DNA of 64,000 nt from an uncultured Bacilli bacterium. Lineage in GTDB: Bacteria; Bacillota_I; Bacilli_A; RF39; UBA660. The first letter of the stretch is position 1, and the number at the start of each line of letters is the position of its first letter. The notes beneath the pieces were generated by a model. The model searched no databases. It was given only the letters and a program-made list of their open reading frames with translations, and was not told where the DNA came from. The position numbers and the translations under genes were made by a program. The stretch covers positions 13,011 to 77,010 of the forward strand of contig CAKPGR010000003.1 of NCBI GenBank assembly GCA_934155005.1, read 5' to 3'. This document shows positions 1 through 64,000 of this stretch, one piece after another.

Positions 1-516
1 TATCTTGAAAATGATTATTACGGAGCTGTTGCTTCATGTATTAGTATTGAAAAATACATTTTAAATTATGCTTATGTTTGTGATTGTGGAATAACTATAT
101 ATGATAAATTAGGAAATATTAAATTCCAAACGAAAGATGATAAAGAATTATATAGTGATCCATATATTAATAAAATTGGTATTTCTTGGAATTTACCAGA
201 ATCACGAGTAATAGTTAGAAGAGATTATAGAAATAATCCAAATAATATCCAAGATAATAAATGTGTATCTTATGGAGCTATTACGGGTGAAAAATCGGCT
301 ATAGAATTTATAAAAACTGGACAATTTGAAATATCAGATGGTGATATAATAGCAGTATATAGTGATGGTTTTAAAAATTTTTTGCATGATGAGTATTTTA
401 TATTGCAAATACTTCATTTTGAAAAAGATGAATTTGAAAGATATATTGAAACTAAATCTAAACTTGATTATGAAAAATATGGTAAAGAAAAAACTTTAAT
501 ATTATTTAGAAATTAA
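1..516 (+). CDS. 3' portion of a CDS entering from the left window edge; C-terminal part resembles a PP2C/SpoIIE-type phosphatase domain
   Basis: Frame-1 open from nt 1 to TAA 514-516; motif ISDGDIIAVYSDGFKNFL resembles the terminal TDG-type block of PP2C-family phosphatases; followed by a hairpin terminator. Confidence 0.3.
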   Translation, partial: YLENDYYGAVASCISIEKYILNYAYVCDCGITIYDKLGNIKFQTKDDKELYSDPYINKIGISWNLPESRVIVRRDYRNNPNNIQDNKCVSYGAITGEKSAIEFIKTGQFEISDGDIIAVYSDGFKNFLHDEYFILQILHFEKDEFERYIETKSKLDYEKYGKEKTLILFRN

Positions 517-584
517 AGGTTGTTCTACTTCTTCCCTTAAGGCACCATTGAAAAATTAGTCGAACTAATCGACTTCTATATATA

Positions 585-611
585 AGTCAATCAGAAATGA
601 TTGACTTTTTA
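585..611 (+). terminator. Rho-independent terminator (9-bp stem agtcaatca/tgattgact, loop gaaa, T-run)
   Basis: Perfect inverted repeat followed by TTTTT directly downstream of the partial CDS. Confidence 0.6.
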
Positions 612-802
612 GTGCTAAAAAATCATATAAAGGAATTTTTAAAGAAGAAATTGAAATTGAAGAATCTCTAGAATCGAGGTTAAGAGTAATATGTGATTTT
701 TTAATACTACTCCAACAATAATAAATGGAAGCTTTGGATGAATTGATGAAACATTATATTTAAAAAGAAGATTTATGTCAATTATAGATTGGTGTCAATT
801 TT

Positions 803-831
803 TTGACAATTTAAATAATTTATGCTATTAT
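803..831 (+). promoter_or_regulatory. Candidate sigma-A promoter (TTGACA - 17 nt - TATTAT)
   Basis: Consensus -35 at 803-808 and near-consensus -10 at 826-831 with 17-nt spacer; lies in a 900-bp non-coding gap. Confidence 0.4.
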
Positions 832-988
832 CAGTATGTAAGCAAGAGAACTTGCATAAAATAAAAAAGAGGAACATTCGATTCTACAAGTGAATGTCGC
901 CTCTAAAAAACTTAGTATTGACACTCAATCAAAGATGAAAGAGTGTCATATTTTTATTGCTATTACCAATAAGGTAAGGAGTAATAAA

Positions 989-1099
989 ATGATAGCAATA
1001 AGACGAAGGACTTTTATTATAAAAGTTCTTTTCTTCATTGTATCCCTCCTTTCTTTCTCAAGATTGGAGGACGACACTCACATCAAATGTTCCTGTTAA
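989..1099 (+). CDS. Small hydrophobic peptide (36 aa, MIAIRRRTFIIKVLFFIVSLLSFSRLEDDTHIKCSC) with strong RBS; function unknown
   Basis: ATG at 989 preceded by AAGGAGT with 7-nt spacing; same frame as the 890..1099 track ORF, but only this ATG has a ribosome-binding site; upstream hairpin tgacactc/gagtgtca (919-948) plus T-run. Confidence 0.25.
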   Translation: MIAIRRRTFIIKVLFFIVSLLSFSRLEDDTHIKCSC

Positions 1100-1345
1100 A
1101 ATTATATAATAAGTAAATTCATAAAACAAGCGAACAGATGAAAGTTTAATAACATACTTGAAAATTAAAATTAGAAATTCAATTTTAATAAGTAATAATA
1201 TAATGTATATATGTTAAACTTAGAAATAAAAAACTAAAAATCTTTTTAAATTCATGATAGCATTATTAAAAATACTAATGACGATATTTATAAATTAAAA
1301 GACTTTTAATTTATATGAATTTATATTCTATATATTTGGTATTAA

Positions 1346-1374
1346 TTGACATGAAAATTAAATTGTTTTATAAT
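1346..1374 (+). promoter_or_regulatory. Candidate sigma-A promoter for gatCAB (TTGACA - 17 nt - TATAAT)
   Basis: Perfect -35 and -10 hexamers with 17-nt spacer, 75 nt upstream of gatC. Confidence 0.5.
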
Positions 1375-1397
1375 TAATTAGTAATGAAAAGTCAACG

Positions 1398-1436
1398 AAT
1401 CAGTAATTTTAGACTTCTATTACTGATTTTTTTTAT
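1398..1436 (+). promoter_or_regulatory. Leader hairpin plus U-run (terminator/attenuator-like) between the gatC promoter and its RBS
   Basis: 10-bp inverted repeat aatcagtaat/attactgatt with 11-nt loop followed by T8, immediately before AGGAGG of gatC. Confidence 0.4.
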
Positions 1437-1447
1437 AGGAGGCATTT

Positions 1448-1744
1448 ATGAACAAATTTACAAAAGAAATGGTAGTAGATTATGCTGATAAATTATTAAT
1501 CGGATTAACAGAAGAAGAGATAAATATGGTTTTGGATGAATTTGATATTATAGATCAAAATATAGATTTAATTAATGATATTGAAAATATTAATACAGTA
1601 GAACCAATGACACATTGCCTAGATAATTTTGAGTGCGTGATGGGTGAAGATATAGTAGAAGAATCTGTTGATATAGATGATTTACTTTCAAACTGTGATG
1701 ACTATATAAGCGATGAAATAAAAGTTCCAAAGGTGGTTGATTAA
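1448..1744 (+). CDS. gatC: Asp-tRNA(Asn)/Glu-tRNA(Gln) amidotransferase subunit C
   Basis: 98-aa acidic protein immediately upstream of and overlapping gatA; typical GatC size and composition; operon context gatC-gatA-gatB. Confidence 0.85.
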   Translation: MNKFTKEMVVDYADKLLIGLTEEEINMVLDEFDIIDQNIDLINDIENINTVEPMTHCLDNFECVMGEDIVEESVDIDDLLSNCDDYISDEIKVPKVVD

Positions 1745-3191
1745 TATGTATATGAATAAGAGTATTTCCGAAATACACGATGACTTAATTAATAAAAAAG
1801 TTAGCGTTGAAGAATTAATAAATGAGTCATTAGAAAAATCAAAAGAAGTAGAAGAAAAATATAATGCATTCGTTACAATTTTAGATAATGTAGAAGATGT
1901 AGAAATTACAAATGAACTTTTATCAGGAATACCTTATGGGGTAAAAGATAATTATTCGACAAAAGGCATTTTATCAACAGGATCTTCAAATACTTTAAAA
2001 GATTATATACCATTCTTTACAGCAACAGCTATAGAAAATATTAATAAAAAAGGCGCTGTTATGGTTAATAAAACAGCTATGGATGAATTTGGAATGGGTG
2101 GTACAGGTACAACATGTCATACAGGTGTAGTTTTAAATCCTTGGGATAAAACACGTATGTGTGCTGGATCAAGTGCTGGATCTGCTTGTGCTGTTGCGGC
2201 AGGAGTTTATCCATTCGCAACAGGATCTGATACAGGGGATTCTATAAGAAAGCCAGCAGCTTACTGTGGTATTGTAGGGTATAAACCAACTTACGGAATG
2301 ATTTCAAGATATGGACTTTTCCCATTCGCATCAAGTCTAGACCACTGTGGAGTATTAACTCGTTCAGTTAAAGATGCTGCTATTGTCGTAGATGCTATGA
2401 AAGGAAAAGATAAAAACGATATGACTTCTTGGGATTCAAGTAATATTAATTTAACTAACTCTTTAACTGAAAGTATTGAAGGTAAAAAATTATGTTATAT
2501 AAAAGAAATTTGTAATTTAGATAATTATCCAAATGCAAGCCAAGAATTAAAAGAACATTTAATCAACTTTCAAAATAAGATAGAAGAATTTAAAAAACTT
2601 GGAATTCAAATAGATGAAGTCAGCGTTGATAAAAAATTATTAAATGCTATTTCATCAAGTTATGTTGTAATTTCTTGTGCTGAAGCAACATCAAATATGT
2701 CTAATTTAACAGGAATTATTTTTGGACCAAGAGAAAATAAAAATAACTATATTGATATGATGAAGGAATATAGAACTAAAAACTTTTCGCCACTTATAAA
2801 AAGAAGATTTATAATAGGGTCATATGTTTTACAAGCTGAAAATAAAGATAGATACTTCCATAATGCTCAAAGAGTTAGAAGAATGCTAGTTGATGAATGG
2901 AATAAATTATTTGAAAAATATGACGCTGTTATATTACCAGTTGGAAGTGGCCCTGCAAAAAAACTAGATGAAGCAAATGAAATTTTAGAAGAATCAGCTT
3001 TAGAAGAACATTTACAAGTTGGCAATTTTGGTGGCTTTCCATCAATTACAATTCCAGATGGATTTGTAAATAAAATGCCAGTTGCTTTAAATATAACAGG
3101 TAAATGTTATGATGATGCTAATGTTTTAAATATAGCTTATAGTTTAGAAAAACAAATGGATTATAAAAATCAAATAGCAAAGGAGAATTAA
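1737..3191 (+). CDS. gatA: Glutamyl-tRNA(Gln) amidotransferase subunit A (amidase signature enzyme)
   Basis: 484 aa; amidase signature GAGSSAGSACAVAAG and Ser-cisSer-Lys context; overlaps gatC by 8 nt. Confidence 0.95.
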   Translation: MINMYMNKSISEIHDDLINKKVSVEELINESLEKSKEVEEKYNAFVTILDNVEDVEITNELLSGIPYGVKDNYSTKGILSTGSSNTLKDYIPFFTATAIENINKKGAVMVNKTAMDEFGMGGTGTTCHTGVVLNPWDKTRMCAGSSAGSACAVAAGVYPFATGSDTGDSIRKPAAYCGIVGYKPTYGMISRYGLFPFASSLDHCGVLTRSVKDAAIVVDAMKGKDKNDMTSWDSSNINLTNSLTESIEGKKLCYIKEICNLDNYPNASQELKEHLINFQNKIEEFKKLGIQIDEVSVDKKLLNAISSSYVVISCAEATSNMSNLTGIIFGPRENKNNYIDMMKEYRTKNFSPLIKRRFIIGSYVLQAENKDRYFHNAQRVRRMLVDEWNKLFEKYDAVILPVGSGPAKKLDEANEILEESALEEHLQVGNFGGFPSITIPDGFVNKMPVALNITGKCYDDANVLNIAYSLEKQMDYKNQIAKEN

Positions 3192-3192
3192 A

Positions 3193-4653
3193 ATGGAAAA
3201 ATATAAAGTATTAATCGGCCTTGAAATGCACTGTGAAATAAGTAATACAAATACAAAAGTTTTTTCAAGAGCTAGAAATAGTTATAGTACATTACCTAAC
3301 GGAAATATTAATCCTTTGGATATGGGATTTCCTGGAACACTTCCAGTTGTTAATAAAGAAGCTGTAAAAAAATCTCTTATGATGAGTCTAATTTTAAATT
3401 GTAAGCAACCAGAATATTTATATTTTGAAAGAAAAAATTATTATTATCCTGATTTACCAAAAGGATATCAAATTACTCAAGAAACAAAACCAGCGCCAAT
3501 TGGTATATATGGATATTTAAATTATGAATGTAATGGTGAAAATAAATTGGCTAGAATTAATAATCTTCACTTAGAAGAAGATTCAGCAAGTACAGATCAT
3601 TATGATGATTTTTCTTTAATTGACTATAACAGATCAGGAGTACCACTTTTAGAACTTGTAACAGAACCAGATTTTAGAAGCGCTGATGAAGCAGTTGCTT
3701 TTTTAGAAACGATGCGTTCTATTTATCAATATACTAATATAAGTGAAGCAGATAGTAAAAAAGGACAAATTAGATGTGATGTTAATGTTTCTATAATGGA
3801 TAGTGCTTTAGATGAAAAAGATCCTAATAATTGGGGAACTAAAGTTGAAATAAAAAATGTCAATTCATTTGGAGGCGTTAGAGAAGCTATTAATTCTGAG
3901 ATAAAAAGACAAATTGAATTAAAAGAAAATGGTACTTATGATGCTATGGAACAACAAACTAGAAGATATGATGAAGAAACAAATAGTACAATTTATATGA
4001 GAGGAAAAGTTGATGCCATAGACTATAAGTATTTTGTAGAACCAAACATTCCTAAAATAAAAATTGATCCAAATTGGGTTCAAAGTATAAAAAAAGAAAT
4101 TCCAGAACTTGCATATGATAGAAAGAAAAAATATATGAATGAATATAATTTGTCAAATTATGATGCAACAATATTAGTTAAAGATAAAAGTATTTCTGAT
4201 TATTTTGAAGAATGTATAAAATTTGGTTCAACACCAAAGGTGGCTTCGAATTGGATAACAAGTGTTATTTTAGGATTTATAAATAAATATGAAATTAAGA
4301 TTGATAAAATATTTACAACACCAAAAATGCTGACAGAATTAATCCTTTTAGTAGAAAATGGTACAATTTCTTCTAAACAAGCTAAATTAGTTTTAGATAA
4401 ATCATTGACAGAAAATAAAACTCCTACTGACATAGTCGATGAAGAAGGATTAAAACAAATAGAATCCGTTGATGAAATATTAAACGTAATAGTAGAAGTA
4501 TTAGATGAAAATGAAGATGCTATAAAAACATATAAAAATGGACGTACTAATATAGTTGATTATTTAGTTGGACAGGTTATGAAAAAAACAAAAGGAAAAG
4601 CTAATCCTTCGATAACAAGAAGTAAAATGATTGAAGAAATTGAAAAAAGATAG
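3193..4653 (+). CDS. gatB: Aspartyl/glutamyl-tRNA amidotransferase subunit B
   Basis: 486 aa; N-terminal GatB/GatE catalytic core motifs (VLIGLEMHCEI, YDPNGSQ-like) and C-terminal YqeY-like tail; 2 nt after the gatA stop. Confidence 0.95.
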   Translation: MEKYKVLIGLEMHCEISNTNTKVFSRARNSYSTLPNGNINPLDMGFPGTLPVVNKEAVKKSLMMSLILNCKQPEYLYFERKNYYYPDLPKGYQITQETKPAPIGIYGYLNYECNGENKLARINNLHLEEDSASTDHYDDFSLIDYNRSGVPLLELVTEPDFRSADEAVAFLETMRSIYQYTNISEADSKKGQIRCDVNVSIMDSALDEKDPNNWGTKVEIKNVNSFGGVREAINSEIKRQIELKENGTYDAMEQQTRRYDEETNSTIYMRGKVDAIDYKYFVEPNIPKIKIDPNWVQSIKKEIPELAYDRKKKYMNEYNLSNYDATILVKDKSISDYFEECIKFGSTPKVASNWITSVILGFINKYEIKIDKIFTTPKMLTELILLVENGTISSKQAKLVLDKSLTENKTPTDIVDEEGLKQIESVDEILNVIVEVLDENEDAIKTYKNGRTNIVDYLVGQVMKKTKGKANPSITRSKMIEEIEKR

Positions 4654-4670
4654 AACATTCTATCTTTTTT
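4648..4670 (+). terminator. Rho-independent terminator after gatB
   Basis: Stem agataga/tctatct overlapping the gatB stop codon, followed by TTTTT. Confidence 0.7.
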
Positions 4671-4760
4671 AGTTGTAAATAAATTACTTGATTTACGATG
4701 TAAAAGTATTACGCGTAATTTACGAAATGTAAAGGTATTGGCTAATTAGGCACTTTTGTC

Positions 4761-4790
4761 TTGACAATGAAACCGGGGGGGGGTTATAAT
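4761..4790 (+). promoter_or_regulatory. Sigma-A promoter of the T7SS-like locus with a G9 homopolymer in the spacer
   Basis: TTGACA 4761-4766, TATAAT 4785-4790, 18-nt spacer containing GGGGGGGGG (4775-4783); downstream AGGGAGG RBS and ATG 4838. Confidence 0.6.
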
Positions 4791-4837
4791 TTGAATATAG
4801 TAGGAGAACTACTTACTTATTAAAGGGAGGTAAAAAA

Positions 4838-5479
4838 ATGGCAATGACAGGATTTGATCCAAGTGTTGTTGGAACATCAATTAAAGCAGTAGATAATGCA
4901 TATAAAGAATTAGTTAACCAATTAGGTAATGAAATGCAAACAAAATTTGTAAATGGGATGGCTGATAAGTGGGCATGTGTTAATGCACAAACATTTTTTA
5001 GAGATGCTTTCAAACCATCTGTTGATGAATTAATTAATAATTCAAATAGAGTATTTGAAAGTGTTATTCAAGCTATGAATAGTGCTGGAAGAGCTTGGGC
5101 TAGTAGTACTGGTTCTTCATATTCTCAAGTTTCATTTTCAGTAATTGATAAAAAAATGGATATTGGAAATATTAGGGAAAATATTGGTGGAGTTAGAGGT
5201 ATTGATTTACAATCAACAAATTCAGTAATTAATCAATTACCTGTAATAGCTACATCTGCTGGACAAGCTTTAACTAGTGCTCAACAAGCAGTTCAAAATT
5301 GTGGTTTTATTGGTGGAAATCAAGCAAGTAATTTAATTTCATCACTTGGAACTATAAAATCAAGAATTAATTCGGCTGTAACAGATTTAACTAATGAAGC
5401 TAAAAGTGCTATGGAACAAACCGTTTCTACTTATACAGATACTGAAGGTCAAGTTTCAAAAGCTTTTCAAGCTGAATAA
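4838..5479 (+). CDS. 213-aa helical protein, first gene of the T7SS-like locus; candidate secreted substrate (divergent WXG100-superfamily-like, W-x-G degenerate to W-A-C)
   Basis: Position as first gene behind the locus promoter with very strong RBS. MAM... N-terminus and a KWACVNAQTFFRDAF block align loosely to the NWEGQAFSRFEEQF region of EsxA-type proteins. No TM segments. Confidence 0.35.
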   Translation: MAMTGFDPSVVGTSIKAVDNAYKELVNQLGNEMQTKFVNGMADKWACVNAQTFFRDAFKPSVDELINNSNRVFESVIQAMNSAGRAWASSTGSSYSQVSFSVIDKKMDIGNIRENIGGVRGIDLQSTNSVINQLPVIATSAGQALTSAQQAVQNCGFIGGNQASNLISSLGTIKSRINSAVTDLTNEAKSAMEQTVSTYTDTEGQVSKAFQAE

Positions 5480-5481
5480 TC

Positions 5482-5505
5482 TAAGAACTACCTTGGTAGT
5501 TCTTA
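5482..5505 (+). promoter_or_regulatory. Perfect 11-bp stem hairpin directly after the first T7SS gene (transcript stabiliser or partial terminator)
   Basis: taagaactacc/ggtagttctta inverted repeat; weak U-tract, so probably leaky. Confidence 0.5.
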
Positions 5506-5526
5506 AATTATATAAAGGGTGATTTT

Positions 5527-6087
5527 ATGAATATAAAAGTTAGTATATTAAAGACTGAATATGAAAAATTAAATAGATTAATAGAAGACTATAATTTTTC
5601 AATTCTAAATTTATATAATGAATTGTCTTTTTCAGAAAATTATTGGTATGATAAACACTCTTTAACTTTTTTTGACAATGTAAAAGTGGAAAAAAGAAAA
5701 AATTTAAATATGATTTCAGAATTAAATAATATAAAGGATATTTTTGGGTTACTTTTAAACGAATATAGTCAAATTGGTAATAATATTAGTTGCGTTATAG
5801 AAAATAAAAATATGGTTTTAAATCATATTGATGACTATATCAATAGAATTAGAGAAATTATTAACTTATATAATAGATTAAATTTATCTTTTAATCCTAA
5901 GGAAGCTAGTTATTTATATAATCATAAAAATATATTAGAAAATAATTATAGTAATATGCAAAGCATAAGAAACAATGTTAAATATTATTTTGAAAGAATA
6001 GAGAATATTGAACGAGAAGTAAATTTACAATTATCTAGAATTAATATTGAATATTTAAAAGAAACTAATTATAGCGGGGTATTATAA
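5527..6087 (+). CDS. Hypothetical 186-aa soluble helical protein (T7SS locus)
   Basis: Good RBS (AAAGGGTGA); no TM segments; Asn/Ile-rich helical pattern; translationally coupled to the next gene (ATAATG overlap). Confidence 0.5.
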   Translation: MNIKVSILKTEYEKLNRLIEDYNFSILNLYNELSFSENYWYDKHSLTFFDNVKVEKRKNLNMISELNNIKDIFGLLLNEYSQIGNNISCVIENKNMVLNHIDDYINRIREIINLYNRLNLSFNPKEASYLYNHKNILENNYSNMQSIRNNVKYYFERIENIEREVNLQLSRINIEYLKETNYSGVL

Positions 6088-6383
6088 TGAAAAGTATTTT
6101 AAATGAAGAAAATTTAAGACAAAGTATTGAAAAAATTCATATATATCAAAATGATGAAAATAATCAACTATCGAATATTAAAAATATTATGGATGGTATT
6201 GGATATTTTTATTTGTCACAAAATACAAGAAAAATAGATGAAATTAATTTAAATATGAGTAAAAAAATTACAACTATCAAAAATATACATTATAACAATA
6301 TTTATGTTTTAAAGCATAATATATTTAAATATCAAAATATTAAAATACAAGTTGAAAGTAAATTTAACAATATAGTGGGGTAG
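6087..6383 (+). CDS. Hypothetical 98-aa helical protein, WXG100-sized (T7SS locus)
   Basis: Start overlaps the previous stop; RBS AGCGGGGTA; about 100 aa helical, no W-x-G. Confidence 0.45.
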   Translation: MKSILNEENLRQSIEKIHIYQNDENNQLSNIKNIMDGIGYFYLSQNTRKIDEINLNMSKKITTIKNIHYNNIYVLKHNIFKYQNIKIQVESKFNNIVG

Positions 6384-6386
6384 CAT

Positions 6387-6701
6387 ATGAAAAAAGTAAA
6401 AAAGAAAAAGTATATTTCAAAAACTGTGTCTAAAACAAAATATAATATATCAACACCTACAAAAAGCATTAATTATGACAACTATAACAAATTAGCTGTT
6501 GATTTAAACTATATAAGAGTTAAATTTAATGAATTGAATAATAAATATCCAGAAGTTATAAATAATTTAAAGGCTTCAATTTTTATTGATAATCATACAA
6601 TAAATGAAGATAATTTAAATTATATAAATAATGACAATATAAAGATAACTAATGAATTAACAAATATAGTTATTCCATCTATTAAAAATAAAATATATTA
6701 A
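6387..6701 (+). CDS. Hypothetical 104-aa Lys/Asn-rich protein (T7SS locus)
   Basis: RBS AGTGGGGTA similar to that of the preceding gene; no TM. Confidence 0.45.
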   Translation: MKKVKKKKYISKTVSKTKYNISTPTKSINYDNYNKLAVDLNYIRVKFNELNNKYPEVINNLKASIFIDNHTINEDNLNYINNDNIKITNELTNIVIPSIKNKIY

Positions 6702-6759
6702 AAAATTTTAAATTTATTATAAATATTGTTTTTAATTGGAAATAGAAAGGGTGGTAATT

Positions 6760-9700
6760 GTGATAATTTATTTATATTTAGAAGATAAACTATTAACTTT
6801 TAGATTACCTAATCAAATATTAGGAAGTTATTCTTTTGATGAATATGATGAAGAAGAAGATAAACTAATCAATATAGATGCTAAAGATAATAATTGGATT
6901 TTATATTCAACTAAAAATTCACAAATTTTAAATGGAAATAATATTATTCAAAATATTGTTTTAAAGCCTGATAATTTTTATGTTCTAAAAAGAAATAATA
7001 AAAACTATTTGATTTATACAACAAGTAGTTTTAATAATAACAATACACTTTATAAATTTGATGAAAAATTGAATTTGATTGTAGGGAATAGTAATGAATG
7101 TAACATAAATTATCAAATAGGTTTATTAAACGACTGTTTAATAAAAATACACTATGTGAATAATGTTTTAGTCCTAGAAAAAACAGGAAATAGATTAATT
7201 TATATCAATAAAAATGCCTTTAATTTAGCTTCTGTGAGACTTAATTGCGGTACAGAAATTGATATTTATGGTCTTAGAATATATATATTTAATAATATGG
7301 TTTTAATAAACAATCCGGCAAATAGAGTAAAAATAAATGTTCAAGCTTGTTTCTTAACTAATTATTTTATGCCAGAGTTTCAAGAACCTAAAAATATAGA
7401 AATAAAAGATATTGATTTATATAATAAAGATGATTATTTTTTAAAGTCTCCTAGAATTAGAAGATTGATAGAAACAAAAAATATAAAATTAACGTCACCT
7501 CCAAAGACAGAAGAAGAAAAAGATATGCCTTTAATTTTAACCTTAGGACCAATGTTTACTATGGGTATTATCTCCGTTGTTACACTAATAAGTAGTATAT
7601 CAAAAATAATTTCAAAAGAAGCTACTATCGCGGAGTCAATTACATCATTAATTACAGCAGGTGCTATGTTATTATCTATGTTACTTTGGCCCCTGTTAAC
7701 AAATTTTTATAATAAAAAAATTAAATCTAAAAAGTTAAAAGAATCAGTAGATAAATATGAAACATACTTAGAAGAAAAAAGAAAAAGTTTTGAAAAAGAA
7801 GAAAAAATTCAAAGAGATATTTTAAATGAAAATTTACTTTCAACAGAGGAATGTTTCAATATTATAAAAAATAAAAATATTAATTTTTGGAATAAAAGAA
7901 TTGATCAAAATGATTTTTTGAATGTTAGAATTGGTAAAGGTAATCAACTTTTAGATATTAAACTTGATTATCAAGAAGATGATTTTATTTTAGAAAATAA
8001 CACGCTTAGAGAAAAAATAGATAAAATGATTGAAGAATTTAAATATATTGAAAATGTTCCAATAGGTTATTCATTTTACGATAATCCTATAACAGCTATT
8101 ATGGGAAATAGAAATAAATGTATGTCTTTTGTGGATAATTTATTATTACAACTATTATCTTTTTACACATATGAAGACTTAAAAATTGTTTTGTTTACAG
8201 ATTCATTTAAAAAAGATAGATGGGAATATATAAAATATTTAAATCACAATTTTGATAATGAAAGAGATTTTAGATTCTTTTCATCAGACTATGAATCGGC
8301 AAAAACAATAATGGAATATTTAACTTTTGAACTAAATAATAGACTTAGTGTTGAAGGCGCTACATTATATAAGCCACATTATTTCATAGTTGTTGATGGT
8401 TATGATCGTGTAAAACAATTTGATTTTATAAAACAATTAACAGAAACAGATAAAAATCTAGGATTTACTTTGGTAATTATTGAACAAAAAATAGGTAATT
8501 TACCAAGTAAATGTAGTAACTTTATAACTATTGGTCAAAAAACATCAGGACTACTTAAAAACTCATACGAAAAACAAGAAAAAATAGATTTCATAGATGA
8601 AGTAAATAACACCTTTAATATGTTAGATATATCAAAATATTTAGCTAATATTCCAATTGAATTTGAAGAAGGAATTAAACAGTTACCAAATGCTATATCA
8701 TTTTTAGAAATGGAGAAAGTTGGTAAAGTTGAACAATTGAATATACTAAACCGTTGGAATACCAATGACGCTACATCATCACTAAAGGCAGAAGTAGGTG
8801 TGGATGAAAATAATGAATTGATATATCTTGACTTGCATGAAAAATTTCATGGCCCACATGGTTTGATAGCAGGTATGACAGGATCAGGTAAATCAGAATT
8901 TATTATTACTTATATTTTATCTTTAGCTATAAATTATAGTCCTGATGATGTTGAATTTATATTGATAGATTATAAAGGTGGTGGTTTAGCTTTTGCATTT
9001 GAAAATAAAACTACTGGTATGTGTTTACCACATTTAGCTGGGACTATTACAAACTTAGATAAAGCTGAAATGGATAGAACATTAGTAAGTATTGATAGTG
9101 AAATAAAAAGAAGACAAAAAGTATTTAATGATGCTAGAGATAAATTAGGTGAAAGTACAATTGATATATATAAATATCAAAGATTTTATAAAGAAGGTAA
9201 ATTGGATTTACCAGTGCCACATTTATTTATTATTTGTGATGAATTTGCCGAACTAAAAACACAACAACCTGATTTTATGGATAATTTAATTAGTGTAGCT
9301 CGTATTGGTAGATCACTTGGAGTGCATTTGATTTTAGCCACTCAAAAACCAAGTGGTGTTGTTAATGATCAAATTTGGTCAAATACTAAATTTAGAGTTT
9401 GTCTAAAAGTTCAAGATGAATCAGATAGTAAAGAAATGTTAAAAAGACCAGAAGCTGCTAGTTTAAAACAAACAGGTAGATTTTATTTACAAGTTGGATA
9501 TGATGAATTATTCTTATTAGGACAATCAGGGTGGTGTGGCGCTAAATATTACCCATCCGATAAAATAGTAAAGCAAGTTGATAAAAGTATTAATTTTATT
9601 AATGATTGTGGTAATATTATCAGAAGTGCTGAGGCTGGTAGTAATCAAGTTGTTCAAAGTAATGGTGAACAATTATCAGCTATTGTTAATAATATAATTG

Positions 9701-11313
9701 AAGTATCTAATATTACTAATAAAAAAGCTACTAAATTATGGCTTGAAAATATACCTGAGATTATTATTGCTGATGATTTAGAAAAGAAATACAATGTAAA
9801 TTATGAAAGATATAATCCAACAGCTATAATTGGAGAATATGATGCACCTGAAAATCAAGAACAAGGTGTTGTAACTTATAATTTGCTTTCTAATGGTAAT
9901 ACTGTAATTTATGGTATGGATGGTTCCGAAAGAGAGTCATTAATTAATACAATAATTTATTCATCTACTAAAAATTTTAGTGCTGATGAAATAAATTACT
10001 ATATTGTTGATTATGGATCAGAATCATTTAGAAAATATTCAAAATTACCTCATTTAGGTGGAATAGTATTTGCATCAGAAGATGAAAAATATCATAATTT
10101 ATTTAAATTGATAAGAGAAGAATTACAAAAAAGAAAAAAATTATTTGCTGATTTTGGTGGTGAATATACTAACTTTATCCAAAATAGTGAAACTAAATTA
10201 CCAATATATACAATAATACTAAATAACTATGATTCAATTTATGATAGTAATCCTGAAATATATGATGAACTTCCTGATCTTATGAGAGATTCAGAAAGAT
10301 ATGGAATTATCTTTATTATTACTTGTAATGCTGTTAATTCTGTTCAAACTAAATTAACGCAAAATATTAATAATTCATATGCTTTAAAATTAAAAGATTC
10401 ATCTGATTATAGTATGGTATTTGGTAAGAATACAAAAATAATACCAAGAAATATTAATGGTAGAGGATTAGTTATGTTGGATAATATTCACGAATTTCAA
10501 ACTGCTAGCATAGTAAATAAAGACATGGATTTAAATAAATTTATTAATGATTTCATAAATAATGAGAGAATTAAAAATAAAAACAGTATTAATAAAATAC
10601 CTACATTACCAGATATTGTTAGATATAATGATATTTCTAATTATATAAGGGGATTAAATTGTATTCCTATTGGTATCGAAAAAAATGAATTAAACGTTAG
10701 CTTAGTTGATTACACATCTAATATTGGTAATATTATTACTTCAAATAAACTTGTAAATATGGAAAAATTTGTTAAAAGTCTTTTAAATGTTTTCCACAAT
10801 ATAAATAATTTTGACACAATTATTTTTGATGTAAGTAATAGTTTAAAATTAAATAATCAAAATTATCCTAATTATTTTGTAAAAGATGTTGATAAAATGA
10901 TGAATGTTGTAGTTGATTATGTGGAAAAAGAAATTAATAGCGGATCTAGCAAAGAAGGCGTTATTGTTATTTATGGATTAGATAAATTTATGACTAAGCT
11001 ACAAGATAAATCTTTATTAGATAAATTACTTGAAACAGTTAAAAATTATGAACATATGAGTGTGATTATAATTGAAAATGTTTTAAAAATTAAAAAATAT
11101 AATTTTGATACTTGGTTTTCAACATATTTTAATGTTAATGATGGTATATGGATTGGAAGAGGAATAGCTGATCAAAATTTACTTCATTTAGCTTCAATAA
11201 CAAAAGACATGACAGTTGATATTAAAAATGACATGGGATATTATGTCAGCGAAGGAGTAGGCGTTAAAGTTAGATTTATAGATTTTATAACGGAGGATAA
11301 CAATGAAAAATAA
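6760..11313 (+). CDS. essC: Type VII secretion FtsK/SpoIIIE-family ATPase EssC/YukB-like (N-terminal FHA-like region, 2 TM helices, three P-loop domains)
   Basis: About 1517 aa from GTG 6760 (RBS AAAGGGTGG; the track ORF starts at an upstream TTG). TM pair around PLILTLGPMFTMGIISVV...AGAMLLSMLLWPLL. Walker A LIAGMTGSGKSEF in domain 1 (about nt 8875), degenerate IYGMDGSERES in domain 2, and a third NTPase-like domain. Confidence 0.85.
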   Translation: MIIYLYLEDKLLTFRLPNQILGSYSFDEYDEEEDKLINIDAKDNNWILYSTKNSQILNGNNIIQNIVLKPDNFYVLKRNNKNYLIYTTSSFNNNNTLYKFDEKLNLIVGNSNECNINYQIGLLNDCLIKIHYVNNVLVLEKTGNRLIYINKNAFNLASVRLNCGTEIDIYGLRIYIFNNMVLINNPANRVKINVQACFLTNYFMPEFQEPKNIEIKDIDLYNKDDYFLKSPRIRRLIETKNIKLTSPPKTEEEKDMPLILTLGPMFTMGIISVVTLISSISKIISKEATIAESITSLITAGAMLLSMLLWPLLTNFYNKKIKSKKLKESVDKYETYLEEKRKSFEKEEKIQRDILNENLLSTEECFNIIKNKNINFWNKRIDQNDFLNVRIGKGNQLLDIKLDYQEDDFILENNTLREKIDKMIEEFKYIENVPIGYSFYDNPITAIMGNRNKCMSFVDNLLLQLLSFYTYEDLKIVLFTDSFKKDRWEYIKYLNHNFDNERDFRFFSSDYESAKTIMEYLTFELNNRLSVEGATLYKPHYFIVVDGYDRVKQFDFIKQLTETDKNLGFTLVIIEQKIGNLPSKCSNFITIGQKTSGLLKNSYEKQEKIDFIDEVNNTFNMLDISKYLANIPIEFEEGIKQLPNAISFLEMEKVGKVEQLNILNRWNTNDATSSLKAEVGVDENNELIYLDLHEKFHGPHGLIAGMTGSGKSEFIITYILSLAINYSPDDVEFILIDYKGGGLAFAFENKTTGMCLPHLAGTITNLDKAEMDRTLVSIDSEIKRRQKVFNDARDKLGESTIDIYKYQRFYKEGKLDLPVPHLFIICDEFAELKTQQPDFMDNLISVARIGRSLGVHLILATQKPSGVVNDQIWSNTKFRVCLKVQDESDSKEMLKRPEAASLKQTGRFYLQVGYDELFLLGQSGWCGAKYYPSDKIVKQVDKSINFINDCGNIIRSAEAGSNQVVQSNGEQLSAIVNNIIEVSNITNKKATKLWLENIPEIIIADDLEKKYNVNYERYNPTAIIGEYDAPENQEQGVVTYNLLSNGNTVIYGMDGSERESLINTIIYSSTKNFSADEINYYIVDYGSESFRKYSKLPHLGGIVFASEDEKYHNLFKLIREELQKRKKLFADFGGEYTNFIQNSETKLPIYTIILNNYDSIYDSNPEIYDELPDLMRDSERYGIIFIITCNAVNSVQTKLTQNINNSYALKLKDSSDYSMVFGKNTKIIPRNINGRGLVMLDNIHEFQTASIVNKDMDLNKFINDFINNERIKNKNSINKIPTLPDIVRYNDISNYIRGLNCIPIGIEKNELNVSLVDYTSNIGNIITSNKLVNMEKFVKSLLNVFHNINNFDTIIFDVSNSLKLNNQNYPNYFVKDVDKMMNVVVDYVEKEINSGSSKEGVIVIYGLDKFMTKLQDKSLLDKLLETVKNYEHMSVIIIENVLKIKKYNFDTWFSTYFNVNDGIWIGRGIADQNLLHLASITKDMTVDIKNDMGYYVSEGVGVKVRFIDFITEDNNEK

Positions 11314-11566
11314 AGTTTTAGTAAAAGTAATGATGCCAGAAATGGATTTAACATTTGATATTTTTATTCCAGTTAATGAATTAGTTTGGAAAATAAAAAA
11401 ATTGATAATTAAATGTGTTTCAGATATTACCTGTTATCCATTAGATATAAAAGAAGAATATTATTTAGTAAATAAAAGTAATGGTAATTTTTATAATAAT
11501 AATGATGTTGTTATAAATACAGATATTAGAAATAGTACCGAATTAATATTAGTGTCAAAAGTATAA
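11303..11566 (+). CDS. esaB: Small ubiquitin-like (beta-grasp) protein, YukD/EsaB-like
   Basis: 87 aa, overlaps the essC stop by 11 nt; size, alternating beta-strand pattern and position next to essC fit the YukD/EsaB family. Confidence 0.45.
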   Translation: MKNKVLVKVMMPEMDLTFDIFIPVNELVWKIKKLIIKCVSDITCYPLDIKEEYYLVNKSNGNFYNNNDVVINTDIRNSTELILVSKV

Positions 11567-11595
11567 AAAATATTATATAGAAGAGGAGAAATTTT

Positions 11596-11934
11596 ATGAC
11601 TTATGAAAAATTTTTACCAATAGGAACTGTTGTTATATTGAAAGGAGGTTCTAAAAGGTGTATGATTACCGGTTTTTGCGTAACTGGTGATAAAGATGAA
11701 AACATGTATGATTATTGCGGTGTTTTATATCCAGAAGGAGTTTTATCATCTAATCAAACTTTGATGTTTAATCATAATCAAATAGATAAACTTTATCATT
11801 TAGGTTTTATTGATGATGAGGAAAAACAATTTAAATTGAAATTAAATGAAATTATAAATAATACTAAGAGTGATATTTCAAATAATAATCAACAAATAAA
11901 TAATATAACAAATCAATCTAATAATATAAATTAA
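11596..11934 (+). CDS. DUF4176-like protein (T7SS-associated family)
   Basis: N-terminus MTYEKFLPIGTVVILKGGSKRCMITGF matches the LPIGSVV-LK-GG...MI-G signature I associate with DUF4176; Asn/Gln-rich tail. Confidence 0.45.
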   Translation: MTYEKFLPIGTVVILKGGSKRCMITGFCVTGDKDENMYDYCGVLYPEGVLSSNQTLMFNHNQIDKLYHLGFIDDEEKQFKLKLNEIINNTKSDISNNNQQINNITNQSNNIN

Positions 11935-11978
11935 GAAAATATCATTGATTTATAATAAAATAGAAAAGGAAGTGAGTT

Positions 11979-14432
11979 ATGTCTGATGTAAGTAAGATAT
12001 CAGGTAATATAACACCAAATTTGAACAATTTTGGTAATATAGTTAAAAAGTCAATATCTAATAGTGTTACAGGCTTACAAGGCATGCCTCAAGACCAAGT
12101 AACTTCAACAGTGGATTTGTCATCTTTTGTAGATGTTAAAGAAAATATTACTGATGCATTTCAAAAATTCTCTGTTTCTTATGATGAGACGGCTACTAAA
12201 ATAGCTGATAAGGCAGAAAGTAAAATAGGTGAAATGCTTAGAAAACTGGATTCTTATCAAAAAGAAGCTAATGATTGGTGGAACAATGAAGCAAAGCCAT
12301 TCTTTGATAAAGCCGCAAAAAATATTGAAAAGGCATACATAGAGTCAGCTGCTATTCAAACTAGAGTTGATAGTACAGCAGCGACAGCAGTATTATCAGT
12401 TGGTGAAGGTATTTTTAAAGTGGGAGAGTGGGTTGTAGATGGAGGCGCTATAGTTGCAACAGCATGTGATTCCCTTCAAACCTTGGCTATTGATTTAGGA
12501 AAATACGTTGGATGTAAAGTAACTAATCAAGAGTTTGAATCTGAAACAGCTAAAATGTGGAATAATACAAAAGATTTTGTTTCAAATGACTTTGTTGGTG
12601 GAGCATTTGATAAATTTTATGATAATACAAAAGTTGGAAATTATTTAAAGAAAAGTTCCTATGCTTTTGATAATACGCGTGAATTTGGTAAAGGATTTGG
12701 GGAAGCTATTGGTGTAATAGCTATATCTGCTTTAACATTTGGAGCAGGTGGTGCAGCAATAGGAGGTGCAGGTGCAGCTGGATCTGCTGGTGTTTTTGGA
12801 AGTAGTGCAGCGCAACTTGGAGTAACAGCCGGTGCAGTAGGATTTGGTAAAGGATCAGAAAAAGCATGGTCTGATGGTGCTGGTATAGCTGAGGGATTAG
12901 CTACTGGTGCAGCTACTGGTGCTTGGGAAGGATTTCAATGGTTTATTGGTGGTAAAATTGGTGGCTCTAACATTGCTGGTGAGTCTCATAAAGTATTAAA
13001 TAGTTTATCAAGAATTGTTTTAGATGGTATAGATGGTGGTGTGGAAGGATTCACACAACCAGTTATTAATTCAATATATCAAAAAGGATATTATGATGAA
13101 AATGATATTTATGTAGAATTTGATGAAGAAGATAATTATGTTGACAAAGTAAAAGAATTATATGATGATAATGGTGGATGGAATAGTGTTCGTCAAGGAT
13201 TTATAATGGGATCTGTTATGTCTGCACTTGGTGAAGTATCAGGTGGAGTCAAACAACTTAAAAATGAAGGTAAAACAAAACCTAATAAAATTGATAATGA
13301 TGTAAAAATAAAATCAGTTGATAGTGGTCAAAATAAAAATACAATAACATTTGAAGAATATCAAAATATGAAAAAAGAAGTTGATGTTAAATCTTTACAA
13401 GAAAGACTTGATAAATTAAGAAAAATAATTGATACTGATGAATATAGAAGGTATACTGAAAGAAATAAACAACATGAAGCTCAAGTTTTAAGACCTGATT
13501 TTGACAATATAGATAAAGAAATAGCTTCAATTGAGACCAAATTAGCGAGTAATCCTATTTCTAAAAAAATAGAAAAAACATTAAAAGATGAAATCAATTC
13601 TTTGATAAATAAAACTGATGATGTTGAAACAAAAGCTAGAAAATTATATGTTGAATTGAATAAAAGAGTTTCCTATGATTTTAATTATATTAAGGGTAAT
13701 AAGGAAGTACAACAAGAACTTTTAAATAGAAAAGTTACATTTGATAATATGAAAAATAACGAGGTTGTATGTAAGGGTTGGTCAGATTTATTTAATGAAC
13801 TTTTAAAAGATAATGGTATTGATTCTAAAATCGTTTCTACATCTAAAAAATCGCATTATTGGGTTGAAATTAATTTAGAAGATAGTATAATAATTGCTGA
13901 TGCAACAGATGCTTTAGGTATTGGTGGACCGGATTTAAGTAATTGCAAGAATGGATTTTCAACATTGGGGTTTGTTAAGACACATAAAGGTATGTCAAAT
14001 ACAAGATTAAAAAATATGTATGATAATAATCCAGGAGTTGAAGAGGCGGTTAAGAGCCAATGGAAAAAAGTTGATAGTAAAATTGAATATAATAATAATG
14101 GGGCTTATTTAGAAGACATTGTTGAAAAATCAAGAGAATTATTTGGAAAAAATAATTCAAACAATGATACTAGTTTATTTAAACTAGATATTCCAGATAA
14201 ATCAGATGGTTATAGCTTATTTGGTTATTTGAACAAGATGAAAGAAATTACTGGAAATAGTACTGCAAATATAAATTATGGATTTTTCAAAAATGGTAAT
14301 AATTACGAGTTTACAACAATACTTACCGAAAATAATAATTATATGGTATGTAATAATTCAATTGGAAAGAAAATATTTGATAATTTTATAGATTTTGATA
14401 ATTTTCTTCATTCAAATAATATTTCAAGATGA
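11979..14432 (+). CDS. Large T7SS-type polymorphic toxin candidate: N-terminal helical domain, Gly/Ala-rich glycine-zipper segment, C-terminal transglutaminase-like cysteine protease domain
   Basis: 817 aa. Gly-zipper GAGGAAIGGAGAAGSAGVFGSSAAQLGVTAGAVGFGKG at about nt 12700-12990. C-terminal VVCKGWSDLFNELLKDNGIDSKIVS...KSHYWVEINLED...IIIADATDA matches the transglutaminase core pattern C-x-x-[WFY]...G-I...H-x-W-V-E...D-x-T. Confidence 0.6.
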   Translation: MSDVSKISGNITPNLNNFGNIVKKSISNSVTGLQGMPQDQVTSTVDLSSFVDVKENITDAFQKFSVSYDETATKIADKAESKIGEMLRKLDSYQKEANDWWNNEAKPFFDKAAKNIEKAYIESAAIQTRVDSTAATAVLSVGEGIFKVGEWVVDGGAIVATACDSLQTLAIDLGKYVGCKVTNQEFESETAKMWNNTKDFVSNDFVGGAFDKFYDNTKVGNYLKKSSYAFDNTREFGKGFGEAIGVIAISALTFGAGGAAIGGAGAAGSAGVFGSSAAQLGVTAGAVGFGKGSEKAWSDGAGIAEGLATGAATGAWEGFQWFIGGKIGGSNIAGESHKVLNSLSRIVLDGIDGGVEGFTQPVINSIYQKGYYDENDIYVEFDEEDNYVDKVKELYDDNGGWNSVRQGFIMGSVMSALGEVSGGVKQLKNEGKTKPNKIDNDVKIKSVDSGQNKNTITFEEYQNMKKEVDVKSLQERLDKLRKIIDTDEYRRYTERNKQHEAQVLRPDFDNIDKEIASIETKLASNPISKKIEKTLKDEINSLINKTDDVETKARKLYVELNKRVSYDFNYIKGNKEVQQELLNRKVTFDNMKNNEVVCKGWSDLFNELLKDNGIDSKIVSTSKKSHYWVEINLEDSIIIADATDALGIGGPDLSNCKNGFSTLGFVKTHKGMSNTRLKNMYDNNPGVEEAVKSQWKKVDSKIEYNNNGAYLEDIVEKSRELFGKNNSNNDTSLFKLDIPDKSDGYSLFGYLNKMKEITGNSTANINYGFFKNGNNYEFTTILTENNNYMVCNNSIGKKIFDNFIDFDNFLHSNNISR

Positions 14433-14450
14433 TGATAGGGATGATAATTT

Positions 14451-14711
14451 ATGGATAAAATAATTGAACTTTTAGAGCGTAAAAAAGGCAAAATAAATAC
14501 AGATTTAGATTTAGAAAAATATAATCATATAAAAGAAATTATTAAACATGAAGATATATTTTTTTATCTTGATATGTCAACAGTACTTGGGATTTTAGAA
14601 TTTTTAGATGTAGAACCTGATGAAAGATTAAAGTTATATTATTCTTTAACTTCAATGGAAAATTATGAAAAAAATATTCCAAATGTTAGAATTATTAATG
14701 GAAAAAAATAG
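14451..14711 (+). CDS. Small 86-aa protein immediately downstream of the toxin; candidate immunity protein
   Basis: Position only; no TM; acidic. Confidence 0.3.
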   Translation: MDKIIELLERKKGKINTDLDLEKYNHIKEIIKHEDIFFYLDMSTVLGILEFLDVEPDERLKLYYSLTSMENYEKNIPNVRIINGKK

Positions 14712-14715
14712 AAAA

Positions 14716-14738
14716 AAATGGAAATTATTTTTCCATTT
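14716..14738. terminator. Bidirectional terminator between the convergent toxin/immunity operon and the VanY-like genes
   Basis: aaatggaaa/tttccattt stem flanked by an A-run upstream and a T-run downstream. Confidence 0.6.
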
Positions 14739-15399
14739 TTTTATATTCTTCTAATGTTTTATTATTTTCATGTAAATATTTAGCTAATTTCTTTCCAACA
14801 TATCTATAATGCCAAGGTTCATATTTAAACCCTGTAATTCTTTCTTTATTTTTAGGATACCTTAAAATAAAACCATACTTATGAGCATTTTTTATCATCC
14901 AATTAAATTCTTTTGATTCTTCAAATAAATTATAATCATCATTAGACCCCATTACATCAACTGCTAAACCTGTTTGATGCTCAGAGTGACCTGGTTTAGC
15001 AGATGCTTTTAAAGCATAATCTAAGCCTTTTTCTTTTACATAATAATTAAATAATTCATCTTGATATTCATAACTTCTATAAGCGGATACAGCAGTAATA
15101 TTATATTCCTTTTTTTTAGCATCTCTACTTAAAGCTTCAAAATTAATAGCAGCACATCTTCTCAAAAACTTATTTTGATTGGAGTATATAACATCTAATT
15201 TTATTAAATCATCAGGTTTATAATTACTATTTAATTTATTATTTTTATTAACTAAAACATCAATTTTATTAGGGTTATCAATTGTCTTAACATTTTTATA
15301 AAATTTAGGCCCAAAAATATTTAAATCCTTAGTATAAAAAAACAAAATAAGTAAAATGAGAATAAAATAAAAACAAAATTTAAAAAATTTTAAACTCAT
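14725..15399 (-). CDS. Membrane-anchored D-alanyl-D-alanine carboxypeptidase, peptidase M15B/VanY family (paralog 1)
   Basis: N-terminal TM; SAYRSYEYQ, HSEHQTGLAVDV and EPWHYRYVG motifs of VanY-type zinc peptidases. Confidence 0.8.
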   Translation of the reverse strand: MSLKFFKFCFYFILILLILFFYTKDLNIFGPKFYKNVKTIDNPNKIDVLVNKNNKLNSNYKPDDLIKLDVIYSNQNKFLRRCAAINFEALSRDAKKKEYNITAVSAYRSYEYQDELFNYYVKEKGLDYALKASAKPGHSEHQTGLAVDVMGSNDDYNLFEESKEFNWMIKNAHKYGFILRYPKNKERITGFKYEPWHYRYVGKKLAKYLHENNKTLEEYKKMEK

Positions 15400-15438
15400 A
15401 ATCTCACCACTATATTATATGAAAAAATGTTAAGTAGT

Positions 15439-16512
15439 TTACTTAACATAATATTCATAATACTCTTCAAAAGTTAAATTCTTTTCAAATATCATTTTAG
15501 CAGCTTCAATTCCAACGTATCTATAATGCCATGACTCATATATATATCCTGTTATATTAACTTTATCCTTAGGATATCTTAAAATAAAACCATATTTATA
15601 AGCATTCTCTTTTAACCAAGTAAATTCCTTAGTTGTTTCAAAATTTCCAAGAGTTGTAGTAGGAGTAGTAACATCAAAAGCAAGACCTGTTTGATGTTCA
15701 GAATAACCAGGACGAGCTGAATAAGTATCAGCTTTATTATAACCATCAACAGAAGCATAATTTTCATATAATGAATTTTGTGTTTTAAAACTTCTGTAAG
15801 GTGATCTAATATATAGATTTAAATTTTTATTTTTAGCGTCTTTCCACATTTTTTTATAAGCGTCATATACAGTACTATTTAAATACTTACCACTAACTCC
15901 ATAAGTGGATTCTATTTCAACTAAATCACTAGGAATATAGTCATCATCTAACTTGTTATATTTATTAACTAGAATTAAAAAGCCCTTAGATAAATCAGTC
16001 TTTTTAACGTTAGTATAATAATTATAATCTCTACCACTATTAACCATTGTAATAATATTACTTACATCATCACTATCATAAGCTAAATATCTATCTAAAT
16101 TATCCATTTTAAAATATTTGCTTTTCATTAAAGAAATGGTTTTATCAGTATAAGTTATATTTTTATCAAAAAAGTTATTATTAACAACATAAATAATATC
16201 ATCTAAATTAAAATTATATACATTCATAAATTCAATATATTTATCTAAATTATCTTCCTTAAAATCTTTATTTTTTATCAGTTCAATATATTTTTTATTA
16301 TAATCATAATTTAATAATTTCTCTGGATCTTTTAAATTATTTATAATTTTAATATCACTATTAGAATAACCTACATTTTTAAATTTATCGTTTAAAGATA
16401 TAGGTTTATTAGAAATTAAAAAGATGATAATTAAAATAATTAATATAATAACTGGAATAATAAATACACTTTTCTTTAGTTTTCTTTTTTTCATTTTATC
16501 ACTTATCCTCAT
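15439..16512 (-). CDS. Peptidase M15B/VanY family (paralog 2) with extra N-terminal domain
   Basis: N-terminal TM; SPYRSFKTQ, YSEHQTGLAFDV, ESWHYRYVG; shares NLDRYLAY motif with paralog 3. Confidence 0.8.
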   Translation of the reverse strand: MRISDKMKKRKLKKSVFIIPVIILIILIIIFLISNKPISLNDKFKNVGYSNSDIKIINNLKDPEKLLNYDYNKKYIELIKNKDFKEDNLDKYIEFMNVYNFNLDDIIYVVNNNFFDKNITYTDKTISLMKSKYFKMDNLDRYLAYDSDDVSNIITMVNSGRDYNYYTNVKKTDLSKGFLILVNKYNKLDDDYIPSDLVEIESTYGVSGKYLNSTVYDAYKKMWKDAKNKNLNLYIRSPYRSFKTQNSLYENYASVDGYNKADTYSARPGYSEHQTGLAFDVTTPTTTLGNFETTKEFTWLKENAYKYGFILRYPKDKVNITGYIYESWHYRYVGIEAAKMIFEKNLTFEEYYEYYVK

Positions 16513-16636
16513 ATTAAATTATAACACGTATAATAAAAAATGTTAAATAAATATATTAAACAAAATAAAAAAATTTAGAAATTATGTCTATAATATTAAT
16601 AAAATCTAGAAGGTCACAAAAAAAGTTAATTATTTA

Positions 16637-17581
16637 TTAACTTTTTTCAATATAATATGCATAGTATTCATCGTAAGTGATATTTTCTTTATGTATTTTC
16701 AAAGCCATATCTTTTCCAACATATCTATAATGCCAAGGTTCATAATCATATCCAGTTATGTCCTCTTTTCCTTTTGGATATCTTAAAATAAAACCGTATT
16801 TATAAGCATTTTCTTTTAACCATTTACTTTCATTTGAATCATCAAAATTATCCATTGTACTATTATAAGTTACAATATCAAGCGCTAAACCTGTTTGATG
16901 TTCAGAATATCCAGGACGAGCTGCATATAAATCAGCCCATTTTTCACCATTTTTAGTAGCATATCTGTTCCATATACTATCTTGGTCTTCATAAGACCTA
17001 TAAGAAGCATTAACAATTAAATTAAGACCTTTTAATTTAGCTGCTTTATACATTTCTATAAAAGCATCAACAACTTCTTTATTCGCTTTATTATCAGCAA
17101 AAGCATAAGTTGTACCAATATTTATTATGTCAGTAGCTTCATAAGATTTATCTAAATGATAAAATTTATTTATTAACATTAAGTTTCCTAAACTTGTATC
17201 AGTTTCTTTAATAGCGTCTTCATCATACCATTCATAGTCTGCTCCTACATTAACAATACTTACAACATGTGACATTTTATCATTTTTATTTTCTTTATAA
17301 TAAGCCAAATATCTATCTAAATTTTTATATAAAAAGTATTTTTGTTTTACAAAAGAAACTAGTGATTTACTATATTTTTTTGTTAAAACGTCATCAATTT
17401 CTTTATCTTTAAGTTTAAGTATTATTTTTATTTCACTATCATCATAACCAATTTTACCTAATTTATATTCATAACTATTTATATATTTTATGTATTTAAA
17501 ACATCCAATACTTGCTATTATGATAAAAATAATAAGTCCAATTAAAATATAAAATGATTTTTTTAATCTTCTTTTTTTCAT
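16637..17581 (-). CDS. Peptidase M15B/VanY family (paralog 3) with extra N-terminal domain
   Basis: N-terminal TM; ASYRSYEDQ, YSEHQTGLALDI, EPWHYRYVG. Confidence 0.8.
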   Translation of the reverse strand: MKKRRLKKSFYILIGLIIFIIIASIGCFKYIKYINSYEYKLGKIGYDDSEIKIILKLKDKEIDDVLTKKYSKSLVSFVKQKYFLYKNLDRYLAYYKENKNDKMSHVVSIVNVGADYEWYDEDAIKETDTSLGNLMLINKFYHLDKSYEATDIINIGTTYAFADNKANKEVVDAFIEMYKAAKLKGLNLIVNASYRSYEDQDSIWNRYATKNGEKWADLYAARPGYSEHQTGLALDIVTYNSTMDNFDDSNESKWLKENAYKYGFILRYPKGKEDITGYDYEPWHYRYVGKDMALKIHKENITYDEYYAYYIEKS

Positions 17582-17667
17582 AGTATCACCTAATTTAATT
17601 ATAACAAATATTTAAAATAATACAATAAATTTTATAAATAAAGCCATAATATGAATAGGTGAAAAAT

Positions 17668-18186
17668 ATGAATTTAATTTTTTTATGTATAAAAATATTT
17701 TTTGTAAGAATTTTAGATGTATCACTTGGAACAGTAAGATCAATTGTAACTATAAAAGGACAAATTAAAGTAGCTAGTATAATTGGTTTTATTGAAGTCT
17801 TTGTATGGTTTGTAGTTGTAAAAGAAGCTTTGAGCACAACAAATAATAGTATTTTTATAGCTATATCATATGCTTTTGGCTTTGCAACAGGAACATATAT
17901 TGGTGGTTTAATATCTAATCGTTTTATAAAAATTAAACTTGGTATTACAGCTATATTATCAAAAAAAGATAATGAATTAGTTAAAATGATTAGAAAAAAT
18001 GGCTTTGCTGTTAGCGTTATAGATGTTAAAGGACAAAATTTATTAGATTCAAAATATATGCTTTTTATTGAAATAGAAAGTGATAGGTATAATGAATTAA
18101 CTAAATTAATAAAAAATTTAGACAATAATGCTTTTATTGTTGTAAATGAAACTAAATATGTTCATAATGGTTATTTTGCTAAATAA
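17668..18186 (+). CDS. UPF0316/DUF2179-family small membrane protein
   Basis: N-terminal LDVSLGTVRSIVTIKG and 3-4 TM helices followed by a GFAVSVIDVKGQN...MLFIEIE C-terminal domain typical of UPF0316 proteins; ATG 17668 with AGGTGA RBS. Confidence 0.5.
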   Translation: MNLIFLCIKIFFVRILDVSLGTVRSIVTIKGQIKVASIIGFIEVFVWFVVVKEALSTTNNSIFIAISYAFGFATGTYIGGLISNRFIKIKLGITAILSKKDNELVKMIRKNGFAVSVIDVKGQNLLDSKYMLFIEIESDRYNELTKLIKNLDNNAFIVVNETKYVHNGYFAK

Positions 18187-18254
18187 TAATTGATTTAATC
18201 TTAAAAAAATGTTAAAATTACTTTGTAAAGCAATTATGAAAGATAAGTAATAAA

Positions 18255-18420
18255 TATGTTATTTAATAGAGAGTTAGTGTTAGGTGGAAACTAATAGTAA
18301 TAATTTATGAAATCTACTTTCTAGTGAAATTAATCATTTCCGGGTAAAACCGTTATCTAAATTAAGCTATTAGTAGGATGGTACCGCATTTTTTATGCTC
18401 CTATACTGATAGCTTTTTTG
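18255..18420 (+). promoter_or_regulatory. T-box riboswitch-like leader (candidate Ser specifier) upstream of the GNAT-serS pair
   Basis: AGAGAG stem-I-like element at about 18268; candidate specifier UCU-A in gaaatctac; T-box-like sequence attagtaggatggtaccgc at 18364-18387 matching AAnnnGGGTGGnACCGCG; U-run at 18388-18393. Confidence 0.45.
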
Positions 18421-18432
18421 TAGGAGGAAATT

Positions 18433-18906
18433 ATGAGTGATGGAATAGTAACCTTAATTAGAAATAGTACATTATCTGAAAATGATGATTTATCTATTAG
18501 TCAAGCAGAATGTTTTGATATTATGGTTGGTAATAAATTTGTTGGTGTTATCTCTTATAGATATCATGGTGACTTACATTATATTGATTATGGAGGTAAT
18601 ATTAATTACCGGATTATAGAAAAAGAAAGAGGACATGGTTACGCTAAAAGAGCTTTAAAAATTATGCTTAATATTTTGAAGTATAATACAAAGTTTGATG
18701 AACCTTTATATGTTGCATCAACTACATATAATGATGACTATTTAAATGTGGCAACCGAGTGTGGTGGTAAATTAATATATGAAGGTCTTGTTCCAGATAA
18801 TTTAATATCACCTAAAATAGATCAAGAAATGAAAAATATAAAATTATATGAATTTGTAATTGAAAAAGAAAGGAAGAAAGAAAATGATAGACATAAAGTT
18901 AATTAG
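18433..18906 (+). CDS. GNAT-family N-acetyltransferase-like protein
   Basis: 157 aa; ERGHGYAKRALKIMLN resembles the GNAT motif A (R-x-x-G-x-G/A); RBS AGGAGG. Confidence 0.45.
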   Translation: MSDGIVTLIRNSTLSENDDLSISQAECFDIMVGNKFVGVISYRYHGDLHYIDYGGNINYRIIEKERGHGYAKRALKIMLNILKYNTKFDEPLYVASTTYNDDYLNVATECGGKLIYEGLVPDNLISPKIDQEMKNIKLYEFVIEKERKKENDRHKVN

Positions 18907-20161
18907 AGAAAATAAGGAATTAGTAAAAGAAAATATAAAGAAAAAATTTCAAAATCATAAATTAGTTCTTGTTGATGAAATATATGATTTAGATTTAGAA
19001 TTTAGAAAAGTTAAACAAGAAGTGGAAAAATTAAAAAGTGATAAAAATAACAAAAGTAGCGAAATAGGATCTTTAATGCGTGAAGGAAAAAAAGACGAGG
19101 CAAATAAAATAAAAGAAGAAATAGTAGCTTATAATGAAAAAATTAATGAATTAGATGAAAAACAAGTTTCACTTGAAAAAGAAATAAAAGAAAAAATGAT
19201 GGTTATTCCAAATATAATTGACTCTTCTGTACCAATTGGTGAAGATGATACTAAGAATGTCGAAATTGAAAAATTTGGTGAGCCAGTTGTTCCAGACTAC
19301 GAAATTCCATATCATGCTGATATTATAAATGCATTAAATGGAATGGATAAGGATGCTGCTGGAAGAACAAGTGGTCAAGGTTTTTATTATTTACTAGGAA
19401 ATATAGCAAGACTTCATGAAGCAATGCTTGCTTATGCTAGAGATTTTATGATTGATAAGGGATTTACGTATGCAATACCACCATTTATGATTAGAAAAAA
19501 TGTTGTAGAAGGCGTTATGAGTTTTGAAGAAATGGATGCTATGATGTACAAAATTGAAGGTGAAGATTTATATTTAATTGGTACTAGTGAACATTCTATG
19601 ATTGGTAAATTTAAAGATCAAATAATAAAAGAGGAAGAACTTCCTATTGCTATGACTTCATATTCTCCATGCTTTAGAAAAGAAGGTGGATCTCATGGAC
19701 TTGAAGAAAGAGGACTTTATAGAGTTCACCAATTTGAAAAACAAGAAATGATTGTTTTATGTAAAGAAGAAGATGCAATGAATTTTTATAATAAGATGTG
19801 GAAATATACAGTTGACTTTTTCAGAAGCTTAGATGTTCCTGTTAGAACACTTGAATGTTGTAGTGGTGATCTTGCTGATCTTAAAGTAAAATCTTGTGAT
19901 GTTGAAGCATGGAGCCCAAGACAACAAAAATATTTTGAAGTTGGATCTTGTTCTACATTAGGTGATGCACAAGCTAGAAGACTTGGAATAAGAGCTAAAG
20001 GTAAAGATGGAAATTATTATGTAAATACCTTAAACAATACTGTTGTAGCAACTCCAAGAGGGTTAATTGCTGTTATTGAAAACAATTATCAAAGTGATGG
20101 ATCTATAAAAGTTCCAAAAGTATTACAACCTTATATGGGAGGAATAGAGGTTATAAAATAA
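18884..20161 (+). CDS. serS: Seryl-tRNA synthetase
   Basis: About 425 aa from ATG 18884 (the track ORF begins at an upstream TTG). N-terminal coiled-coil arm, class II motifs (FRKEGGSHGLEERGLYRVHQFEKQE; motif 3 GSCSTLGDAQARRLGIRAK). Confidence 0.85.
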   Translation: MIDIKLIRENKELVKENIKKKFQNHKLVLVDEIYDLDLEFRKVKQEVEKLKSDKNNKSSEIGSLMREGKKDEANKIKEEIVAYNEKINELDEKQVSLEKEIKEKMMVIPNIIDSSVPIGEDDTKNVEIEKFGEPVVPDYEIPYHADIINALNGMDKDAAGRTSGQGFYYLLGNIARLHEAMLAYARDFMIDKGFTYAIPPFMIRKNVVEGVMSFEEMDAMMYKIEGEDLYLIGTSEHSMIGKFKDQIIKEEELPIAMTSYSPCFRKEGGSHGLEERGLYRVHQFEKQEMIVLCKEEDAMNFYNKMWKYTVDFFRSLDVPVRTLECCSGDLADLKVKSCDVEAWSPRQQKYFEVGSCSTLGDAQARRLGIRAKGKDGNYYVNTLNNTVVATPRGLIAVIENNYQSDGSIKVPKVLQPYMGGIEVIK

Positions 20162-20218
20162 AGTATAATATGTTAAATAGATAAAAATTCGTAAGAGATT
20201 ATTATTTGACATCAAAAA

Positions 20219-20238
20219 AAAGATATTAATTTATCTTT
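20219..20238. terminator. Bidirectional terminator between serS and the convergent kinase-like gene
   Basis: aaagata/tatcttt stem flanked by A8 and T9 runs; contains the stop codon of the minus-strand gene. Confidence 0.55.
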
Positions 20239-21202
20239 TTTTTGTTAAAATTTTTACATCGTGATTTAAATTAGCTTCTATATTTTTGCTTTGCTCGAAG
20301 AATAAATAATTCTCTATGCTTTCTGCTTCTAAATATTTAATCATGTTAGTAATACTATCATAGTTTTTATAAATATCATATAAAGGTAGACTTAAATTAT
20401 CAAAAAAACTATATATGGATTCTAATTCTTCATTATATAAGCTTTTATTTATTTCAATTATAATTTTAGAATCAGTCAAATTAACAAGGTTTTTAATATA
20501 TAACATATTTGTTAAATTTATGTCTTTGACATTTAAAATAATAATAGGACTATTAATGTCAATACTATCTAGAAAGGTATTAATTTTTTTATAATTTTTT
20601 AAAAGACTTTCTTTTAATTCTATTGCTGCTTTATATTTATCTAATTTTGGATATAGGTATAAGCTATTATTGTTTTCAACAAAAGATAATATAGTATTGC
20701 TAAGTTTATTAAAACATATATTTAGATAAATAGAATTTTTAAAATTAGTTAATTTAGTAAAAGGATCATCTAAATCAATTATTACAATATCACCATTAGG
20801 ACGACATATAATATTATTTAGTTTGTAATCAAGGGGATAAATTTTTTTATCAGTTAAGTTTTTAGAAGCTTTTACTATATTCCTAGAAATTTTTATTTTT
20901 TCTTTCTTATTATATTTATTCATGACTTTATCTAAAGTTTCTCCTTCTACAAAATCATAATTAGTTGCCGCTATTTTATCGTTAATATAAATAAAGTTAT
21001 TTATGTGATAACATCCATCTATTTTATTTATTCTTGATTTTAATTTGTTTAATTTATATTTATTGACATAAAAAGTACATCTGTGATAATCTTTTTCCCA
21101 TTCTTTATAATATATTTTAAATGCTTGGTTTCCGGATTTATACACTTTTCCATATGAACCTGACCCTATATACTTTAAATTATCCGTTTTAAATGTTTCC
21201 AT
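20231..21202 (-). CDS. Minimal eukaryotic-type protein kinase-like N-domain (about 170 aa) fused to an uncharacterised C-terminal domain
   Basis: Gly-loop IGSGSYGKVYK, beta3 AFKI, catalytic-loop analogue LDYKLNNII (D-x-K-x-x-N) and VIIDLDD (DLD in the DFG position). Confidence 0.5.
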   Translation of the reverse strand: METFKTDNLKYIGSGSYGKVYKSGNQAFKIYYKEWEKDYHRCTFYVNKYKLNKLKSRINKIDGCYHINNFIYINDKIAATNYDFVEGETLDKVMNKYNKKEKIKISRNIVKASKNLTDKKIYPLDYKLNNIICRPNGDIVIIDLDDPFTKLTNFKNSIYLNICFNKLSNTILSFVENNNSLYLYPKLDKYKAAIELKESLLKNYKKINTFLDSIDINSPIIILNVKDINLTNMLYIKNLVNLTDSKIIIEINKSLYNEELESIYSFFDNLSLPLYDIYKNYDSITNMIKYLEAESIENYLFFEQSKNIEANLNHDVKILTKKR

Positions 21203-21317
21203 AACAAATGTTCCTTCCGTTTATGAATAGATATTATAACACATATCTTGAAAAAATAAATAATTATTGATATAATTTAGAAACATTCATGAATATAATA
21301 TAAAAGAGGCGAGATTT

Positions 21318-22169
21318 ATGAATATTACAACAAAATCACTGCTTAAAAGTTTTATAGTTAACCTTTTTTTATCAATTGTCAAAGTAATTTCAGGAATATG
21401 TGGTAAATCTAGTGCTTTAATAGCTGATGGAATTCATTCTTTTAGTGATTTATCTACAGATGCAGTTGCCATTTTTGGAAATAAATATGCTTTAAAACCA
21501 GCAGATAAAGAACATCCATTTGGACATGGTAAAATAGAATATTTAACTTGTTTAATTATAGGAACAGTTATTTTAATTTTAGGAATAAATATAATTTTAT
21601 CATCATTTAAAATAGATATTGTAAAACCTAGTTATATAGTTATTTTAGTTAGTATATTTACAATTATTGTTAAGGTTTTTTTGTATAAATATCTATTAAA
21701 AATAGGCTATAAATATAATAATGCTATTTTAATTACAAGTGGCAAAGAAAGTAGTGCAGATGTAATTAGTTCTATATTTGTTTTAATATCTAGTATTTTA
21801 ATGCAATTTGATAACAAAATTTTAAATTATTCCAATATTATAGCTACTATAATTGTTGGAGCATTTATTGTAAAAACAGGAATAATTATTTTAAATGAAA
21901 ATATAAGTACTATATTAGGAGAAAGAGAAATTAGTGTTGATGATATGATAGAAGTTATAAATCAAGATCAAAATATAGATTCCATTGATAATTTTATTGT
22001 TATAAAAAATGGACCATATTTTCAAATAACAGGTGAAGTTAGTATGAATCCGAATTTAAAACTTAAAGAAGTTCATGATGTTGTTGATAATATTGAACAA
22101 AAATTAAAAGATATAGATTCAAGAGCTAGATATATAAATATTCATGTTAATCCAACAAAGGAGTCTTAA
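21318..22169 (+). CDS. Cation diffusion facilitator (CDF) family divalent-metal efflux transporter
   Basis: Six TM helices; ADGIHSFSDLSTD and HPFGHGKIEYL motifs; C-terminal cytoplasmic domain. Confidence 0.8.
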   Translation: MNITTKSLLKSFIVNLFLSIVKVISGICGKSSALIADGIHSFSDLSTDAVAIFGNKYALKPADKEHPFGHGKIEYLTCLIIGTVILILGINIILSSFKIDIVKPSYIVILVSIFTIIVKVFLYKYLLKIGYKYNNAILITSGKESSADVISSIFVLISSILMQFDNKILNYSNIIATIIVGAFIVKTGIIILNENISTILGEREISVDDMIEVINQDQNIDSIDNFIVIKNGPYFQITGEVSMNPNLKLKEVHDVVDNIEQKLKDIDSRARYINIHVNPTKES

Positions 22170-22171
22170 TT

Positions 22172-22987
22172 ATGCCAGAATTACCAGAAGTAGAAACTGT
22201 AAAAAATAAATTAAAACAATTAGTATTAAATAAACAAATAGTTAAAGTTAATGTATTATACCCAAAAATTATAGAATATCCAGATGTTTCTAAATTTAAG
22301 AAACAACTAGAAAAACAAACTATAAAAGATATAAAAAGAAGAGGAAAATGGTTAATGTTTGAACTTAATGATTATTATCTATTAAGTCATCTAAGGATGG
22401 AAGGTAAGTACGTTATTAGAAATAAAGATGATGTTTATGATAAGCATGAACATGTAGAATTTGTTTTCTCTGATAATAAAACTTTAAGATATAAAGATAC
22501 AAGAAAATTTGGAAGAATGTATTTATATAAAAAAGATGAAGTTTTAAATAATAAACCTTTAAATGAACTTGGACTAGAACCATGGGACTCTAATTTAACG
22601 ATTAATTATTTAAGAAAGAAAATGGCTAAAAAAAGATTACCTATAAAAACATTACTTTTAGATCAAAGTATAATGGTAGGACTTGGTAATATATATGTTG
22701 ATGAAGTTTTATTTTTATCATCACTTAATCCTAATTTAAAATATAATGAATTAACAGATGCTGATTTAGAAAAAATTATTGATAATTCAAAAATAGTTTT
22801 AGAAAAAGCTATAAAAATGGGTGGTACTACTATTAGAACATATGAATCAAGTGAAGGTGTTCATGGAATGTTTCAAGATAAGTTGTTAGTTCATAATCAA
22901 CAAGTGTGTAAAAAGTGTGGTAGTGAAATTGTGAAAACCAGAATTGGTGGTAGAGGAACTTATTATTGTCCTAAATGTCAAAAATAA
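22172..22987 (+). CDS. mutM: Formamidopyrimidine-DNA glycosylase
   Basis: N-terminal MPELPEVE; C-terminal zinc finger CKKCGSEIVKTRIGGRGTYYCPKCQ. Confidence 0.9.
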   Translation: MPELPEVETVKNKLKQLVLNKQIVKVNVLYPKIIEYPDVSKFKKQLEKQTIKDIKRRGKWLMFELNDYYLLSHLRMEGKYVIRNKDDVYDKHEHVEFVFSDNKTLRYKDTRKFGRMYLYKKDEVLNNKPLNELGLEPWDSNLTINYLRKKMAKKRLPIKTLLLDQSIMVGLGNIYVDEVLFLSSLNPNLKYNELTDADLEKIIDNSKIVLEKAIKMGGTTIRTYESSEGVHGMFQDKLLVHNQQVCKKCGSEIVKTRIGGRGTYYCPKCQK

Positions 22988-23015
22988 AAAACTATGAAAT
23001 CTACATAGAAAAATT

Positions 23016-23040
23016 AGTCTAGTTTTTGCTAGACTTTTTT
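23016..23040 (+). terminator. Rho-independent terminator after mutM
   Basis: agtctag/ctagact stem plus TTTTTT. Confidence 0.65.
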
Positions 23041-23088
23041 CTTTATAAGAATTAAAATTTATGATAAAATTATAGATAGGTGAATATG

Positions 23089-24288
23089 ATGGATAGAATA
23101 ATTATGCATATAGATGTTAATAATGCTTTTTTATCTTGGACAGCAGTTTATCTACTTCAAAATGGTTCAAAATATGATATTAGAAATAGTTATGCTGTTA
23201 TAGGTGGTGATGAAAAAGCTAGAAGAGGTGTAGTTTTAGCTAAGTCAATGCCTGCAAAAAAACTTGGTATTAAAACAGGTGAAACATTATATACTGCAAG
23301 AAAAAAATGCAAAGCATTAAAGACTTACCCTATGAATTATTCTTTTTATCAAAAAATGTCTAAGTCATTATTTGATTTAATAAGAAATTATTCACCAGAC
23401 ATAGAACAAGCTTCTATAGATGAATGTTATCTAGATTATACTAATGTAAGAAATTTATATGGGAATCCATATGAATTTGCTCAAAGATTGAAAAAAGAGG
23501 TAAATGAAAAATTGGGTTTTACAATTAATATTGGAATTGCTAATAATAAACTATGTGCTAAAATGGCTAGCGATTTTGAAAAGCCCAATAAAATTCATAC
23601 CTTATATAATTATGAAGTAAAAGAAAAAATGTGGCCTCTTCCTATTAATGAATTATTTGGAATAGGAAAAAAATCCACAGAAAAACTTTTAAAATTGAAT
23701 ATTAAAACAATTTCTGATTTAGCTAATGCCGATATAAAAAAATTAATTCCCTATTTTAAAAATCAATCTAGGTTAATGATCGATTGGGCTAATGGAATAG
23801 ATGATAGAAAAGTTATAACAAAAGAAGTGGCATATAAAGGTATGAGTAATGAAATAACTTTACAAAGTGATATAACAGAAAAAACTAAACTATATGAACA
23901 CCTATTATTTTTGTCAGATAAATTAGCGCTTAGAATAAGAAAAGAAAATAAATATGCAACAGTAATATCGGTAACATTAAAAGATAAATACTTTAAAAGA
24001 AGAAGTCATCAAAAAAAGATTGATAAACCTGCTAATACAACTGAGGCAATATATGAAAATGCTAAAAAAATATTAGATGAGATGTGGAATGATGATTCAG
24101 TTAGATTAATAGGTATTAGACTTGATAAATTAACTGATAAAATTGTTATTCAAAAATCTCTTTTTGATGATGAAATAAAAGAAGATAATTTAAATTTAGA
24201 AAAAACAGTTGATAAATTAAAAGAAAAATATGGGATGAAAGTTATAGGAAGAGCATCCCTAAAAGATAGAAAAGACGTGAGAAGATGA
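23089..24288 (+). CDS. dinB: Y-family DNA polymerase IV
   Basis: IMHIDVNNAFLS (cf. ILHVDMDAFFAS), catalytic SIDECYLD; start ATG 23089 preferred (RBS AGGTGA); the track ORF begins at an upstream GTG. Confidence 0.85.
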   Translation: MDRIIMHIDVNNAFLSWTAVYLLQNGSKYDIRNSYAVIGGDEKARRGVVLAKSMPAKKLGIKTGETLYTARKKCKALKTYPMNYSFYQKMSKSLFDLIRNYSPDIEQASIDECYLDYTNVRNLYGNPYEFAQRLKKEVNEKLGFTINIGIANNKLCAKMASDFEKPNKIHTLYNYEVKEKMWPLPINELFGIGKKSTEKLLKLNIKTISDLANADIKKLIPYFKNQSRLMIDWANGIDDRKVITKEVAYKGMSNEITLQSDITEKTKLYEHLLFLSDKLALRIRKENKYATVISVTLKDKYFKRRSHQKKIDKPANTTEAIYENAKKILDEMWNDDSVRLIGIRLDKLTDKIVIQKSLFDDEIKEDNLNLEKTVDKLKEKYGMKVIGRASLKDRKDVRR

Positions 24289-26429
24289 ATCAAGATATAA
24301 TTGTAGAAATAAGTAAAAATTTAAATTTAAAGGTTAGTCAAGTTGAAAAAACACTTAATTTACTAATGGAAGGAAATACAATTCCTTTTATAGCAAGATA
24401 TAGAAAAGAAGTAACAGGAGCATTAAGTGAAGATGAAATTAGAAGTATTAACGAAGTATACGAATATCAAGTTAATTTGTTAAAGAGAAAAGAAGATGTT
24501 ATAAGATTAATTGATGAGAAAGGACTACTTACAAAAGAGTTAGAAGATAAAATAATGTCTTGTTTTAATCTAGTTGAAGTAGAAGACTTATATAGACCAT
24601 ATAAAGAAAAGAAAAAGACCAAAGCAACCGATGCTATTAATAATGGACTAGAACCACTTGCTAAGATAATCATGTCTGGTAAAGAAAAAAACATAGAAGA
24701 AGTTGCTAAAAGATTTGTTAATGATAAAGTAAAAACTATTAGTGATGCTATAGTGGGGGCAACATATATTATTGCTGAATGGATTAGTGATAATGCTTAT
24801 TATAGAAAATGGATAAGAAATTATACATTTAGAAATGGCAAAATAGTTACCAAAGTAAAAAAAGATAATAATGATATAAATAAAGTTTATGAAATGTACT
24901 ATTCTTATGAAGAAGAAATAAAAAGAATAAAACATCATAGAGTTTTAGCAATTAATAGAGCAGAAAAAGAGAAAGTTATAACTGTAAATATAGATGTAAA
25001 TAAAGAAGACATATTTACATATTTAGAAAGTAAACTTGTTAAAGAAAAAAATGCTTCATATCAAATTATTGTGGATGCTATAAAAGATAGCTATAAAAGA
25101 TTAATATTTCCATCAATTGAAAGAGAAATTAGAAGTTATTTAACTGAAAAAGCTGTGGAAAAAGCTATCGAAAATTTTGGACAAAATTTAGAATCTTTAT
25201 TATTAACACCACCAATAAAAGAAAAGATAGTATTAGCTTTTGATCCAGGGTATGTAAATGGATGTAAAATAGCTGTAATTGATAAAACAGGTAAATATCT
25301 TGATTCTACGGTAATAAAACCATTTTTAAAAAATAAAACAGATTTAACAAAAGATAAAGAAGAAATTGTTAAATTAATAAAAAAATATAATGTTGATATT
25401 ATAGCAATTGGGAATGGGACAGCTTCTCGTGAATCAGAAAAATTTTGCTCAGAATTAATTAAAGAAAATAATTTAAATACAAAATATGTTATTGTATCAG
25501 AAGCAGGAGCCTCTATTTATAGTGCATCAGAACTTGCTATAAAAGAATTTCCAGACTTAGCTGTTGAAAAAAGAAGTGCTGTTAGTATTGGAAGAAGATT
25601 ACAAGATCCACTTTCAGAGCTTGTTAAAATACCTCCTGATGGAATAGGAGTTGGATTATATCAACATGATATAGCAGGTAAAAAATTATCAGAAAGTTTA
25701 GATTTTGTTGTTTCTAAGGTAGTAAATAGTGTAGGAGTTAATATTAATACAGCATCCCCTTCCATTTTAAAATATATATCTGGTATCACTAAAAAAAATA
25801 TTGACAAAATTATTTCATATAGAGAAGATGCTGGTGAAATAAAATCAAGAGATGAAATAAAAAAGAAAAAAATATTAAGTGATAAAGTATATGAACAAGC
25901 AATTGGTTTTTTAAGAATTACAAATGGGGATAACATCTTAGATCAAACAGCTATCCATCCAGAAAGATATGAAACAGTTATGGAATTTTTAAAACTTCTA
26001 GACTTAAATATCTCTCATATAGGAACAAAAGAATTAATAAATAAATTAGATAATATTGATTTAGAAGAATATACTAAAAAATTAAATATAGATATATATA
26101 CTTTAACAGATATTATAGAAGATTTAAAAAAACCAAATAGAGATCCACGTGATTTAATAGATGCTCCAATTTTGAAGAGTGATGTTTTAGAATTAAAAGA
26201 TTTAAAATTAGGAATGAAGTTACAAGGTACTGTTCGTAATGTAACACCTTTTGGAGCATTTATAGATATTGGACTTCATGATGATGGACTTGTTCATATA
26301 TCGAAAATGTCAAAACAATATATTAAAGATCCAACTGATGTAGTTAGTGTTGGTGATATAGTTGATTGCTATGTAATAGATATAAATCAAGAAAAAGAAA
26401 AGGTTTCTTTAAGTTTAATTGAAGAATAA
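24285..26429 (+). CDS. tex: Tex-family transcription accessory protein (HTH, YqgF, HhH, S1 domains)
   Basis: 714 aa; N-terminal ISKNLNLKVSQVEKTLNLLMEGNTIPFIARYRKE; C-terminal S1 domain GTVRNVTPFGAFIDIG; ATGA overlap with dinB. Confidence 0.85.
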   Translation: MNQDIIVEISKNLNLKVSQVEKTLNLLMEGNTIPFIARYRKEVTGALSEDEIRSINEVYEYQVNLLKRKEDVIRLIDEKGLLTKELEDKIMSCFNLVEVEDLYRPYKEKKKTKATDAINNGLEPLAKIIMSGKEKNIEEVAKRFVNDKVKTISDAIVGATYIIAEWISDNAYYRKWIRNYTFRNGKIVTKVKKDNNDINKVYEMYYSYEEEIKRIKHHRVLAINRAEKEKVITVNIDVNKEDIFTYLESKLVKEKNASYQIIVDAIKDSYKRLIFPSIEREIRSYLTEKAVEKAIENFGQNLESLLLTPPIKEKIVLAFDPGYVNGCKIAVIDKTGKYLDSTVIKPFLKNKTDLTKDKEEIVKLIKKYNVDIIAIGNGTASRESEKFCSELIKENNLNTKYVIVSEAGASIYSASELAIKEFPDLAVEKRSAVSIGRRLQDPLSELVKIPPDGIGVGLYQHDIAGKKLSESLDFVVSKVVNSVGVNINTASPSILKYISGITKKNIDKIISYREDAGEIKSRDEIKKKKILSDKVYEQAIGFLRITNGDNILDQTAIHPERYETVMEFLKLLDLNISHIGTKELINKLDNIDLEEYTKKLNIDIYTLTDIIEDLKKPNRDPRDLIDAPILKSDVLELKDLKLGMKLQGTVRNVTPFGAFIDIGLHDDGLVHISKMSKQYIKDPTDVVSVGDIVDCYVIDINQEKEKVSLSLIEE

Positions 26430-26446
26430 AAAATTGTTAAAAAAAT

Positions 26447-26470
26447 ACTAGGCTTTAATACCTAGTTTTT
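26447..26470 (+). terminator. Terminator after tex (short stem actagg/cctagt plus T-run)
   Basis: Inverted repeat followed by TTTTT. Confidence 0.45.
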
Positions 26471-26520
26471 ATTAGGATTATGATTAAATGTAAATAATTG
26501 TCAACAAAAATTAATAATGT

Positions 26521-26549
26521 TTGATAATTATAAATTTTGGTGTTATACT
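26521..26549 (+). promoter_or_regulatory. Candidate promoter of the T4SS-like island (TTGATA - 17 nt - TGTTATACT extended -10)
   Basis: -35 at 26521-26526, TG-extended -10 at 26541-26549, then GGTGGTG RBS. Confidence 0.45.
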
Positions 26550-26585
26550 AAAAATGTAATATAAAATCGTAAAGGTGGTGAAATA

Positions 26586-26759
26586 ATGAAAGAAGCTACA
26601 GGAGAAGCAAACATGACAGTAGTAACAATTATCTTAATTGCGGCAATTGTTGCAATCGCTACACCATTAATAACTAATATGATGAATAGCACAAAACAAA
26701 AAGCGGAATGCATGAGTAATGGTGGTGTTTGGGAAAATAACACATGTAAAAATTCATAA
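26586..26759 (+). CDS. 57-aa pilin-like protein (Flp-like size): MKEATG N-terminus, hydrophobic helix, C-terminal Cys-x12-Cys
   Basis: Not in the ORF track (below the cut-off). ATG 26586 with RBS AAAGGTGGTG. Sequence MKEATGEANMTVVTIILIAAIVAIATPLITNMMNSTKQKAECMSNGGVWENNTCKNS. Confidence 0.5.
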   Translation: MKEATGEANMTVVTIILIAAIVAIATPLITNMMNSTKQKAECMSNGGVWENNTCKNS

Positions 26760-26774
26760 AATGAGGTATAAAAT

Positions 26775-27200
26775 ATGAAAGAAGCGATAGGTAGTATTCC
26801 ATTATACAATTTTATAATTATATTTATAGTCATTACCTTTGGCTTTTTATCTGCTACACTTATGTACTACAAAGCTTTCAAGTTAAATAGTAAAATAGCT
26901 TATTCCTTAGAAAAATATGAAGGGTATAATGATTTATCTTCTAAGGAAATTAATAAAAATTTGGGAACATTAGGATATCGCGTTGGTAGTACTAATGATT
27001 GTCCTGTTAAACAAGGAAATAGAATAGGTACATCAGGAATTAATTATCCTATTTGTATTTATGAAATAACTAGAAAAGATAGTGCATATTTTAATTATGG
27101 GATAATTACATATATCTATTTAGATATTCCTCTTATAGGAGGTACCTTTAAAATCCCAGTATATACTGAATCTGAAAAGATTTTTAAATTTTCAAGTTAG
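26775..27200 (+). CDS. 141-aa pseudopilin-like protein (M-K-E-A-I-G N-terminus, TM helix, extracellular domain with Cys pair); paralog of the next gene
   Basis: MKEAIGSIPLYNFIIIFIVITFGF...; conserved LGTLGYRVGS...C-x20-C...YGIITYIYLDIPLIGG block shared with the 27213 gene. Confidence 0.55.
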   Translation: MKEAIGSIPLYNFIIIFIVITFGFLSATLMYYKAFKLNSKIAYSLEKYEGYNDLSSKEINKNLGTLGYRVGSTNDCPVKQGNRIGTSGINYPICIYEITRKDSAYFNYGIITYIYLDIPLIGGTFKIPVYTESEKIFKFSS

Positions 27201-27212
27201 AGTGGTGAATTT

Positions 27213-27671
27213 ATGAGAGAAGCAATAGGAACAACATATGTACTAAATTTTATTATTGTATTTTTTGTAATATTCATTGCTTTTTTTGTTGGTAGCATGG
27301 TATATACAAAAGCTTTTAAAGTAAAAAATAAAATAATAGATATAATTGAATATTATGATGGTGAGGTAGTAGATGGATCTAATAGTTTAAAATCAGGACC
27401 ACTTACTGATATTAATAATAAATTAGGATCAATAGGATATAGAATAGCTAATAACAATCAAAATAATTGTGATAATAATAGATTTACGGATAAAGGTGGT
27501 CAAATAGTTAATAAAGGTAATTCTAATTATAGATATTGTATATATAAATTTAAAGAAAATAGAGGAACATATTATGGAGTTGTAACATATATGTATTTTG
27601 AAGTGCCAATTATAGGTGCTAAATTAGAACTTCCAATATATGGTGAAACGAGAACATTTATTAAATTATAA
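27213..27671 (+). CDS. 152-aa pseudopilin-like protein (M-R-E-A-I-G N-terminus), paralog of the 26775 gene
   Basis: MREAIGTTYVLNFIIVFFVIFIAFF...LGSIGYRIAN...C...C...YGVVTYMYFEVPIIGA. Confidence 0.55.
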   Translation: MREAIGTTYVLNFIIVFFVIFIAFFVGSMVYTKAFKVKNKIIDIIEYYDGEVVDGSNSLKSGPLTDINNKLGSIGYRIANNNQNNCDNNRFTDKGGQIVNKGNSNYRYCIYKFKENRGTYYGVVTYMYFEVPIIGAKLELPIYGETRTFIKL

Positions 27672-27684
27672 AAGGGGTGATTAG

Positions 27685-28692
27685 ATGAACGTAATTATTT
27701 CTAATAGATATCAATCTGTTTTAGAACAACTAGACATTGATGTTATAAAAACATTGAATGGTGAATTTGATGTAGATGACATAATAAATCAATTTCAAAA
27801 TTTTTTCTTTCAAAGAATGATTTTAGATATAACAGCTATTAAAGGATATAAAGATATTAAAACACTACAAAAGTTGTCTATATCATTAGATATGGATAAA
27901 GTAATATTACTTTTAGATGATTCAGTTGATGATGGGTCAGGTGACTTTTTATCAAAATTAATATCAATGGGTATATACAACTTCACTAAAAATGTTGAAG
28001 GAATAATGTATTTATATAATAACCCTAATTCATATCGTGATGTAGCGCATATTCAACAACTTGATCAAACAAGTGGTGGACAAGTTGTTGTAGAACACTA
28101 TGAAAATGCAGCTATTCAAAAAGGTGTTAGAGTTATAGGTGTTAAAAACGTTACTAAACAAAGTGGTGCTACAACACTCATTTATATGATGAAAAAACAA
28201 TTAGAAAAACATTATAGTGTTGTTGCTATTGAAGTAGATAAAAATGATTTTAAATTTTTTAATGACAAAAATATGTATTCAACAACAAGTGTTGAAATAG
28301 GAAATTTAGTAGCTAAATATAATGATCAAGATGTGATATTAGTTGATGTAAATGATAGTCAATCAGCTGAAAATTTATGCCATGAAATGCTTTATTTAGT
28401 TGAACCATCAATGATTAAATTAAATAAACTTATGCTTACAAATAATAAAGTATTTAAAGATTTAAAGGGCAAAAAAATAATATTAAATCAAAGTATATTA
28501 AGTACTAAGGATGTATTAGAATTTGAATATGAATCCAATTCAAAGGTATTCTTTAATATGCCACCTTTAGATGAAAGAGAAAGAAGTATTCATATTTTAA
28601 ATAAATTTTTATTTATGATGGGATTCTCAAAACAACAAACTACAGAAGAAGAACAAAAAAAGTTTAGTATATTAGGTCTTTTTGGAAAATAG
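27685..28692 (+). CDS. TadZ/CpaE-like architecture: N-terminal pseudo-receiver-like domain plus C-terminal ParA/MinD-like domain with degenerate Walker A
   Basis: RVIGVKNVTKQSGATTLIYMM aligns to the deviant Walker A xIAVxSxKGGVGKTT but has lost the Gly-rich P-loop; DVILVDVND at the Walker-B-like position. Confidence 0.4.
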   Translation: MNVIISNRYQSVLEQLDIDVIKTLNGEFDVDDIINQFQNFFFQRMILDITAIKGYKDIKTLQKLSISLDMDKVILLLDDSVDDGSGDFLSKLISMGIYNFTKNVEGIMYLYNNPNSYRDVAHIQQLDQTSGGQVVVEHYENAAIQKGVRVIGVKNVTKQSGATTLIYMMKKQLEKHYSVVAIEVDKNDFKFFNDKNMYSTTSVEIGNLVAKYNDQDVILVDVNDSQSAENLCHEMLYLVEPSMIKLNKLMLTNNKVFKDLKGKKIILNQSILSTKDVLEFEYESNSKVFFNMPPLDERERSIHILNKFLFMMGFSKQQTTEEEQKKFSILGLFGK

Positions 28693-28721
28693 TTGACAAA
28701 ATAAGGAAAATAAAGTATATT
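28693..28721 (+). promoter_or_regulatory. Internal sigma-A promoter (TTGACA - 17 nt - TATATT) dedicated to the VirB2-like gene
   Basis: Consensus -35 at 28693-28698 and -10 at 28716-28721; RBS AGGAGGT upstream of ATG 28770. Confidence 0.55.
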
Positions 28722-28769
28722 ATTTATAGAAAGCAATAAAATTATTTATTGAAATAGGAGGTTTTGTTT

Positions 28770-29141
28770 ATGTTAAATATATTAACTGATTTAACTTGTG
28801 AAGGATTAACAATCCCAGGATTAATTGTAAACTTAGTTTATTATGCTATTTTAGCTATAAAAATATTTGTACCATTAGTTTTAATTGTTTTTGGTATGAT
28901 GGATTTAGCAAAAGCTGTTATGGCACAAGATGACAAAATAATGAAAGAATCACAAAAAAGATTAATTAGTAGAATTATTTATGCTGTATTAGTTTTCTTA
29001 ATTATTTCATTAGTTCAAATGGTATTTACTTTCTTAGGAAATGCTGATAAAGATAGTGAAACAGGACAAAGTGGTTCTATGAAATGTGTATCATGTTTAA
29101 TTAATGGTAAAACAGGTGCAGCAAATAGCTGTGGTAGATAA
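28770..29141 (+). CDS. Small two-TM membrane protein, candidate T4SS pilin (VirB2/TrbC-like topology) with Cys-containing C-terminal tail
   Basis: Two hydrophobic helices separated by a conserved loop GMMDLAKAVMAQDDKIMKESQKRLISRII; own promoter and own terminator (monocistronic); ATG 28770 (the track ORF starts at an upstream TTG). Confidence 0.45.
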   Translation: MLNILTDLTCEGLTIPGLIVNLVYYAILAIKIFVPLVLIVFGMMDLAKAVMAQDDKIMKESQKRLISRIIYAVLVFLIISLVQMVFTFLGNADKDSETGQSGSMKCVSCLINGKTGAANSCGR

Positions 29142-29168
29142 GACATTAAATTGTCTTATTTTTTTTAT
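29140..29168 (+). terminator. Rho-independent terminator right after the VirB2-like gene
   Basis: aagaca/tgtctt stem, loop ttaaat, followed by ATTTTTTTT. Confidence 0.6.
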
Positions 29169-29230
29169 AAAAAAGCCATTTTAATTGAAAATAAAAGACT
29201 TTATATGTTATAATTGTTGTAGGTGATAAT

Positions 29231-30145
29231 ATGAAAAATATTAAAAAACTATCAAAAATTTTATTTTTATTCATAATATGCTTTGGATTTGGAATTAACG
29301 CAAAGGCTGCAACAAAAGCTTGCTTAATTGATAGTAATGGAAAATTATCTTGGGATGATATAAATGTTTTAAAATCCAATACAGCTGGTTATTTTGGTAC
29401 TGCTAATAAAACAAAAGCTAATTGTAAAGGATATTTAGAATTGACTTGTGTATATAAAAAAGAAGGAAGTAATAACGTAAAATGGACGTTTACTCAAAAT
29501 TCAAAAGGTGTTAAGAAATTAATTAACCAGGATGGAAAAGAAGCAGAAGCTTCTAAAAAAAATCAATTGACTTTTCCAGGTGATGATTGTCGTACGAAAG
29601 TATACTATGTTAAGGAAGACTGTGGAAAAGGAATTTTTAAAGATGGTTCGTCAAAAGGATGGACTTGGTTAGATATTAGAAAATGTGAAAGCAATCAATA
29701 CAACACTTATACTCTTGTAACGGAAGAAAGTAAGAGTGATACTGATGCAACAGTTATTAACAATGGTCAACATAAGGTGGATACTAAAGAGGATATTATT
29801 AATAAAGATAATTCTTCAAATTCAACTCCATCGACTGCTGATCCGATAACTTCTTGTGATTCTTTGCCTAAGACAATGGAATTGTTAAAGAAGATATATA
29901 ATTTTCTAAAATATATGGTCCCAGTTATAATAATAGGACTTGGAATGTTAGATTTTATAAAAGCTATAACAAGTGATGATGAAAAAGTATTTAAAGAAGC
30001 TTGGAATAAATTGATGAAGAGAATAATTGTAGGAGTTATAATTCTTATTTTGCCAGTAATATTAGAATTTTTAATAAATATAAGTGGAGTAATTAATGAA
30101 GAAGGATTAGACAAAAATAATTTATTCTGTATATTTACAAAATAA
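29231..30145 (+). CDS. Secreted/membrane protein: signal peptide, Cys-rich extracellular domain (8 Cys), C-terminal two-helix domain paralogous to the VirB2-like gene
   Basis: Signal peptide MKNIKKLSKILFLFIICFGFGINAKA; C-terminal GMLDFIKAITSDDEKVFKEAWNKLMKRIIVGVIILILPV aligns with GMMDLAKAVMAQDDKIMKESQKRLISRIIYAVLVFLI of the 28770 gene. Confidence 0.55.
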   Translation: MKNIKKLSKILFLFIICFGFGINAKAATKACLIDSNGKLSWDDINVLKSNTAGYFGTANKTKANCKGYLELTCVYKKEGSNNVKWTFTQNSKGVKKLINQDGKEAEASKKNQLTFPGDDCRTKVYYVKEDCGKGIFKDGSSKGWTWLDIRKCESNQYNTYTLVTEESKSDTDATVINNGQHKVDTKEDIINKDNSSNSTPSTADPITSCDSLPKTMELLKKIYNFLKYMVPVIIIGLGMLDFIKAITSDDEKVFKEAWNKLMKRIIVGVIILILPVILEFLINISGVINEEGLDKNNLFCIFTK

Positions 30146-30224
30146 AAGCAATTAATATTTTATATTGCTTTTTTTTATGTTATAATATAAGGGTAATATT
30201 GTAATTAAAAATGGAGGTAATAAT

Positions 30225-32300
30225 ATGAATGCATCTTTCTTTATGGACGGGGTCAGAAATTTATTTGGTTTAATCGATTCTGGAATATATAATTTAATAT
30301 CAATAGTTTACGAATTAATCATTAAATTATCTAATATAACTTTTTTCTCAGAAGCTAATATAAGAGAATTTAGGGATAGAATTTATGTATTCTTAGCTGT
30401 TTTTATGTTATTTAAAGTTACAATTTCATTAATTACATATTTAGTTGATCCCGATTCTATGGGGGATAAAACTAATGGAATAGGCAATGTTGCTAAAAAT
30501 GTTGTTATTACCTTATTTTTAATTATTATTGTACCTTTTGGATTTGATTTATTATATGAAGCTCAAAATGCTATTATAAGTGATAATTTAATTCCAAGAG
30601 TTATTCTTGGTACTAAGGGTGATGGAAGTAATGTTAATGAATCTTATACAATGGATCCTAATGCTTGTAAAGATGGTGATACATTCGTTACAACAACCAT
30701 TAATAGTGATGGCGATTTAATGGCTTATTTGGCTTTTAGACCATTTTATCAAACATATAAAGATGCTGATATTTCAAGCATTAAAAATGATTATTGTTCT
30801 GCTAATAGTGTTTCAAACTTATTAACTTCGGATATTTATAATGCTGAATCAGGAACTCATAATAGTGGTCAATATTTAATTAATTATCAAATACTTTTAT
30901 CAACAGCATGTGGTATTTTAGTCTTTTTATTACTTTTGAACTTTGCATTTGATATAGCTGCAAGGACAATCAAATTAGGATTCTTAGAGATTATTGCTCC
31001 TATTCCAATTTTGTCTTATATAGATCCTAAATCAGCAAAAGATGGACCATTTAAAAAATGGTTATCAGAAGTAGGAAAAACATGGGCTAGTTTATTTATT
31101 CGTTTAGCCATTGTTTATTTTGCAATATATGCAATAAAATTAATTCCATCCGCACTTGAAGAAGCCAAAGATGAAAATGGTATATGGGTTTCATTATTCT
31201 TACTTATCGGTATATTAATATTTGCTAAAAATGCTATACCACTTATTGAAAACTTATTTGGAATTAAATTCGATCATACAGTTCAATTAAATCCATTTAA
31301 GAAAATAAGTGAACAAGCATTAGGAGGAACAGTAGCCGCTGGACTTGGAGCAGCAGCACTTGGAAGTGGTGCTAGTGGTATTTCACAAGCTGCATCAAAT
31401 GGGTATAATTTTGCAAGAAATAAGCAAAATTTAAAGAAAGCTATAGATTTAGAAAAAGACGAAGGAAAAAAAGCAAAATTGCAACGACAATATGATTCAA
31501 TGAATGCTAGAAAATTTGTTGGAACAACATTTGGTGGACTTGCTGGTGGAGCTTTAAATGGTGCTAAGTCTGGTTATGCAACTGGAGCCAAAGGAAGTGG
31601 AAATGTATTTAAAAATGTTAAAGATGATTTAAAGAAGGGAAATACAAGTAGAAATAATAGACAAAATATTAGTGATTACAATAGAGAAGCAAGATGGCAA
31701 TTTGATAAAACAAGTAAAGAATTGAATGAGGAAAGAGAAGCTATTTTAAATGATAGTAGTTTAACATCTGAGCAAAGAAAAGAAAAATTAAATAATATAG
31801 CTGAAAAAATTATTAAAAATAAAAATAATTATGATAATGCACGTTATGGTTGGGTTGAAAGAAATATTACAGAAAATCTTGACAAAAATTCAGGAGTTAA
31901 AAATGATTTTGGTGGTTATGGATATTACAACAAAAAGATTGAAAAATTAAATAAGGATATTGAAAATAATGATCAAAGAGAAGCAGCATTTAGGACATCT
32001 TTATCACAATTCTGTGTTTCAAATTCAATTGATCAACTTGCAATTGAAGAATTACATAAGAAATTGGTTGATGCTAGAACCGAAAGTAACGCTACTATAA
32101 AAGCAAATATGATAGCACAAGCTTATACAGAAATAAGTACTAAGCATAATATTGATAGCGATAAGCTTAAGAATTCCTATGCTAGTGTTGAAACAACATT
32201 AAATAATATTGATACAGTTGATGAACAAACTAAACAATTTAAAGCAGAGAGAGCTAATTATAAAGAAATGATGGCAGCTCGTGAAGATGTAAAAAAATAA
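30225..32300 (+). CDS. VirB6-like polytopic membrane protein (TcpH/ConG/Tn916 Orf15-like) with long C-terminal soluble coiled region
   Basis: 691 aa; at least 6 TM helices in the first 350 aa, then a charged helical C-terminal half; position upstream of the VirB3-VirB4 pair. Confidence 0.55.
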   Translation: MNASFFMDGVRNLFGLIDSGIYNLISIVYELIIKLSNITFFSEANIREFRDRIYVFLAVFMLFKVTISLITYLVDPDSMGDKTNGIGNVAKNVVITLFLIIIVPFGFDLLYEAQNAIISDNLIPRVILGTKGDGSNVNESYTMDPNACKDGDTFVTTTINSDGDLMAYLAFRPFYQTYKDADISSIKNDYCSANSVSNLLTSDIYNAESGTHNSGQYLINYQILLSTACGILVFLLLLNFAFDIAARTIKLGFLEIIAPIPILSYIDPKSAKDGPFKKWLSEVGKTWASLFIRLAIVYFAIYAIKLIPSALEEAKDENGIWVSLFLLIGILIFAKNAIPLIENLFGIKFDHTVQLNPFKKISEQALGGTVAAGLGAAALGSGASGISQAASNGYNFARNKQNLKKAIDLEKDEGKKAKLQRQYDSMNARKFVGTTFGGLAGGALNGAKSGYATGAKGSGNVFKNVKDDLKKGNTSRNNRQNISDYNREARWQFDKTSKELNEEREAILNDSSLTSEQRKEKLNNIAEKIIKNKNNYDNARYGWVERNITENLDKNSGVKNDFGGYGYYNKKIEKLNKDIENNDQREAAFRTSLSQFCVSNSIDQLAIEELHKKLVDARTESNATIKANMIAQAYTEISTKHNIDSDKLKNSYASVETTLNNIDTVDEQTKQFKAERANYKEMMAAREDVKK

Positions 32301-32316
32301 AAAGGGGATGAAATAA

Positions 32317-32637
32317 ATGAATAATACATATTTAATACCAGCTAATAGTAAAAAATCATTAATGATATTTGGATTATTTTATCCATTTGATTTAATGCTA
32401 TTTGGTACAGGACTAGGTATAACATTACTTTTACTTATGGTACTTCCACTTGAAAGTTTAACAATGTCTATTATTGCCATAGCTCCTGGGTTAGTTACTG
32501 GATTACTTGTTTTTCCAGTCCCTAACTACCATAATCTATTAACTGTTTTAATGGAAATTTGGATATTTTTTACAACAAGGCAAAGATATGTATGGAAAGG
32601 TTGGTGTGTGAATAATGGCGAAAGCGATAAAAAGTAA
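32317..32637 (+). CDS. VirB3-like small two-TM protein (Tn916 Orf17/ConD/PrgI analogue)
   Basis: 106 aa, two TM helices; immediately upstream of and overlapping the VirB4 N-terminal fragment. Confidence 0.5.
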   Translation: MNNTYLIPANSKKSLMIFGLFYPFDLMLFGTGLGITLLLLMVLPLESLTMSIIAIAPGLVTGLLVFPVPNYHNLLTVLMEIWIFFTTRQRYVWKGWCVNNGESDKK

Positions 32638-33163
32638 ATATACAAATGAAAGTTTTGTACCAGTTAAAAGTATTACGAATGGTATGATAATTTTAGATAA
32701 TAACGAAAAAGTTTGTGGTATTAAAATAATGCCAAGAAATATTTTTATAGCAGATTATGATACACAAAATGCTATAATAGCTAATTTAAAAAATGTTTAT
32801 AATATGATAGATTATGAATTCTGGATTATTGCAGCTGATAGACCAGTTGATATCAATGTTTTCTTATCACAACTTCAACTTTTATATAATTCAGTTAGTG
32901 ATCAAGCTAAAAGAAAACTAATAATGGAAGATATAAATAAAGCTAATTTATTTATGAATAACAATATTGTTGATACTGAATATTTCTTACTATTTAAAGA
33001 AAAAAATCAAGATACAATACAAAAGAGAATTAGACAACTTATTAATGCTTTTGCAAGTGCTGGATTAAATTCTCATCAAGTGTCTAATGAAGATTTAAGA
33101 ATTATATTAGATAACTTCTTAAATGGTGGACAAACTACTACATTTGGGACGGTGATTGGATAA
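32615..33163 (+). CDS. VirB4-family ATPase, N-terminal domain fragment (split gene, part 1)
   Basis: 182 aa; FVPVKSITNGMIILDNNEKVCGIKIMPRNIF resembles the N-terminal domain of Gram-positive VirB4 proteins (Tn916 Orf16/TcpF/PrgJ); stop overlaps the next start as TAATG. Confidence 0.6.
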   Translation: MAKAIKSKYTNESFVPVKSITNGMIILDNNEKVCGIKIMPRNIFIADYDTQNAIIANLKNVYNMIDYEFWIIAADRPVDINVFLSQLQLLYNSVSDQAKRKLIMEDINKANLFMNNNIVDTEYFLLFKEKNQDTIQKRIRQLINAFASAGLNSHQVSNEDLRIILDNFLNGGQTTTFGTVIG

Positions 33164-34947
33164 TGGATATAAAAGCTCAAATAGCGCCTAAGGGACTAGA
33201 ATTTAAACCAAGTAGTTTTATTATTAGTGATAAATATGCAACTATTTTAACAGCTATATCTTATCCAAGATATATAAATCCAGGATATTTATCATCTTTA
33301 ACTAGTATGTCAGGTATCAAAGTTGTTATAAAACATATACCACTTCCATTTAGTTCAATTAGTAAAATGTTAAACAAAGAAATAGCTGACTTAAAGCAAA
33401 GATATCAAGAAGAACATGATAGAACACTTCAAGAAAGAATTAGACAAGATTATGAATCACTTGAACAATTTATTCAACAATTAGCTGCTTCACAATCAAA
33501 AATTTATGACTTTCAAATGCATATCATGATTACGGCTAATAGTGAAGAAGAATTAAATAGTAAAAAATTTCAAGTAAAAAATTATTTAGAAGCGATGGAA
33601 ATTAGAGCTTTACCACTTAGATTTGAACAAGAAAAAGTTTTAAAATCTATATTACCAATATATGAAAAACAAGATATTGAAGATAGAATAGGTACACCAA
33701 TTCCATCACCAACACTAGCAGCAATGTATCCTTTTATATTTGATAGTATCAAAGATCCAGGACTTTCAACTTTACTTGGAGTTGATTTCTCTGGTGGAGT
33801 TATTTTATTTAACCAATTCTTATATCAAATAAAAAAAGAACACAATCGTAATAATGCTAACATGATTATTTTAGGTACATCTGGTAGTGGTAAATCAACA
33901 GCAGCTAAAATATTACTTAGAACACATATTAGAAACAATTGTCAACTAGTTTTAATTGACCCAGAAGGTGAATTAGAAGAAATGACAAAACGTTTTGGTG
34001 GAGATTTTATTGATTTAGGTAAAGGTGGAGAATTCGGAATGATAAATCCACTTGAAGTTGTAATCGATGCTGATGAAGATGAAATAGAAAATGGTTTAGG
34101 TTATACTGTTTTAACTAGAACTCTTCAAAGTGTAAAAGCTTTTATGAAATATTATGATCCATCAATTGAAGAAGATGTACTTAATATGTTTAGTGAAGTT
34201 TTACAAGAAACATATAGAAGATTTGGAATTAGCTTCGAAGCTGATTTTACTAAGTTTACTTCAAGAGATTATCCAACTTTTAAAGATGTTTATGCAACAA
34301 TTCGTGGTCGTCTTACATCAATGACAGAAAAAACACAAGAAAGAGATGTAATGGAAAGACTAGAACTTAAAATAAGACCAATAGTAAAAGAATTAAAATA
34401 TTACTTTGATGGCCATACAACTATAACAAGTTCTAGTGATTTTATAACATTTAATATTAGAGAAATTATGAATGCTGATGAAAATATTCGTAATGCTTTA
34501 TTCTTTAATATATTAAAATATGCATGGGGATTAACTTTAAATAAAAATGTTAATACTATTTTACAAGTAGATGAAGCTCATGTATTATTGTCAGGAAATA
34601 ATACTCTTGGGGCTGACTTTTTAGCGCAAATTCAAAGACGTTCTAGAAAATATAATACTGGAACAATTATTATAACTCAACAACCAAGTGATTTCTGTGA
34701 TCCACATGTTATAACACAAGGTAAAGCTATATTTGATAATGCATCATACTATTTAGTTATGGGTCTTAAAAAACAAGCTGTTGAAGACTTAGCTAAATTA
34801 GTTGATTTAAATGATAATGAAAAAGAGAATATTAAAGGATTTAGTCAAGGAGAAGCATTACTTGTTTGTGGTTCTAGAAGAATGCGTATTAATATTATTG
34901 CTACTGAGCAAGAATTAGATTCATTTGGAAGTGGCGGAGGATTTTAA
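33163..34947 (+). CDS. VirB4-family ATPase, central and C-terminal ATPase part (split gene, part 2)
   Basis: 594 aa; Walker A ILGTSGSGKST (about nt 33880), Walker B ILQVDEAHVLL; about 20 aa sampled across this ORF follow the VirB4 pattern. Confidence 0.8.
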   Translation: MDIKAQIAPKGLEFKPSSFIISDKYATILTAISYPRYINPGYLSSLTSMSGIKVVIKHIPLPFSSISKMLNKEIADLKQRYQEEHDRTLQERIRQDYESLEQFIQQLAASQSKIYDFQMHIMITANSEEELNSKKFQVKNYLEAMEIRALPLRFEQEKVLKSILPIYEKQDIEDRIGTPIPSPTLAAMYPFIFDSIKDPGLSTLLGVDFSGGVILFNQFLYQIKKEHNRNNANMIILGTSGSGKSTAAKILLRTHIRNNCQLVLIDPEGELEEMTKRFGGDFIDLGKGGEFGMINPLEVVIDADEDEIENGLGYTVLTRTLQSVKAFMKYYDPSIEEDVLNMFSEVLQETYRRFGISFEADFTKFTSRDYPTFKDVYATIRGRLTSMTEKTQERDVMERLELKIRPIVKELKYYFDGHTTITSSSDFITFNIREIMNADENIRNALFFNILKYAWGLTLNKNVNTILQVDEAHVLLSGNNTLGADFLAQIQRRSRKYNTGTIIITQQPSDFCDPHVITQGKAIFDNASYYLVMGLKKQAVEDLAKLVDLNDNEKENIKGFSQGEALLVCGSRRMRINIIATEQELDSFGSGGGF

Positions 34948-34969
34948 TATAAAGTAAGGTGGTGTTGCT

Positions 34970-36592
34970 ATGAATGAAGATTTAGATGATTTAGAAATAA
35001 TTGATTTAGAAGAAGAACCTGAAAAAGATAATATTGTCATAGATGAAGCAACATTACCTAAAAAGGAAGAATCTAAGGAGCAACCAAAAGAAAAACCAAA
35101 AAAAGAAGAATATCATAATTTTAATTTACCTAAAATAAATAGAGGTAAAAATGATAATTCTTTAAATCAAAAAAAAGATAATTTAGATAACGGAAATAAT
35201 AATTTAAATAAAGAAAATAGTAATTTAAATAATAGAAAAAATCCATTAGGTAATAATTTTTTAAATAAAAATAATAATACTGAAAAAAATACCATAAATA
35301 AATTAAATAATATTAGAAATACAAATAGAGTTATACCGCCAATTAATAGTCAAACTTTAAGTAATCAAAGTACTGAAAATAACGATTCTAAAGAAGAAGT
35401 TAAAGAAAATATAGACAAAAAAATTGGTGGAGCGGCTTTAACAGCTGCTACTGGTGGCGCTGTAAGGGGAAAGCAAGCGGAAAAACTATCAGGATTTTTT
35501 AAAGAAGCTATTAAAAAAAATTTTAAATTAAAAATTATGCTTATAGCTGCTATTTCTGTTATTGTATTTATATTATTAATTATACTTTCATTTGGAGCAA
35601 GCAGTGATAGTGGTTTAGGTAAGGATACTAATAGTTATATTACTGGGCAAATGACTGATGATGAATTATATGATGAATTAAGTTATTATGGTTACTGTAA
35701 AGATAAAAGTTCATGTAAGAAAAAAGGTGTTTATAAAGTATTTACAAAATTAAAAAATCTATCAGAAGAATACAAAAAGCCTTGTAGTAATGTTTCAAAT
35801 AATAAACCATGTGGTGTTAATTTAAATACAGGATTAATTATTGAAACAATTAATTATTATCGTAATTCATCTGATCAATTTGATTTAGTAGAATTAACAG
35901 ATGAAGAAGAACAAGATGAAAATGTTTTGAAAAAAATGATAGGAAATGTAAAAACATATTTTAAGAGAAAAAGTGAATTAAATAGTTTACTTGATGATAT
36001 TGATAATCTTGCTCTAGCACAAGCTGAATATGTAGAAAATAAATGCGGTAATAAATACTATCAAATAAGTTTTAATAAATATATTTCATATTTAAAATAT
36101 GGAAATACGAGTACACATCCAAATTATAGTGGTAATTCAGTTTCTGTTGATACTTGTTCTGGACCTAAAAATGATTATATACAAACATCATATAATCAAG
36201 ATGGAAATACTAATATAACATCAATAACAGGGTCAGGCGTTGGTACCGAAATTGTTAATTATGCCTTACAATTTGTTGGGGGTAAATATGTATGGGGTGG
36301 TACAGATTTAAATAAAGGTGTTGACTGTTCAGGATTTACTATGAAAGTTATGGAACATTTTGGAATAAAATTACCTCATAGTGCTAAAGCTCAGCTTACA
36401 GCAGGTGGTACAAATGTTGGAACAGATATTACCTTAGCTTTGCCAGGGGACTTGATTATTTATAATGGACATGTTGCTATATATATGGGTAATAATCAAA
36501 TAGTCCATGCGGCAGATGAAAAACATGGTATTATTGTTTCTAAGAATGCTTCATATTCTAAAATAAAAGGAATTGTTAGATATTGGAACTAG
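34970..36592 (+). CDS. T4SS-associated cell-wall hydrolase: disordered Asn/Lys-rich cytoplasmic N-terminus, one TM, C-terminal NlpC/P60 domain
   Basis: C-terminal DCSGFTMKVMEHFG...GDLIIYNGHVAIYMG...HAAD gives the Cys-His-His triad of NlpC/P60; TM IMLIAAISVIVFILLIILSF. Confidence 0.8.
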   Translation: MNEDLDDLEIIDLEEEPEKDNIVIDEATLPKKEESKEQPKEKPKKEEYHNFNLPKINRGKNDNSLNQKKDNLDNGNNNLNKENSNLNNRKNPLGNNFLNKNNNTEKNTINKLNNIRNTNRVIPPINSQTLSNQSTENNDSKEEVKENIDKKIGGAALTAATGGAVRGKQAEKLSGFFKEAIKKNFKLKIMLIAAISVIVFILLIILSFGASSDSGLGKDTNSYITGQMTDDELYDELSYYGYCKDKSSCKKKGVYKVFTKLKNLSEEYKKPCSNVSNNKPCGVNLNTGLIIETINYYRNSSDQFDLVELTDEEEQDENVLKKMIGNVKTYFKRKSELNSLLDDIDNLALAQAEYVENKCGNKYYQISFNKYISYLKYGNTSTHPNYSGNSVSVDTCSGPKNDYIQTSYNQDGNTNITSITGSGVGTEIVNYALQFVGGKYVWGGTDLNKGVDCSGFTMKVMEHFGIKLPHSAKAQLTAGGTNVGTDITLALPGDLIIYNGHVAIYMGNNQIVHAADEKHGIIVSKNASYSKIKGIVRYWN

Positions 36593-36600
36593 GTGATTAA

Positions 36601-37224
36601 ATGAATGAAACATTAAAAAGAAAAATTCTTATTATTTCTTTTTTACTACTTACTGTTATATTCCTTTTCTTTATAATTTTAAACAATAAAAAAAATAAAA
36701 TGAATACATTTGATGTTAATAGTGAAAATGTTGATTATATTGATAATTTTCTAATTAATTTAGAAAGTAATTTAAAAGAAAAAAATATTGATTTTGTAAG
36801 TGAAAAAGCAAAAAATAAAGATATATATTCAATTCTTGTTGTAATGGAAGATAGTGATGAAGATATAAAATCAAATAACTATTTATCATATAACATAAAT
36901 ATAAAAACAAAAAAAGTTATGAATAATGAAGAGGTTGCTAATTCATTTGGGTATTCATTAGATGATATTTTTAAAGCAATAAATAAAAGACTAGAAGATT
37001 TATATCAAGATGAGATAAAAGAAGGATTTGTAGAAAAAAATGAATGTGACTTTGAATGTTATAAATCTTATTATAGAGGAATTGAAAATATAGAAGATAT
37101 TTATAGTTTATACGTTAAAGATAATAAACTATATATTTATGTTTCAATTAAGGTTATATCAGCAGCATCTGATGAAGATTATTTCAAAAAGTTAAATTAT
37201 AATCCATATAAAATAGAGCTATAA
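36601..37224 (+). CDS. Bitopic membrane protein (N-terminal TM plus about 170-aa soluble domain); possible VirB8-like component
   Basis: Topology and position (after the hydrolase, as Tn916 Orf13/TcpC/ConB) only; no motif recognised. Confidence 0.3.
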   Translation: MNETLKRKILIISFLLLTVIFLFFIILNNKKNKMNTFDVNSENVDYIDNFLINLESNLKEKNIDFVSEKAKNKDIYSILVVMEDSDEDIKSNNYLSYNINIKTKKVMNNEEVANSFGYSLDDIFKAINKRLEDLYQDEIKEGFVEKNECDFECYKSYYRGIENIEDIYSLYVKDNKLYIYVSIKVISAASDEDYFKKLNYNPYKIEL

Positions 37225-37237
37225 TCGAGGTGGTAGT

Positions 37238-38755
37238 ATGAAAAGATTTTATAAAATAATAGATAAAATAAATATATCATTATTTGTTTTTCTTTTCATA
37301 TTCTCTTTTTCATATTTTCTACCTAAAAATATAGTCATTTCAAAAAAAATATATTTAGATAAAAATTCATTCATAAGCCAAATGTCAGAAGCTGCCGTAC
37401 AAGATATGAAAGAAACAGGTGTATTTGCTAGTGTTACAATTGGACAAGCAGCAGTTGAGTCTGGTTGGGGAAAAGATGAAATTTCAACAACTTATAATAA
37501 CTATTTCGGTATGAAAGCTGGAGGAGATATATATGTAAATGGTATTAAAACAAAATGTGACTCTAGTAATAGAAAAGTTATTGGTAAATCTAATAATCAA
37601 AATTCCTTTTGGGGTGGATATGCTGTTTGTTTATCTGCATCAGAAGGTGGGGGATCATGGTTTAGAGTTTATGATAGTGTTTTAAATTCAATTAAAGATC
37701 ATTCTAGAAATTTTTGGTGTAATACTAGTGGTAGATATATAAAAAATGGTGTTTTTGCATCACCTAATCCAGAAGTTCAACTTTATACTATTGCTAAGTC
37801 AGGGTATGCTGTTGATGGTAGTGGTAATATTACAACTATCGGTGGTCTTAGATATGACCAACATATATATCAAAAAATAATAATTCCAAATAATTTAACT
37901 AAATATGATAATGTGTATCAAAGTGGAGTTAAACCGGCATATGCAGAGACTTGTACAGATGCCGTTTATACAGGATCAACTCCTACTATTGATACATCAT
38001 CTTCATCTAATTTAAATGGAGTTAGTGATTTTAAAACAACATATAGTGGAGATGTAAAAGAAGGATATATTTATAAAACACAAAAAAATAATGCCTTAAA
38101 AGTAACAGAAAAAACAGTTACTGAAAAAATAGATGAAAATATAAATTCCATTATAAAAAGTATATTTACAACGACAGGTGAATATTCTGATGGAAAAATA
38201 GGCGCTAGTGCATATACGGCAAATGTTACATATGTAAATGGTAGTTTTAAAAATAAAGTTGTTTATTATAATCAAAATGATTATAAAAGTTATCCATATG
38301 GTAGCTATGGTACTATAGCATCTCATGGTTGTGGTACAACATCAATGGCAATTGTTATTTCTAGTTTTTTAGGAAGAGAAGTAAGTCCTGTTGAAACTAC
38401 TAATTGGGCATGTTCAAATGGTTATTGTACTTCTAGTGGATCTTCTCACTCTGTAATTCCAGGACTTGCAGCACAATATGGATTAAATAGTACTAATGAA
38501 ATATCTTCAAGTTCTAATTTACAACCAGTTGTCGATGCCCTAGCAAGTGGTAATTCGTTAGTTGTTGTTTTAGCTAAGTCAGGAGAATTTACAAATAGTG
38601 GTCACTTCCTTGTTTTGACAGGAGTTGATGCAAGTGGTAATATTTCAGTAGCAGATCCTGCAAGTAGAAAGAAAACAGAAAAAACATATACATTAGATTT
38701 CTTAATAAATCCAACACAAGGACATATCGTTAAATTCTGGATTATAAGTGGGTGA
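37238..38755 (+). CDS. Secreted bifunctional peptidoglycan hydrolase: N-terminal GH73 glucosaminidase-like domain plus C-terminal papain-like (CHAP/C39-like) domain
   Basis: Signal/TM N-terminus; GVFASVTIGQAAVESGWGKDE...YNNYFGMKAGG (GH73 signature); C-terminal ASHGCGTTSMAIV...SGHFLVLTGVD (Cys-His dyad). Confidence 0.7.
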   Translation: MKRFYKIIDKINISLFVFLFIFSFSYFLPKNIVISKKIYLDKNSFISQMSEAAVQDMKETGVFASVTIGQAAVESGWGKDEISTTYNNYFGMKAGGDIYVNGIKTKCDSSNRKVIGKSNNQNSFWGGYAVCLSASEGGGSWFRVYDSVLNSIKDHSRNFWCNTSGRYIKNGVFASPNPEVQLYTIAKSGYAVDGSGNITTIGGLRYDQHIYQKIIIPNNLTKYDNVYQSGVKPAYAETCTDAVYTGSTPTIDTSSSSNLNGVSDFKTTYSGDVKEGYIYKTQKNNALKVTEKTVTEKIDENINSIIKSIFTTTGEYSDGKIGASAYTANVTYVNGSFKNKVVYYNQNDYKSYPYGSYGTIASHGCGTTSMAIVISSFLGREVSPVETTNWACSNGYCTSSGSSHSVIPGLAAQYGLNSTNEISSSSNLQPVVDALASGNSLVVVLAKSGEFTNSGHFLVLTGVDASGNISVADPASRKKTEKTYTLDFLINPTQGHIVKFWIISG

Positions 38756-38759
38756 TTAG

Positions 38760-39446
38760 ATGAAAAAAATAAAATTATTAATGTGTAGTATTTTTATCAT
38801 AATGTTAACAGGCTGTAATACTGATTATACTATTAATGTAAATAATGATTTATCAGTAGATGAAAAAGCTTCCATTGAAGAAACATATTACTATTTTGAA
38901 GAAAATTATACATATTATCATAGCAGTGAAGTTTTAGATCTTTTATGGGATCAATTTAGTGATAAATACAAAGATAATAGTTATACATACACACATAATA
39001 GTAGTGAAACAGGAATATATGTAAAAACTAGTTATAAAAATATAGACGAATTTGTTAATAAAAATAAAATATATAATCAGTTTTTTGAAAAAATTGATTA
39101 TACAAAAAAACAAAATCAAATAACACTAGAAACAAAAGGTGAGTTTTATCCATATAATGAACAAGATCCAGAAAAGTTTGCTATCGAATCTACTAAAATT
39201 AATATAGTAGTACCATTTAAAGTTATATCTAATAACGCTGATCAAGTAAGTGGTAATAAATATACATGGTATATTAATAAAGATACAAAAGATAAAAAAA
39301 TTAAAATTACATTTGATACTTCTAATAGTCAAATAAAAAAACAATCAAAAAATTATTATTTGATTATTATTGGAATAGGAATATTTATTGGTATTATTAT
39401 TTTATATATTAGTTATAAAATAAAAAGAGCTGATAATGAAATATAG
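38760..39446 (+). CDS. Lipoprotein with C-terminal TM anchor
   Basis: Lipobox IIMLTGC at the N-terminus; C-terminal hydrophobic helix LIIIGIGIFIGIIILYI. Confidence 0.55.
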   Translation: MKKIKLLMCSIFIIMLTGCNTDYTINVNNDLSVDEKASIEETYYYFEENYTYYHSSEVLDLLWDQFSDKYKDNSYTYTHNSSETGIYVKTSYKNIDEFVNKNKIYNQFFEKIDYTKKQNQITLETKGEFYPYNEQDPEKFAIESTKINIVVPFKVISNNADQVSGNKYTWYINKDTKDKKIKITFDTSNSQIKKQSKNYYLIIIGIGIFIGIIILYISYKIKRADNEI

Positions 39447-39455
39447 GAGGTTTTT

Positions 39456-41435
39456 ATGAAATTAAAATTAAAAGCAGAAGCAAGAGATTGGATTATTTTC
39501 GTTATATATGCCGTTTTTCTATTTTTCTTGATTTGTGTTGCTGTTGTAAATTTAGGAACGTTTGCAACTGAATCAAGATTTTCAGGATTTAATCCTTTCT
39601 TAGCATTTCAAAGAGATTATATTGGACCAACAATGGTATTTTACCTTGGTGCTTTAATAGCTTCATTTGTTAGTGTTCAAAATCATTTTTTTGAGAGAGA
39701 AAAAGGAATTGGATTTAGTGTAGGAGCAAAAAAGGAAAAAGGATACTCAAGATGGGCTACTGATAAAGAATTTAAAAAGGATCTAGAAAAAATATTACCC
39801 GATCAAGAAAAATGTGAAAAAGGTGGTATTCCTTTAATTAATAGTGGAAAAGAAATTTGGGTTGATCCAAGTGGATATCATAATATGATTATAGGATCAA
39901 CAGGATCAGGTAAATCACAAGCTATATCAAAGCCATTTATTAGAGTTATGGCCAAGGCAGGAGAATCAATGATTGTAACCGATCCAAAAGGAGAACTTTA
40001 CGAAGATACTTCACTTGAATTAAAAGCAAGAGGATATAACATAATTGTTTTAAACTTCCGTGATCCTCAAAAAGGTAATTGTTGGAATCCATTTTCCTTA
40101 CCATATAAATTATACAAAGAAGGAAACATTGATAAGGCAACTGAATTACTAGAAGATTTAGCAAAAAATATTCTATATGATGAATCAAGCAAAGGTCAAG
40201 ACCCATTTTGGGAAAATACATCAGCTGATTATTTTACAGGATTATCACTTGCTTTATTTGATGATGCTAAGGAAGATGAAATAAATATTAATAGTATAAA
40301 TTTAATGAGTACAGTTGGTGAAGATAAAATAGGTGGTACAACTTATATAAAAGAATATTTTAGTGATAAAGATCAATCTAGCGGTGCTTATGTAAACGTT
40401 TCAAGTACTTTGATGGCTCCTAGTGATACAAAAGGAAGTATTTTATCAGTATTTAAACAAAAAATAAAATTATTCTCATCACGTGAAAATTTGTCTGAAA
40501 TGTTATCACATAGTGATTTTGATATTGAAGATATTGGACGTGAAAAAACAGCTGTTTTTATTGTTATTCAAGATGAAAAAAAGACATATCATCCATTAGT
40601 TACAATTTTCTTAAAACAATGTTATGAAACATTAGTTAGAGTAGCTCAAGAAAATGGCAGTAAACTTAAATATAGAACTAATTTCTTACTAGATGAATTT
40701 GCTAATATGCCTCCTTTAACAGATGTTGATGCAATGGTTTCAGCAGCGCGTTCTAGAAATATTAAATTATCATTTATCATACAAAACTTCTCACAATTGA
40801 ATGATGTTTATGGTAAAGAAAAGGCAGAAACAATAAGAGGTAACTGTGGTAATACAATTTATATTTTATCAACAGAACTTTCAGCATTAGAAGAAATTAG
40901 TAAGATGTGTGGAGATGTAAAATCTAAAAAAGATGATAAGACTGATTCGAGGCCATTAGTTACTGTTTCTGATCTTCAAAAACTAAAAGAAGAAGAAGCT
41001 ATAATTTTAAGATCAAGAATGAATCCTTATAAGACAAAATTAAAATTTGATTATAAAATTGATTGGGGTAAAAAATACGAAAAAGCTAAATACCCAAATA
41101 GAGAAAAGATTAAAGTAACTACTTTTGATTTAAAAGGATATGTTAATAAAAAAAGAGATAAGAAAATAAATGACATGTTAGGTGGAAATTCTTCTAAGAT
41201 TCCTTCTATGCCAAATATATTCGGACCTAAACCAGGTGCACCTGATTTAGATAGCATAGTAAAAAGGATAGATGCTAAAATAGCTGAAATGGAAGCTGAA
41301 GAAAGAAAAGAACAAGAAAAAAGACAAGCTAAAAAACAAGTCACACCTGAACAAAAAGAACAACCTAAAAAAATTAATCTTGAAGAAGTTACTGATGATC
41401 AATTCTTTGATGATTTCTTTAATGATGAAGAATAG
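39456..41435 (+). CDS. Type IV coupling protein, VirD4/TraG/TcpA-like ATPase with N-terminal TM helices and acidic/aromatic C-terminal tail
   Basis: Walker A MIIGSTGSGKSQ (about nt 39900), Walker B FLLDEFANMPP; two N-terminal TM helices; C-terminal EEVTDDQFFDDFFNDEE. Confidence 0.8.
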   Translation: MKLKLKAEARDWIIFVIYAVFLFFLICVAVVNLGTFATESRFSGFNPFLAFQRDYIGPTMVFYLGALIASFVSVQNHFFEREKGIGFSVGAKKEKGYSRWATDKEFKKDLEKILPDQEKCEKGGIPLINSGKEIWVDPSGYHNMIIGSTGSGKSQAISKPFIRVMAKAGESMIVTDPKGELYEDTSLELKARGYNIIVLNFRDPQKGNCWNPFSLPYKLYKEGNIDKATELLEDLAKNILYDESSKGQDPFWENTSADYFTGLSLALFDDAKEDEININSINLMSTVGEDKIGGTTYIKEYFSDKDQSSGAYVNVSSTLMAPSDTKGSILSVFKQKIKLFSSRENLSEMLSHSDFDIEDIGREKTAVFIVIQDEKKTYHPLVTIFLKQCYETLVRVAQENGSKLKYRTNFLLDEFANMPPLTDVDAMVSAARSRNIKLSFIIQNFSQLNDVYGKEKAETIRGNCGNTIYILSTELSALEEISKMCGDVKSKKDDKTDSRPLVTVSDLQKLKEEEAIILRSRMNPYKTKLKFDYKIDWGKKYEKAKYPNREKIKVTTFDLKGYVNKKRDKKINDMLGGNSSKIPSMPNIFGPKPGAPDLDSIVKRIDAKIAEMEAEERKEQEKRQAKKQVTPEQKEQPKKINLEEVTDDQFFDDFFNDEE

Positions 41436-41479
41436 TAACAAATTTTAGTATTTAACATATAATATTTTAGGGTGATTAT

Positions 41480-41767
41480 ATGGTATCCAATATATCTGTT
41501 GATGAAATAGATAAAATTAATGGAATTAATATAATTGATATTAGAAGTATACAAAGTTATAATAATAATCATATTCCAAATGCAATTAATATCCCATACG
41601 AGAAATTATTAATAAATTTTAGAGAATATCTATCTTCAAATCAAAAATATATATTATATTGTCAAAAAGGTTTTACTAGTAAAAGATTATGCCAAATATT
41701 AAATAATTATGGTTATAAAACAATAAATCTAGAAGGTGGATATGAAGAATGGATAATGAAGAATTGA
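41480..41767 (+). CDS. Single-domain rhodanese-like protein
   Basis: 95 aa; active-site loop YCQKGFTSKR. Confidence 0.6.
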   Translation: MVSNISVDEIDKINGINIIDIRSIQSYNNNHIPNAINIPYEKLLINFREYLSSNQKYILYCQKGFTSKRLCQILNNYGYKTINLEGGYEEWIMKN

Positions 41768-41807
41768 AAAAATTCTTCTTTTTTTGTATAATGAAATTGG
41801 TGATAAA

Positions 41808-42986
41808 ATGCGAAAAAAAATAATTATTATTTTAATAGCCGTACTTTTAAGTTTTTCTATATATAAAATATATAGTTACATTAGAATAAAAACAGCTAAA
41901 ATAGAAATTGTTTTAGTTGATGATTTAAAATTAGAATTTAATGAAAAAAAGAAAGTATCTGATTTTATAAAATCAATAAATGGTAAAATAACTGATGACT
42001 ATATTATTGATTCAAGTAAATTAGGTAAAAAAGATGTAAAATTTGAATTTATAAACAATGATAATATAAAGTTACAATATACTTTTCAAATAGAAGTTGT
42101 TGATACGGTAAGTCCACTTATATGGTTAGGAAATAATTATAATGTTAAGGTTGGTAGTGATATTGATTTAACAAAAAAAATATTATGTGGCGATAATTAT
42201 GATTCAAAACCTAAATGTTATATTGAAGGAGTCTATGATTTAAATAAAGAAGGTAGTTATGATCTAGTATTTAAAGCAGAAGATAATAGTGGCAATATTG
42301 AAGAAAAAGCTTTTACTTTAAATGTATATGAACCAGTTCAAAATGATAACAAAATAGAGCCTGTTTATACTAATTTTAATGAAGTAAAAGAAAATTATAA
42401 AAATGATAAAACAGTAGTAGGGTTAGATATATCTTCACACCAAGGTGAAATAGATTTTAAAAAATTAAAAGAACAAGGTGTTGAATTTGTTATGATTAGA
42501 GTTGGCTATGGCTATAATTCTAAATATACACTTGATAAAAATTTCAAAAAAAATATAGAAGAAGCAAACAAAAATAATATTAAAGTTGGAATCTATTTTT
42601 ATTCATATGCTAAAACTAATAAAGAAGCAATTAATGATGCTAAATGGGTTTTAAAACAAATAAAAAAATATAAAGTTGATTTACCAATTGCCTTTGACTG
42701 GGAAGAATGGGCTAATTTTAATGAATATAATTTATCATTCTTTGGACTTACAAACATGGCTGATGTTTTTATAAAAGAAATAGAAAAAAATGGATATGAT
42801 GGTATGCTTTATAGTAGTAAAACTTATCTAGATAATATTTGGCTGGAAAATGATTATGATATTTGGTTAGCACAATACAATAATAAAATAACATATACTG
42901 GTGCTGTCAAAATGTGGCAAATATGTGATAATGGTAAAATAGATGGTATAGATAAAACTGTTGATATAGATATTATGTATAAATAA
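41808..42986 (+). CDS. Membrane-anchored GH25 muramidase (lysozyme) with N-terminal TM and middle beta-rich domain
   Basis: C-terminal VVGLDISSHQGEIDFKKLKEQGVEFVMIRVGYG...VGIYFYSYA...FDWEEW (GH25 signature); ATG 41808 with extended -10 TTGTATAAT upstream (the track ORF starts at a TTG inside the promoter). Confidence 0.7.
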   Translation: MRKKIIIILIAVLLSFSIYKIYSYIRIKTAKIEIVLVDDLKLEFNEKKKVSDFIKSINGKITDDYIIDSSKLGKKDVKFEFINNDNIKLQYTFQIEVVDTVSPLIWLGNNYNVKVGSDIDLTKKILCGDNYDSKPKCYIEGVYDLNKEGSYDLVFKAEDNSGNIEEKAFTLNVYEPVQNDNKIEPVYTNFNEVKENYKNDKTVVGLDISSHQGEIDFKKLKEQGVEFVMIRVGYGYNSKYTLDKNFKKNIEEANKNNIKVGIYFYSYAKTNKEAINDAKWVLKQIKKYKVDLPIAFDWEEWANFNEYNLSFFGLTNMADVFIKEIEKNGYDGMLYSSKTYLDNIWLENDYDIWLAQYNNKITYTGAVKMWQICDNGKIDGIDKTVDIDIMYK

Positions 42987-43314
42987 AAAAATATTGAAAC
43001 TTATCAATGTTTTTTTTAATAAGAAGGAAAAAAAGTATATTAATATTAGAAAGATACCGTAAAGTGTTACGGATTATTTCCTTACGGGAGGAGTAAGGTT
43101 TTTATGAGAAGAGATAAAATAAATTTAACTTTAATTCTATTTAATAGCATTAATAATAATCATAAAGTAATTAAATAAAAATAATCCCTAATATCACAGG
43201 GTCATTAGGGATTTTCAAAAACAAAAATAGGAAATAACCTAATACTCATTAGGTATTTCTCTAAACTTATTATATGCAAAAATGAATAAAAAACCAATAA
43301 TTTTTATAAATAAA

Positions 43315-45243
43315 TTATTGTTCTTTAATAGTAGGTATTGAATCTTCCTTGTGTTCACTAAAAGGTTGTGTACCTTTTATATAATATAAAATTTTTGTTT
43401 TAGTATCATTTTCATTTGCTAATTCTCCAGTTATAGGATTAGTTAAAACACCAACTACATTTTCGGGTTTTTTATACCAATTATCCTTTTTATCTTTCAA
43501 ATATTCTTCCATTGTGTCAACCCATAAATTTTTCATATTAGACCCTATATTAACACTAGTATCTCTATTATCATCATATCCTATCCATATTCCTGTAATG
43601 GCATCTTTATTATATCCAAATATCAAATGGTCTGTATCAGTAGTACCAGTTTTAACTGCATATCTTTTACTCATTTTAGCAGCTATTGAAAGACAAGTTG
43701 GAGTATTATAATCAACTAAGTTTGAATCATAACTACTTGTTAATAATTCATTTAAGATGTAAACATCACTTTTATTTAAAATACTTTTTTTCTTTTCTTT
43801 ATATTTATATAAAGTATTACCATTTATATCCTCAACTTTTTTTATAAAATGAGGATTTATAGAATAACCTTCATTAGCAAATGTACTATATGCTTTCATC
43901 ATTTCTAAAATGTTTATTTCTTCTGTTCCAAGTGCAAGAGAAGGAATAGCAGACATTTTAGATGTTATACCAAGTCTATTTGCAGTATCAACTAATGTTT
44001 GTTCTCCTAAAAAAATATGAGTTTTTACGGCATATATATTATCAGAATAAGCAATAGCAGCTGACATACTTATATTTTTATTGCCATAAATATCATTATA
44101 ATTTTTTGGACTATATGTTTTAGAACCAAGATTGAAAGTAGTTTTTTCACTTGTAAAAACACTAGATGCGGTAAAACCATTTTCTAAGGCAGCATAATAT
44201 AGAATAGGTTTTATTGTAGAACCAACTTGTCTTTTACTATCAGTAACACGATTGAATTCACTTTTGCTGTAATCTGTACCACCAGCAATAGCCTTAATTT
44301 CTCCATTATTTGGGTTCATTATAACAGCTGCAACTTGTAAGTTATTAGTTACATATTTTTTAATGTTATTTTCTAAAATATTTAAGGCATTTTTATCCAA
44401 TGTAGTATATATTTTAAGTCCACCAGTTTCAATTAAAGAGTCTGGAATAGAAGAAATACCTTTTAATTCTTTATATACAGCATCTTCAAAATATTTAATT
44501 AAATTAGAATTATTTTCATTTAAAGATCCTACAAATTTTAAATCTTCCTTATAAGCATCATTCATCTCTCTTTTAGTTATATATCCATTATTTACCATAG
44601 AATTTAAAATTAATTTTTGTCTTTCTTTCGCTTTTTTATAATTAGATATTGGTGAATAATTACTAGGTGATTTAGGAATTCCAGCTAAAATTGATGCTTC
44701 TGCTAAATCAAGTTCACTCGCTTTTTTGCCAAAATAATAATTAGCTGCATTTTCAATTCCAAAAATACCACCATAGTTAATAGTATTTAAATAACCCTCT
44801 AAAATTTCTTTTTTAGAATAATGGGCTTCAAGTCTTAGTGTTAAAATAGCTTCTTCAGCTTTTCTAGACCATTTTTTATCAAAAGATAAAAATAAGTTTT
44901 TAGCATATTGTTGAGTTATAGTAGATGCTCCTTGACTATTTTCTTTCTTTTTAATATTAGTAAATAAAGCTTTAATAATTCTAAAATAATCAAATCCATG
45001 ATGCTTATAAAAATTTTTATCTTCGATAGAAATAGTAGCATCAATTATATAATCAGACATATTATTTAAACTAGTCCATTCATTTTTTCCACTAAATAAA
45101 TTTTCTTTATCATCATACATATAATAACTATTCGCACTTTTTATAGGAAGTTTACTCGCCATTTTAGCGTATCCTAATAAGCATAAATAAAAAACAATTA
45201 AAAGTATAATAAAAATAATTAAAAATTTGAATATCTTTTTCAA
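43315..45243 (-). CDS. Class A penicillin-binding protein (GT51 transglycosylase plus transpeptidase)
   Basis: TM anchor; GT51 motifs ISIEDKNFYKHHGFD, RLEAHYSKKEILEGYLN; transpeptidase motifs GSTIKP, YSDN, KTGTT. Confidence 0.85.
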   Translation of the reverse strand: MKKIFKFLIIFIILLIVFYLCLLGYAKMASKLPIKSANSYYMYDDKENLFSGKNEWTSLNNMSDYIIDATISIEDKNFYKHHGFDYFRIIKALFTNIKKKENSQGASTITQQYAKNLFLSFDKKWSRKAEEAILTLRLEAHYSKKEILEGYLNTINYGGIFGIENAANYYFGKKASELDLAEASILAGIPKSPSNYSPISNYKKAKERQKLILNSMVNNGYITKREMNDAYKEDLKFVGSLNENNSNLIKYFEDAVYKELKGISSIPDSLIETGGLKIYTTLDKNALNILENNIKKYVTNNLQVAAVIMNPNNGEIKAIAGGTDYSKSEFNRVTDSKRQVGSTIKPILYYAALENGFTASSVFTSEKTTFNLGSKTYSPKNYNDIYGNKNISMSAAIAYSDNIYAVKTHIFLGEQTLVDTANRLGITSKMSAIPSLALGTEEINILEMMKAYSTFANEGYSINPHFIKKVEDINGNTLYKYKEKKKSILNKSDVYILNELLTSSYDSNLVDYNTPTCLSIAAKMSKRYAVKTGTTDTDHLIFGYNKDAITGIWIGYDDNRDTSVNIGSNMKNLWVDTMEEYLKDKKDNWYKKPENVVGVLTNPITGELANENDTKTKILYYIKGTQPFSEHKEDSIPTIKEQ

Positions 45244-45343
45244 AAGGTAGTCACCTCGCTATAATTATTATTAGAAAAAAAGTTAAAAATATAACAAAAA
45301 ATAGTAAAGTATGGTATAATTACGAAAGGAAATGAGTGATTAA

Positions 45344-45661
45344 ATGTCAAAGGTAAAAATTCATTATATTCTAAATGAAAAAGAAGAACATTTAAAAGGT
45401 ATAAAAAGAAAAAATAAATTAATATTTTATGATCAAAAAATAAAAACAGAAATTGATATAGAAAATAAAATAATAAGAAGAAATAATGATGAATATGAAA
45501 TAGAACTTAATTTAAAAAATAATACAGGTTTTTATAAAACAATAGAGGGAAATTTTATTTTAGAACCTAAATTAATAAAATATGATAATTTAGATACTTT
45601 GACAATTATTTATGAACTTAATGGACAAACATTTAAATTTAATATAGAGGTGGTAGAATGA
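45344..45661 (+). CDS. Hypothetical 105-aa protein upstream of argS
   Basis: ORF with RBS GAAAGGAAATGAG; ends at ATGA overlap with the argS start. Confidence 0.4.
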   Translation: MSKVKIHYILNEKEEHLKGIKRKNKLIFYDQKIKTEIDIENKIIRRNNDEYEIELNLKNNTGFYKTIEGNFILEPKLIKYDNLDTLTIIYELNGQTFKFNIEVVE

Positions 45662-47337
45662 TTATAGATTTACTTTCCAAAAAACTAAATGAAATATTAG
45701 ATTATGACTATGAATTTAGTGTTATAAAATCTAATAGACCAGAATTATGTGATTATCAATGTGATGATGTTTTTAAACTATGTAAAAAAATAGGTAAGAA
45801 TCCTATTCAACTTGGCGAAGAAATAGTAAACAAAATAAATGAACAAAATTGTTATTATTTTAAAGAAGTAACTTTTGTAAAACCAGGATTTATTAATATA
45901 ACTATCTCAGACAAATTATTAAATGAGACTTTATATTATATGGCAAATAATGAAAAGTTTGGTTTAAAAAAAGAAGAGAGTAAAACATTCTTTTTAGATT
46001 ATGGTGGACCTAATGTAGCTAAACCATTACATGTTGGGCATATGAGAACAGCAATAGTAGGTGAATCCATTAAAAGAATTATTAATTATATGGGGCATAA
46101 AACAATATCAGATGTTCATCTAGGTGACTACGGGCTTCAAATAGGACAAGTTATATACGGAATAGAAAAAGATAACTTAAAAAAAGAAGATATTACATTA
46201 GAATATTTAGAAAATATTTATCCTAAAATAAGTGGTTTGTGTAAAACTAATGAAGAAATAAAAGAAAAGTGTGCTTTAATAACTAAAAAATTACAAGATG
46301 GTGATAAAGAATATCAAGATCTTTGGAAGATAATTTTAGAAATTTCAGGGAATGATATAAAAAGATTATATAGTTATTTAGGTGTATCTTTTGATGTATG
46401 GCAAGGTGAAAGTGATGCATATAAATATATAGAAGATACAAAAAAATATTTAAAGCAAAAAGAAATGTTAAAAGAGAGTGAAGGAGCTTTAATTGTTGAT
46501 GTAAAAAAAGAAGATGATACAAAAGAAATACCACCTTTTATATTTGAAAAAAGTAATGGCGCTTATTTATATTCAACAACTGATTTAGCGACTATTTATG
46601 AACGTGTTAATAAATATAATCCAGATTATATTTTATATATTGTTGATAATAGACAATCATTACATTTTGAACAAGTATTTAGAGTATGCGAAATGTCTGA
46701 TTTAACTAAAAATACAAAGTTAGAATTTTTAGGATATGGTACAGTAAATGGATTAGATGGTAAACCATATAAAACAAGAAGTGGTGATGCTCCTAAATTA
46801 GATAATTTATTTAAAGAAGTAAAAGATATTTTTATGTCAAAGAAAGAAGAAAATAAAAATATGACGGATACTGACTTAGATAAAATTGTTAATTCAATAT
46901 TAAAATTTGCTGATCTAAGTAATGCAAGAGAAAGAGATTATATATTTGATATAAATAAATTTTCAAATGTTGTTGGTAAAACAGGACCATATATTTTATA
47001 TACATATGTTAGAATTAATAAAATATTAGAAAAAGAAAAATTTGATAACAAAATTAGTAATGACATATATAATGATGTTGATCGTAATTTAAGAATTAAA
47101 TTAACAGAATTTAATATTGCTTTAAATAATGCCTTTATAGAGAGAAAACCACATTATATAGCTGATTATATATATAATTTAGCTGTTTTAGCAAATAATT
47201 TTTATCAAACTAACCATGTTAGTAATGAGGAAAATCAAATTAAGAAAAATGATTGGTTATTTATTTTAAATTTAACTAACAATATGATTCAACAACTTTT
47301 AGATTTAATTATTATTGAAATTCCATCAATTATGTAA
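45658..47337 (+). CDS. argS: Arginyl-tRNA synthetase
   Basis: 559 aa; class I HIGH motif PNVAKPLHVGHMR; C-terminal DALR-type anticodon-binding region. Confidence 0.9.
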   Translation: MIIDLLSKKLNEILDYDYEFSVIKSNRPELCDYQCDDVFKLCKKIGKNPIQLGEEIVNKINEQNCYYFKEVTFVKPGFINITISDKLLNETLYYMANNEKFGLKKEESKTFFLDYGGPNVAKPLHVGHMRTAIVGESIKRIINYMGHKTISDVHLGDYGLQIGQVIYGIEKDNLKKEDITLEYLENIYPKISGLCKTNEEIKEKCALITKKLQDGDKEYQDLWKIILEISGNDIKRLYSYLGVSFDVWQGESDAYKYIEDTKKYLKQKEMLKESEGALIVDVKKEDDTKEIPPFIFEKSNGAYLYSTTDLATIYERVNKYNPDYILYIVDNRQSLHFEQVFRVCEMSDLTKNTKLEFLGYGTVNGLDGKPYKTRSGDAPKLDNLFKEVKDIFMSKKEENKNMTDTDLDKIVNSILKFADLSNARERDYIFDINKFSNVVGKTGPYILYTYVRINKILEKEKFDNKISNDIYNDVDRNLRIKLTEFNIALNNAFIERKPHYIADYIYNLAVLANNFYQTNHVSNEENQIKKNDWLFILNLTNNMIQQLLDLIIIEIPSIM

Positions 47338-47435
47338 AAATTTTATATAATAGCATATTATGTATTGACATGTAGATATAATATGGTAAAATTAATCACG
47401 AGTATAATACTCAATAATGTTATAGGAGGATTATT

Positions 47436-47861
47436 ATGGATTTAGCAAATTTAACCCCAGAAGAATTAGAACTAATGTCTTATACAGACTTAACTTATAT
47501 GTTATTAAAAGAAAATAAAAAATCAATGAATACAGCAACTGTTTTTAAAGAAATTTGTAAATTATTAGAATATACAGATGAAGATTATGCAAATAAAATA
47601 GGAGATTATTATACATCATTAACAATTGATAAAAGATTTGTTTTACTTCCTAATAACGAATGGGATATTAGAGACAATCATTCTGTTCAAATTGTAGTAG
47701 AAGAAGATGAAGAGGAGCCAGAAGAAGTAGAAGACGAAGAAGATGTAGTAGAAGAAGAAACTGATGATGACACTCTTTATGATGATGAAAGTGAATTAGA
47801 TGATGACGATGATTTATCAGATTTATCAATAGTTGATGATGAAGAAATAGATGCTGAATAA
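47436..47861 (+). CDS. rpoE: RNA polymerase delta subunit (N-terminal HARE-HTH plus poly-acidic tail)
   Basis: 141 aa; N-terminus MDLANLTPEELELMSYTDLTYMLLKENKKSMN... and a 50-aa Asp/Glu tail, as in Firmicutes RpoE. Confidence 0.7.
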   Translation: MDLANLTPEELELMSYTDLTYMLLKENKKSMNTATVFKEICKLLEYTDEDYANKIGDYYTSLTIDKRFVLLPNNEWDIRDNHSVQIVVEEDEEEPEEVEDEEDVVEEETDDDTLYDDESELDDDDDLSDLSIVDDEEIDAE

Positions 47862-47866
47862 AAAAA

Positions 47867-49021
47867 CTATCCTTGAATTGGATAGTTTTTATATTCACTT
47901 TCAATCAATTTAACTTTATCTTGTTCATTTAATATAGAAGCATAACAACAAGTACTTCTAAATTCAATATCAAGCATTTTATTTTTAATAGTTGAGAAAT
48001 TAGTTATAATAGGTATATTGATAGAATCTTTGATATTCTTTAAAAATAAACGACCGTTATTTGAAAAACCTAGTATCCTAATATATTCAATATGATCAAA
48101 ATTTTTTATTTCTTCTTTTGTTATATTACACATTATATGAATAAACATTCTATTTAATTTATTATAAGTATATCTTTTTGTTTTAATTTTTAAAATAAGT
48201 TCATCTAATGATTTAGCTTTAACAATAAATTTGTTAATTCTATTATCAATTCCTTCGTCAACAGTTAGAAATTTATCAAGATTATCTCTATTAATTAAAA
48301 TATTATATTTTATTAGTGGAAAATAATCATCTGTAAAATGAAGTTTTTGATTTAAAAAATTTAGTGTATAAATAGGAACTTGATTTTCAACATTTTCATT
48401 ATTTTTTAATGCATATCTTATACTTGTCGCACTACTCATAAAGTCAGATAATTCAGTACAATTATAGTTATCGTTTCTTTTAATAGTTATAGGTTTTATT
48501 TTACTTTTTCTTTTTAAAATTTCTCTAATATAAGTTATACCTAATATATCATTAGGTTTAGATATACTAGTTCCAGTTAAATCGGTTAAAGCCTTAGATA
48601 AAGCAGTAGGATAATTAATACCCTCATTTAAATATTCTTTTACAAGATAATTATATTTTTTATTTTCTAGTTGAATTTTAGCTAAATTAGTTAATTTTTC
48701 TACATCATTTGATTCACTTCCAAATACTAAATAATCAATATTTAATGTATCTAAAATTTCAATACTCGCTTTTGCAAAAACATCCGCACTTTGAACAGCA
48801 AAAACAAAAGGTAATTCAACAACTAAATCAACTCCATAATGAAGTGCGATAGCTGTTTTATCCCATTTATTAATAACGCTAACATCTCCTCTTTCAGTAA
48901 AATTACCACTCATTACAAGTATTATATTAGATTTAGGAAACATTTCTTTTATTTTTTTTAGATGAAATAAATGTCCATTATGAAATGGATTATATTCACA
49001 AATAATTCCAACATTAACCAT
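47867..49021 (-). CDS. tmcAL: tRNA(Met) cytidine acetate ligase TmcAL (YlbM/UPF0348 nucleotidyltransferase-like)
   Basis: MVNVGIICEYNPFHNGHLFHLKK N-terminus with HxGH motif typical of the family. Confidence 0.65.
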   Translation of the reverse strand: MVNVGIICEYNPFHNGHLFHLKKIKEMFPKSNIILVMSGNFTERGDVSVINKWDKTAIALHYGVDLVVELPFVFAVQSADVFAKASIEILDTLNIDYLVFGSESNDVEKLTNLAKIQLENKKYNYLVKEYLNEGINYPTALSKALTDLTGTSISKPNDILGITYIREILKRKSKIKPITIKRNDNYNCTELSDFMSSATSIRYALKNNENVENQVPIYTLNFLNQKLHFTDDYFPLIKYNILINRDNLDKFLTVDEGIDNRINKFIVKAKSLDELILKIKTKRYTYNKLNRMFIHIMCNITKEEIKNFDHIEYIRILGFSNNGRLFLKNIKDSINIPIITNFSTIKNKMLDIEFRSTCCYASILNEQDKVKLIESEYKNYPIQG

Positions 49022-49083
49022 ACTATCACCTACACATATTTTAACACATAACTTAAAACTTATAAAGTTAGTAAAAATATTTT

Positions 49084-50013
49084 CTAACTAACTTTATCAC
49101 CTTGATAAATATTTCTTTTAACCATTTCCTTATCAATATTATTTAGGACACAAAACTTTTTAACTAACCAATTAGGTTCAATTAAATCTTCTTTTTTTGG
49201 ATCGCCTGTTATTCTATTAATAACAATTTCAGGCCTTAGATATTCTAGTTGTGTGCAAACAATATCTACATATTCATCAATTGTTAGAACATGAAAGGGG
49301 TTTTCTTTGTACATCTTTTCTAATTTAGTTTTTTTAACAATAGATAACATATGTATTTTAATTCCTTGAATATCTAATTTATTTAAATATTTAACTGTTT
49401 CAATCATCATTTCTTTTGTTTCATAAGGAAGCCCATTAATGATATGAACAACAACATTAATATTTCTTTTTCTAAGTTCTAAAACGCAATCATAAAAACA
49501 TTTTAAAGAGTGACATCTATTAATTAAAATGGAAGTTTGCTCGTGAATTGTTTGAAGACCAAGTTCAATAGTTAAATAAGTTCTTTTACTAAGATCTTCT
49601 AAGTAATCATAACATTCAGGCGTTATAGCATCAGGTCTTGTAGCAATATTAATTCCAACAACTCCTTCTAGTTTAATAACACTCTCAAACTTTTCTTTTA
49701 AAATATCAACAGGGGCATATGTATTAGTATTAGCTTGAAAATAGGCTATATATTTATTGCTATCCCATTTATTTTTCATCATATTTTTAATATCATTGAA
49801 TTGTTTGATTAAACTATCATTTTTATTGCCTGCAAATTCACCACTACCATTAGAGCAATAAATACAGCCACCACTTCCAACAGTGCCATCAATGTTTGGA
49901 CAAGAAAATCCAGCATTAAGACTAACTTTAAATACCTTAGAATTAAATTTGTTTTTATAAAAATAATCTAAGGTATGATATCTTTTATTAGAATTACTAT
50001 AAATAAAAGTCAT
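49084..50013 (-). CDS. Radical SAM protein, TIGR01212 (YhcC-like) family
   Basis: Cys cluster CPNIDGTVGSGGCIYCSN with the family-specific non-canonical spacing. Confidence 0.65.
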   Translation of the reverse strand: MTFIYSNSNKRYHTLDYFYKNKFNSKVFKVSLNAGFSCPNIDGTVGSGGCIYCSNGSGEFAGNKNDSLIKQFNDIKNMMKNKWDSNKYIAYFQANTNTYAPVDILKEKFESVIKLEGVVGINIATRPDAITPECYDYLEDLSKRTYLTIELGLQTIHEQTSILINRCHSLKCFYDCVLELRKRNINVVVHIINGLPYETKEMMIETVKYLNKLDIQGIKIHMLSIVKKTKLEKMYKENPFHVLTIDEYVDIVCTQLEYLRPEIVINRITGDPKKEDLIEPNWLVKKFCVLNNIDKEMVKRNIYQGDKVS

Positions 50014-50113
50014 AAAATCACCACATATTTATTATAATATATAAATTGAAGTTTTTGTGAAAAAACTTTATAAAAACAAATAATTTTGATATAATTATAG
50101 AGGAGGTAATAAT

Positions 50114-51508
50114 ATGAAAAAAAATAGCTTTTTAAAAGCACTAGTAATTGTTTTTTTAGTTTATGTTGTTCTTAGTTGGATAATTCCAGTTGGATATTTT
50201 AGCAGTGGTAAATTAGTTACTGATGCAACTTCACCTGTTGGAATATTTGATTTAATACTTTATCCAATTATAGCTGGAACAAGTTCTGTTTTCTTACTTA
50301 CAGCCATAGTTATTCTACTTATGGGTGGATTATATGGTGTTTTAAATAAGACAGGTGCTTATTCAAAAATAACAGAAGGTATAGCAAAAAAATTCAAAGG
50401 TAAAGAAAAAAGAGTTTTAGTATTTATTACTTTATTCTTTGTTATTTTAACATCTTTTACAGGGTTAACTTTGCCAATGTTTATGTTAGTTCCATTTATG
50501 GCAACTGTATTGATGTTATTAGGTTATAGTAAATTTACATCTTGTCTTTCAACAATAGGTGGTATTTTGATTGGTAATTTAGCTTCAACTTATGGATTTA
50601 ATGTTGCAGGTTATATATCTTATTTAACTGAAAACATTAATGATTCTATAATTTTTAGAGTTTTATTATTAGTAGTTGTATCAGGTGTCTTAATTTATAC
50701 ATTACTTAAAACATCTAAAATTAATAAGAAAAAAGAAGAAAATATTCCATTATATGAAAAAAATATTGATAAAAATGCAAATACTAAACCAATAGTTATC
50801 TTATCAATTATTTCATTTATTTTAGTATTAGTTGGAATGATAAATTGGAACGCTGTATTTGGAATTGAATTATTTGAAAATATTCATAAATCTATTACAG
50901 AGTTTGAAATAGGTGGATATACATTATTTGGTAATTTAATTGGAACATTACCTGCTATTGGATCGTGGACAAATTATGAATTAGCTCTAATATTAATTAT
51001 CTTATCATTTGTTATTGGAAAAATTTATAAAATGAAATTTAATGAAATATTAGATGGAATGGTAGATGGAATGAAAGAAGTAGTTCCTGTTGCCCTTGTA
51101 GCTATTATAGCAAATATTATATTCTTACTTATGAATTCTAATACTAGTGGATATACAATATTCGCACCAATAAGCAATTACTTATTAAATTTAACTAAAA
51201 ATTTAAATGTTGTAACAATGTCTATAACATCAATAATTGGAAGTATTTTCTATAATGATTTTCCATATATGCTAAGTTCTATGTATTCTCCAATTACAAC
51301 TTTATACGAAAGTTATTCTGTTATTGGATTTATAGCTCAATCGATGCATGGGTTAGTTCAGTTAGTAGCGCCTACAAGTGTTGTTTTAGTAGCTGGATTG
51401 ACATTGTTTAATATTGATTATAAAGAATGGCTAAAAAATTTATGGAAACTATTTATTCTTTTATTATTAGCTATTTTAGTTATTATAATTATAATGAGTA
51501 TTATTTAA
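50114..51508 (+). CDS. Polytopic membrane transporter (about 12 TM), possibly YfcC/DcuC-like anaerobic carrier family
   Basis: 464 aa, strongly hydrophobic throughout; family assignment tentative. Confidence 0.3.
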   Translation: MKKNSFLKALVIVFLVYVVLSWIIPVGYFSSGKLVTDATSPVGIFDLILYPIIAGTSSVFLLTAIVILLMGGLYGVLNKTGAYSKITEGIAKKFKGKEKRVLVFITLFFVILTSFTGLTLPMFMLVPFMATVLMLLGYSKFTSCLSTIGGILIGNLASTYGFNVAGYISYLTENINDSIIFRVLLLVVVSGVLIYTLLKTSKINKKKEENIPLYEKNIDKNANTKPIVILSIISFILVLVGMINWNAVFGIELFENIHKSITEFEIGGYTLFGNLIGTLPAIGSWTNYELALILIILSFVIGKIYKMKFNEILDGMVDGMKEVVPVALVAIIANIIFLLMNSNTSGYTIFAPISNYLLNLTKNLNVVTMSITSIIGSIFYNDFPYMLSSMYSPITTLYESYSVIGFIAQSMHGLVQLVAPTSVVLVAGLTLFNIDYKEWLKNLWKLFILLLLAILVIIIIMSII

Positions 51509-51581
51509 GAAGATATTAAAATCTTCTTTTTTGTTATAAAAAAATATGTTATACTATTCATTAGAATAGGAGGTATATATT

Positions 51582-52145
51582 ATGGGAGATTTTATAGAAA
51601 AAATAAATATGGCTATCGATTTTTCTAGGCAAAACATTGAAAAAATCAATAATAATATAAAAAATACCTCTAGGAAAGCAACTGAACTTTTAAATGAAAA
51701 AAATGTCAACACAGAAGAATACAGAATTGAAATTCAAAAATATAATTATATTTTGTTAAAATATAATCATTTAATAGAACAATACAATTTATATATTGAA
51801 AGATGTAATATATATTTAGAATATATAAAAGTATTAAATTTAAAAGATGAAATATTAATTAAACATTTAGAATATAAACTAATCAAAAATATCCAAGAAG
51901 AATATATATATAAGATTAAAAGTGACATATCAGAATTAAAAGAAAAAAAATTATTTATGGATGAAAATATAGATTCAATTTTAGAAAAGATAATTGAAAA
52001 TAAAAATAAATATTATGAAAGGTTTATAGATGGAAATTATTTTATAGACCAAACCAAAGTATTTAGCAATGAATATTTAAATTTTGAAATTTATTCTTTA
52101 ATAACAAAAATTTATCCTAATAAATATAAAAGAAAAATAAATTAG
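51582..52145 (+). CDS. Hypothetical 187-aa coiled-coil protein
   Basis: ORF with RBS AGGAGGT; Ile/Asn/Glu-rich helical. Confidence 0.4.
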   Translation: MGDFIEKINMAIDFSRQNIEKINNNIKNTSRKATELLNEKNVNTEEYRIEIQKYNYILLKYNHLIEQYNLYIERCNIYLEYIKVLNLKDEILIKHLEYKLIKNIQEEYIYKIKSDISELKEKKLFMDENIDSILEKIIENKNKYYERFIDGNYFIDQTKVFSNEYLNFEIYSLITKIYPNKYKRKIN

Positions 52146-52153
52146 GTGATTAT

Positions 52154-52786
52154 ATGAATTTTAAAATAGATGATGAAGATTATAAGGTTATAATTGTTAG
52201 AAAAAACAATAAAAATACTTATATTAAAATAAAAGAGGATTTAAATATCTATGTTACAACAAACTATTTAGTTTCTACTAGACAAATAGAAAGACTACTC
52301 GAAGATAATTTAAATTATTTAAGAAAAACATTGAATAAATTAAAAGAAAAAAATGCTAAGGAAGAAATGTTCTATTATTTAGGACATAAATATGATATAA
52401 TAATATATAGAAATAAAGATATAGAAATTATAGGCGATAGAATATATGTTAAAAGTTATGACTATTTAAATAGATGGTATAATAAAAAAATGAAAAGTTT
52501 ATTTAAAGAACGTTTAGATTATAACTATAACTTGTTTAAAGAAAATATTCCATATCCTAAACTTAGAATTAGATTAATGAAAACAAGATGGGGCGTGTGT
52601 AATAGAAGTAATATGACTATTACATTAAATTCTAATTTAATGAGATATGACATTGAAAAATTAGATTATGTCATTATTCATGAATTATCGCATCTAGTTC
52701 ATTTTGATCATTCTAAATATTTTTGGAATGTTGTTTCAAAGTATTGTCCTGAATATAAGAGAATAAGAAAAGAATTAAGAGATTAA
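52154..52786 (+). CDS. YgjP-like metal-dependent hydrolase (DUF45/M48-like HExxH protein)
   Basis: VIIHELSHLVHFDHS zinc-binding HExxH motif near the C-terminus, 210 aa. Confidence 0.55.
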   Translation: MNFKIDDEDYKVIIVRKNNKNTYIKIKEDLNIYVTTNYLVSTRQIERLLEDNLNYLRKTLNKLKEKNAKEEMFYYLGHKYDIIIYRNKDIEIIGDRIYVKSYDYLNRWYNKKMKSLFKERLDYNYNLFKENIPYPKLRIRLMKTRWGVCNRSNMTITLNSNLMRYDIEKLDYVIIHELSHLVHFDHSKYFWNVVSKYCPEYKRIRKELRD

Positions 52787-52797
52787 AGAGGTAAAAT

Positions 52798-54003
52798 ATG
52801 AAGAAAAAAATAAGCTTTTTATTATTTTTATTGCTACTAATCCCATTTAATGTAAGTGCGATAACAATTAATGAGTTTGAACAACAAGTAAAGAAATATA
52901 CTGATGAGCTTACTGAAAAACAAAATAAAATAGCTAAAAATGATAAGGAAGTAGCAGAAGTTAAAGCAAAGATAAATGAAATACAAAATCAAATGGCTGA
53001 GATAGAAGCTGACATGATTAGACTTCAAAAAGATATTGATGATGGAAATGAAAAAATTAAAGAAAAAAATAAAGAAATAAAAAATTTAATTAAATATTCC
53101 CAAGTTGTTGATAGTAAAAATTCATACTTAGAATATATTTTTGGAGCAGAATCATTTACTGATTTAATATTTAGATTATCTGTTATTGAACAGTTAGCAG
53201 ATTATGATAAAAAAGTAACAAATGAATTACAAGAATTAATAAAAGCAAATAATGAAAAAAAAGAAGAATTAAAAAATAAACAATCAGATTTAGATAAATT
53301 AAAAGATAAATTATCTGATGAAAAATCACGTATTGAAGCGGATACAGATGCTATTAGAGAATCAATGCCATCAATTGAAGAAAGAATTAAAGAAGCAAAA
53401 ACAAACCTTGAATATTATAAAAAATTAGGTTGTGGAAAAAGCGAAGATATTCAAGCCTGTCAATATCGTATCGAACAATCTCATAGTTCTGTTTCTATTC
53501 CAGCAGCAGAAGGATTTAGAAAGCCAACAGATCAAGGTAAAATTTCACAAGCATATAGAGGAATTAGTCATTTAGGTTATGATATTGTAAGTACAACTTC
53601 AAATAAAAGTATTCCAATTTATCCAGTTGCAAATGGACAAGTATTTAAAATTTATTATGATAATTGTACATCTGGTAATTGGTGTTCAGCTATAGGACAT
53701 AGTTGTAATGGAAATGCTCTTGTAGTAAAGATAAGACATAATATTGGTGGACGTTATATTTACTCAACATATGCACATTTTAGTTCATTTGGTAATATCA
53801 AAGAAGGTCAATTAGTTACAACTTCAACTATTATAGGTTATATGGGAACAACTGGATGCTCAACAGGACCTCACCTTCATCTTGAATTAACAAAATGTGA
53901 TTGGCACACGGGTGGTGGATGTACATATGATACTTATCAAAAATCATCTATTAATCCAGCACTTTATATAGGTATTCCTAATACTTATGGATACACTTGG
54001 TAA
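52798..54003 (+). CDS. Secreted coiled-coil plus M23 (LytM) metallopeptidase, EnvC-like architecture
   Basis: Signal peptide, about 200-aa coiled coil, C-terminal GISHLGYDI...GYMGTTGCSTGPHLHLEL (H-x3-D and HxH zinc ligands). Confidence 0.65.
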   Translation: MKKKISFLLFLLLLIPFNVSAITINEFEQQVKKYTDELTEKQNKIAKNDKEVAEVKAKINEIQNQMAEIEADMIRLQKDIDDGNEKIKEKNKEIKNLIKYSQVVDSKNSYLEYIFGAESFTDLIFRLSVIEQLADYDKKVTNELQELIKANNEKKEELKNKQSDLDKLKDKLSDEKSRIEADTDAIRESMPSIEERIKEAKTNLEYYKKLGCGKSEDIQACQYRIEQSHSSVSIPAAEGFRKPTDQGKISQAYRGISHLGYDIVSTTSNKSIPIYPVANGQVFKIYYDNCTSGNWCSAIGHSCNGNALVVKIRHNIGGRYIYSTYAHFSSFGNIKEGQLVTTSTIIGYMGTTGCSTGPHLHLELTKCDWHTGGGCTYDTYQKSSINPALYIGIPNTYGYTW

Positions 54004-54029
54004 GAACTCTTTTGAGTTCTTTTTTTTTG
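54002..54029 (+). terminator. Rho-independent terminator after the M23 gene
   Basis: aagaactc/gagttctt stem, loop tttt, T9 run. Confidence 0.7.
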
Positions 54030-54075
54030 ACATAATATTTAATTATATATTGCTATTATTTATTTGGTGATTTTT

Positions 54076-54243
54076 GTGAAAGTAAAAATATTTGATGAAG
54101 AAAGTGAACTAGATTTAGAAGAAGATATTAATAAATTTATCAAAGAGGTAGAAGTAATAGATATAAAATATCAAGTAGCTTTAAGTGTTTTTAGTGAAGA
54201 ACAAATATATTCTTTTTCAGCTATGATAATTTATAAATCATAA
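54076..54243 (+). CDS. Small Cse60-like sporulation-associated protein (about 55 aa), below the ORF-track size cut-off
   Basis: VKVKIFDEESELDLEEDINKFIKEVEVIDIKYQVALSVFSEEQIYSFSAMIIYKS matches the pattern KVK-FDE-HE-DLE...IDI-YQ...QIY-FSAMI-Y that I recall for the Cse60 family; GTG start, weak RBS. Confidence 0.35.
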   Translation: MKVKIFDEESELDLEEDINKFIKEVEVIDIKYQVALSVFSEEQIYSFSAMIIYKS

Positions 54244-54321
54244 AAAAATATTGTCTATTTTTTTTAACTAATTCGACTTATTTTTATAACTCTATCGCAT
54301 AGAATAAAAATGGGTGATAAA

Positions 54322-56625
54322 ATGTTTAGTAATTTTAATGAAGAAGCTAGAGTTATAATTGTAAATGCTAAAATGGAAATGCAAAAATTAAAACATCCAT
54401 ATATAGGAAGCGAACATCTACTTTTAGCTATTTTAAAAGATAAAAATAGTGTTAGTGATAAATTAAAAAAATATGATTTAACATATGATAGATTCAAAAA
54501 GGAATTAATCGATGTAGTTGGTATAGGATCAAAAGAAAGTAATTTATTTCTATATACACCCTTACTAAAAAGAATTTTAGAAACAGCTATTATTGACAGT
54601 AAAGAAAATAATAATGGTGAAGTTACTATAAATCATTTATTTTCTAGTTTATTAGAAGAAGGTGAAGGTATAGCAATTAGAATTCTTATGGGGATGGATA
54701 TAAATATAGATGAATTATACAGTGATTTTATGTATAAAGTAATTCATTCTAAAAAAAATAAAGAAAACTTATTAATAGAAAAAATAGGCGTTAATTTAAA
54801 TCAAAAAGCTTTAAATAATGAGTTAGATCCTGTTATTGGAAGAGAAAAAGAATTAAAAAGAATACTAGAAATTTTATCTAGAAGAACAAAAAACAATCCT
54901 ATTTTAATAGGAGAAGCTGGTGTTGGTAAAACAGCTATTGTAGAAGAATTAAGTCGTATGATAGCTTATGGTGAAGCTCCTCTCAGTCTTAAAAATAAAA
55001 AGATAATAAGTTTGGATATGGCTTCCCTTGTAGCTGGTACAAAATATCGTGGAGAATTTGAAGAAAGAGTAAAAAAAATACTTGATGAAGTAGAAGAAAA
55101 TGAAGATATTATTTTATTTATAGACGAGATTCATACCCTAGTAGGCGCAGGTGGAGCAGAAGGAGCAATAGATGCTTCTAATATTTTTAAACCTGCCTTA
55201 GCTAGAAATAAATTTAGATGTATAGGCGCTACAACAATTAAAGAATATAAACAATTTATAGAAAAAGATAGTGCCTTAGATAGAAGATTTCAAAAGGTAA
55301 ACATAGAAATTCCTACCAAAGAAGAAACAAAAACAATTATTAGGAAAATAAAACCTCTATATGAAAAATACCATCTAGTTAATATTGATGATAATATTAT
55401 AGATTTAATTGTTGATTTATCAGAAAAATATGTATATGACAGAAATCAACCAGATAAATCACTTGATATATTAGACGAGGTATGCGCTAAGGTAAGCATT
55501 AATGAAAATAAAGAGATAAAAGATTATAAAAAACTAAAAAATGAATATGAAAATATTATTAAAATAAAAAAAGAAGCTGTTTTAAATAATAATTTCAAAA
55601 TGGCTACAAAATATAAAGATGAAGAAAATATTATTATGGATAAAATTAATAATTTTGAATTCAATATGTATAAGAAAAAAAATAAAACAGTTACCAAAGA
55701 AGATGTGGCGTATGTTATTTCTTCAAAGACAAAAATACCTGTATATGAACTACTTAAAAATAATAAAGAAATAGTAAAAAATGTTGAAAATAATTTAAAA
55801 AATATATTAGTTGGTCAAGATAAAGCCTTAAATGAAGTAACTGCGCTAGCAAAAAAAATTAAATTAGGTTTTAAAGATAACAAATGTTACTCTATGATGT
55901 TTGTGGGACCAAGTGGCGTGGGTAAAACTTTATTAGCTAAAAAGTTTGGAGAATTGTTGGTTGGTAATAATGTTATAAAATTAGATATGGGAGAATATTC
56001 AGAGGCACATTCTGTAAGTAAAATTATAGGTTCGCCACCTGGTTATGTTGGTTATGATGACTATAATAATATTTTGGAAGATATAAGATGTAATCCATAT
56101 TCTGTTTTAATATTAGATGAAATCGAAAGAGCGCATCCTAATGTTATTAATTTATTTTTTAACATTTTAGATGAAGGAAAAGTAAAAGACAGTAGTGGTA
56201 GATTAGTTAGATTTGATAATGTTGTTGTTATAATGACATCTAATATTGGATTTGATGATATTCATATAGGATTTAACGAAAAACAAAATAGTGTAATTAT
56301 GAATAAACTAAAAGATCATTTTAATACATCATTTTTAAATAGAATAGATAACACTATTATTTTTAATAAATTATGTGATAAAGATATTGAAAAATTAATT
56401 AATAAAAAATTAAAAAAATTGAAAGATGAATATAAAGAATATAATTTAAAAATTAACAATAAAGTTATAGATGAAATAAAAGAAAAATCTGACTTTAAAA
56501 ATTATGGAGCTAGAAAAATAGACAAAATAATAAAAGATGATGTGTTAAGTATTATCATAGATAATATTCTAGATGATAATAAAAATATAAATATTGACAG
56601 TATAAAAAAAGAAAGTTTAGTTTAA
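54322..56625 (+). CDS. clpC: Clp/Hsp100-family AAA+ chaperone ATPase, ClpC-like (Clp_N repeats plus two AAA domains)
   Basis: Clp_N repeat ARVIIVNAKMEMQKLKHPYIGSEHLLLAIL; Walker A GEAGVGKTA (D1) and GPSGVGKT (D2); ATG 54322 preferred (RBS GGGTGA). Confidence 0.75.
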   Translation: MFSNFNEEARVIIVNAKMEMQKLKHPYIGSEHLLLAILKDKNSVSDKLKKYDLTYDRFKKELIDVVGIGSKESNLFLYTPLLKRILETAIIDSKENNNGEVTINHLFSSLLEEGEGIAIRILMGMDINIDELYSDFMYKVIHSKKNKENLLIEKIGVNLNQKALNNELDPVIGREKELKRILEILSRRTKNNPILIGEAGVGKTAIVEELSRMIAYGEAPLSLKNKKIISLDMASLVAGTKYRGEFEERVKKILDEVEENEDIILFIDEIHTLVGAGGAEGAIDASNIFKPALARNKFRCIGATTIKEYKQFIEKDSALDRRFQKVNIEIPTKEETKTIIRKIKPLYEKYHLVNIDDNIIDLIVDLSEKYVYDRNQPDKSLDILDEVCAKVSINENKEIKDYKKLKNEYENIIKIKKEAVLNNNFKMATKYKDEENIIMDKINNFEFNMYKKKNKTVTKEDVAYVISSKTKIPVYELLKNNKEIVKNVENNLKNILVGQDKALNEVTALAKKIKLGFKDNKCYSMMFVGPSGVGKTLLAKKFGELLVGNNVIKLDMGEYSEAHSVSKIIGSPPGYVGYDDYNNILEDIRCNPYSVLILDEIERAHPNVINLFFNILDEGKVKDSSGRLVRFDNVVVIMTSNIGFDDIHIGFNEKQNSVIMNKLKDHFNTSFLNRIDNTIIFNKLCDKDIEKLINKKLKKLKDEYKEYNLKINNKVIDEIKEKSDFKNYGARKIDKIIKDDVLSIIIDNILDDNKNINIDSIKKESLV

Positions 56626-56681
56626 ATTTTGACAAATATGTAAATAAGTGATAATATTTACTTACTTTGGAGGTATAAGAA

Positions 56682-57149
56682 GTGAGTAATTATTATTTGA
56701 TTGATTTAGATGATATTTCAAATGATGATGAAAGTTATCAATCATTTATTGAATTAAACTTTCCAGAATTATTAAATTTATATCAAATGAAACATTTATT
56801 AAAATCACATCAAGAAGATTTAAAAGGTAAATTACGTTTATTAAAATGCGAGTTAGAAATTAAATATCAATTAAGAAAATATAATATGCCTGTAAAATTA
56901 TTATTTGAAGTAAATGATAAATCTATTGTCAAAAATAGAAAAATAACAAGCTTAATATCTGTTTATGAAGTAAATAGTGATATTTCAATTGATGTAGAAA
57001 TTAGTAAACTAAAAAAATATAACATAAGTAGAGATGCTGCAGAATTATATATGTTAAGTCTTTCTAACTCTCAAAAAACAATGATACAAGATAAAATGGA
57101 AGAATATGAAAATTCTAAATTATCAAAAATTAAAAGAATAGCTATTTAA
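56682..57149 (+). CDS. Hypothetical 155-aa protein
   Basis: GTG start with RBS GGAGGT; no motif recognised. Confidence 0.35.
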   Translation: MSNYYLIDLDDISNDDESYQSFIELNFPELLNLYQMKHLLKSHQEDLKGKLRLLKCELEIKYQLRKYNMPVKLLFEVNDKSIVKNRKITSLISVYEVNSDISIDVEISKLKKYNISRDAAELYMLSLSNSQKTMIQDKMEEYENSKLSKIKRIAI

Positions 57150-57199
57150 GCTTTCTTTTTTTTGTTAAAGAAATATGATATAATTAATTAGGTGATATT

Positions 57200-58321
57200 A
57201 TGGTTTATTTAGATTATTCAGCCACAACAAAAGTAGATAAAGAAGTTTTAAATAGCTTTGTAATGGTAAATGAAAAATATTTTGCTAATCCAAATTCTCT
57301 TCATAAATTAGGAATTGAAGCAAAAAAATTAAGTGATGCTGCAACAGAGCAAATTAAAAAAATAATTAATATTCCAGATTCAGAAATTATATATACAAGT
57401 TGTTCTAGTGAATCCAATAATTTAGCAATTATTGGAACATGTCTTAGGAATCAAAAAAAGGGTAAGCATATAATAACAACTAACTTAGAACATTCATCAA
57501 TATATGGCCCTATTAGTTATTTACAAAAACTTGGCTTTGATGTTGATTTTGTAAAAACTAAGGATGGTTTAGTTGATATAGATGATTTAAAAAGACTAAT
57601 AAAAGATGATACTATATTAGTAACTATTGGAGCTGTCAATTCAGAAACAGGTGTTAAACAAAATATTGAAGAAATTTCTAAATTACTAAAAAATTATAAA
57701 TGTTATTTTCATGTAGATGCGACTCAAAGTGTTGGTAAAGTTAGAATTAATTATAAAGATGTTGATTTACTAAGTTTCACTGCTCATAAATTTTATGGGT
57801 TAAAAGGTATAGCTTGCTTAATAAAAAAGAATAATTTAAAAATGGAACCAATGATTCATGGAGGTAAATCTACAACAATATATAGAAGTGGTACTCCAGC
57901 TTTACCATTAATAGTATCAATATCAAAAGCGCTAAGATTAATTGATATTAAAATGGATGATTATTATAAATCAGTTTTATATTTAAATAGTTATATAAAA
58001 GAGGCTTTAAAAAAATATGATAATGTTAGAATTAATAGTAATATGTATTCTATACCTCATATTTTAAATATTAGTGTTTTAAATGTTAAACCAGAAACTT
58101 TACAGCATGCTCTTGAAGAATATGATATATATATTTCAACACAAAGTGCCTGTTCAAGTAATAATCAAGTAAGTAAATCAGTCTTAGAAGTTACTAAAGA
58201 TGAAAAAAGCGCTAGTCATAGCGTTAGAATTAGTTTATCAGGACTTACAACAAAAGAAGAAATTGATTATTTTCTAGATAAGTTTGATAAATGTATAGAA
58301 AAATTTAATAATTTGAGGTGA
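57200..58321 (+). CDS. Cysteine desulfurase-like class V aminotransferase (NifS/IscS family)
   Basis: PLP lysine context SFTAHKFYGLKG; catalytic Cys in STQSACSS. Confidence 0.7.
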   Translation: MVYLDYSATTKVDKEVLNSFVMVNEKYFANPNSLHKLGIEAKKLSDAATEQIKKIINIPDSEIIYTSCSSESNNLAIIGTCLRNQKKGKHIITTNLEHSSIYGPISYLQKLGFDVDFVKTKDGLVDIDDLKRLIKDDTILVTIGAVNSETGVKQNIEEISKLLKNYKCYFHVDATQSVGKVRINYKDVDLLSFTAHKFYGLKGIACLIKKNNLKMEPMIHGGKSTTIYRSGTPALPLIVSISKALRLIDIKMDDYYKSVLYLNSYIKEALKKYDNVRINSNMYSIPHILNISVLNVKPETLQHALEEYDIYISTQSACSSNNQVSKSVLEVTKDEKSASHSVRISLSGLTTKEEIDYFLDKFDKCIEKFNNLR

Positions 58322-58325
58322 ATTT

Positions 58326-58592
58326 ATGGAAATCATAAGAATTAGTGCTACTTGGTGTTCTAGTTGTTTAATTACTTATAAATCATATAAAAAATTAAAA
58401 GAAAAATATTTGGATATTAAATTTTCAGAATATGACTATGATGAAGATGACATAGATAAATTTAATGTAGGAAATATTTTGCCAGTTATAATAATTTATA
58501 AAGATGATAAAGAAATAAAAAGAATTATTGGAGAAAAGAGTGAAGAAGAATTATTTAAGGAAGTAGAGGATTGTTATGAAGAAAATAAATAG
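58326..58592 (+). CDS. Small thioredoxin-fold protein (WCxxC)
   Basis: ATWCSSCL active-site-like motif, 88 aa. Confidence 0.45.
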   Translation: MEIIRISATWCSSCLITYKSYKKLKEKYLDIKFSEYDYDEDDIDKFNVGNILPVIIIYKDDKEIKRIIGEKSEEELFKEVEDCYEENK

Positions 58593-59793
58593 ATTAATAT
58601 TTTTATTTATTTTTACATTACTTTTAATACCAACAGTAAATGCTAAGGAAATTACTATAAATTTATTTTATAGTAAAACTTGTCCACATTGTGCAAGTGA
58701 ATTAGAATTTTTGAATAATTATAAAGAAGAAAATAGTAATGTTAAGCTTAATTTATACGAGGTTACAGAAAATGAAGATAATTCAAAACTATTAGATTTG
58801 GTTAAAGAATCATTAGATTGTACTCATAATTACGTTCCTTATACCGTTATTGGAGAAATTGGTCTTACAGGTTTTAGTGATAATATAGAGTCACAAATAA
58901 AACACTTTGTAGATAAATATCAAAATGAAGATTATATTGATTTAGTTAGTGAAGTAGAAAATAAAGGAACTAGTATAAAAATTAACGAAATTGATGGGGA
59001 TGAAACAAAAGAAACAGATAATGAAAAAATTGATAATGAAACAGTTTCAGTACCATTACTTGGAGAAGTAGATTCTAAAAATGTTTCCTTACCACTTATA
59101 GCTGCTATTATAGGATTTGTAGATGGCTTTAATCCATGTGCTATGTGGATATTAATTTTTTTAATTAGTATGTTATTAGGTAGTAAAAATAAAAAAAGAA
59201 TGATATCATTAGGCATTATATTCTTGGTATCATCAGCTTTTGTTTATTTATTATTTATGATGGCTTGGTTAAAAATTATGATTTCAACTATGCAAATAAA
59301 TATAATAAAAATAATAATAGGTATAGTAGCTTTAATAGGTGCTATATGGAATTTTAAAAGTTATTATGATGATAAGAAAAAAGATGTTGGTTGTGAAGTT
59401 GTAAATAAAAATAAAAGAAAAAGATTAATTGATAAAATCAAAAAAATTGTTTCTGAAAAAAGTTTCATCATAGCAGCTATTGGAATGATAATATTAGCTT
59501 TTTCTGTTAATTTAATTGAATTTGCTTGTTCAGCAGGATGGCCTGTTATATTTACAGAAATATTAGCTATTAATAATTTAAATAAATTAAGTTATTTTAT
59601 ATATATTTTAATTTATATATTATTCTATATGTTGGATGATATAATTATTTTTATAATTGCTATGGTTACATTAGAAGTAACTGGAATATCAAATAAATAT
59701 AATAAATATTCACATTTAATTGGTGGAATTATGATGCTTATAATAGGCTTACTTATGTTATTTAAGCCAGAGTGGTTAATGTTTAATTTTTAA
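58576..59793 (+). CDS. Fusion of extracytoplasmic thioredoxin-like domain (CPHC) and DsbD/CcdA-type transmembrane thiol-disulfide transporter
   Basis: Signal peptide, YSKTCPHCASEL, then six TM helices with FNPCAMW and CSAGWP Cys motifs. Confidence 0.55.
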   Translation: MKKINRLIFLFIFTLLLIPTVNAKEITINLFYSKTCPHCASELEFLNNYKEENSNVKLNLYEVTENEDNSKLLDLVKESLDCTHNYVPYTVIGEIGLTGFSDNIESQIKHFVDKYQNEDYIDLVSEVENKGTSIKINEIDGDETKETDNEKIDNETVSVPLLGEVDSKNVSLPLIAAIIGFVDGFNPCAMWILIFLISMLLGSKNKKRMISLGIIFLVSSAFVYLLFMMAWLKIMISTMQINIIKIIIGIVALIGAIWNFKSYYDDKKKDVGCEVVNKNKRKRLIDKIKKIVSEKSFIIAAIGMIILAFSVNLIEFACSAGWPVIFTEILAINNLNKLSYFIYILIYILFYMLDDIIIFIIAMVTLEVTGISNKYNKYSHLIGGIMMLIIGLLMLFKPEWLMFNF

Positions 59794-59852
59794 TCACTCT
59801 TTTTTTTTTAATCTTTTTATTGTATAATAATGAAATTGAAAGGGAGATTTAT

Positions 59853-60476
59853 ATGAAAACAAATTATCAACTTAAATTAGAAGAAATTTTAAATAGTCTA
59901 AATTATACTCCAAAATTATTACTTCATACTTGTTGTGCTCCGTGTAGTAGTTATTGTATAGAGTATTTATCTAATTATTTTGATATAACAGTTTTATATT
60001 ATAATCCTAATATTTCTCCAATTCAGGAATACGAAAAAAGAAAAAAAGAACAAATTCGTTTTTTAAAAGAATTTAAATCAAAAAATAAGTTAGATTTTAT
60101 GGATTGTGATTATAATTATGATGATTTTTTAAATATAGCTAAGGGTTTAGAAAACCTAAAAGAAGGTGGAGAAAGATGTTTTAAATGTTATAATTTACGA
60201 TTAGAAAAAACAGCTTTGGTAGCCATCCAAAATCATTTTGATTATTTTGGTACAACTCTAACCGTAAGTCCTTATAAAAATAGTGAAAAATTAAATGAAA
60301 TAGGATCTTTATTAGAAAAAAAATATGGTATTAAATATTTATATTCAGATTTTAAAAAGAAAAATGGTTATAAAAAAAGTATTGAACTTTCTAAGAAATA
60401 TAATTTATATAGACAAGATTATTGTGGCTGTATTTATTCTAAAATAGAAAGGATAAAGAAAAATGAAGGTAAATAA
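59853..60476 (+). CDS. queH: Epoxyqueuosine reductase QueH (DUF208)
   Basis: LLLHTCCAPCSSY, CFKCY, DYCGC Cys clusters; ATG 59853 with RBS AAGGGAG (the track ORF starts at an upstream TTG inside a TTGTATAAT -10 element). Confidence 0.6.
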   Translation: MKTNYQLKLEEILNSLNYTPKLLLHTCCAPCSSYCIEYLSNYFDITVLYYNPNISPIQEYEKRKKEQIRFLKEFKSKNKLDFMDCDYNYDDFLNIAKGLENLKEGGERCFKCYNLRLEKTALVAIQNHFDYFGTTLTVSPYKNSEKLNEIGSLLEKKYGIKYLYSDFKKKNGYKKSIELSKKYNLYRQDYCGCIYSKIERIKKNEGK

Positions 60477-61089
60477 AAAAATATTTATTTTATTATTAAG
60501 TGGTGTTGTTTTAGTTAGTGGCTGTGGAAAAGAAAATACTAATAATAAAATTGTGGAAAATAATATAAATCAAGATGAAGATAATATAGAAAAAGAAAAT
60601 AATAAACAAAATATTGAAAATGATTGTATTCAGGATAATACCAGCATTGAAAATGAAATTGTAGATTATATAACAAATCCTGATAATGCGTTAGATAGTG
60701 AACAGAATAAAGAAAAACTTAATGAAACAAAAGAAAAATTAATAAAAAAAATGATTATATTAGTTGATTTTATATTTTATGGTACGGATATAAATGGTAT
60801 TACATTTGATAGCCTTTCTAATAGTGCGAAAGAAAATATTTTGAATTTATTTTATAAATTAGATAATGTTTTAGAAACTAATTATCCAGGTTATAAAGAT
60901 AGCTTAGAAGAAAAATATAGCAGTGCAATTGATAAAATAAAAGATACATATTCAAGTAAAGTTAGTGAAGAAAAAAGAGAAGAAATAAAGAATATTAAAG
61001 ATAATGCTACTTCTAAAACAAAAGAAGTTTATGAAAATAGTAAAGTAAAAGTTAAGTCTTGGTACGAAGATTTAAAAAAACAATATTAA
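60463..61089 (+). CDS. Lipoprotein, 208 aa, acidic
   Basis: Lipobox LVSGCG after an N-terminal hydrophobic segment. Confidence 0.5.
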   Translation: MKVNKKIFILLLSGVVLVSGCGKENTNNKIVENNINQDEDNIEKENNKQNIENDCIQDNTSIENEIVDYITNPDNALDSEQNKEKLNETKEKLIKKMIILVDFIFYGTDINGITFDSLSNSAKENILNLFYKLDNVLETNYPGYKDSLEEKYSSAIDKIKDTYSSKVSEEKREEIKNIKDNATSKTKEVYENSKVKVKSWYEDLKKQY

Positions 61090-61092
61090 ACC

Positions 61093-61422
61093 CTAGTCTT
61101 TGACTAGAGTTTTTTCTTTTTTTCCTTTTAGCTCATAGAGAGTGTAATTAATATCTGTGTTTTCAAGTTCTTTATAAAAATATTTTAAAACTCTCATAAA
61201 ATGATTAATTTCAACATCAGTTAAATTTTTAAAAACCAAATAATTTGTATCATCAACTATATAATAACAATCTATATTGAATAAAAATTTATTTAATAAA
61301 TCATTACTTTTAGTTTTGCATTTTACAATGTATACAATAATTTCATAGTCTGATGTATCGCTATCAATTTCAAATTTGTAATTGGGATACATATTATTTA
61401 ATATACTTTCAAAAACTTCCAT
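61093..61422 (-). CDS. Hypothetical 109-aa protein
   Basis: ORF with RBS GGAGGGATTAATATG on the minus strand. Confidence 0.4.
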   Translation of the reverse strand: MEVFESILNNMYPNYKFEIDSDTSDYEIIVYIVKCKTKSNDLLNKFLFNIDCYYIVDDTNYLVFKNLTDVEINHFMRVLKYFYKELENTDINYTLYELKGKKEKTLVKD

Positions 61423-61481
61423 ATTAATCCCTCCTAAATAAAAATTCTAGTTTTGTCGAAAATGTTATATATAACTATTAT

Positions 61482-61727
61482 ATGTGTTATAGTACATATG
61501 GTGATACTATGAAAACAAACATTGTTTATACTGATAATAAATTATATGTAAATACTAGTGGAAATATAGACAAAGATAATTATAATAGCTTAAAAGAAAA
61601 AGTAAATTATATTATTAATGAATATAATATAAATGATGTTATTTTTGATTTTAAAGACTCTAATATTGAAAATGAATTTTTAAATGATGTAAATAACAAT
61701 TTTAATAATGTTAAAATCATAAAGTAA
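61482..61727 (+). CDS. Hypothetical small protein (probable start MKTNIVY at 61509)
   Basis: ORF only. Confidence 0.3.
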   Translation: MCYSTYGDTMKTNIVYTDNKLYVNTSGNIDKDNYNSLKEKVNYIINEYNINDVIFDFKDSNIENEFLNDVNNNFNNVKIIK

Positions 61728-61774
61728 TTTGAAAAAATTTTAATAAGTGATACAATTATATTGGAGGTAATAAA

Positions 61775-62326
61775 ATGAAGAATATGTTTTCGAATTTTCT
61801 AAAATTATCTATTTTATCTTCAATTATATTTATACTTTTTGGATTACTTTTATTTATTAATCCAGATGGTGTTATTACATCAATTTCTTTAATAATAGGT
61901 TTAATTCTACTAATTATTGGTATAGTAGAGTTAGTTTGCTATTTTAAGGATCGTATTAATTATCAAAATATATTAATGCTTAGTTTATTTTTTATAGCAA
62001 CAGGAATTATTTTGATAAGTAACCCTAATATTATAGCAACAATTATTCCAATATTTATAGGAGTATGTATGTTAGCACTTGGAATCCAAAAAATTGATAT
62101 AGCTATGTTAATTAAAGGAACAGGTAGATGGGCTTATATTTTAATAACAGGTATAATAACTTTATTATGTGGTATATTATTAATTGTAAATCCAATTAAA
62201 GGTGCTTTTATAGCTACAAAAATGATTGGTTTAATTATTATGATATATTCTGTTTTAGATATAATTGATTGTTTAGTATTGAAGAAAAATGTTAAAGAGA
62301 TAAATAAGATAATTGAGGTAGAATAA
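61775..62326 (+). CDS. DUF308/HdeD-like six-TM membrane protein
   Basis: Three internal repeats of paired TM helices, 183 aa. Confidence 0.45.
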   Translation: MKNMFSNFLKLSILSSIIFILFGLLLFINPDGVITSISLIIGLILLIIGIVELVCYFKDRINYQNILMLSLFFIATGIILISNPNIIATIIPIFIGVCMLALGIQKIDIAMLIKGTGRWAYILITGIITLLCGILLIVNPIKGAFIATKMIGLIIMIYSVLDIIDCLVLKKNVKEINKIIEVE

Positions 62327-62327
62327 T

Positions 62328-62543
62328 ATGCTAGAATTCAAAAAAGGCTTTTCTAAAAAAGAAGAAACTAGAATTGTATCTAATTATATTCCTATGACTG
62401 AGAGTGAAAAAATAGAACGTATTAGAAATCAAATGACAGGTGTTTATCAAAAAACAAAACCTATTTCAAATACACCTATTATAGAAAATAAAAAAATGCA
62501 TAAGGATAGAATAGATGCTTTCAAGAATATAAAAAAAGACTAA
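62328..62543 (+). CDS. Hypothetical 71-aa protein
   Basis: ORF immediately downstream, overlapping the next stop. Confidence 0.3.
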   Translation: MLEFKKGFSKKEETRIVSNYIPMTESEKIERIRNQMTGVYQKTKPISNTPIIENKKMHKDRIDAFKNIKKD

Positions 62544-63385
62544 TTACTTAGTCTATATAAATTAATAGAAGGTCTATTGAATAATCTAAATTGATAATCT
62601 TCTATTCCAATACCGCCTGATACATATAAGGTGGTATTTTTTAATTGGTACTTTGTGTCATAATATTTTTTTCCATAATTAGGTTTAATTAAACCACCTA
62701 TAAATGGTATTTTTACTTGTCCATTCAAAGAATGACCTGCTAAAACTAAATTAAATTTAGAATAATTAATATTATCGATAACATCTGGTTCATGCATTAT
62801 CAAGATACTATAATTAGGTTTATTTTCATTTAAAAATTGATTGATATTTTTCATTTTTTCATCGATATTTTTATCTAATATATGAGAGCTTATTCCAGCT
62901 AGCATAATATATTCATTGTTATTATTATAAATTAAATCATATGAATTATCTAAATCGATAAATCCAGAACTATCCATAATAAATTTATAAGTATCGTTAT
63001 TATCATGATCTCCTTTTATATAATAACTTCCCATATTGGAATCAATTTTAGCTAAAATAGATATTATCATATCTCTTTCAGTATCATTAATAGTTGTATT
63101 TTTATCGATTAAATCTCCCGTAAAAACAACAATATCAGGTTTTGTTAAATTAACTTTTTTTACTAGACTTTTTAACTCTTTTTTTGTAATCATTTTGCCA
63201 TAATGAATATCTGATATTTGAACAATTTTTAAGCCATAAAAATTATCATTTTTAATTTTATATTCATTTGTTATAAGACCAGTAGTACCAATATAATGAC
63301 TGTATAATAGAACAATACATGGAAGTAAAATAAATATTATAAAAAGATTTAAAGTTTTTTTAAATGGTTTTTTCTTTTTTTTCAT
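62540..63385 (-). CDS. Membrane-anchored calcineurin-like metallophosphoesterase (YkuE-like)
   Basis: VFTGDLID, IMHEPD, AGHSLNGQV phosphoesterase motifs. Confidence 0.65.
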   Translation of the reverse strand: MKKKKKPFKKTLNLFIIFILLPCIVLLYSHYIGTTGLITNEYKIKNDNFYGLKIVQISDIHYGKMITKKELKSLVKKVNLTKPDIVVFTGDLIDKNTTINDTERDMIISILAKIDSNMGSYYIKGDHDNNDTYKFIMDSSGFIDLDNSYDLIYNNNNEYIMLAGISSHILDKNIDEKMKNINQFLNENKPNYSILIMHEPDVIDNINYSKFNLVLAGHSLNGQVKIPFIGGLIKPNYGKKYYDTKYQLKNTTLYVSGGIGIEDYQFRLFNRPSINLYRLSN

Positions 63386-63436
63386 ACCATCACCTTAGTT
63401 AATTATAACATAGAAGAAAAAAAAAGACACGAGTCT

Positions 63437-63982
63437 TTATGAAAAAAGTAAAACTAAAAATTGTAAAGCTACTAAAAGTCCATTATGTATAAAATGAAAT
63501 CCCATTGAAACGAAAATATTATCTGTTTTATATAACATATATGCGAATGCAATTCCTAAAGAAGAGTATGGAATTATAAATAAAATGTCAGTAATTGAAT
63601 TAATATTAGATACAACATGCATACCACCGAAAATAAATCCTGATACAAGAATAAAAATAATATTTCTTCCTAATATATTTCTTATTCCTTGTCTAAAAAC
63701 TAATTCTTCAATAATTGGGGCAAATATAACGGAGGCAAGGTAGATGTATAATGGATTAGTTTTTAATAGTGATCTTATTTGTTCTTCATTTCCTGCCATT
63801 TCATTATTAAATCCAAACATAATAATAGAATTACTGATAACCATAACTAAAAGTCCAATTAACCAATATTTTATATATTTAGAGTAGTATTCTTTATGAT
63901 TTTTTAGAATATCTTTTAAATCTTTTTCTATTTTTTTATTAAAAATTAAAAGAAGACTTGAAGCAATTAAAACTTCATACAT
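63437..63982 (-). CDS. CPBP-family intramembrane glutamic endopeptidase (CAAX protease-like)
   Basis: EELVFRQG, FGGMH, HFIHN motifs. Confidence 0.65.
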   Translation of the reverse strand: MYEVLIASSLLLIFNKKIEKDLKDILKNHKEYYSKYIKYWLIGLLVMVISNSIIMFGFNNEMAGNEEQIRSLLKTNPLYIYLASVIFAPIIEELVFRQGIRNILGRNIIFILVSGFIFGGMHVVSNINSITDILFIIPYSSLGIAFAYMLYKTDNIFVSMGFHFIHNGLLVALQFLVLLFS

Positions 63983-64000
63983 AACTAAATATAGTGTTTT

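Follow-up and report, generated by a model that had tools for sequence, protein, structure and literature searches.

A pared-down type VII secretion locus built around an EssC-type ATPase, without linked EssB, EsaA or EssA genes, in uncultured small-genome Bacilli

Can an EssC-type ATPase operate a type VII secretion system (T7SS) with partners other than the usual membrane proteins? The question is raised by a pared-down T7SS gene cluster of a gut bacterium whose genome is very small; the cluster comes without three of the four membrane proteins supposedly standard among its relatives and is found again in about 80 related uncultured species. The locus occupies positions 4761-14711 of the window, i.e. 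of the whole 64-kb stretch of DNA that was analysed. A nine-gene operon-like unit had been claimed in the preliminary description, and all nine ORFs were confirmed in a single + strand operon (Table 1). All are intact and are separated by gaps of 0 to 58 nt, where they do not overlap.

Table 1. Features of the T7SS locus (window positions).
Feature	Position	Strand	Description
Predicted operon promoter	4761..4790	+	TTGACA 4761-4766, 18-nt spacer, TATAAT 4785-4790
A213, 213 aa	4838..5479	+	soluble single-chain four-helix bundle, WXG100-like
B186, 186 aa	5527..6087	+	soluble, helical, two hairpins
C98, 98 aa	6087..6383	+	helical, related to B186 N-terminal hairpin
D104, 104 aa	6387..6701	+	small helical protein
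EssC-type T7SS ATPase, 1517 aa	6760..11313	+	TIGR03928 above cutoff
Ubiquitin-like protein (ubl), 87 aa	11303..11566	+	TsxB/EsaB/YukD position (putative)
DUF4176 protein, 112 aa	11596..11934	+	PF13780; predicted toxin chaperone
Polymorphic toxin, 817 aa	11979..14432	+	conserved N-terminal region, variable C-terminal domain
86-aa ORF	14451..14711	+	predicted cognate immunity protein

The ATPase gene likely starts at the GTG at 6760 with AAAGGGTGG just upstream, which yields 1517 aa. Its product scored 961 bits with the NCBIfam EssC model TIGR03928 (cutoff 778), while the FtsK model reached only 56.8 bits (cutoff 1566) and no FtsK gamma domain was detected, as fits an EssC rather than a DNA translocase. 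The top solved relative was B. subtilis YukB (9qks, E 3.5e-154), and in both respects the ATPase resembles that of T7SSb (Ess/Yuk; S. aureus, B. subtilis). A tandem FHA-like N-terminus is followed by two TM helices, predicted at ~259-277 and ~294-312 (1517-aa numbering), a DUF/stalk region and three FtsK-like domains. The FHA-like character was borne out at the family level: the N-terminal profile matched the EssC FHA structure 5fwh (2.4e-4) and the Ki-67 FHA domain (6e-5), and PF00498 was matched by 16 of 32 family members. As in T7SSb, the phosphothreonine-binding Arg is missing (GN for GR). The three P-loop domains reported earlier were recovered as FtsK-like domains, but canonical Walker A/B motifs are confined to the first, with GMTGSGKS at 705; the second carries a degenerate version, GMDGSERE at 1052, and the third lacks the motif.

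The nine operon proteins were searched against Pfam and NCBIfam and gave no match to EssB/YukC, EsaA, EssA, WXG100 or LXG at E<=1. Pfam searches of about 27 further window proteins, among them TM proteins of the size of EssB and EsaA, likewise returned none of the canonical partners. Thus, the reported lack of EssB, EsaA and EssA held for the entire 64-kb window. The comparison with relatives used 82 EssC loci, each covering +-10 kb around essC; they come from uncultured Bacilli with small genomes and represent about 80 genomes at species level. Genomes of this lineage are very small; one closed MAG has 1.26 Mb. No conserved TM-protein family was found within 10 kb of essC across the 82 loci, and no EssB, EsaA or EssA was detected by Pfam in 10 proteins upstream of essC (within 10 kb) in the most distant relatives.

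The only families travelling with EssC (82 loci) were ubl (80) and the four small helical proteins A213 (54), B186 (51), D104 (40) and C98 (33). A213 or B186 was present in 37 of the 44 loci with at least 4 kb on either side of essC. The ORFs are intact at EssC identities of 40-72%, and the genes flanking the module are rarely shared (65 distinct upstream families in 76 loci). The locus is not a product of chance, since dozens of independent genomes carry this set of genes. The recurrence of EssC, ubl and the helical proteins, together with the variable flanks and the lack of a conserved TM family, favours EssC working with other partners, and the comparative data thereby support the minimal or divergent Firmicute T7SS envisaged in the preliminary description. 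On balance, we lean towards a streamlined T7SS whose machine genes encode a single integral membrane component, EssC.

Less likely, in our view, the locus is just one part of a conventional multi-component T7SS, and genes at other genomic sites supply further membrane subunits (EssB-, EsaA- or EssA-like, or lineage-specific analogues). The sequence examined spans +-10 kb around essC in each relative and 64 kb in the window genome. In B. subtilis the FHA region docks the YukC/EssB pseudokinase, so that some partner would be expected for an EssC that keeps its tandem FHA-like N-terminus. Furthermore, the host has a peptidoglycan cell wall, as indicated by window genes for a class A PBP, three VanY, an M23/PcsB protein and a GH25 enzyme; in T7SSb, EsaA is assumed to cross this layer. 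On the other hand, all T7SS subtypes described so far keep the genes for their core components next to that of the ATPase (PMC11217815). Here six genes are tightly linked across about 80 species amid flanks that are almost always different, the genomes are very small (1.26 Mb in the closed MAG), and 64 kb contained no candidate for a membrane partner.

Among the linked families ubl is the most constant companion of EssC. The first 11 nt of its gene lie within the end of essC, and it adjoins essC in 80 of 82 loci. Both proteins have a median identity of 50%, and their divergence is correlated (Spearman 0.82) as physical partners would show. It had been called a YukD/EsaB-like mini-protein. Weak matches to the ubiquitin-like profile PF23326 in 18 of 45 family members (best 8e-5) and the position beside essC agree with this, but no significant sequence match to YukD (PF08817) or EsaB was found. 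It is a putative ubiquitin-like protein in the TsxB/EsaB/YukD position. A small ubiquitin-like gene beside essC is shared with T7SSb, where, however, it precedes essB instead of following essC.

The four proteins upstream of essC had been described as soluble and helical, and indeed neither TM segments nor signal peptides were predicted in any of them. A213 was modelled as a four-helix bundle with an invariant Trp (W45) in the turn of the first hairpin and a Y199xxxE motif near the C-terminus, the latter in 13 of 45 family members only. The low-confidence model of B186 (pLDDT 68) is helical at residues 5-37, 43-82, 91-117 and 124-172. It has W40 in the first turn, a conserved F155-x3-E159 and an invariant E162; 31 of 36 members have [FY]xxx[DE] within their last 45 residues. 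Family models were matched sparsely: YwqH-like by three and LXG by one of the 36 B186 members, and WXG100 by one family member. C98 had no Pfam match, yet hhalign aligned B186 residues 14-97 with C98 residues 8-91 (probability 78%, E 1.8e-5). D104 had no match in Pfam or NCBIfam. Its relatives are mostly ~82 aa long and mostly start at window residue 23; the window copy would carry a 22-residue basic N-terminal extension, or else its start is over-called.

L079 and L082, the most distant relatives, carry a pair of canonical WXG100 genes at the corresponding position, after essC-ubl (PF06013: 46.8, 38.0, 30.6 and 32.2 bits; cutoff 27.3). Moreover, the four families evolve fast, with median identities of 26-29% versus 50% for EssC, and correlate only weakly with EssC divergence, a pattern more in keeping with secreted substrates or adaptors than with structural parts of a machine. 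They look like divergent WXG100-superfamily proteins, i.e. WXG100/Lap-type substrates or adaptors, and an EsxA equivalent would thus be present in disguise. That they functionally replace EssB, EsaA and EssA as structural parts of the apparatus, e.g. as a scaffold that binds FHA domains or as a conduit or pore outside the cell, seems quite unlikely to us. Besides lacking TM segments and signal peptides, they change at twice the rate of EssC and, unlike ubl, track it weakly; their W-turn and [FY]xxx[DE] are motifs of T7SS substrates and targeting factors; and canonical WXG100 pairs hold their position in distant relatives. Thus, of the suggestion that they stand in place of the canonical set, it is correct that EssB, EsaA and EssA are not among them, but they are probably not substitutes for the membrane components.

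The distal genes recall T7SSb, which also has a DUF4176 chaperone, an immunity gene and a polymorphic toxin whose N-terminus is helical. The DUF4176 protein matched PF13780 over its full length (9.7e-28), and in related loci its gene always lies ahead of the toxin gene of the TOX8 family; a role as toxin chaperone is described in the literature (PMC12482557). In the conserved N-terminal delivery region of the toxin (aa 1-~430), a WXG-like turn, W100-x3-E-A-x2-F-F, is followed by a hydrophobic, Gly-rich stretch at ~240-340. The C-terminal domain of this large toxin, which had been recognised as such, matched Transglut_core (E 1.1e-5, 26.1 bits; cutoff 23), and Cys598, His626 and Asp641/644 were read from the sequence as the triad residues of its transglutaminase-like core. 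While the N-terminal ~420 aa are common to 12 other loci, the C-termini differ. The same-species strain L084 has a toxin that is 99-100% identical over aa 1-400 and 22-30% beyond; DNA homology stops at window position 13377 and returns at 14712. Along with the C-terminal domain, the 86-aa ORF, for which homologues were detected in three loci only, is swapped for an unrelated 111-aa ORF (21.6% identity). Exchange of this part next to retained machine genes (88-100% identical) is what a polymorphic toxin and its immunity gene would show, and the 86-aa ORF is a predicted cognate immunity protein. Strain-variable cassettes downstream of essC are also known from T7SSb.

These data bear on the idea that the locus is a decaying or non-functional T7SSb remnant whose membrane genes were lost during genome reduction. 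Components essential in S. aureus and B. subtilis are missing, and a canonical Walker A is limited to one of the three ATPase domains. Degenerate P-loops in domains 2 and 3 are, however, normal in EssC-family proteins. The nine ORFs are intact, as is the module in about 80 species over an EssC identity range of 40-72%, and toxin/immunity cassettes are actively exchanged between strains with highly similar machine genes. We regard decay as very improbable.

The lack of EssB, EsaA and EssA is less surprising than first assumed, because variants without them have been published (T7SSc-j, built around TsxA/TsxB/TsxC; PMC11217815). The simplest of them, T7SSg, consists of the ATPase, ubiquitin-like TsgB and two WXG100 proteins, likewise without EssB, EsaA and EssA (Garrett, Higginson & Palmer 2024, PMC11217815), and the essC-ubl plus two WXG100 genes of L079 and L082 resemble it. 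In contrast to EssC here, TsgC has no FHA domains; the DUF5050 beta-propeller TsgL and the adjacent Tad pilus genes of T7SSg are absent; and its hosts are Acetivibrio and Paenibacillus instead of uncultured small-genome gut Bacilli. From T7SSb the locus differs in the missing EssB/YukC, EsaA/YueB and EssA in the window, in the lack of any membrane-protein family that recurs next to essC among 80 relatives, in that no window protein passed the WXG100, LXG or YukD models, and in the four conserved helical proteins of 80-215 aa. The LXG toxin/Lap1/Lap2/DUF4176 systems of S. intermedius and S. suis share small helical WXG-like partners, a toxin with a conserved helical N-terminus and a DUF4176 gene adjoining the toxin gene, and the F-x3-acidic motif of B186 (FxxxE) is comparable to the FxxxD export arm of Lap1. 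Yet the helical proteins are linked to essC and not to a particular toxin, with one set per locus despite differing toxins; A213 and B186 are twice the size of Laps; and the LXG, DUF3130 and DUF3958 models were unmatched. The single-chain or paired four-helix-bundle substrates EspB and PE-PPE of mycobacterial T7SSa are also among the closest known systems. None of the described subtypes has this composition of EssC, ubl and four helical proteins, and the best interpretation of the locus is a streamlined T7SS subtype that has yet to be described, in addition to the published T7SSa-j.

In such a system an EssC hexamer would serve as membrane channel and motor, after the YukB hexamer model with its central pore of ~13 A (bioRxiv 10.1101/2025.01.24.634720), and ubl may clamp the FHA and DUF domains of EssC by analogy with YukD in B. 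subtilis. A213, B186, C98 and D104 would be EsxA-type core substrates and/or Lap-type targeting partners that offer EssC a W-turn plus a [Y/F]xxx[D/E] export arm. DUF4176 would hold the 817-aa toxin until export, the transglutaminase-like cysteine-hydrolase domain may act on competitors, and the 86-aa protein would shield the producer.

Finally, the promoter points to a probable switch. The sole 12/12 match to the sigma-70 consensus in 4500-15000 lies 47 nt upstream of the first ATG and is the predicted operon promoter. Inside its spacer, between the -35 and -10 hexamers, lies a G9 tract (4775-4783), the only run of at least seven G or C in 64 kb (expected runs of at least nine: 0.002). The promoter recurs, with its flanks unchanged, in L087 (G9) and L096 (G10). 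Part of the length differences between assemblies could be homopolymer sequencing or assembly error. Judged from its sequence, the promoter would be active; as tract length varies between samples, it is probably phase-variable, and expression would probably be switched by slipped-strand changes in the spacer. Phase variation by promoter homopolymer tracts is classical in Neisseria, Haemophilus and Mycoplasma. To our knowledge it has not been linked to a T7SS operon of Bacillota before; the switching proposed here is inferred from sequence. The locus resembles such promoters in its G9-G11 tract between the hexamers, with sample-dependent length and identical flanks. ESX-1-associated homopolymer variants occur in M. 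tuberculosis (PMC11898584).

The 1517-aa protein of the locus scored 961 bits against TIGR03928, the NCBIfam equivalog model of Firmicute EssC (cutoff 778), while the FtsK model NF007615 yielded 56.8 bits, far under its cutoff of 1566. No Ftsk_gamma domain was detected in it at E ≤ 1. Thus, it does not qualify as a DNA translocase of the FtsK/SpoIIIE type, an outcome that the preliminary description had named as refuting its own reading. The closest solved structure was that of B. subtilis YukB (9qks, E = 3.5e-154). With two predicted transmembrane (TM) helices EssC has the features of a membrane-bound FtsK/SpoIIIE-type ATPase of the EccC/EssC family. At the family level, profiles of the N-terminal 200 residues matched the FHA domain of EssC (5fwh) as well as classical FHA domains, and PF00498 (FHA) was matched by 16 of 32 EssC relatives. 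A conserved G109-N110 stands where canonical FHA domains carry Gly-Arg. We infer that this is an FHA domain devoid of the phosphothreonine-binding residues, as in T7SSb EssC, and counted it as such. Three P-loop domains had been assigned to the protein; three FtsK-like domains are indeed present, but canonical Walker A and B motifs are restricted to the first of them.

The gene after essC, in the position of TsxB/EsaB/YukD, encodes an 87-aa putative ubiquitin-like protein (ubl). Ubl and EssC co-diverged with a Spearman coefficient of 0.82 and a median identity of 50% each, as is expected if ubl is a physical partner of EssC. Weak full-length matches to a ubiquitin-like profile were obtained with 18 of 45 ubl members. 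An hhalign comparison of the family with YukD and EsaB sequences was not significant, and PDB profile searches with ubl missed YukD. Judged by position, size, co-variation with EssC and the weak ubiquitin-like profile matches, ubl is a putative YukD/EsaB equivalent. In cryo-EM work on YukB-YukC-YukD the YukB hexamer was modelled as the central channel, YukD as clasped between the FHA and DUF domains and YukC as an outer crown. The hexamer-channel model makes a core of EssC plus ubl mechanistically plausible.

The absence of EsaA, EssA and EssB from the locus, first noticed without database searches, held up. In Pfam and NCBIfam searches none of the nine operon proteins matched EssB/YukC, EsaA, EssA, WXG100, LXG or YukD at E ≤ 1. 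The Pfam scan was extended to about 27 other proteins of the window that have TM segments or EssB- or EsaA-like sizes; they belong to housekeeping functions, to cell-wall metabolism or to a conjugative T4SS cluster of the Gram-positive type. EssB/YukC was found neither among these nor among 10 candidate proteins encoded 5' of essC in the most divergent relatives, in which Pfam revealed no T7SSb component. No ORF in the 64-kb window is built like the polytopic EsaA/YueB of about 1000 aa, and no EsaA-like polytopic protein is conserved near essC in relatives; large genes at these sites include tRNA synthetases, recognised by N-terminal motifs, and putative toxins. As to the small single-TM EssA, operon gaps of at most 58 nt leave no room for an extra ORF, and a small TM family conserved in the essC flanks was not found. 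Moreover, no TM-protein family recurred within 10 kb of essC among 82 loci. The main rival explanation places additional membrane partners at other sites of the genome, beyond the window and essC neighborhoods covered by these searches; we regard this as possible but less likely than the reading favored below.

Two window proteins were considered as EssB candidates and dismissed. A 323-aa kinase-like protein, soluble and devoid of TM segments, is not conserved in the vicinity of essC. It displays the Gly-loop GSGSYGKVYK and kinase-type catalytic-loop motifs, and its match to Pkinase was below threshold (22.6 bits, cutoff 31.7). A 540-aa single-TM protein was the NlpC/P60 hydrolase of the conjugative T4SS cluster. 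The upstream TM proteins of distant relatives were likewise discarded, being Ffh, VWA, VanZ, MurA-like, GDSL and NlpC/P60 proteins.

The view of a T7SSb-like locus was confirmed, and the same module recurs across related genomes. Metagenomic EssC homologues with 54-72% identity number in the hundreds, and when a single genome was scanned for each species, 80 EssC loci of 40-61% identity were retrieved, all from uncultured Bacilli. The hosts are labelled Bacilli, Tenericutes/Mycoplasmatota, Erysipelotrichaceae, Clostridium sp. CAG:451 or CAG:524, and Candidatus Onthousia or Faecimonas, the latter two being Bacilli incertae sedis according to NCBI; one host is represented by a closed chromosome of 1.26 Mb. 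All ORFs from 83 loci and the window were clustered. EssC recurred in 82 loci, ubl in 80, and the four small helical proteins, named A to D with their lengths in aa, in 54 (A213), 51 (B186), 33 (C98) and 40 (D104). DUF4176 was present in 21 loci and the toxin family in 12. In the commonest gene order, large variable proteins come after essC-ubl-A-B-C-D; the order in the window is permuted with A-D ahead of essC. The flanks of the module were nearly all different: the upstream genes of 76 loci fell into 65 families, the downstream genes of 71 loci into 58. The T7SS gene arrangement is a trait of the lineage.

In a sub-clade of five loci at 43-45% EssC identity (L067, L069, L070, L074, L081) a different set of small genes follows essC-ubl. 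The first encodes a hairpin protein of about 100 aa with 'CYSG' replacing WXG and a C-terminal YxxxD, the others an A213-like protein of 236-261 aa and proteins of about 72 and 400 aa. In L081 part of the set (123, 244, 75 and 206 aa) is duplicated 5' of essC.

No window protein passed the WXG100 model PF06013; one A213-family member matched WXG100 with 6.5e-7. According to predicted models and family alignments A213 and B186 each have a conserved Trp within a hairpin turn. The B186 model, which is of low confidence and derived from an alignment of only three homologues, shows two hairpins and places W40 in the turn. Of 36 B186 members, 31 carry an F-x3-E motif, which resembles FxxxD of Lap1 and the YxxxD/E export arm of T7SSa. 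By hhalign, C98 is related to the N-terminal half of B186 with a probability of 78%. The evolutionary rate of A-D is about double that of EssC, and their divergence follows that of EssC only weakly. L079 and L082 are the most divergent relatives; in both, essC-ubl is followed by two genes for canonical WXG100 proteins above the Pfam threshold. The Trp turns, the motif, the fast evolution and these WXG100 pairs make divergent substrates or adaptors of the WXG100 superfamily the best reading of A-D, rather than stand-ins for the missing membrane proteins.

Three long A213-family members (P0272, P0274, P0301; 384-426 aa) carry C-terminal extensions of 170-210 residues, in which neither a Pfam domain nor a significant match to the B186 profile was found. 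About 30 residues into its extension P0272 has a 'DYWGD' motif that recalls the W-turn of B186. These proteins may be A-B fusions or fusions to effectors (toxins). The flagellin C-terminal helical region PF00700 was matched by 3 of 45 A213-family members with a best E of 5.4e-8, and by residues 162-193 of A213 from the window with 6.5e-4. This may reflect compositional bias or hint at a self-assembling helical segment.

The first 420 or so residues of the 817-aa toxin are common to proteins in 12 other loci, where the C-termini differ and the gene always follows a DUF4176 gene. A chaperone role towards T7SSb toxins is documented for DUF4176 proteins (PMC12482557). The conserved region contains a W-turn motif, W100-x3-EA-x2-FF, and a Gly-rich hydrophobic stretch; residues 1-407 did not match LXG (PF04740) at E ≤ 1. 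The C-terminal domain scored 26.1 bits against Transglut_core (cutoff 23). Cys598, His626 and Asp641/644 fall within CxGW, HxWxE and DxTD, as expected of an intact triad, and the domain is a predicted member of the transglutaminase-like cysteine hydrolase superfamily.

Strains of the same species were located via an identical ubl. Their identities to the window were 100% for A213 and ubl, 98.4% for EssC, 93.5% for B186, 93% for DUF4176, 92.9% for C98 and 88.5% for D104. The toxin of strain L084 was 99-100% identical to that of the window in residues 1-400, whereas the remainder was 22-30% identical. From about residue 430 the toxin of these strains continues as an ADP-ribosyltransferase domain unrelated to that of the window; the next ORF, of 111 aa, is unrelated as well and has 21.6% identity to the 86-aa ORF of the window. 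DNA homology stops at window position 13377 and restarts at 14712, with flanking DNA 97.7-98.7% identical. Such a joint swap of the toxin C-terminal domain and the downstream ORF is characteristic of polymorphic toxins and their cognate immunity genes, and by its sequence the locus is a predicted polymorphic toxin system.

In a human-gut relative with 55% identity (L001-L003, 15752-20040) two DUF4176 genes precede the toxin-family gene, and an ADP-ribosyltransferase (303 aa), a 68-aa ORF, an ADP-ribosylglycohydrolase (318 aa) and then A-B-C-D follow. The glycohydrolase is likely an enzymatic immunity protein.

The nine plus-strand ORFs are closely packed with overlaps or gaps of 0-58 nt, and are bounded upstream by a hairpin with a T-run after gatB, as read from the sequence, and downstream by a convergent VanY gene. 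The sole perfect (12/12) sigma-70 consensus of the region begins at the start that the preliminary description had set for the locus. A G9 tract lies in its -35/-10 spacer; the window, which has 25% G+C, harbors no other run of at least 7 G or C, and 0.002 runs of at least 9 were expected. The tract of the predicted T7SS operon promoter was G9 in the window and L087 and G10 in L096 with identical flanks. A near-identical promoter precedes a sortase-linked surface-protein gene just upstream of A213 in other strains, and there the tract was G9, G10 or G11 across L084-L095; homopolymer sequencing or assembly error could contribute to the differences at both promoters. Runs of at least 8 G or C occurred 9 times in 1.62 Mb of related loci compared to 0.8 expected, and 8 of the 9 were intergenic, 40-81 nt 5' of a gene start. 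The downstream genes include essC (L006), A213 (L007) and a T7-locus gene (L042). A spacer homopolymer thus varies in length between samples within the same flanks, and slipped-strand phase variation of promoter spacing probably underlies the differences.

Positions of features in the window and of poly-G tracts in related loci
Feature	Location	Strand	Remark
Hairpin and T-run	~4645-4672		
Sigma-70 consensus	4761-4790		
G9 tract	4775-4783		
A213	4838-5479	+	
B186	5527-6087	+	
C98	6087-6383	+	
D104	6387-6701	+	
EssC, 1517 aa	6760-11313	+	GTG start; ribosome-binding site AAAGGGTGG
ubl, 87 aa	11303-11566	+	11-nt overlap with essC end
DUF4176 protein	11596-11934	+	
817-aa protein (toxin)	11979-14432	+	
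86-aa ORF	14451-14711	+	
Convergent VanY gene	14725-15399	-	
Three VanY-type genes	14725-17581	-	
323-aa kinase-like protein	20231-21202	-	
Conjugative T4SS cluster	26775-41435	+	Gram-positive type
Pilin-like protein	29231-30145	+	T4SS cluster
5-TM protein, 691 aa		+	T4SS cluster
VirB4-like ATPase	33163-34947	+	T4SS cluster
NlpC/P60 hydrolase	34970-36592	+	T4SS cluster
Glucosaminidase/C39-like hydrolase	37238-38755	+	T4SS cluster
VirD4/TraG coupling protein	39456-41435	+	T4SS cluster
Poly-G tracts (G8-G11) in -35/-10 promoter spacers	L006:8224, L007:8216, L042:8717, L084:932, L085:373, L088:1898, L090:689, L095:217, L096:997		

A survey of RefSeq described at least 10 T7SS gene arrangements, a-j, all of which share a core of TsxA (WXG100), TsxB (ubiquitin-like) and TsxC (ATPase), while most do without EssB, EsaA and EssA (Garrett, Higginson and Palmer 2024, PMC11217815). 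Therefore, the absence of these three is not new in itself. Yet, the composition of the locus, i.e. a T7SSb-type EssC with FHA, ubl, four conserved WXG-like proteins and DUF4176-linked toxins without a kinase, phosphatase, vWA, DUF6382-FHA, propeller, Ig-repeat or other membrane component, fits none of the subtypes a-j. The nearest is T7SSg. However, its ATPase has no FHA domains, and it possesses the DUF5050 propeller TsgL and adjacent Tad pilus genes, for which no match was seen in the scanned window proteins. The host lineage consists of MAGs only and thus was outside the RefSeq-based survey; literature searches for this arrangement (RF39, MAGs) found no published description.

Overall, we lean toward a pared-down T7SS subtype that is probably phase-variable. 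EssC would be its sole membrane component encoded alongside the machine, and polymorphic toxins would be exported with the aid of divergent WXG-like proteins and DUF4176. The translocation channel of T7SSb and its truly required subunits are an unsettled question. About 80 species keep only EssC, ubl and a few WXG-like proteins, yet swap toxin/immunity cassettes. If our reading is true, they provide natural evidence for the EssC hexamer as the sole membrane conduit, and a far simpler target for reconstitution and cryo-EM. The catalogue of T7SSa-j, built on RefSeq isolates, is extended to uncultured small-genome gut Bacilli, which are frequent in human and animal gut metagenomes, and the data suggest that commensals with reduced genomes engage in toxin-mediated, possibly phase-variable competition. 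Genes for a class A PBP, three VanY proteins, an M23/PcsB protein and a GH25 enzyme in the window show that the organism makes peptidoglycan. A more far-reaching reading, which we consider improbable, is that EssC with a ubl clamp would be the complete and self-sufficient export machine of a walled Gram-positive and EssB, EsaA and EssA accessories, not the conduit. The four conserved WXG-like proteins, including a single-chain four-helix bundle that resembles EspB, would form an external wall-spanning or target-penetrating structure replacing EsaA, with the poly-G promoter as an on/off switch.

Within one species the T7SS operon with identical (100%) A213 resides in two upstream contexts. In the window, L087 and L096 it directly follows gatCAB; in the other context it is preceded by a sortase gene in divergent orientation and the gene of a surface protein of 332 aa (window 4820 compared to L084:2016 and L085:1459; L088:231-2937). 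Both contexts share the near-identical poly-G promoter core, which suggests a rearrangement at the promoter. [quoted passage not shown] Directly 3' of the T7SS locus and convergent with it are three tandem paralogous genes for VanY-type D-Ala-D-Ala carboxypeptidases (224, 357 and 314 aa), all of them TM-anchored at the N-terminus, a trio kept in the sister strain L084. Further downstream, the conjugative T4SS gene cluster is probably an integrative conjugative element.

Follow-up and report, generated by a model that had tools for sequence, protein, structure and literature searches.

The window analyzed here, a 64-kb stretch of DNA with a GC content of 24.6% (slightly lower than the roughly 26% estimated in a first-pass annotation), carries a block of co-oriented genes on the plus strand at 4838–14711, within which intergenic gaps do not exceed 47 nt and no convincing terminator was found. 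The next genes are on the minus strand. The block opens with a gene for a 213-aa protein (4838–5479), whose ATG at 4838 is preceded at a distance of 7 nt by the plus-strand ribosome-binding site GGGAGG (4825–4830). Three small genes without family assignment follow (186, 98, and 104 aa; 5527–6701, plus strand), and then essC (6736–11313, plus strand), which encodes the FtsK/SpoIIIE-type ATPase of a type VIIb secretion system (T7SSb; NCBIfam TIGR03928, T7_EssCb_Firm, 961 bits against a cut-off of 778; Pfam FtsK_SpoIIIE). Two further plus-strand genes (11303–11934) encode an 87-aa protein and a 112-aa DUF4176 protein (9.7e-28, above cut-off), a family found in T7SS loci (PMC9900821). The 87-aa protein has weak ubiquitin-like similarity, possibly of the YukD/EsaB kind, in the form of a sub-threshold match to UBL_UBAC1 (8e-5). 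Downstream of the DUF4176 gene, the block ends with a pair of plus-strand genes (11979–14711) for an 817-aa protein (11979–14432), in which residues 544–634 form a transglutaminase-like core (Transglut_core, 24.8 bits, cut-off 23), and an 86-aa protein. The former is a candidate secreted effector, and the latter might be its immunity or chaperone partner. None of the operon proteins had a Pfam or NCBIfam match to WXG100 (EsxA-like) proteins, and none passed a curated cut-off for EsaA, EssA, EssB, or EsaB/YukD. Judged from its predicted ATPase, the locus is of the T7SSb type, but an atypical or minimal one, and it may represent a reduced or divergent form of that type.

The 213-aa protein was predicted by AlphaFold to be a four-helix bundle made of two helical hairpins (pLDDT 89, pTM 0.84), and neither a sequence-profile search nor a Foldseek search with this confident model gave a match in the PDB. 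Its family comprises approximately 90 homologues or clusters that are confined to uncultured low-GC Bacilli, represented by gut-type metagenome-assembled genomes; the record labels of these homologues include Bacilli, Tenericutes, Mycoplasmatota, Candidatus Faecimonas, and Clostridium sp. CAG:417, and one closed genome carrying a homologue is 1.26 Mb in size. The protein is a candidate T7SS substrate or component and might be a fused hairpin pair.

Upstream of the block lies gatB (3193–4653, plus strand; Pfam GatB_N, 3.7e-95, and GatB_Yqey, 4.7e-44), the last gene of a gatCAB operon. A perfect TTGACA-17-TATAAT promoter at 1346–1374 (plus strand), approximately 75 nt upstream of a 98-aa ORF (1448–1744) that corresponds to a weak GatC match in L113, is probably the promoter of that operon. 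Overlapping the gatB stop codon is a plus-strand stem-loop with a U-run (4638–4674), built on a 13-nt perfect inverted repeat (4643–4655/4658–4670). Its predicted RNA fold has a free energy of −11.9 kcal/mol (z = −4.3), with none of 200 shuffled sequences equally good, and it is probably an intrinsic terminator that would shield the T7SS promoter from upstream transcription. Farther downstream, at 4691–4739 on the plus strand, are two direct repeats, ATTTACGA(A)ATGTAAA(A/G)GTATT, spaced 27–29 nt apart (repeat families D1 and D2), with a palindrome, ATTACGCGTAAT, between them at 4708–4719. These repeats, lying upstream of the −35 box, are possible binding sites for a regulator. In many related species (L011–L013, L024–L027, L037, and L041), a TGTAAA-N5-TGTAAA arrangement (approximately 11 bp spacing) adjoins the −35 box, and we take such TGTAAA direct repeats to resemble the binding sites of OmpR/WalR-family response regulators.

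The promoter of interest comprises two hexamers read directly from the plus strand, TTGACA at 4761–4766 and TATAAT at 4785–4790, separated by a spacer (4767–4784) that is 18 nt long here and 19 or 20 nt long in other assemblies. The spacer begins with ATGAAACC at 4767–4774, continues with a run of nine Gs (GGGGGGGGG, 4775–4783), which is the length-variable element (G9, G10, or G11 across assemblies), and ends with a single T at 4784 that separates the run from the −10 box; the whole promoter stretch is cTTGACAatgaaaccGGGGGGGGGtTATAATttgaatatagtagg. This reading confirmed the coordinates in the first-pass annotation, which had placed a G9 tract and an 18-nt spacer between perfect TTGACA and TATAAT boxes. 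That annotation had also described the tract as the sole long G/C homopolymer of the window and as improbable by chance, and both descriptions were borne out. There is no other G or C run of at least 6 in the 64 kb (four G5 runs, none of G6–G8, and one G9; C runs reach a maximum of 4), and a first-order Markov model of the window gave an expectation of 0.006 runs of at least G9 per 64 kb. Perfect TTGACA-N15–19-TATAAT pairs number three in the window when both strands are counted, and the pair at 4761–4790 is the single 12/12 promoter match within 3500–8500. Because such runs and such promoter pairs are both rare, a G9 tract in a perfect-hexamer spacer has a chance expectation of approximately 1e-6, and the observation is confirmed to be far beyond chance. 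Moreover, with a terminator before it and an operon without sizeable gaps behind it, the G-tract promoter would serve the whole T7SS block, and control of the entire operon by 4761–4790 is plausible from this arrangement.

Just downstream, at the predicted 5′ end of the transcript, lies an inverted repeat, AGTAG-gagaa-CTACT (4799–4813, plus strand), which is weak as an RNA hairpin. Manual and regular-expression inspection located such a repeat a few bases downstream of the −10 box in approximately 28 of 34 related loci, with the −10 box 6–9 nt before it in related species, and in relatives L011–L047 it lies approximately 33–50 nt upstream of the start codon. Both arms change together among species (GATAG..CTATC, GATAA..TTATC, AGTAG..CTACT). 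RNAalifold gave no consensus structure for this conserved repeat, and no Rfam family matched in the window or the leader. The element could be a 5′-terminal RNA stem-loop or a DNA operator.

Contigs of the same species were retrieved by exact-protein look-ups in ENA and Logan assemblies. A G tract occupies the same place in the promoter in 11 further assemblies from different projects, so it does not stem from faulty assembly of a single record, and the 213-aa protein is identical or nearly so among the same-species assemblies. Three arrangements, referred to here as types A, B, and C, were found at one chromosomal site directly downstream of gatB, with the module TTGACA-N8-Gn-T-TATAAT common to all of them. 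In type A, that of the window, gatB is followed by the promoter and the 213-aa gene; the tract is G9 in the window and L001 and G10 in L010, with no G11. In type B, gatB is followed by a divergent gene for a 518-aa sortase with a long N-terminal extension, then by the same promoter, a gene for a 332-aa protein, and the 213-aa gene; here all three lengths occur (G9 in L003 and L006; G10 in L002, L004, and L009; G11 in L005). Type C is arranged as type B, but its first gene is diverged (338 aa), and its one tract is G9 (L111), with no G10 or G11. In a further type B contig, L110, one end is error-laden, with several mismatches and an interrupted 10-nt tract (GGTGGGGGGG). The B-type allele reads TTGACAAAAAAACC-Gn-TTATAATTT and the A-type allele continues with GAATATAGTAG; the 74 nt upstream of the tract are just 61% identical between A and B (ungapped). 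A scan of JGI metagenomes for TTGACAANNAAACC-N6–16-TTATAATTT gave 45 matches, none with poly-G and all of them unrelated promoters.

Most other strains carry a sortase/surface-protein cassette between gatB and the T7SS genes (e.g., L002:231–2937, L004:730–1728, and L111:46–1062), at a site that corresponds to 4654–4837 of the window. The 332-aa protein carries a signal peptide, and both it and its diverged 338-aa counterpart are secreted proteins with an NPKTG wall-sorting signal at the end. The gene that directly follows the G-tract promoter in most strains is one for a sortase-anchored surface protein and not a T7SS gene. The window's own gene arrangement agrees with the gene order of related species. 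In B-type strains, the leader inverted repeat goes with the 213-aa gene and not with the promoter, and a weak promoter-like site (9/12) lies upstream of that gene, a possible weak internal promoter. Two other candidate switches in B-type strains were considered and rejected. The split of the 332-aa protein into 98 and 207 aa, taken as a potential second slippage switch, is due to a single C-to-T nonsense SNP without any indel, present in three of six assemblies (L002, L003, and L006) approximately 325 nt downstream of the G tract (alignment column 326); the split gene is a polymorphic pseudogene. A divergent promoter of the hifA/hifB type serving the sortase was likewise discarded, as approximately 108 nt separate the sortase start codon from the tract, and in B-type sequences no promoter-like site on the minus strand overlaps the tract.

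The first-pass annotation had interpreted the tract as a candidate phase-variable (contingency) promoter and had proposed a comparison of loci across strains. In this comparison, the tract was not invariant: it was G9, G10, or G11 between near-identical strains, which supports the proposed interpretation. In an alignment of eight B-type assemblies over 6.6 kb, the tract was the only genuine indel (the other was a scaffold N-gap), and the A-type alignment (7.2 kb) contained only two, one being the tract itself and the other a change of 2 bp within the terminator. None of the 12 A/T runs of at least 7 in the same region varied. Two contigs from different archives, L004 (G10) and L005 (G11), had no SNPs over 5,118 shared bases, and L006 (G9) differed from each of them by one SNP over 4,760 bases. 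All three lengths are therefore represented among haplotypes that are otherwise virtually the same, and the tract mutates more quickly than point substitutions build up. Because the samples behind the window and L001 may be related, the number of independent observations is somewhat below 12.

Such differences might also be produced by homopolymer errors in sequencing or assembly of a tract that is in fact fixed, without biological length variation. Illumina accuracy falls in long G runs, some of the contigs have low coverage (L010, 2.8), and, besides the interrupted tract at the error-laden end of L110, several contigs are broken there. Five of them, from different samples, have an end within approximately 40 nt of the tract (L006, L007, L008, L110, and L111); the tract appears to interrupt short-read assembly, which is suggestive of mixed tract lengths or of read failure. 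However, 10 assemblies from several projects and assemblers have a clean G9, G10, or G11 with perfectly matching flanks, and there is no other indel across 6.6 kb in eight assemblies. As assemblers keep the majority k-mer path, a difference in consensus length implies a different dominant length. Given the clean flanks and the recovery of these lengths by several assemblers and projects, sequencing error at poly-G is unlikely to account on its own for the length differences, and we consider a fixed tract quite improbable.

Comparison with other species suggests that the G tract may be recent. No G or C run of at least 6 was present upstream of the gene in 32 related species (GTDB-representative loci; 40%–64% protein identity), nor in three closer relatives (66%–89% identity), and the three nearest relatives have ordinary spacers of 17–18 nt. 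Many of the 32 species have a promoter-like −35/−10 pair with a 17–18-nt spacer, and the −10 box is often of the extended TGn form. In the nearest relative, L043 (89% protein identity), the orthologous element is TTGACAAAAAAAATAGCCTTTGCTATACT, a TTGACA-17-TATACT promoter within a stretch that reads TTGACAAAAAAAATAGCCTTTGCTATACTTTAATCATAGTAG. TTGACA is kept in the A- and B-type alleles and in L043, and L043 shares with the same-species alleles the −35 box, the A-run, the −10 position, and the downstream inverted repeat. Because the sequences align in these elements, the G-tract promoter can be regarded as orthologous to the tract-free promoters of the relatives. The alignment suggests that the tract is a lineage-specific gain in a real promoter, the 3′ portion of the usual 17-nt spacer having been replaced by CC-Gn-T in one species only. 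Its retention in three diverged alleles, despite a G-eroding base composition (approximately 25% GC), argues for maintenance of the tract by selection.

From these comparisons, we consider it likely that the G tract is a repeat prone to slippage within a sigma-A/sigma-70-type promoter that drives the T7SSb operon, which would thus have a contingency promoter like those of porA and tp0126. At G9 in the window and G9–G11 elsewhere, the tract is long enough to slip (at least approximately 7 G/C). In this model, 4761–4790 would be the promoter in use for the operon, and slipped-strand mispairing during replication would add or remove Gs and thereby alter the −35/−10 spacing to 17 nt with G8, 18 nt with G9, 19 nt with G10, and 20 nt with G11. 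Because the tract abuts the −10 side and the −10-proximal context stays constant, only the −35 box would shift relative to the −10 box. Sigma-70/sigma-A promoters work best with a spacer of 17 nt. Promoter strength would be expected to step down from near-optimal at 17–18 nt to poor or off at 19–20 nt, with G8 or G9 being on, G10 weak, and G11 essentially off. Frequent and reversible switching within a population would then divide the population into cells that make the secretion system and the surface protein and cells that do not, the sortase-anchored protein of B- and C-type strains presumably being under the same switch. G8, the allele with the 17-nt spacer, was never seen in any of the assemblies, and the observed spacers of 18–20 nt are nominally sub-optimal; hence, either the locus is mostly low or off, or its relation between length and activity departs from the textbook one. 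There is a hint that an activator acting at the upstream repeats changes the spacing optimum.

The same observations bear on the alternative that the length variation is real and yet has no regulatory consequence, either because the tract is a neutral hot spot or because an activator or another promoter dominates transcription of the operon. The missing G8 allele would fit this alternative, as would the weak promoter-like site before the 213-aa gene in B-type strains, and activator control is suggested by the direct repeats and the palindrome that precede the −35 box, together with the TGTAAA repeats of the relatives. Nonetheless, a neutral run of G9–G11 should decay fast at 25% GC, yet it is kept in three diverged alleles, and it lies exactly between the boxes of the one consensus promoter that the intergenic region contains, a promoter that is orthologous to 17-nt promoters in relatives. 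Changes in spacing, moreover, alter activity in every promoter of this kind studied (PMC2791445, PMC7864442). We regard a lack of regulatory consequence as unlikely. A different role, in which the tract acts through protein binding or an unusual DNA structure and its length variation is incidental, has some precedent. For example, the poly-G of tprL in Treponema pallidum extends over the −10 region, and spacing is not considered to be its mode of action (PMC7864442), and the poly-C of opc may work via a regulator (PMC7864442). The tract described here, however, lies wholly within the spacer between two perfect hexamers. A single G run is unable to form an intramolecular quadruplex, and other G-rich elements are absent nearby, so that we give an action independent of spacing very little credence.

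If the contingency-promoter interpretation is true, stochastic expression, on/off or graded, of a module for interbacterial competition and surface-antigen display would represent bet-hedging by a gut commensal. Expression of the module would be costly or dangerous under some conditions (immune, phage, energy) and valuable under others (competition). Knowledge of phase-variable promoters comes mainly from pathogens of mucosal surfaces, for example Neisseria, Haemophilus, Treponema, and mycoplasmas, and, to our knowledge, the regulation of T7SSb in commensals is largely unknown. Because the state of such a switch is written in the DNA, tract length is readable from existing metagenomes, and it could be correlated with host, community, and metatranscriptome data for an organism that has not yet been cultured. 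The locus would also capture the birth of a contingency locus, in which the ordinary 17-nt spacer seen in a sister species was replaced by a G tract.

Promoters of comparable architecture have been described in several bacteria. In Neisseria meningitidis, porA (poly-G) and fetA and opc (poly-C) have an unstable homopolymer between the −35 and −10 boxes, in which slipped-strand changes in spacing lead to high, medium, or no transcription (PMC2791445). The promoter predicted here is alike in having a homopolymer between these boxes. The porA tract range in the work of van der Ende from 1995 reportedly matches 9–11 G, and G11 is said to give a 17-nt spacer in porA, with shorter tracts weakening the promoter. 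Here, unlike in porA, G9–G11 give 18–20 nt and fall on the long side of the optimum. The settings also differ, as the Neisseria examples concern a Gram-negative pathogen and an outer-membrane protein. Here, the cargo is a T7SSb operon, accompanied or not by a gene for a sortase-anchored protein depending on the strain, and the host is an uncultured gut bacterium of low GC content and Gram-positive type. Similarly, tp0126 of T. pallidum, an OmpW homologue, has a poly-G tract between its boxes, with transcription optimal at 17 nt and a tract length that varies within and between isolates (PMC7864442). The likeness lies in the poly-G between the −35 and −10 boxes. T. pallidum, however, is a spirochaete with 53% GC and many poly-G tracts, while the present tract is the sole such run in 64 kb of 25% GC. 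Further examples are vlp of Mycoplasma hyorhinis (poly-A in the promoter region) and vmm of Mycoplasma mycoides (a dinucleotide repeat in the spacer), in which repeat length switches transcription of surface proteins on and off (PMC10502178). Their hosts are low-GC and Mollicutes-related, and relatives of the window organism are labelled Tenericutes or Mycoplasmatota in public records. These systems nonetheless differ in having A or dinucleotide repeats and lipoprotein products, without a secretion system.

Type VII secretion has also been linked to homopolymers. In Mycobacterium tuberculosis, frequent and reversible homopolymer indels in the espR 5′ untranslated region and upstream of espACD tune type VII secretion through ESX-1 (PMC11898584, PMC10334774), which resembles the present case in linking such secretion to a homopolymer tract in regulatory DNA. 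However, ESX-1 is a T7SSa of an actinobacterium; the espR tract acts post-transcriptionally on EspR and the other tract on espACD transcription, and neither lies in the core-promoter spacer of an operon for the secretion machinery, as the tract is predicted to do here. In group B Streptococcus, a slippage-prone G tract in essC differs in length between strains and was proposed to be regulatory (PMC9900821). Both cases combine a Firmicute T7SSb locus with a length-variable G tract, but that of group B Streptococcus lies within the essC coding sequence, where it causes frameshift and truncation and where regulation is hypothesized, and not in a promoter spacer. The literature searched contained no example of a repeat in the core promoter spacer of a T7SSb operon and nothing on T7SS in this lineage. 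The mechanism of a contingency promoter is hence already known, while the T7SSb cargo and the host lineage appear to be new. We lean, with some reservation, towards the view that this is the first T7SSb operon with a slipped-strand core promoter, one that is coupled to a surface protein in most strains and originated recently in just one species of an uncultured lineage of gut Bacilli with small genomes.

Follow-up and report, generated by a model that had tools for sequence, protein, structure and literature searches.

[quoted passage not shown] In our classification each of the two represents a new family, tentatively so for the toxin, although systems of this kind are known. The toxin ORF (11979..14432) and the ORF of the 86-aa protein (14451..14711) are each preceded by a Shine-Dalgarno-like sequence; here and below, coordinates refer to the window and, except for the terminator, to features on the plus strand. 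Both ORFs and the gene order were found as described in the initial annotation of this locus, including the position of the toxin gene directly 3' of essC, esaB and a DUF4176 gene, which are recognised by matches to TIGR03928, (weakly) to a ubiquitin-like (UBL) family and to PF13780, respectively.

A comparison with a sister strain (locus L001) delimits an exchangeable cassette comprising the C-terminal end of the toxin and the immunity gene (13378..14711). The flanks of the two loci are 97.5% and 98.7% identical at the DNA level, and exactly the segment encoding toxin aa 467–817 together with the 86-aa ORF is replaced in L001 by an unrelated cassette of 1753 bp, which specifies a different toxin end and a 111-aa ORF. 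The two toxins are 98% identical over aa 1–466 and unrelated beyond, with the DNA identity dropping at nt 13378 from 28–30 to 7–12 matches per 30 nt; the recombination breakpoint (aa 466/467, nt 13377/13378) is located within a charged linker (aa 436–526; 13284..13556). The database record of the L001 variant protein gives the ADP-ribosyltransferase (ART) family PF03496, and our Pfam scan of this protein at E ≤ 0.05 returned no match. The small ORF that follows this ART-type toxin gene shows no relationship to the 86-aa protein (E 8.8). A constant N-terminal part combined with differing toxin ends and a co-varying downstream immunity gene is characteristic of polymorphic toxins, and the exchange of the 86-aa ORF along with the toxin end, together with the presence of a homolog of this ORF downstream in 21 of 23 genomes, agrees with the effector-immunity layout proposed in the initial annotation. 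Three VanY carboxypeptidase genes adjoin the toxin locus; they are equally present beside the ART-type variant in L001, and are therefore not linked to the cassette.

The toxin end encoded in the window is a transglutaminase-like catalytic module of about 290 aa (aa 527–817; 13557..14429), recognised by Pfam, family conservation and AlphaFold modelling. The match to Pfam PF01841 (Transglut_core; aa 544–634) is marginal (24.8 bits against a cutoff of 23, E 2.7e-5), and the module family as a whole is divergent, as most of its members miss PF01841: the Pfam scan passed the cutoff also for the proteins P0032 (32.7 bits) and P0087 (23.1 bits), and gave no match to this family in P0004, P0007 and P0023. 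An exhaustive profile search retrieved the module from 501 cluster representatives at E ≤ 1e-3, including 98 at E ≤ 1e-30, and it nearly always occupies the extreme C-terminus of proteins 700–5100 aa long. The putative catalytic triad consists of Cys598 (13770–13772), His626 (13854–13856) and Asp641 (13899–13901). In a family alignment of 156 members, the cysteine is found in 147 of 147, the histidine in 151 of 152 and the aspartate in 150 of 152 sequences; Asp652 and Lys657 are likewise near-invariant. The Pfam match alone is marginal, but a conserved family with invariant Cys, His and Asp means that the similarity reflects more than chance, and the invariance of the triad implies that the domain is not inactive.

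The sequence strings quoted earlier as carrying the triad are all present, namely VVCKGWSDLF (from aa 596), SHYWVE (aa 625) and IIADATD (aa 638). They are not, however, located in the C-terminal ~70 residues as had been stated: the motif extends over aa 596–644, i.e. 174–222 residues from the C-terminus. The proposed G-x-C-x-x-[FWY] context of the cysteine holds in its C-x-x-W part and fails in its G-x-C part, the actual sequence being V-V-C-K-G-W. The best match of the family profile in the PDB is yeast PNGase (1x3w), whose catalytic Cys191 and His218 are aligned with the conserved cysteine and histidine of the family. From Cys to His and from His to Asp the toxin has spacings of 28 and 15 residues, close to the 27 and 17 of the PNGase triad. 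A weak profile match to the transglutaminase-like pseudomurein endoisopeptidase PeiW (E 0.75) was also obtained.

An AlphaFold model of the module, built from 46 sequences, has a pLDDT of 94 and a pTM of 0.92. In the numbering of this model, Cys 72 starts a helix (72–85), His 100 immediately precedes a strand (101–106) and Asp 115 follows another one (110–114), so that the three residues are predicted in the canonical secondary-structure positions of transglutaminase-like enzymes. The top Foldseek matches of the model are the Streptococcus pyogenes transglutaminase-like protein TglA (9crn) and a TGase (4xz7), both with a probability of 1.0, followed, with meaningful probabilities, by arylamine N-acetyltransferases, LapG (4fgp), vasohibins and CPR-C4. 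The scores are weak (best E 5e-3, TM 0.26–0.29 over 117–141 columns, 14% identity), no PDB match having E < 1e-3. The module shares the core fold and the Cys-His-Asp order with TglA, 4xz7, PNGase, LapG, arylamine N-acetyltransferases and vasohibins; unlike in the solved transglutaminase-like structures, this core is predicted to be accompanied by an N-terminal helical cap and a C-terminal beta-rich subdomain (~aa 760–817) without a counterpart. With the Pfam match above the cutoff, the near-invariant triad and best structural matches that are all transglutaminase-like, albeit weak, the initial assignment of the C-terminal domain is upheld, and the identification of the module as a transglutaminase-like (papain-superfamily) thiol enzyme is supported at marginal significance. 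The designation "cysteine protease" used originally is one of several chemistries that the transglutaminase-like fold supports.

Paralogs of the module also exist as standalone cytoplasmic proteins of ~475 aa with an intact triad and no signal peptide, encoded between aminoacyl-tRNA synthetase and release-factor genes, away from any type VII genes. No homolog of the 86-aa protein was found beside the genes of these non-toxin paralogs. As they combine an intact triad with the absence of an immunity gene, the activity of the module need not be lethal in all settings.

The 86-aa protein is encoded in linkage with the toxin module well beyond the window. Its homologs (E 1e-13 to 1e-28) lie immediately 3' of the module in 21 of the 23 reference-genome loci carrying the latter, all from uncultured gut Bacilli, and in loci L006–L009, and they share the motif FFK.D..TA.GIL.FLG.PE....Y..LISPE.Y. 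The family follows the transglutaminase-like module also in the absence of the Gly-rich domain discussed below (e.g. in L012, L015, L022 and L028). Distances among toxin modules correlate with those among the immunity proteins (r = 0.43, Mantel p = 2e-4), a value that does not clearly exceed the one obtained for the immunity proteins and the N-terminal domain (r = 0.56). The protein is acidic (pI 5.4), lacks a signal peptide, lipobox or transmembrane segment, pointing to a cytosolic location, and has no Pfam or PDB match. It most likely protects the toxin producer. Lacking a signal peptide and transmembrane segments, it cannot meet an extracellular toxin, which favours a cytoplasmic target; and the existence of a dedicated and strictly linked immunity gene indicates that the producer itself is sensitive to the toxin.

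The part of the toxin upstream of the linker appears to serve delivery. The presumed type VII targeting region (aa 1–124; 11979..12350) has no signal peptide and no Pfam match of any family, which holds equally for the 33–34 proteins sharing the N-terminal part of the toxin. The initial annotation noted the absence of an obvious LXG motif; an L-Q-G tripeptide does occur at aa 33–35, yet no match to the LXG domain (PF04740) was obtained for the 817-aa protein at E ≤ 0.1 or for those relatives at E ≤ 0.01. Profile and single-sequence searches of the PDB with the N-terminus did not retrieve LXG structures, the profile search with aa 1–124 returning only generic helical bundles.

This region is followed by a conserved hydrophobic Gly/Ala-rich domain of ~310 aa (aa 125–435; 12351..13283), with a stretch at aa 236–335 (12684–12983) consisting of 29% Gly and 22% Ala and containing 11 GxxxG motifs, and a TM-like segment at ~aa 236–270 (Kyte-Doolittle maximum 1.92). 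Of the glycine-zipper segment postulated earlier, the Gly-rich character and the string GAGGAAIG (aa 255) are confirmed, whereas the number of GxxxG motifs does not exceed that in composition-matched shuffles (p = 0.10). A run of Gly306, Gly310, Gly314 and Gly318 is nonetheless conserved across the relatives. The domain is common to toxins with ADP-ribosyltransferase, HD, HExxH-type and transglutaminase-like ends, and is a delivery or chaperone-binding module rather than the toxic part. The Gly-rich segment is thus not peculiar to the 817-aa toxin and belongs to the delivery domain of toxins with other warheads as well. We considered placing the protein among TelE-like glycine-zipper toxins and rejected this: the Gly-rich segment falls outside the exchanged cassette, its GxxxG count is compatible with composition and the immunity protein is soluble.

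A gene for a 112-aa DUF4176 protein (11596..11934; PF13780, E 1e-27) precedes the toxin gene at a distance of 45 nt. Members of the DUF4176 family act as chaperones of toxins, whose hydrophobic middle domains they bind (PMC12478183), and the protein in the window is likely a toxin-specific chaperone of this (Ltc) family. Of 16 toxins with the Gly-rich domain, 11 have a DUF4176 gene directly upstream, as against none of five without the domain (Fisher p = 0.012). The DUF4176 proteins of the window and of L006 are 60% identical, while the corresponding toxins are only ~35% identical.

Further upstream lies the presumed secretion gene cluster. EssC (6736..11313), an FtsK/SpoIIIE-type ATPase whose gene ends 666 nt before the toxin gene, is identified as the type VIIb form by TIGR03928 (T7_EssCb_Firm, 961 bits against a cutoff of 778) and also matches PF01580 (E 1.6e-38). 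It is followed by an 87-aa ubiquitin-like protein in the EsaB/YukD position (11303..11566), with a UBL match below the cutoff (E 8e-5); in 16 further loci, small homologs of it (E 1e-6 to 1e-36) are encoded beside EssC or WXG100. The first gene of the cluster (4838..5479) specifies a conserved helical protein of 213 aa, here called w213, with a single invariant Trp embedded in a D-K-W-A-C motif. No Pfam or NCBIfam family matched w213, and its comparison with WXG100 by hhalign was not significant (E 0.074). Homologs of w213 (E 1e-22 to 1e-83) adjoin EssC or directly precede toxins in L019, L021, L022, L025 and L028, and the protein is possibly an EsxA/WXG-like core substrate or targeting factor. 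Three more small helical proteins, of 186 aa (5527–6087), 98 aa (6087–6383) and 104 aa (6387–6701), are encoded between w213 and EssC (5527..6701); they too have no curated family in Pfam or NCBIfam, and co-recur with w213 in L011, L019, L021, L022 and L025. From their position they are candidate Lap-like targeting factors. As regards targeting factors of the Lap1/Lap2 kind, L006–L010, L014 and L027 encode two WXG100-related proteins (97 and 111 aa) and one of 161 aa ahead of DUF4176 and the toxin; the window has, in their stead, the 213-, 186-, 98- and 104-aa proteins, which have no family assignment. Searches of the window cluster with Pfam, NCBIfam and hhalign recognised no WXG100 protein, EssB, EsaA or EssA. 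With these components and the LXG domain unrecognised, we infer export by the adjacent EssC from position; a type VII system is most likely what exports the toxin. A type VII-associated gene occurs within 6 kb in 18 of the 23 genome loci with the toxin module, and EssC itself in 13 of the 23.

The locus resembles those of the T7SSb LXG toxins TelA/LtcA and TelB/LtcB of Streptococcus intermedius (PMC12478183, PMC10801868) in the adjoining essC, the DUF4176 gene immediately upstream, the three-part toxin (an N-terminal targeting region, a hydrophobic middle and a variable C-terminal toxin), the downstream immunity gene and the exchangeability of toxin ends between strains. It differs in that Pfam detects no LXG domain in the 817-aa protein or its relatives, that the above-mentioned WXG100, EssB, EsaA and EssA are not recognised, and that a DUF4176 protein of the "small" class occupies the position of the "large" Ltc proteins in the reported layout. 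In TelA/TelB, the middle domain by itself shows intrinsic disorder and uses an amphipathic helix to bind the chaperone, whereas a conserved Gly/Ala-rich hydrophobic domain is found here. With Tox-TGase (Zhang, de Souza, Anantharaman, Iyer & Aravind 2012; PMC3482391) the module shares the role of a Cys-His-Asp papain-superfamily warhead at the C-terminus of a secreted multidomain toxin. The named Tox-TGase examples are mainly host-directed effectors (AvrPphE, RtxA, lpg2408; PMC3482391), unlike the present family with its dedicated immunity partner and type VII context. Our literature search found no description of a type VII transglutaminase-like or cysteine-protease toxin.

Other explanations of the locus have to be weighed against that of an intracellularly acting enzymatic toxin. 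The toxicity of TelE, an LXG toxin of Streptococcus gallolyticus, reportedly depends on a glycine-zipper motif. Like TelE, the 817-aa protein is a probable substrate of a type VIIb system and has a glycine-rich segment that looks membrane-active, and its Gly/Ala content, TM-like segment and conserved glycine run could mean that it acts by damaging membranes, the transglutaminase-like module having an accessory, processing or binding role. In TelE, though, pore formation is reportedly mediated by the C-terminus and the pore-forming part is the warhead, whereas here the Gly-rich segment belongs to a domain that stays constant among enzymatic toxins with different C-termini, each with a different small ORF. 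As the swap in L001 covers only the C-terminal module and the small ORF, the immunity family tracks the module even where the Gly-rich domain is missing, the immunity protein is soluble rather than a membrane protein and the invariant triad speaks for an active enzyme, we regard membrane damage as improbable. About equally improbable is an extracellular amidase or endoisopeptidase, comparable to PeiW or NlpC/P60-type effectors, that would attack the target cell from outside by cutting cross-links in its peptidoglycan. Papain-superfamily peptidoglycan amidases are, as is well established, common among interbacterial effectors (PMC3482391), and the VanY neighbours and the PeiW match fit such a role; this match is not significant, however, the VanY genes are unlinked to the cassette, and neither the immunity protein, devoid of any export or membrane-anchoring signal, nor the standalone paralogs, which lack signal peptides too, fit an enzyme acting outside the cell.

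Even less credit can be given to a host-directed effector modifying eukaryotic proteins, in the manner of AvrPphE/HopX, lpg2408 or RtxA domains. This would accord with the preponderance of Tox-TGase in effectors aimed at eukaryotic hosts (PMC3482391) and with the carriers being gut-associated MAGs, but not with the sensitive producer implied by the strictly linked immunity gene, with a cassette polymorphic among near-identical strains, or with a T7SSb cluster and DUF4176 chaperone of a type serving interbacterial antagonism. Least plausible of all, and very nearly discounted, is a non-toxic role, in which a protein-modifying enzyme with housekeeping or regulatory duties happens to be joined to a secreted scaffold and has the 86-aa protein as a cofactor or substrate. 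The standalone paralogs may suggest it, with their intact triad and neither type VII genes nor an 86-aa homolog nearby; yet giant proteins of very diverse kinds end in the module, an ADP-ribosyltransferase toxin end can take its place, and type VII-associated genes accompany most of its loci, an architecture diagnostic of polymorphic toxins (PMC3482391).

For the preferred reading, that of an antibacterial toxin with its immunity protein, the following course of events can be envisaged. The toxin, whose sequence shows no signal peptide, would be synthesised in the cytoplasm, and the DUF4176 chaperone would keep aa 125–435 soluble, as suggested by the co-occurrence of the two and by the published work on the chaperone family. 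Targeting of the toxin to EssC would then fall to its N-terminal region, probably assisted by the small helical proteins that the cluster encodes. In a neighbouring Gram-positive cell the hydrophobic domain might, speculatively, help the C-terminal module to cross the membrane, where the ~290-aa module would act as a thiol enzyme via Cys598, His626 and Asp641 and covalently damage a conserved cytoplasmic protein. Proteolysis is our tentative first choice for the chemistry, and deamidation or transamidation of Gln a rather doubtful second. In the producer, the soluble and acidic 86-aa protein would bind the toxin module 1:1, as the strict gene linkage and the joint cassette replacement suggest. 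The best functional analogy for the possible action of the module may be Cpe1-Cpi1 of Escherichia coli, in which a papain-like cysteine protease toxin delivered by T6SS or CDI cleaves GyrB and ParE (PMC12136450). The two systems would have in common an interbacterial thiol-enzyme toxin, essential cytoplasmic targets and a small cytosolic immunity protein; they differ in the Gram-negative delivery system of Cpe1 and in their unrelated immunity proteins. Cpe1 structures are not among the best 50 Foldseek PDB matches of our model, and Cpe1 thus represents a different branch of the superfamily.

The initial annotation also placed a bidirectional terminator after the 86-aa ORF. A consensus terminator scanner made no call at positions 14712–14743, because the hairpin present there has fewer than three G-C pairs. 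The element (14712..14743, AAAAAAATGGAAATTATTTTTCCATTTTTTT) nevertheless comprises an A-tract, a hairpin and a T-tract, with an RNA folding energy of −14.9 kcal/mol (z = −3.75). Flanked by the 86-aa ORF on one side and by the convergent VanY gene on the other, it is a candidate terminator shared by the two genes and likely bidirectional.

Both open reading frames proposed in the initial annotation are real, the one at 11979..14432 (+) encoding 817 amino acids and the one at 14451..14711 (+) 86, and both are preceded by Shine-Dalgarno-like sequences in a window of low GC content (about 20-32%). The upstream gene order was likewise read correctly, as judged from family HMM matches: an EssC gene (6736..11313; TIGR03928, 961 bits against a cutoff of 778) is followed by genes for an 87-aa ubiquitin-like protein, occupying the EsaB position, and for a 112-aa DUF4176 protein (11596-11934; family match E 1e-27). 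This type VII cluster is flanked by gatCAB on one side and by three convergent VanY genes and serS on the other. The terminator predicted after the 86-aa ORF corresponds to an A7-hairpin-T7 element at 14712-14743, before the first VanY gene (-14.9 kcal/mol, z = -3.75), which a consensus terminator scanner did not call because it has few G-C pairs.

The reading of the two genes as a toxin and its immunity gene is supported by their joint replacement in a sister strain and by the recurrence of a homologous small gene downstream of the toxin. A search with the full-length toxin retrieved P0003, a protein 98% identical to it over the first 57% of the sequence and with a different C-terminus; its database record carries PF03496, an ADP-ribosyltransferase family, and P0003 itself, scanned against Pfam at E <= 0.05, gave no match. 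The contig encoding it (locus L001) is syntenic with the window through the four small genes, EssC, the EsaB-like gene, DUF4176, the three VanY genes and serS. In BLASTN, window positions 4789-13377 and 14712-21000 are 97.5% and 98.7% identical to L001, respectively, and an unrelated 1753-bp segment stands in place of 13378-14711. The left breakpoint is sharp, falling at codons 466/467 of the toxin gene, and the right one coincides with the stop codon that closes the 86-aa ORF; the small ORF of the replacement segment encodes 111 amino acids unrelated to the 86-aa protein (E 8.8). Since both are swapped in L001, the toxin end moves together with the small ORF in a single cassette, the behaviour by which polymorphic toxin-immunity systems are defined (Zhang et al. 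2012, PMC3482391). Further proteins related to the N-terminal part of the toxin have ADP-ribosyltransferase, HD, HExxH-type or other C-termini; the rest of the window holds no orphan toxin ends and no additional immunity genes. Synteny stops just upstream of the gene for a 213-aa protein, the first of the cluster (window 1-4789 versus L001:1-1991 and L002:1-1476), where the window has gatCAB and the sister-strain loci L001 and L002 have different unannotated genes (98-, 207- and 332-aa products), so that the cluster varies at its left border too.

The immunity candidate belongs to a family that accompanies the toxin module (residues ~527-817) with high fidelity. In the loci of P0004-P0007, proteins that together with P0023 are 34-40% identical to this module and keep its Cys, His and Asp without exception, the toxin gene is directly followed by an ORF for a 92-93-aa homologue (BLASTP E 1e-15 and 4e-12). 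When genomes were scanned at one per GTDB species, 23 loci with the toxin module emerged, the closest matches being only 30-37% identical, and in 21 of them an HMM of the 86-aa family matches the ORF that comes next after the toxin (E 1e-13 to 1e-28); of the other two, one lies at a contig end and one has an internal module. The family core reads FFK.D..TA.GIL.FLG.PE....Y..LISPE.Y and finds no match in Pfam or PDB searches. The 86-aa protein has a pI of 5.4 and neither a signal peptide nor a hydrophobic segment. Pairwise distances among toxin modules and among small proteins are correlated (r = 0.43, Mantel p = 2e-4); those of the small proteins also correlate with distances of the N-terminal domain, so the support for co-evolution is only mild. 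On the basis of linkage, joint replacement and solubility, we argue for the 86-aa product as a putative cytoplasmic immunity protein of the toxin and, by extension, for a cytoplasmic target.

The 23 loci come from metagenome-assembled genomes of uncultured gut Bacilli or Mycoplasmatota-incertae-sedis, plus two bins labelled Muribaculaceae, one Clostridium and one unclassified. The two contigs titled 'uncultured Muribaculaceae' (L013 and L018) are labelled as Bacteroidota genomes and carry a Gram-positive type VII toxin and DUF4176, with EssC in L018; they are probably mis-binned. The confinement of both families, in this reference-genome scan, to uncultured low-GC gut Bacilli suggests contact-dependent warfare among poorly known commensals.

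Word-index searches under-report both families, the C-terminal part of the toxin alone having found one protein and the 86-aa protein only itself; they proved far larger by exhaustive profile search (toxin) and by HMM scanning of the fetched loci (86-aa protein). Against 1.84 billion cluster representatives, the profile of the toxin module recovered 501 proteins at E <= 1e-3, of which 98 reach E <= 1e-30. In almost every case the module forms the very C-terminus of a protein 700-5100 aa long. In P0078 (2181 aa; L025:2188-8730), a transglutaminase-like module is internal (aa 1272-1521), and no immunity homologue lies within the flanks of its gene. The strings quoted in the initial annotation were all located in the window toxin (VVCKGW at residue 596, SHYWVE at 625, IIADATD at 638 and GAGGAAIG at 255), yet the catalytic motif had been misplaced to the last ~70 residues, as it sits 174-222 residues before the C-terminus, and the cysteine, described in a G-x-C context, is actually found in C-x-x-W (VVCKGW). 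The possibility that homologues lack the catalytic residues is not borne out: among 156 aligned members Cys598 is kept in 147/147, His626 in 151/152 and Asp641 in 150/152, with Trp601, Thr643, Asp652 and Lys657 also near-invariant. The Pfam model Transglut_core scores above its cutoff of 23 in the window toxin (24.8), P0032 (32.7) and P0087 (23.1) and below it in several other members, and no NCBIfam model matches the module. Judged from these profile comparisons, the family is a divergent branch largely missed by current annotation.

Structural comparisons point in the same direction. A single-sequence PDB search with the C-terminal part returned nothing meaningful, and the best PDB profile match, to yeast peptide:N-glycanase, is not significant (E 0.077); it aligns the Cys and His of the toxin family to chain positions 184 and 211, which we take to be the catalytic Cys191 and His218 of that enzyme. 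An AlphaFold model of the module from a 46-sequence alignment reached pLDDT 94 and pTM 0.92, superseding an earlier one from four sequences (pLDDT 76) that gave only weak matches, to arylamine N-acetyltransferases and vasohibins. In the newer model the Cys is at the N-terminus of a helix and the His and Asp flank two adjacent strands, a predicted placement that is the canonical papain/transglutaminase arrangement; the core is followed by a helical region, a four-stranded beta subdomain and a C-terminal helix cap. Foldseek found no PDB match with E < 1e-3, and all its matches of meaningful probability are transglutaminase-like folds, led by Streptococcus pyogenes TglA (E 5e-3, probability 1.0), on which a literature search found nothing, and the transglutaminase 4xz7 (1.4e-2, probability 1.0), followed by arylamine N-acetyltransferases, LapG, vasohibins and CPR-C4. 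Three independent, individually weak lines, together with the very strong conservation of the triad, thus support a predicted transglutaminase-like fold.

The remainder of the toxin seems to serve delivery. A conserved Gly-rich domain (aa ~125-435) occurs in 38 of the 156 analysed module-bearing proteins and also in toxins with other ends. It comprises moderately hydrophobic helices at residues ~136-170, a strongly hydrophobic stretch at ~236-270 (KD 1.92) and a Gly/Ala-rich region at 236-335 with conserved Gly306, Gly310, Gly314 and Gly318. The glycine zipper previously proposed here stands as a Gly/Ala-rich segment, but it has no more GxxxG motifs than its composition accounts for (p = 0.10). 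The reported lack of an LXG motif was upheld: Pfam found no LXG, PT-TG or other family in the N-terminal part of 34 relatives and no LXG structure was retrieved, so we dropped an LXG or PT-TG identity, and the PDB holds no sequence relative of the N-terminal two-thirds. In P0003-P0010 (e.g. the toxins of L001 and L006), the linker from the Gly-rich domain to the toxin end has one to three copies of a ~50-aa repeat (consensus IEEQIAAANYYTGKGNFYTIKVNSLDDIP.D.W.KI), which the window toxin lacks.

Of 16 toxins with the Gly-rich domain, 11 are immediately preceded by a DUF4176 gene, versus none of five without the domain (p = 0.012), and DUF4176 is far better conserved than the toxin (60% versus ~35% identity between the window and locus L006). 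Large DUF4176 proteins (Ltc) are chaperones that bind hydrophobic middle domains of LXG toxins bound for the target cytoplasm, and the authors of that study, who left the function of small DUF4176 proteins open, speculated that these also bind hydrophobic helices (Gkragkopoulou et al. 2025, PMC12478183). Here, in contrast, the slot directly upstream of the toxin, reported for large Ltc chaperones in the 2025 study, is occupied by the small class (93-119 aa in the window and homologous loci). The simplest reading of these sequence patterns is that the Gly-rich domain would be a chaperone-bound delivery domain, not the warhead, possibly acting in membrane translocation.

Across the 23 genome loci, EssC is present within 6 kb in 13 and at least one type VII-associated gene in 18. 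Two layouts recur: one with EsaB, two WXG100 genes, two WXG-related small genes, a 161-aa gene, DUF4176, toxin, immunity and EssC, the other, that of the window, with 213-, 186-, 98- and 104-aa genes, EssC, EsaB, DUF4176, toxin and immunity. Family HMM searches recognised no WXG100, EssB, EsaA or EssA in the window cluster, and export through its EssC is therefore something we infer; the machinery may consist of unusually few parts, or the missing components may be encoded elsewhere. In the type VII clusters of L006-L010, EssC and the EsaB-like gene are present and EssB, EsaA and EssA are not recognisable nearby. The 213-, 186-, 98- and 104-aa ORFs (window 4838-6701) form a conserved, unannotated helical set recurring beside EssC or directly upstream of toxins in six further loci (L011, L019, L021, L022, L025 and L028). 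An invariant Trp of the 213-aa protein, part of a D-K-W-A-C motif, recalls that of WXG proteins by its position; the protein's assignment to WXG100 was rejected, as the hhalign match is not significant (E 0.074).

We envisage that the toxin would be made in the cytoplasm and stabilised by DUF4176, exported through the type VIIb system and delivered into a neighbouring Gram-positive cell, its hydrophobic domain assisting entry, where the Cys598-His626-Asp641 enzyme would modify a conserved cytoplasmic protein; the producer would be shielded by 1:1 binding of the 86-aa protein. The best functional analogy is Cpe1-Cpi1, a pair in which a small cytosolic protein neutralises a papain-like T6SS/CDI toxin whose substrates for cleavage are GyrB and ParE (PMC12136450). 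Four other explanations are contradicted, each by the part that is exchanged, the soluble immunity protein or the invariant triad: a pore-former acting through the glycine zipper, an extracellular cell-wall amidase, a host-directed effector, and a protein that is not a toxin at all. As to the chemistry of the warhead, we favour proteolysis, at a probability of about 40%; Gln deamidation or transamidation and some other acyl transfer appear somewhat less probable, and equally so.

The characterised antibacterial toxins of type VIIb systems include nucleases, NADases, a lipid II phosphatase, membrane depolarisers, ADP-ribosyltransferases and lipases, and our literature search found no type VII or LXG toxin described with a transglutaminase-like fold or with thiol-protease or cysteine-protease activity. 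A 2012 catalogue of polymorphic toxins already lists transglutaminase-type warheads, under the name Tox-TGase (Zhang et al., PMC3482391), and architectures combining a T7SSb toxin, chaperone and immunity protein are already well known. We thus class both the toxin and the immunity family as new within a known kind of system, of which the lack of a detectable LXG domain, a small DUF4176 protein in the Ltc position and an apparently minimal apparatus are notable variant features; neither Pfam nor NCBIfam has a model dedicated to the toxin module, the Gly-rich domain or the immunity family. The locus defines a large toxin-domain family (about 500 sequence clusters), mostly beyond current Pfam annotation, and a matching immunity family without Pfam or PDB match. 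It offers a solid, experimentally tractable pair from uncultured gut bacteria, not a conceptual surprise: the identity of the substrate could expose a new vulnerable cellular process, strict pairing provides a ready-made inhibitor for structural work, and the Gly-rich domain with its small DUF4176 partner allows a direct test of small DUF4176 function.

Standalone cytoplasmic paralogues of ~475 aa with intact Cys, His and Asp are encoded in L033 (5001-6428), L034 and L035 (P0098 cluster), further ones being P0103, P0107-P0112 and P0118. They lie among housekeeping genes, between an aminoacyl-tRNA synthetase gene and prfB, with no type VII genes or immunity homologue nearby, so their activity may be tolerated when regulated. 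The toxin domain may derive from a housekeeping enzyme of this kind. A broader reading would combine three propositions: that the Gly-rich domain and small DUF4176 form a distinct, non-LXG delivery or membrane-translocation module; that a stripped-down type VII system (EssC, the EsaB-like protein and novel helical proteins; no EssB, EsaA, EssA or WXG100) is specific to uncultured reduced-genome gut Bacilli; and that the warhead is a weaponised form of the ~475-aa housekeeping cytoplasmic enzyme, hitting an unexploited essential target by chemistry new to type VII toxins. Taken jointly, we consider this unlikely.

An anti-phage defence role or prophage origin was dropped, since PADLOC and PHROGs matched nothing relevant, the PHROGs match of DUF4176 being without known function. 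Despite many housekeeping genes, the 64-kb window has no Rfam family at the gathering threshold and no tRNA gene, and no T-box was detected upstream of serS. The three tandem VanY-type D-Ala-D-Ala carboxypeptidase genes (14725-17581, reverse strand; 224, 357 and 314 aa) accompany both toxin variants and are therefore outside the cassette; in parts they are ~70-75% identical to one another at the DNA level.
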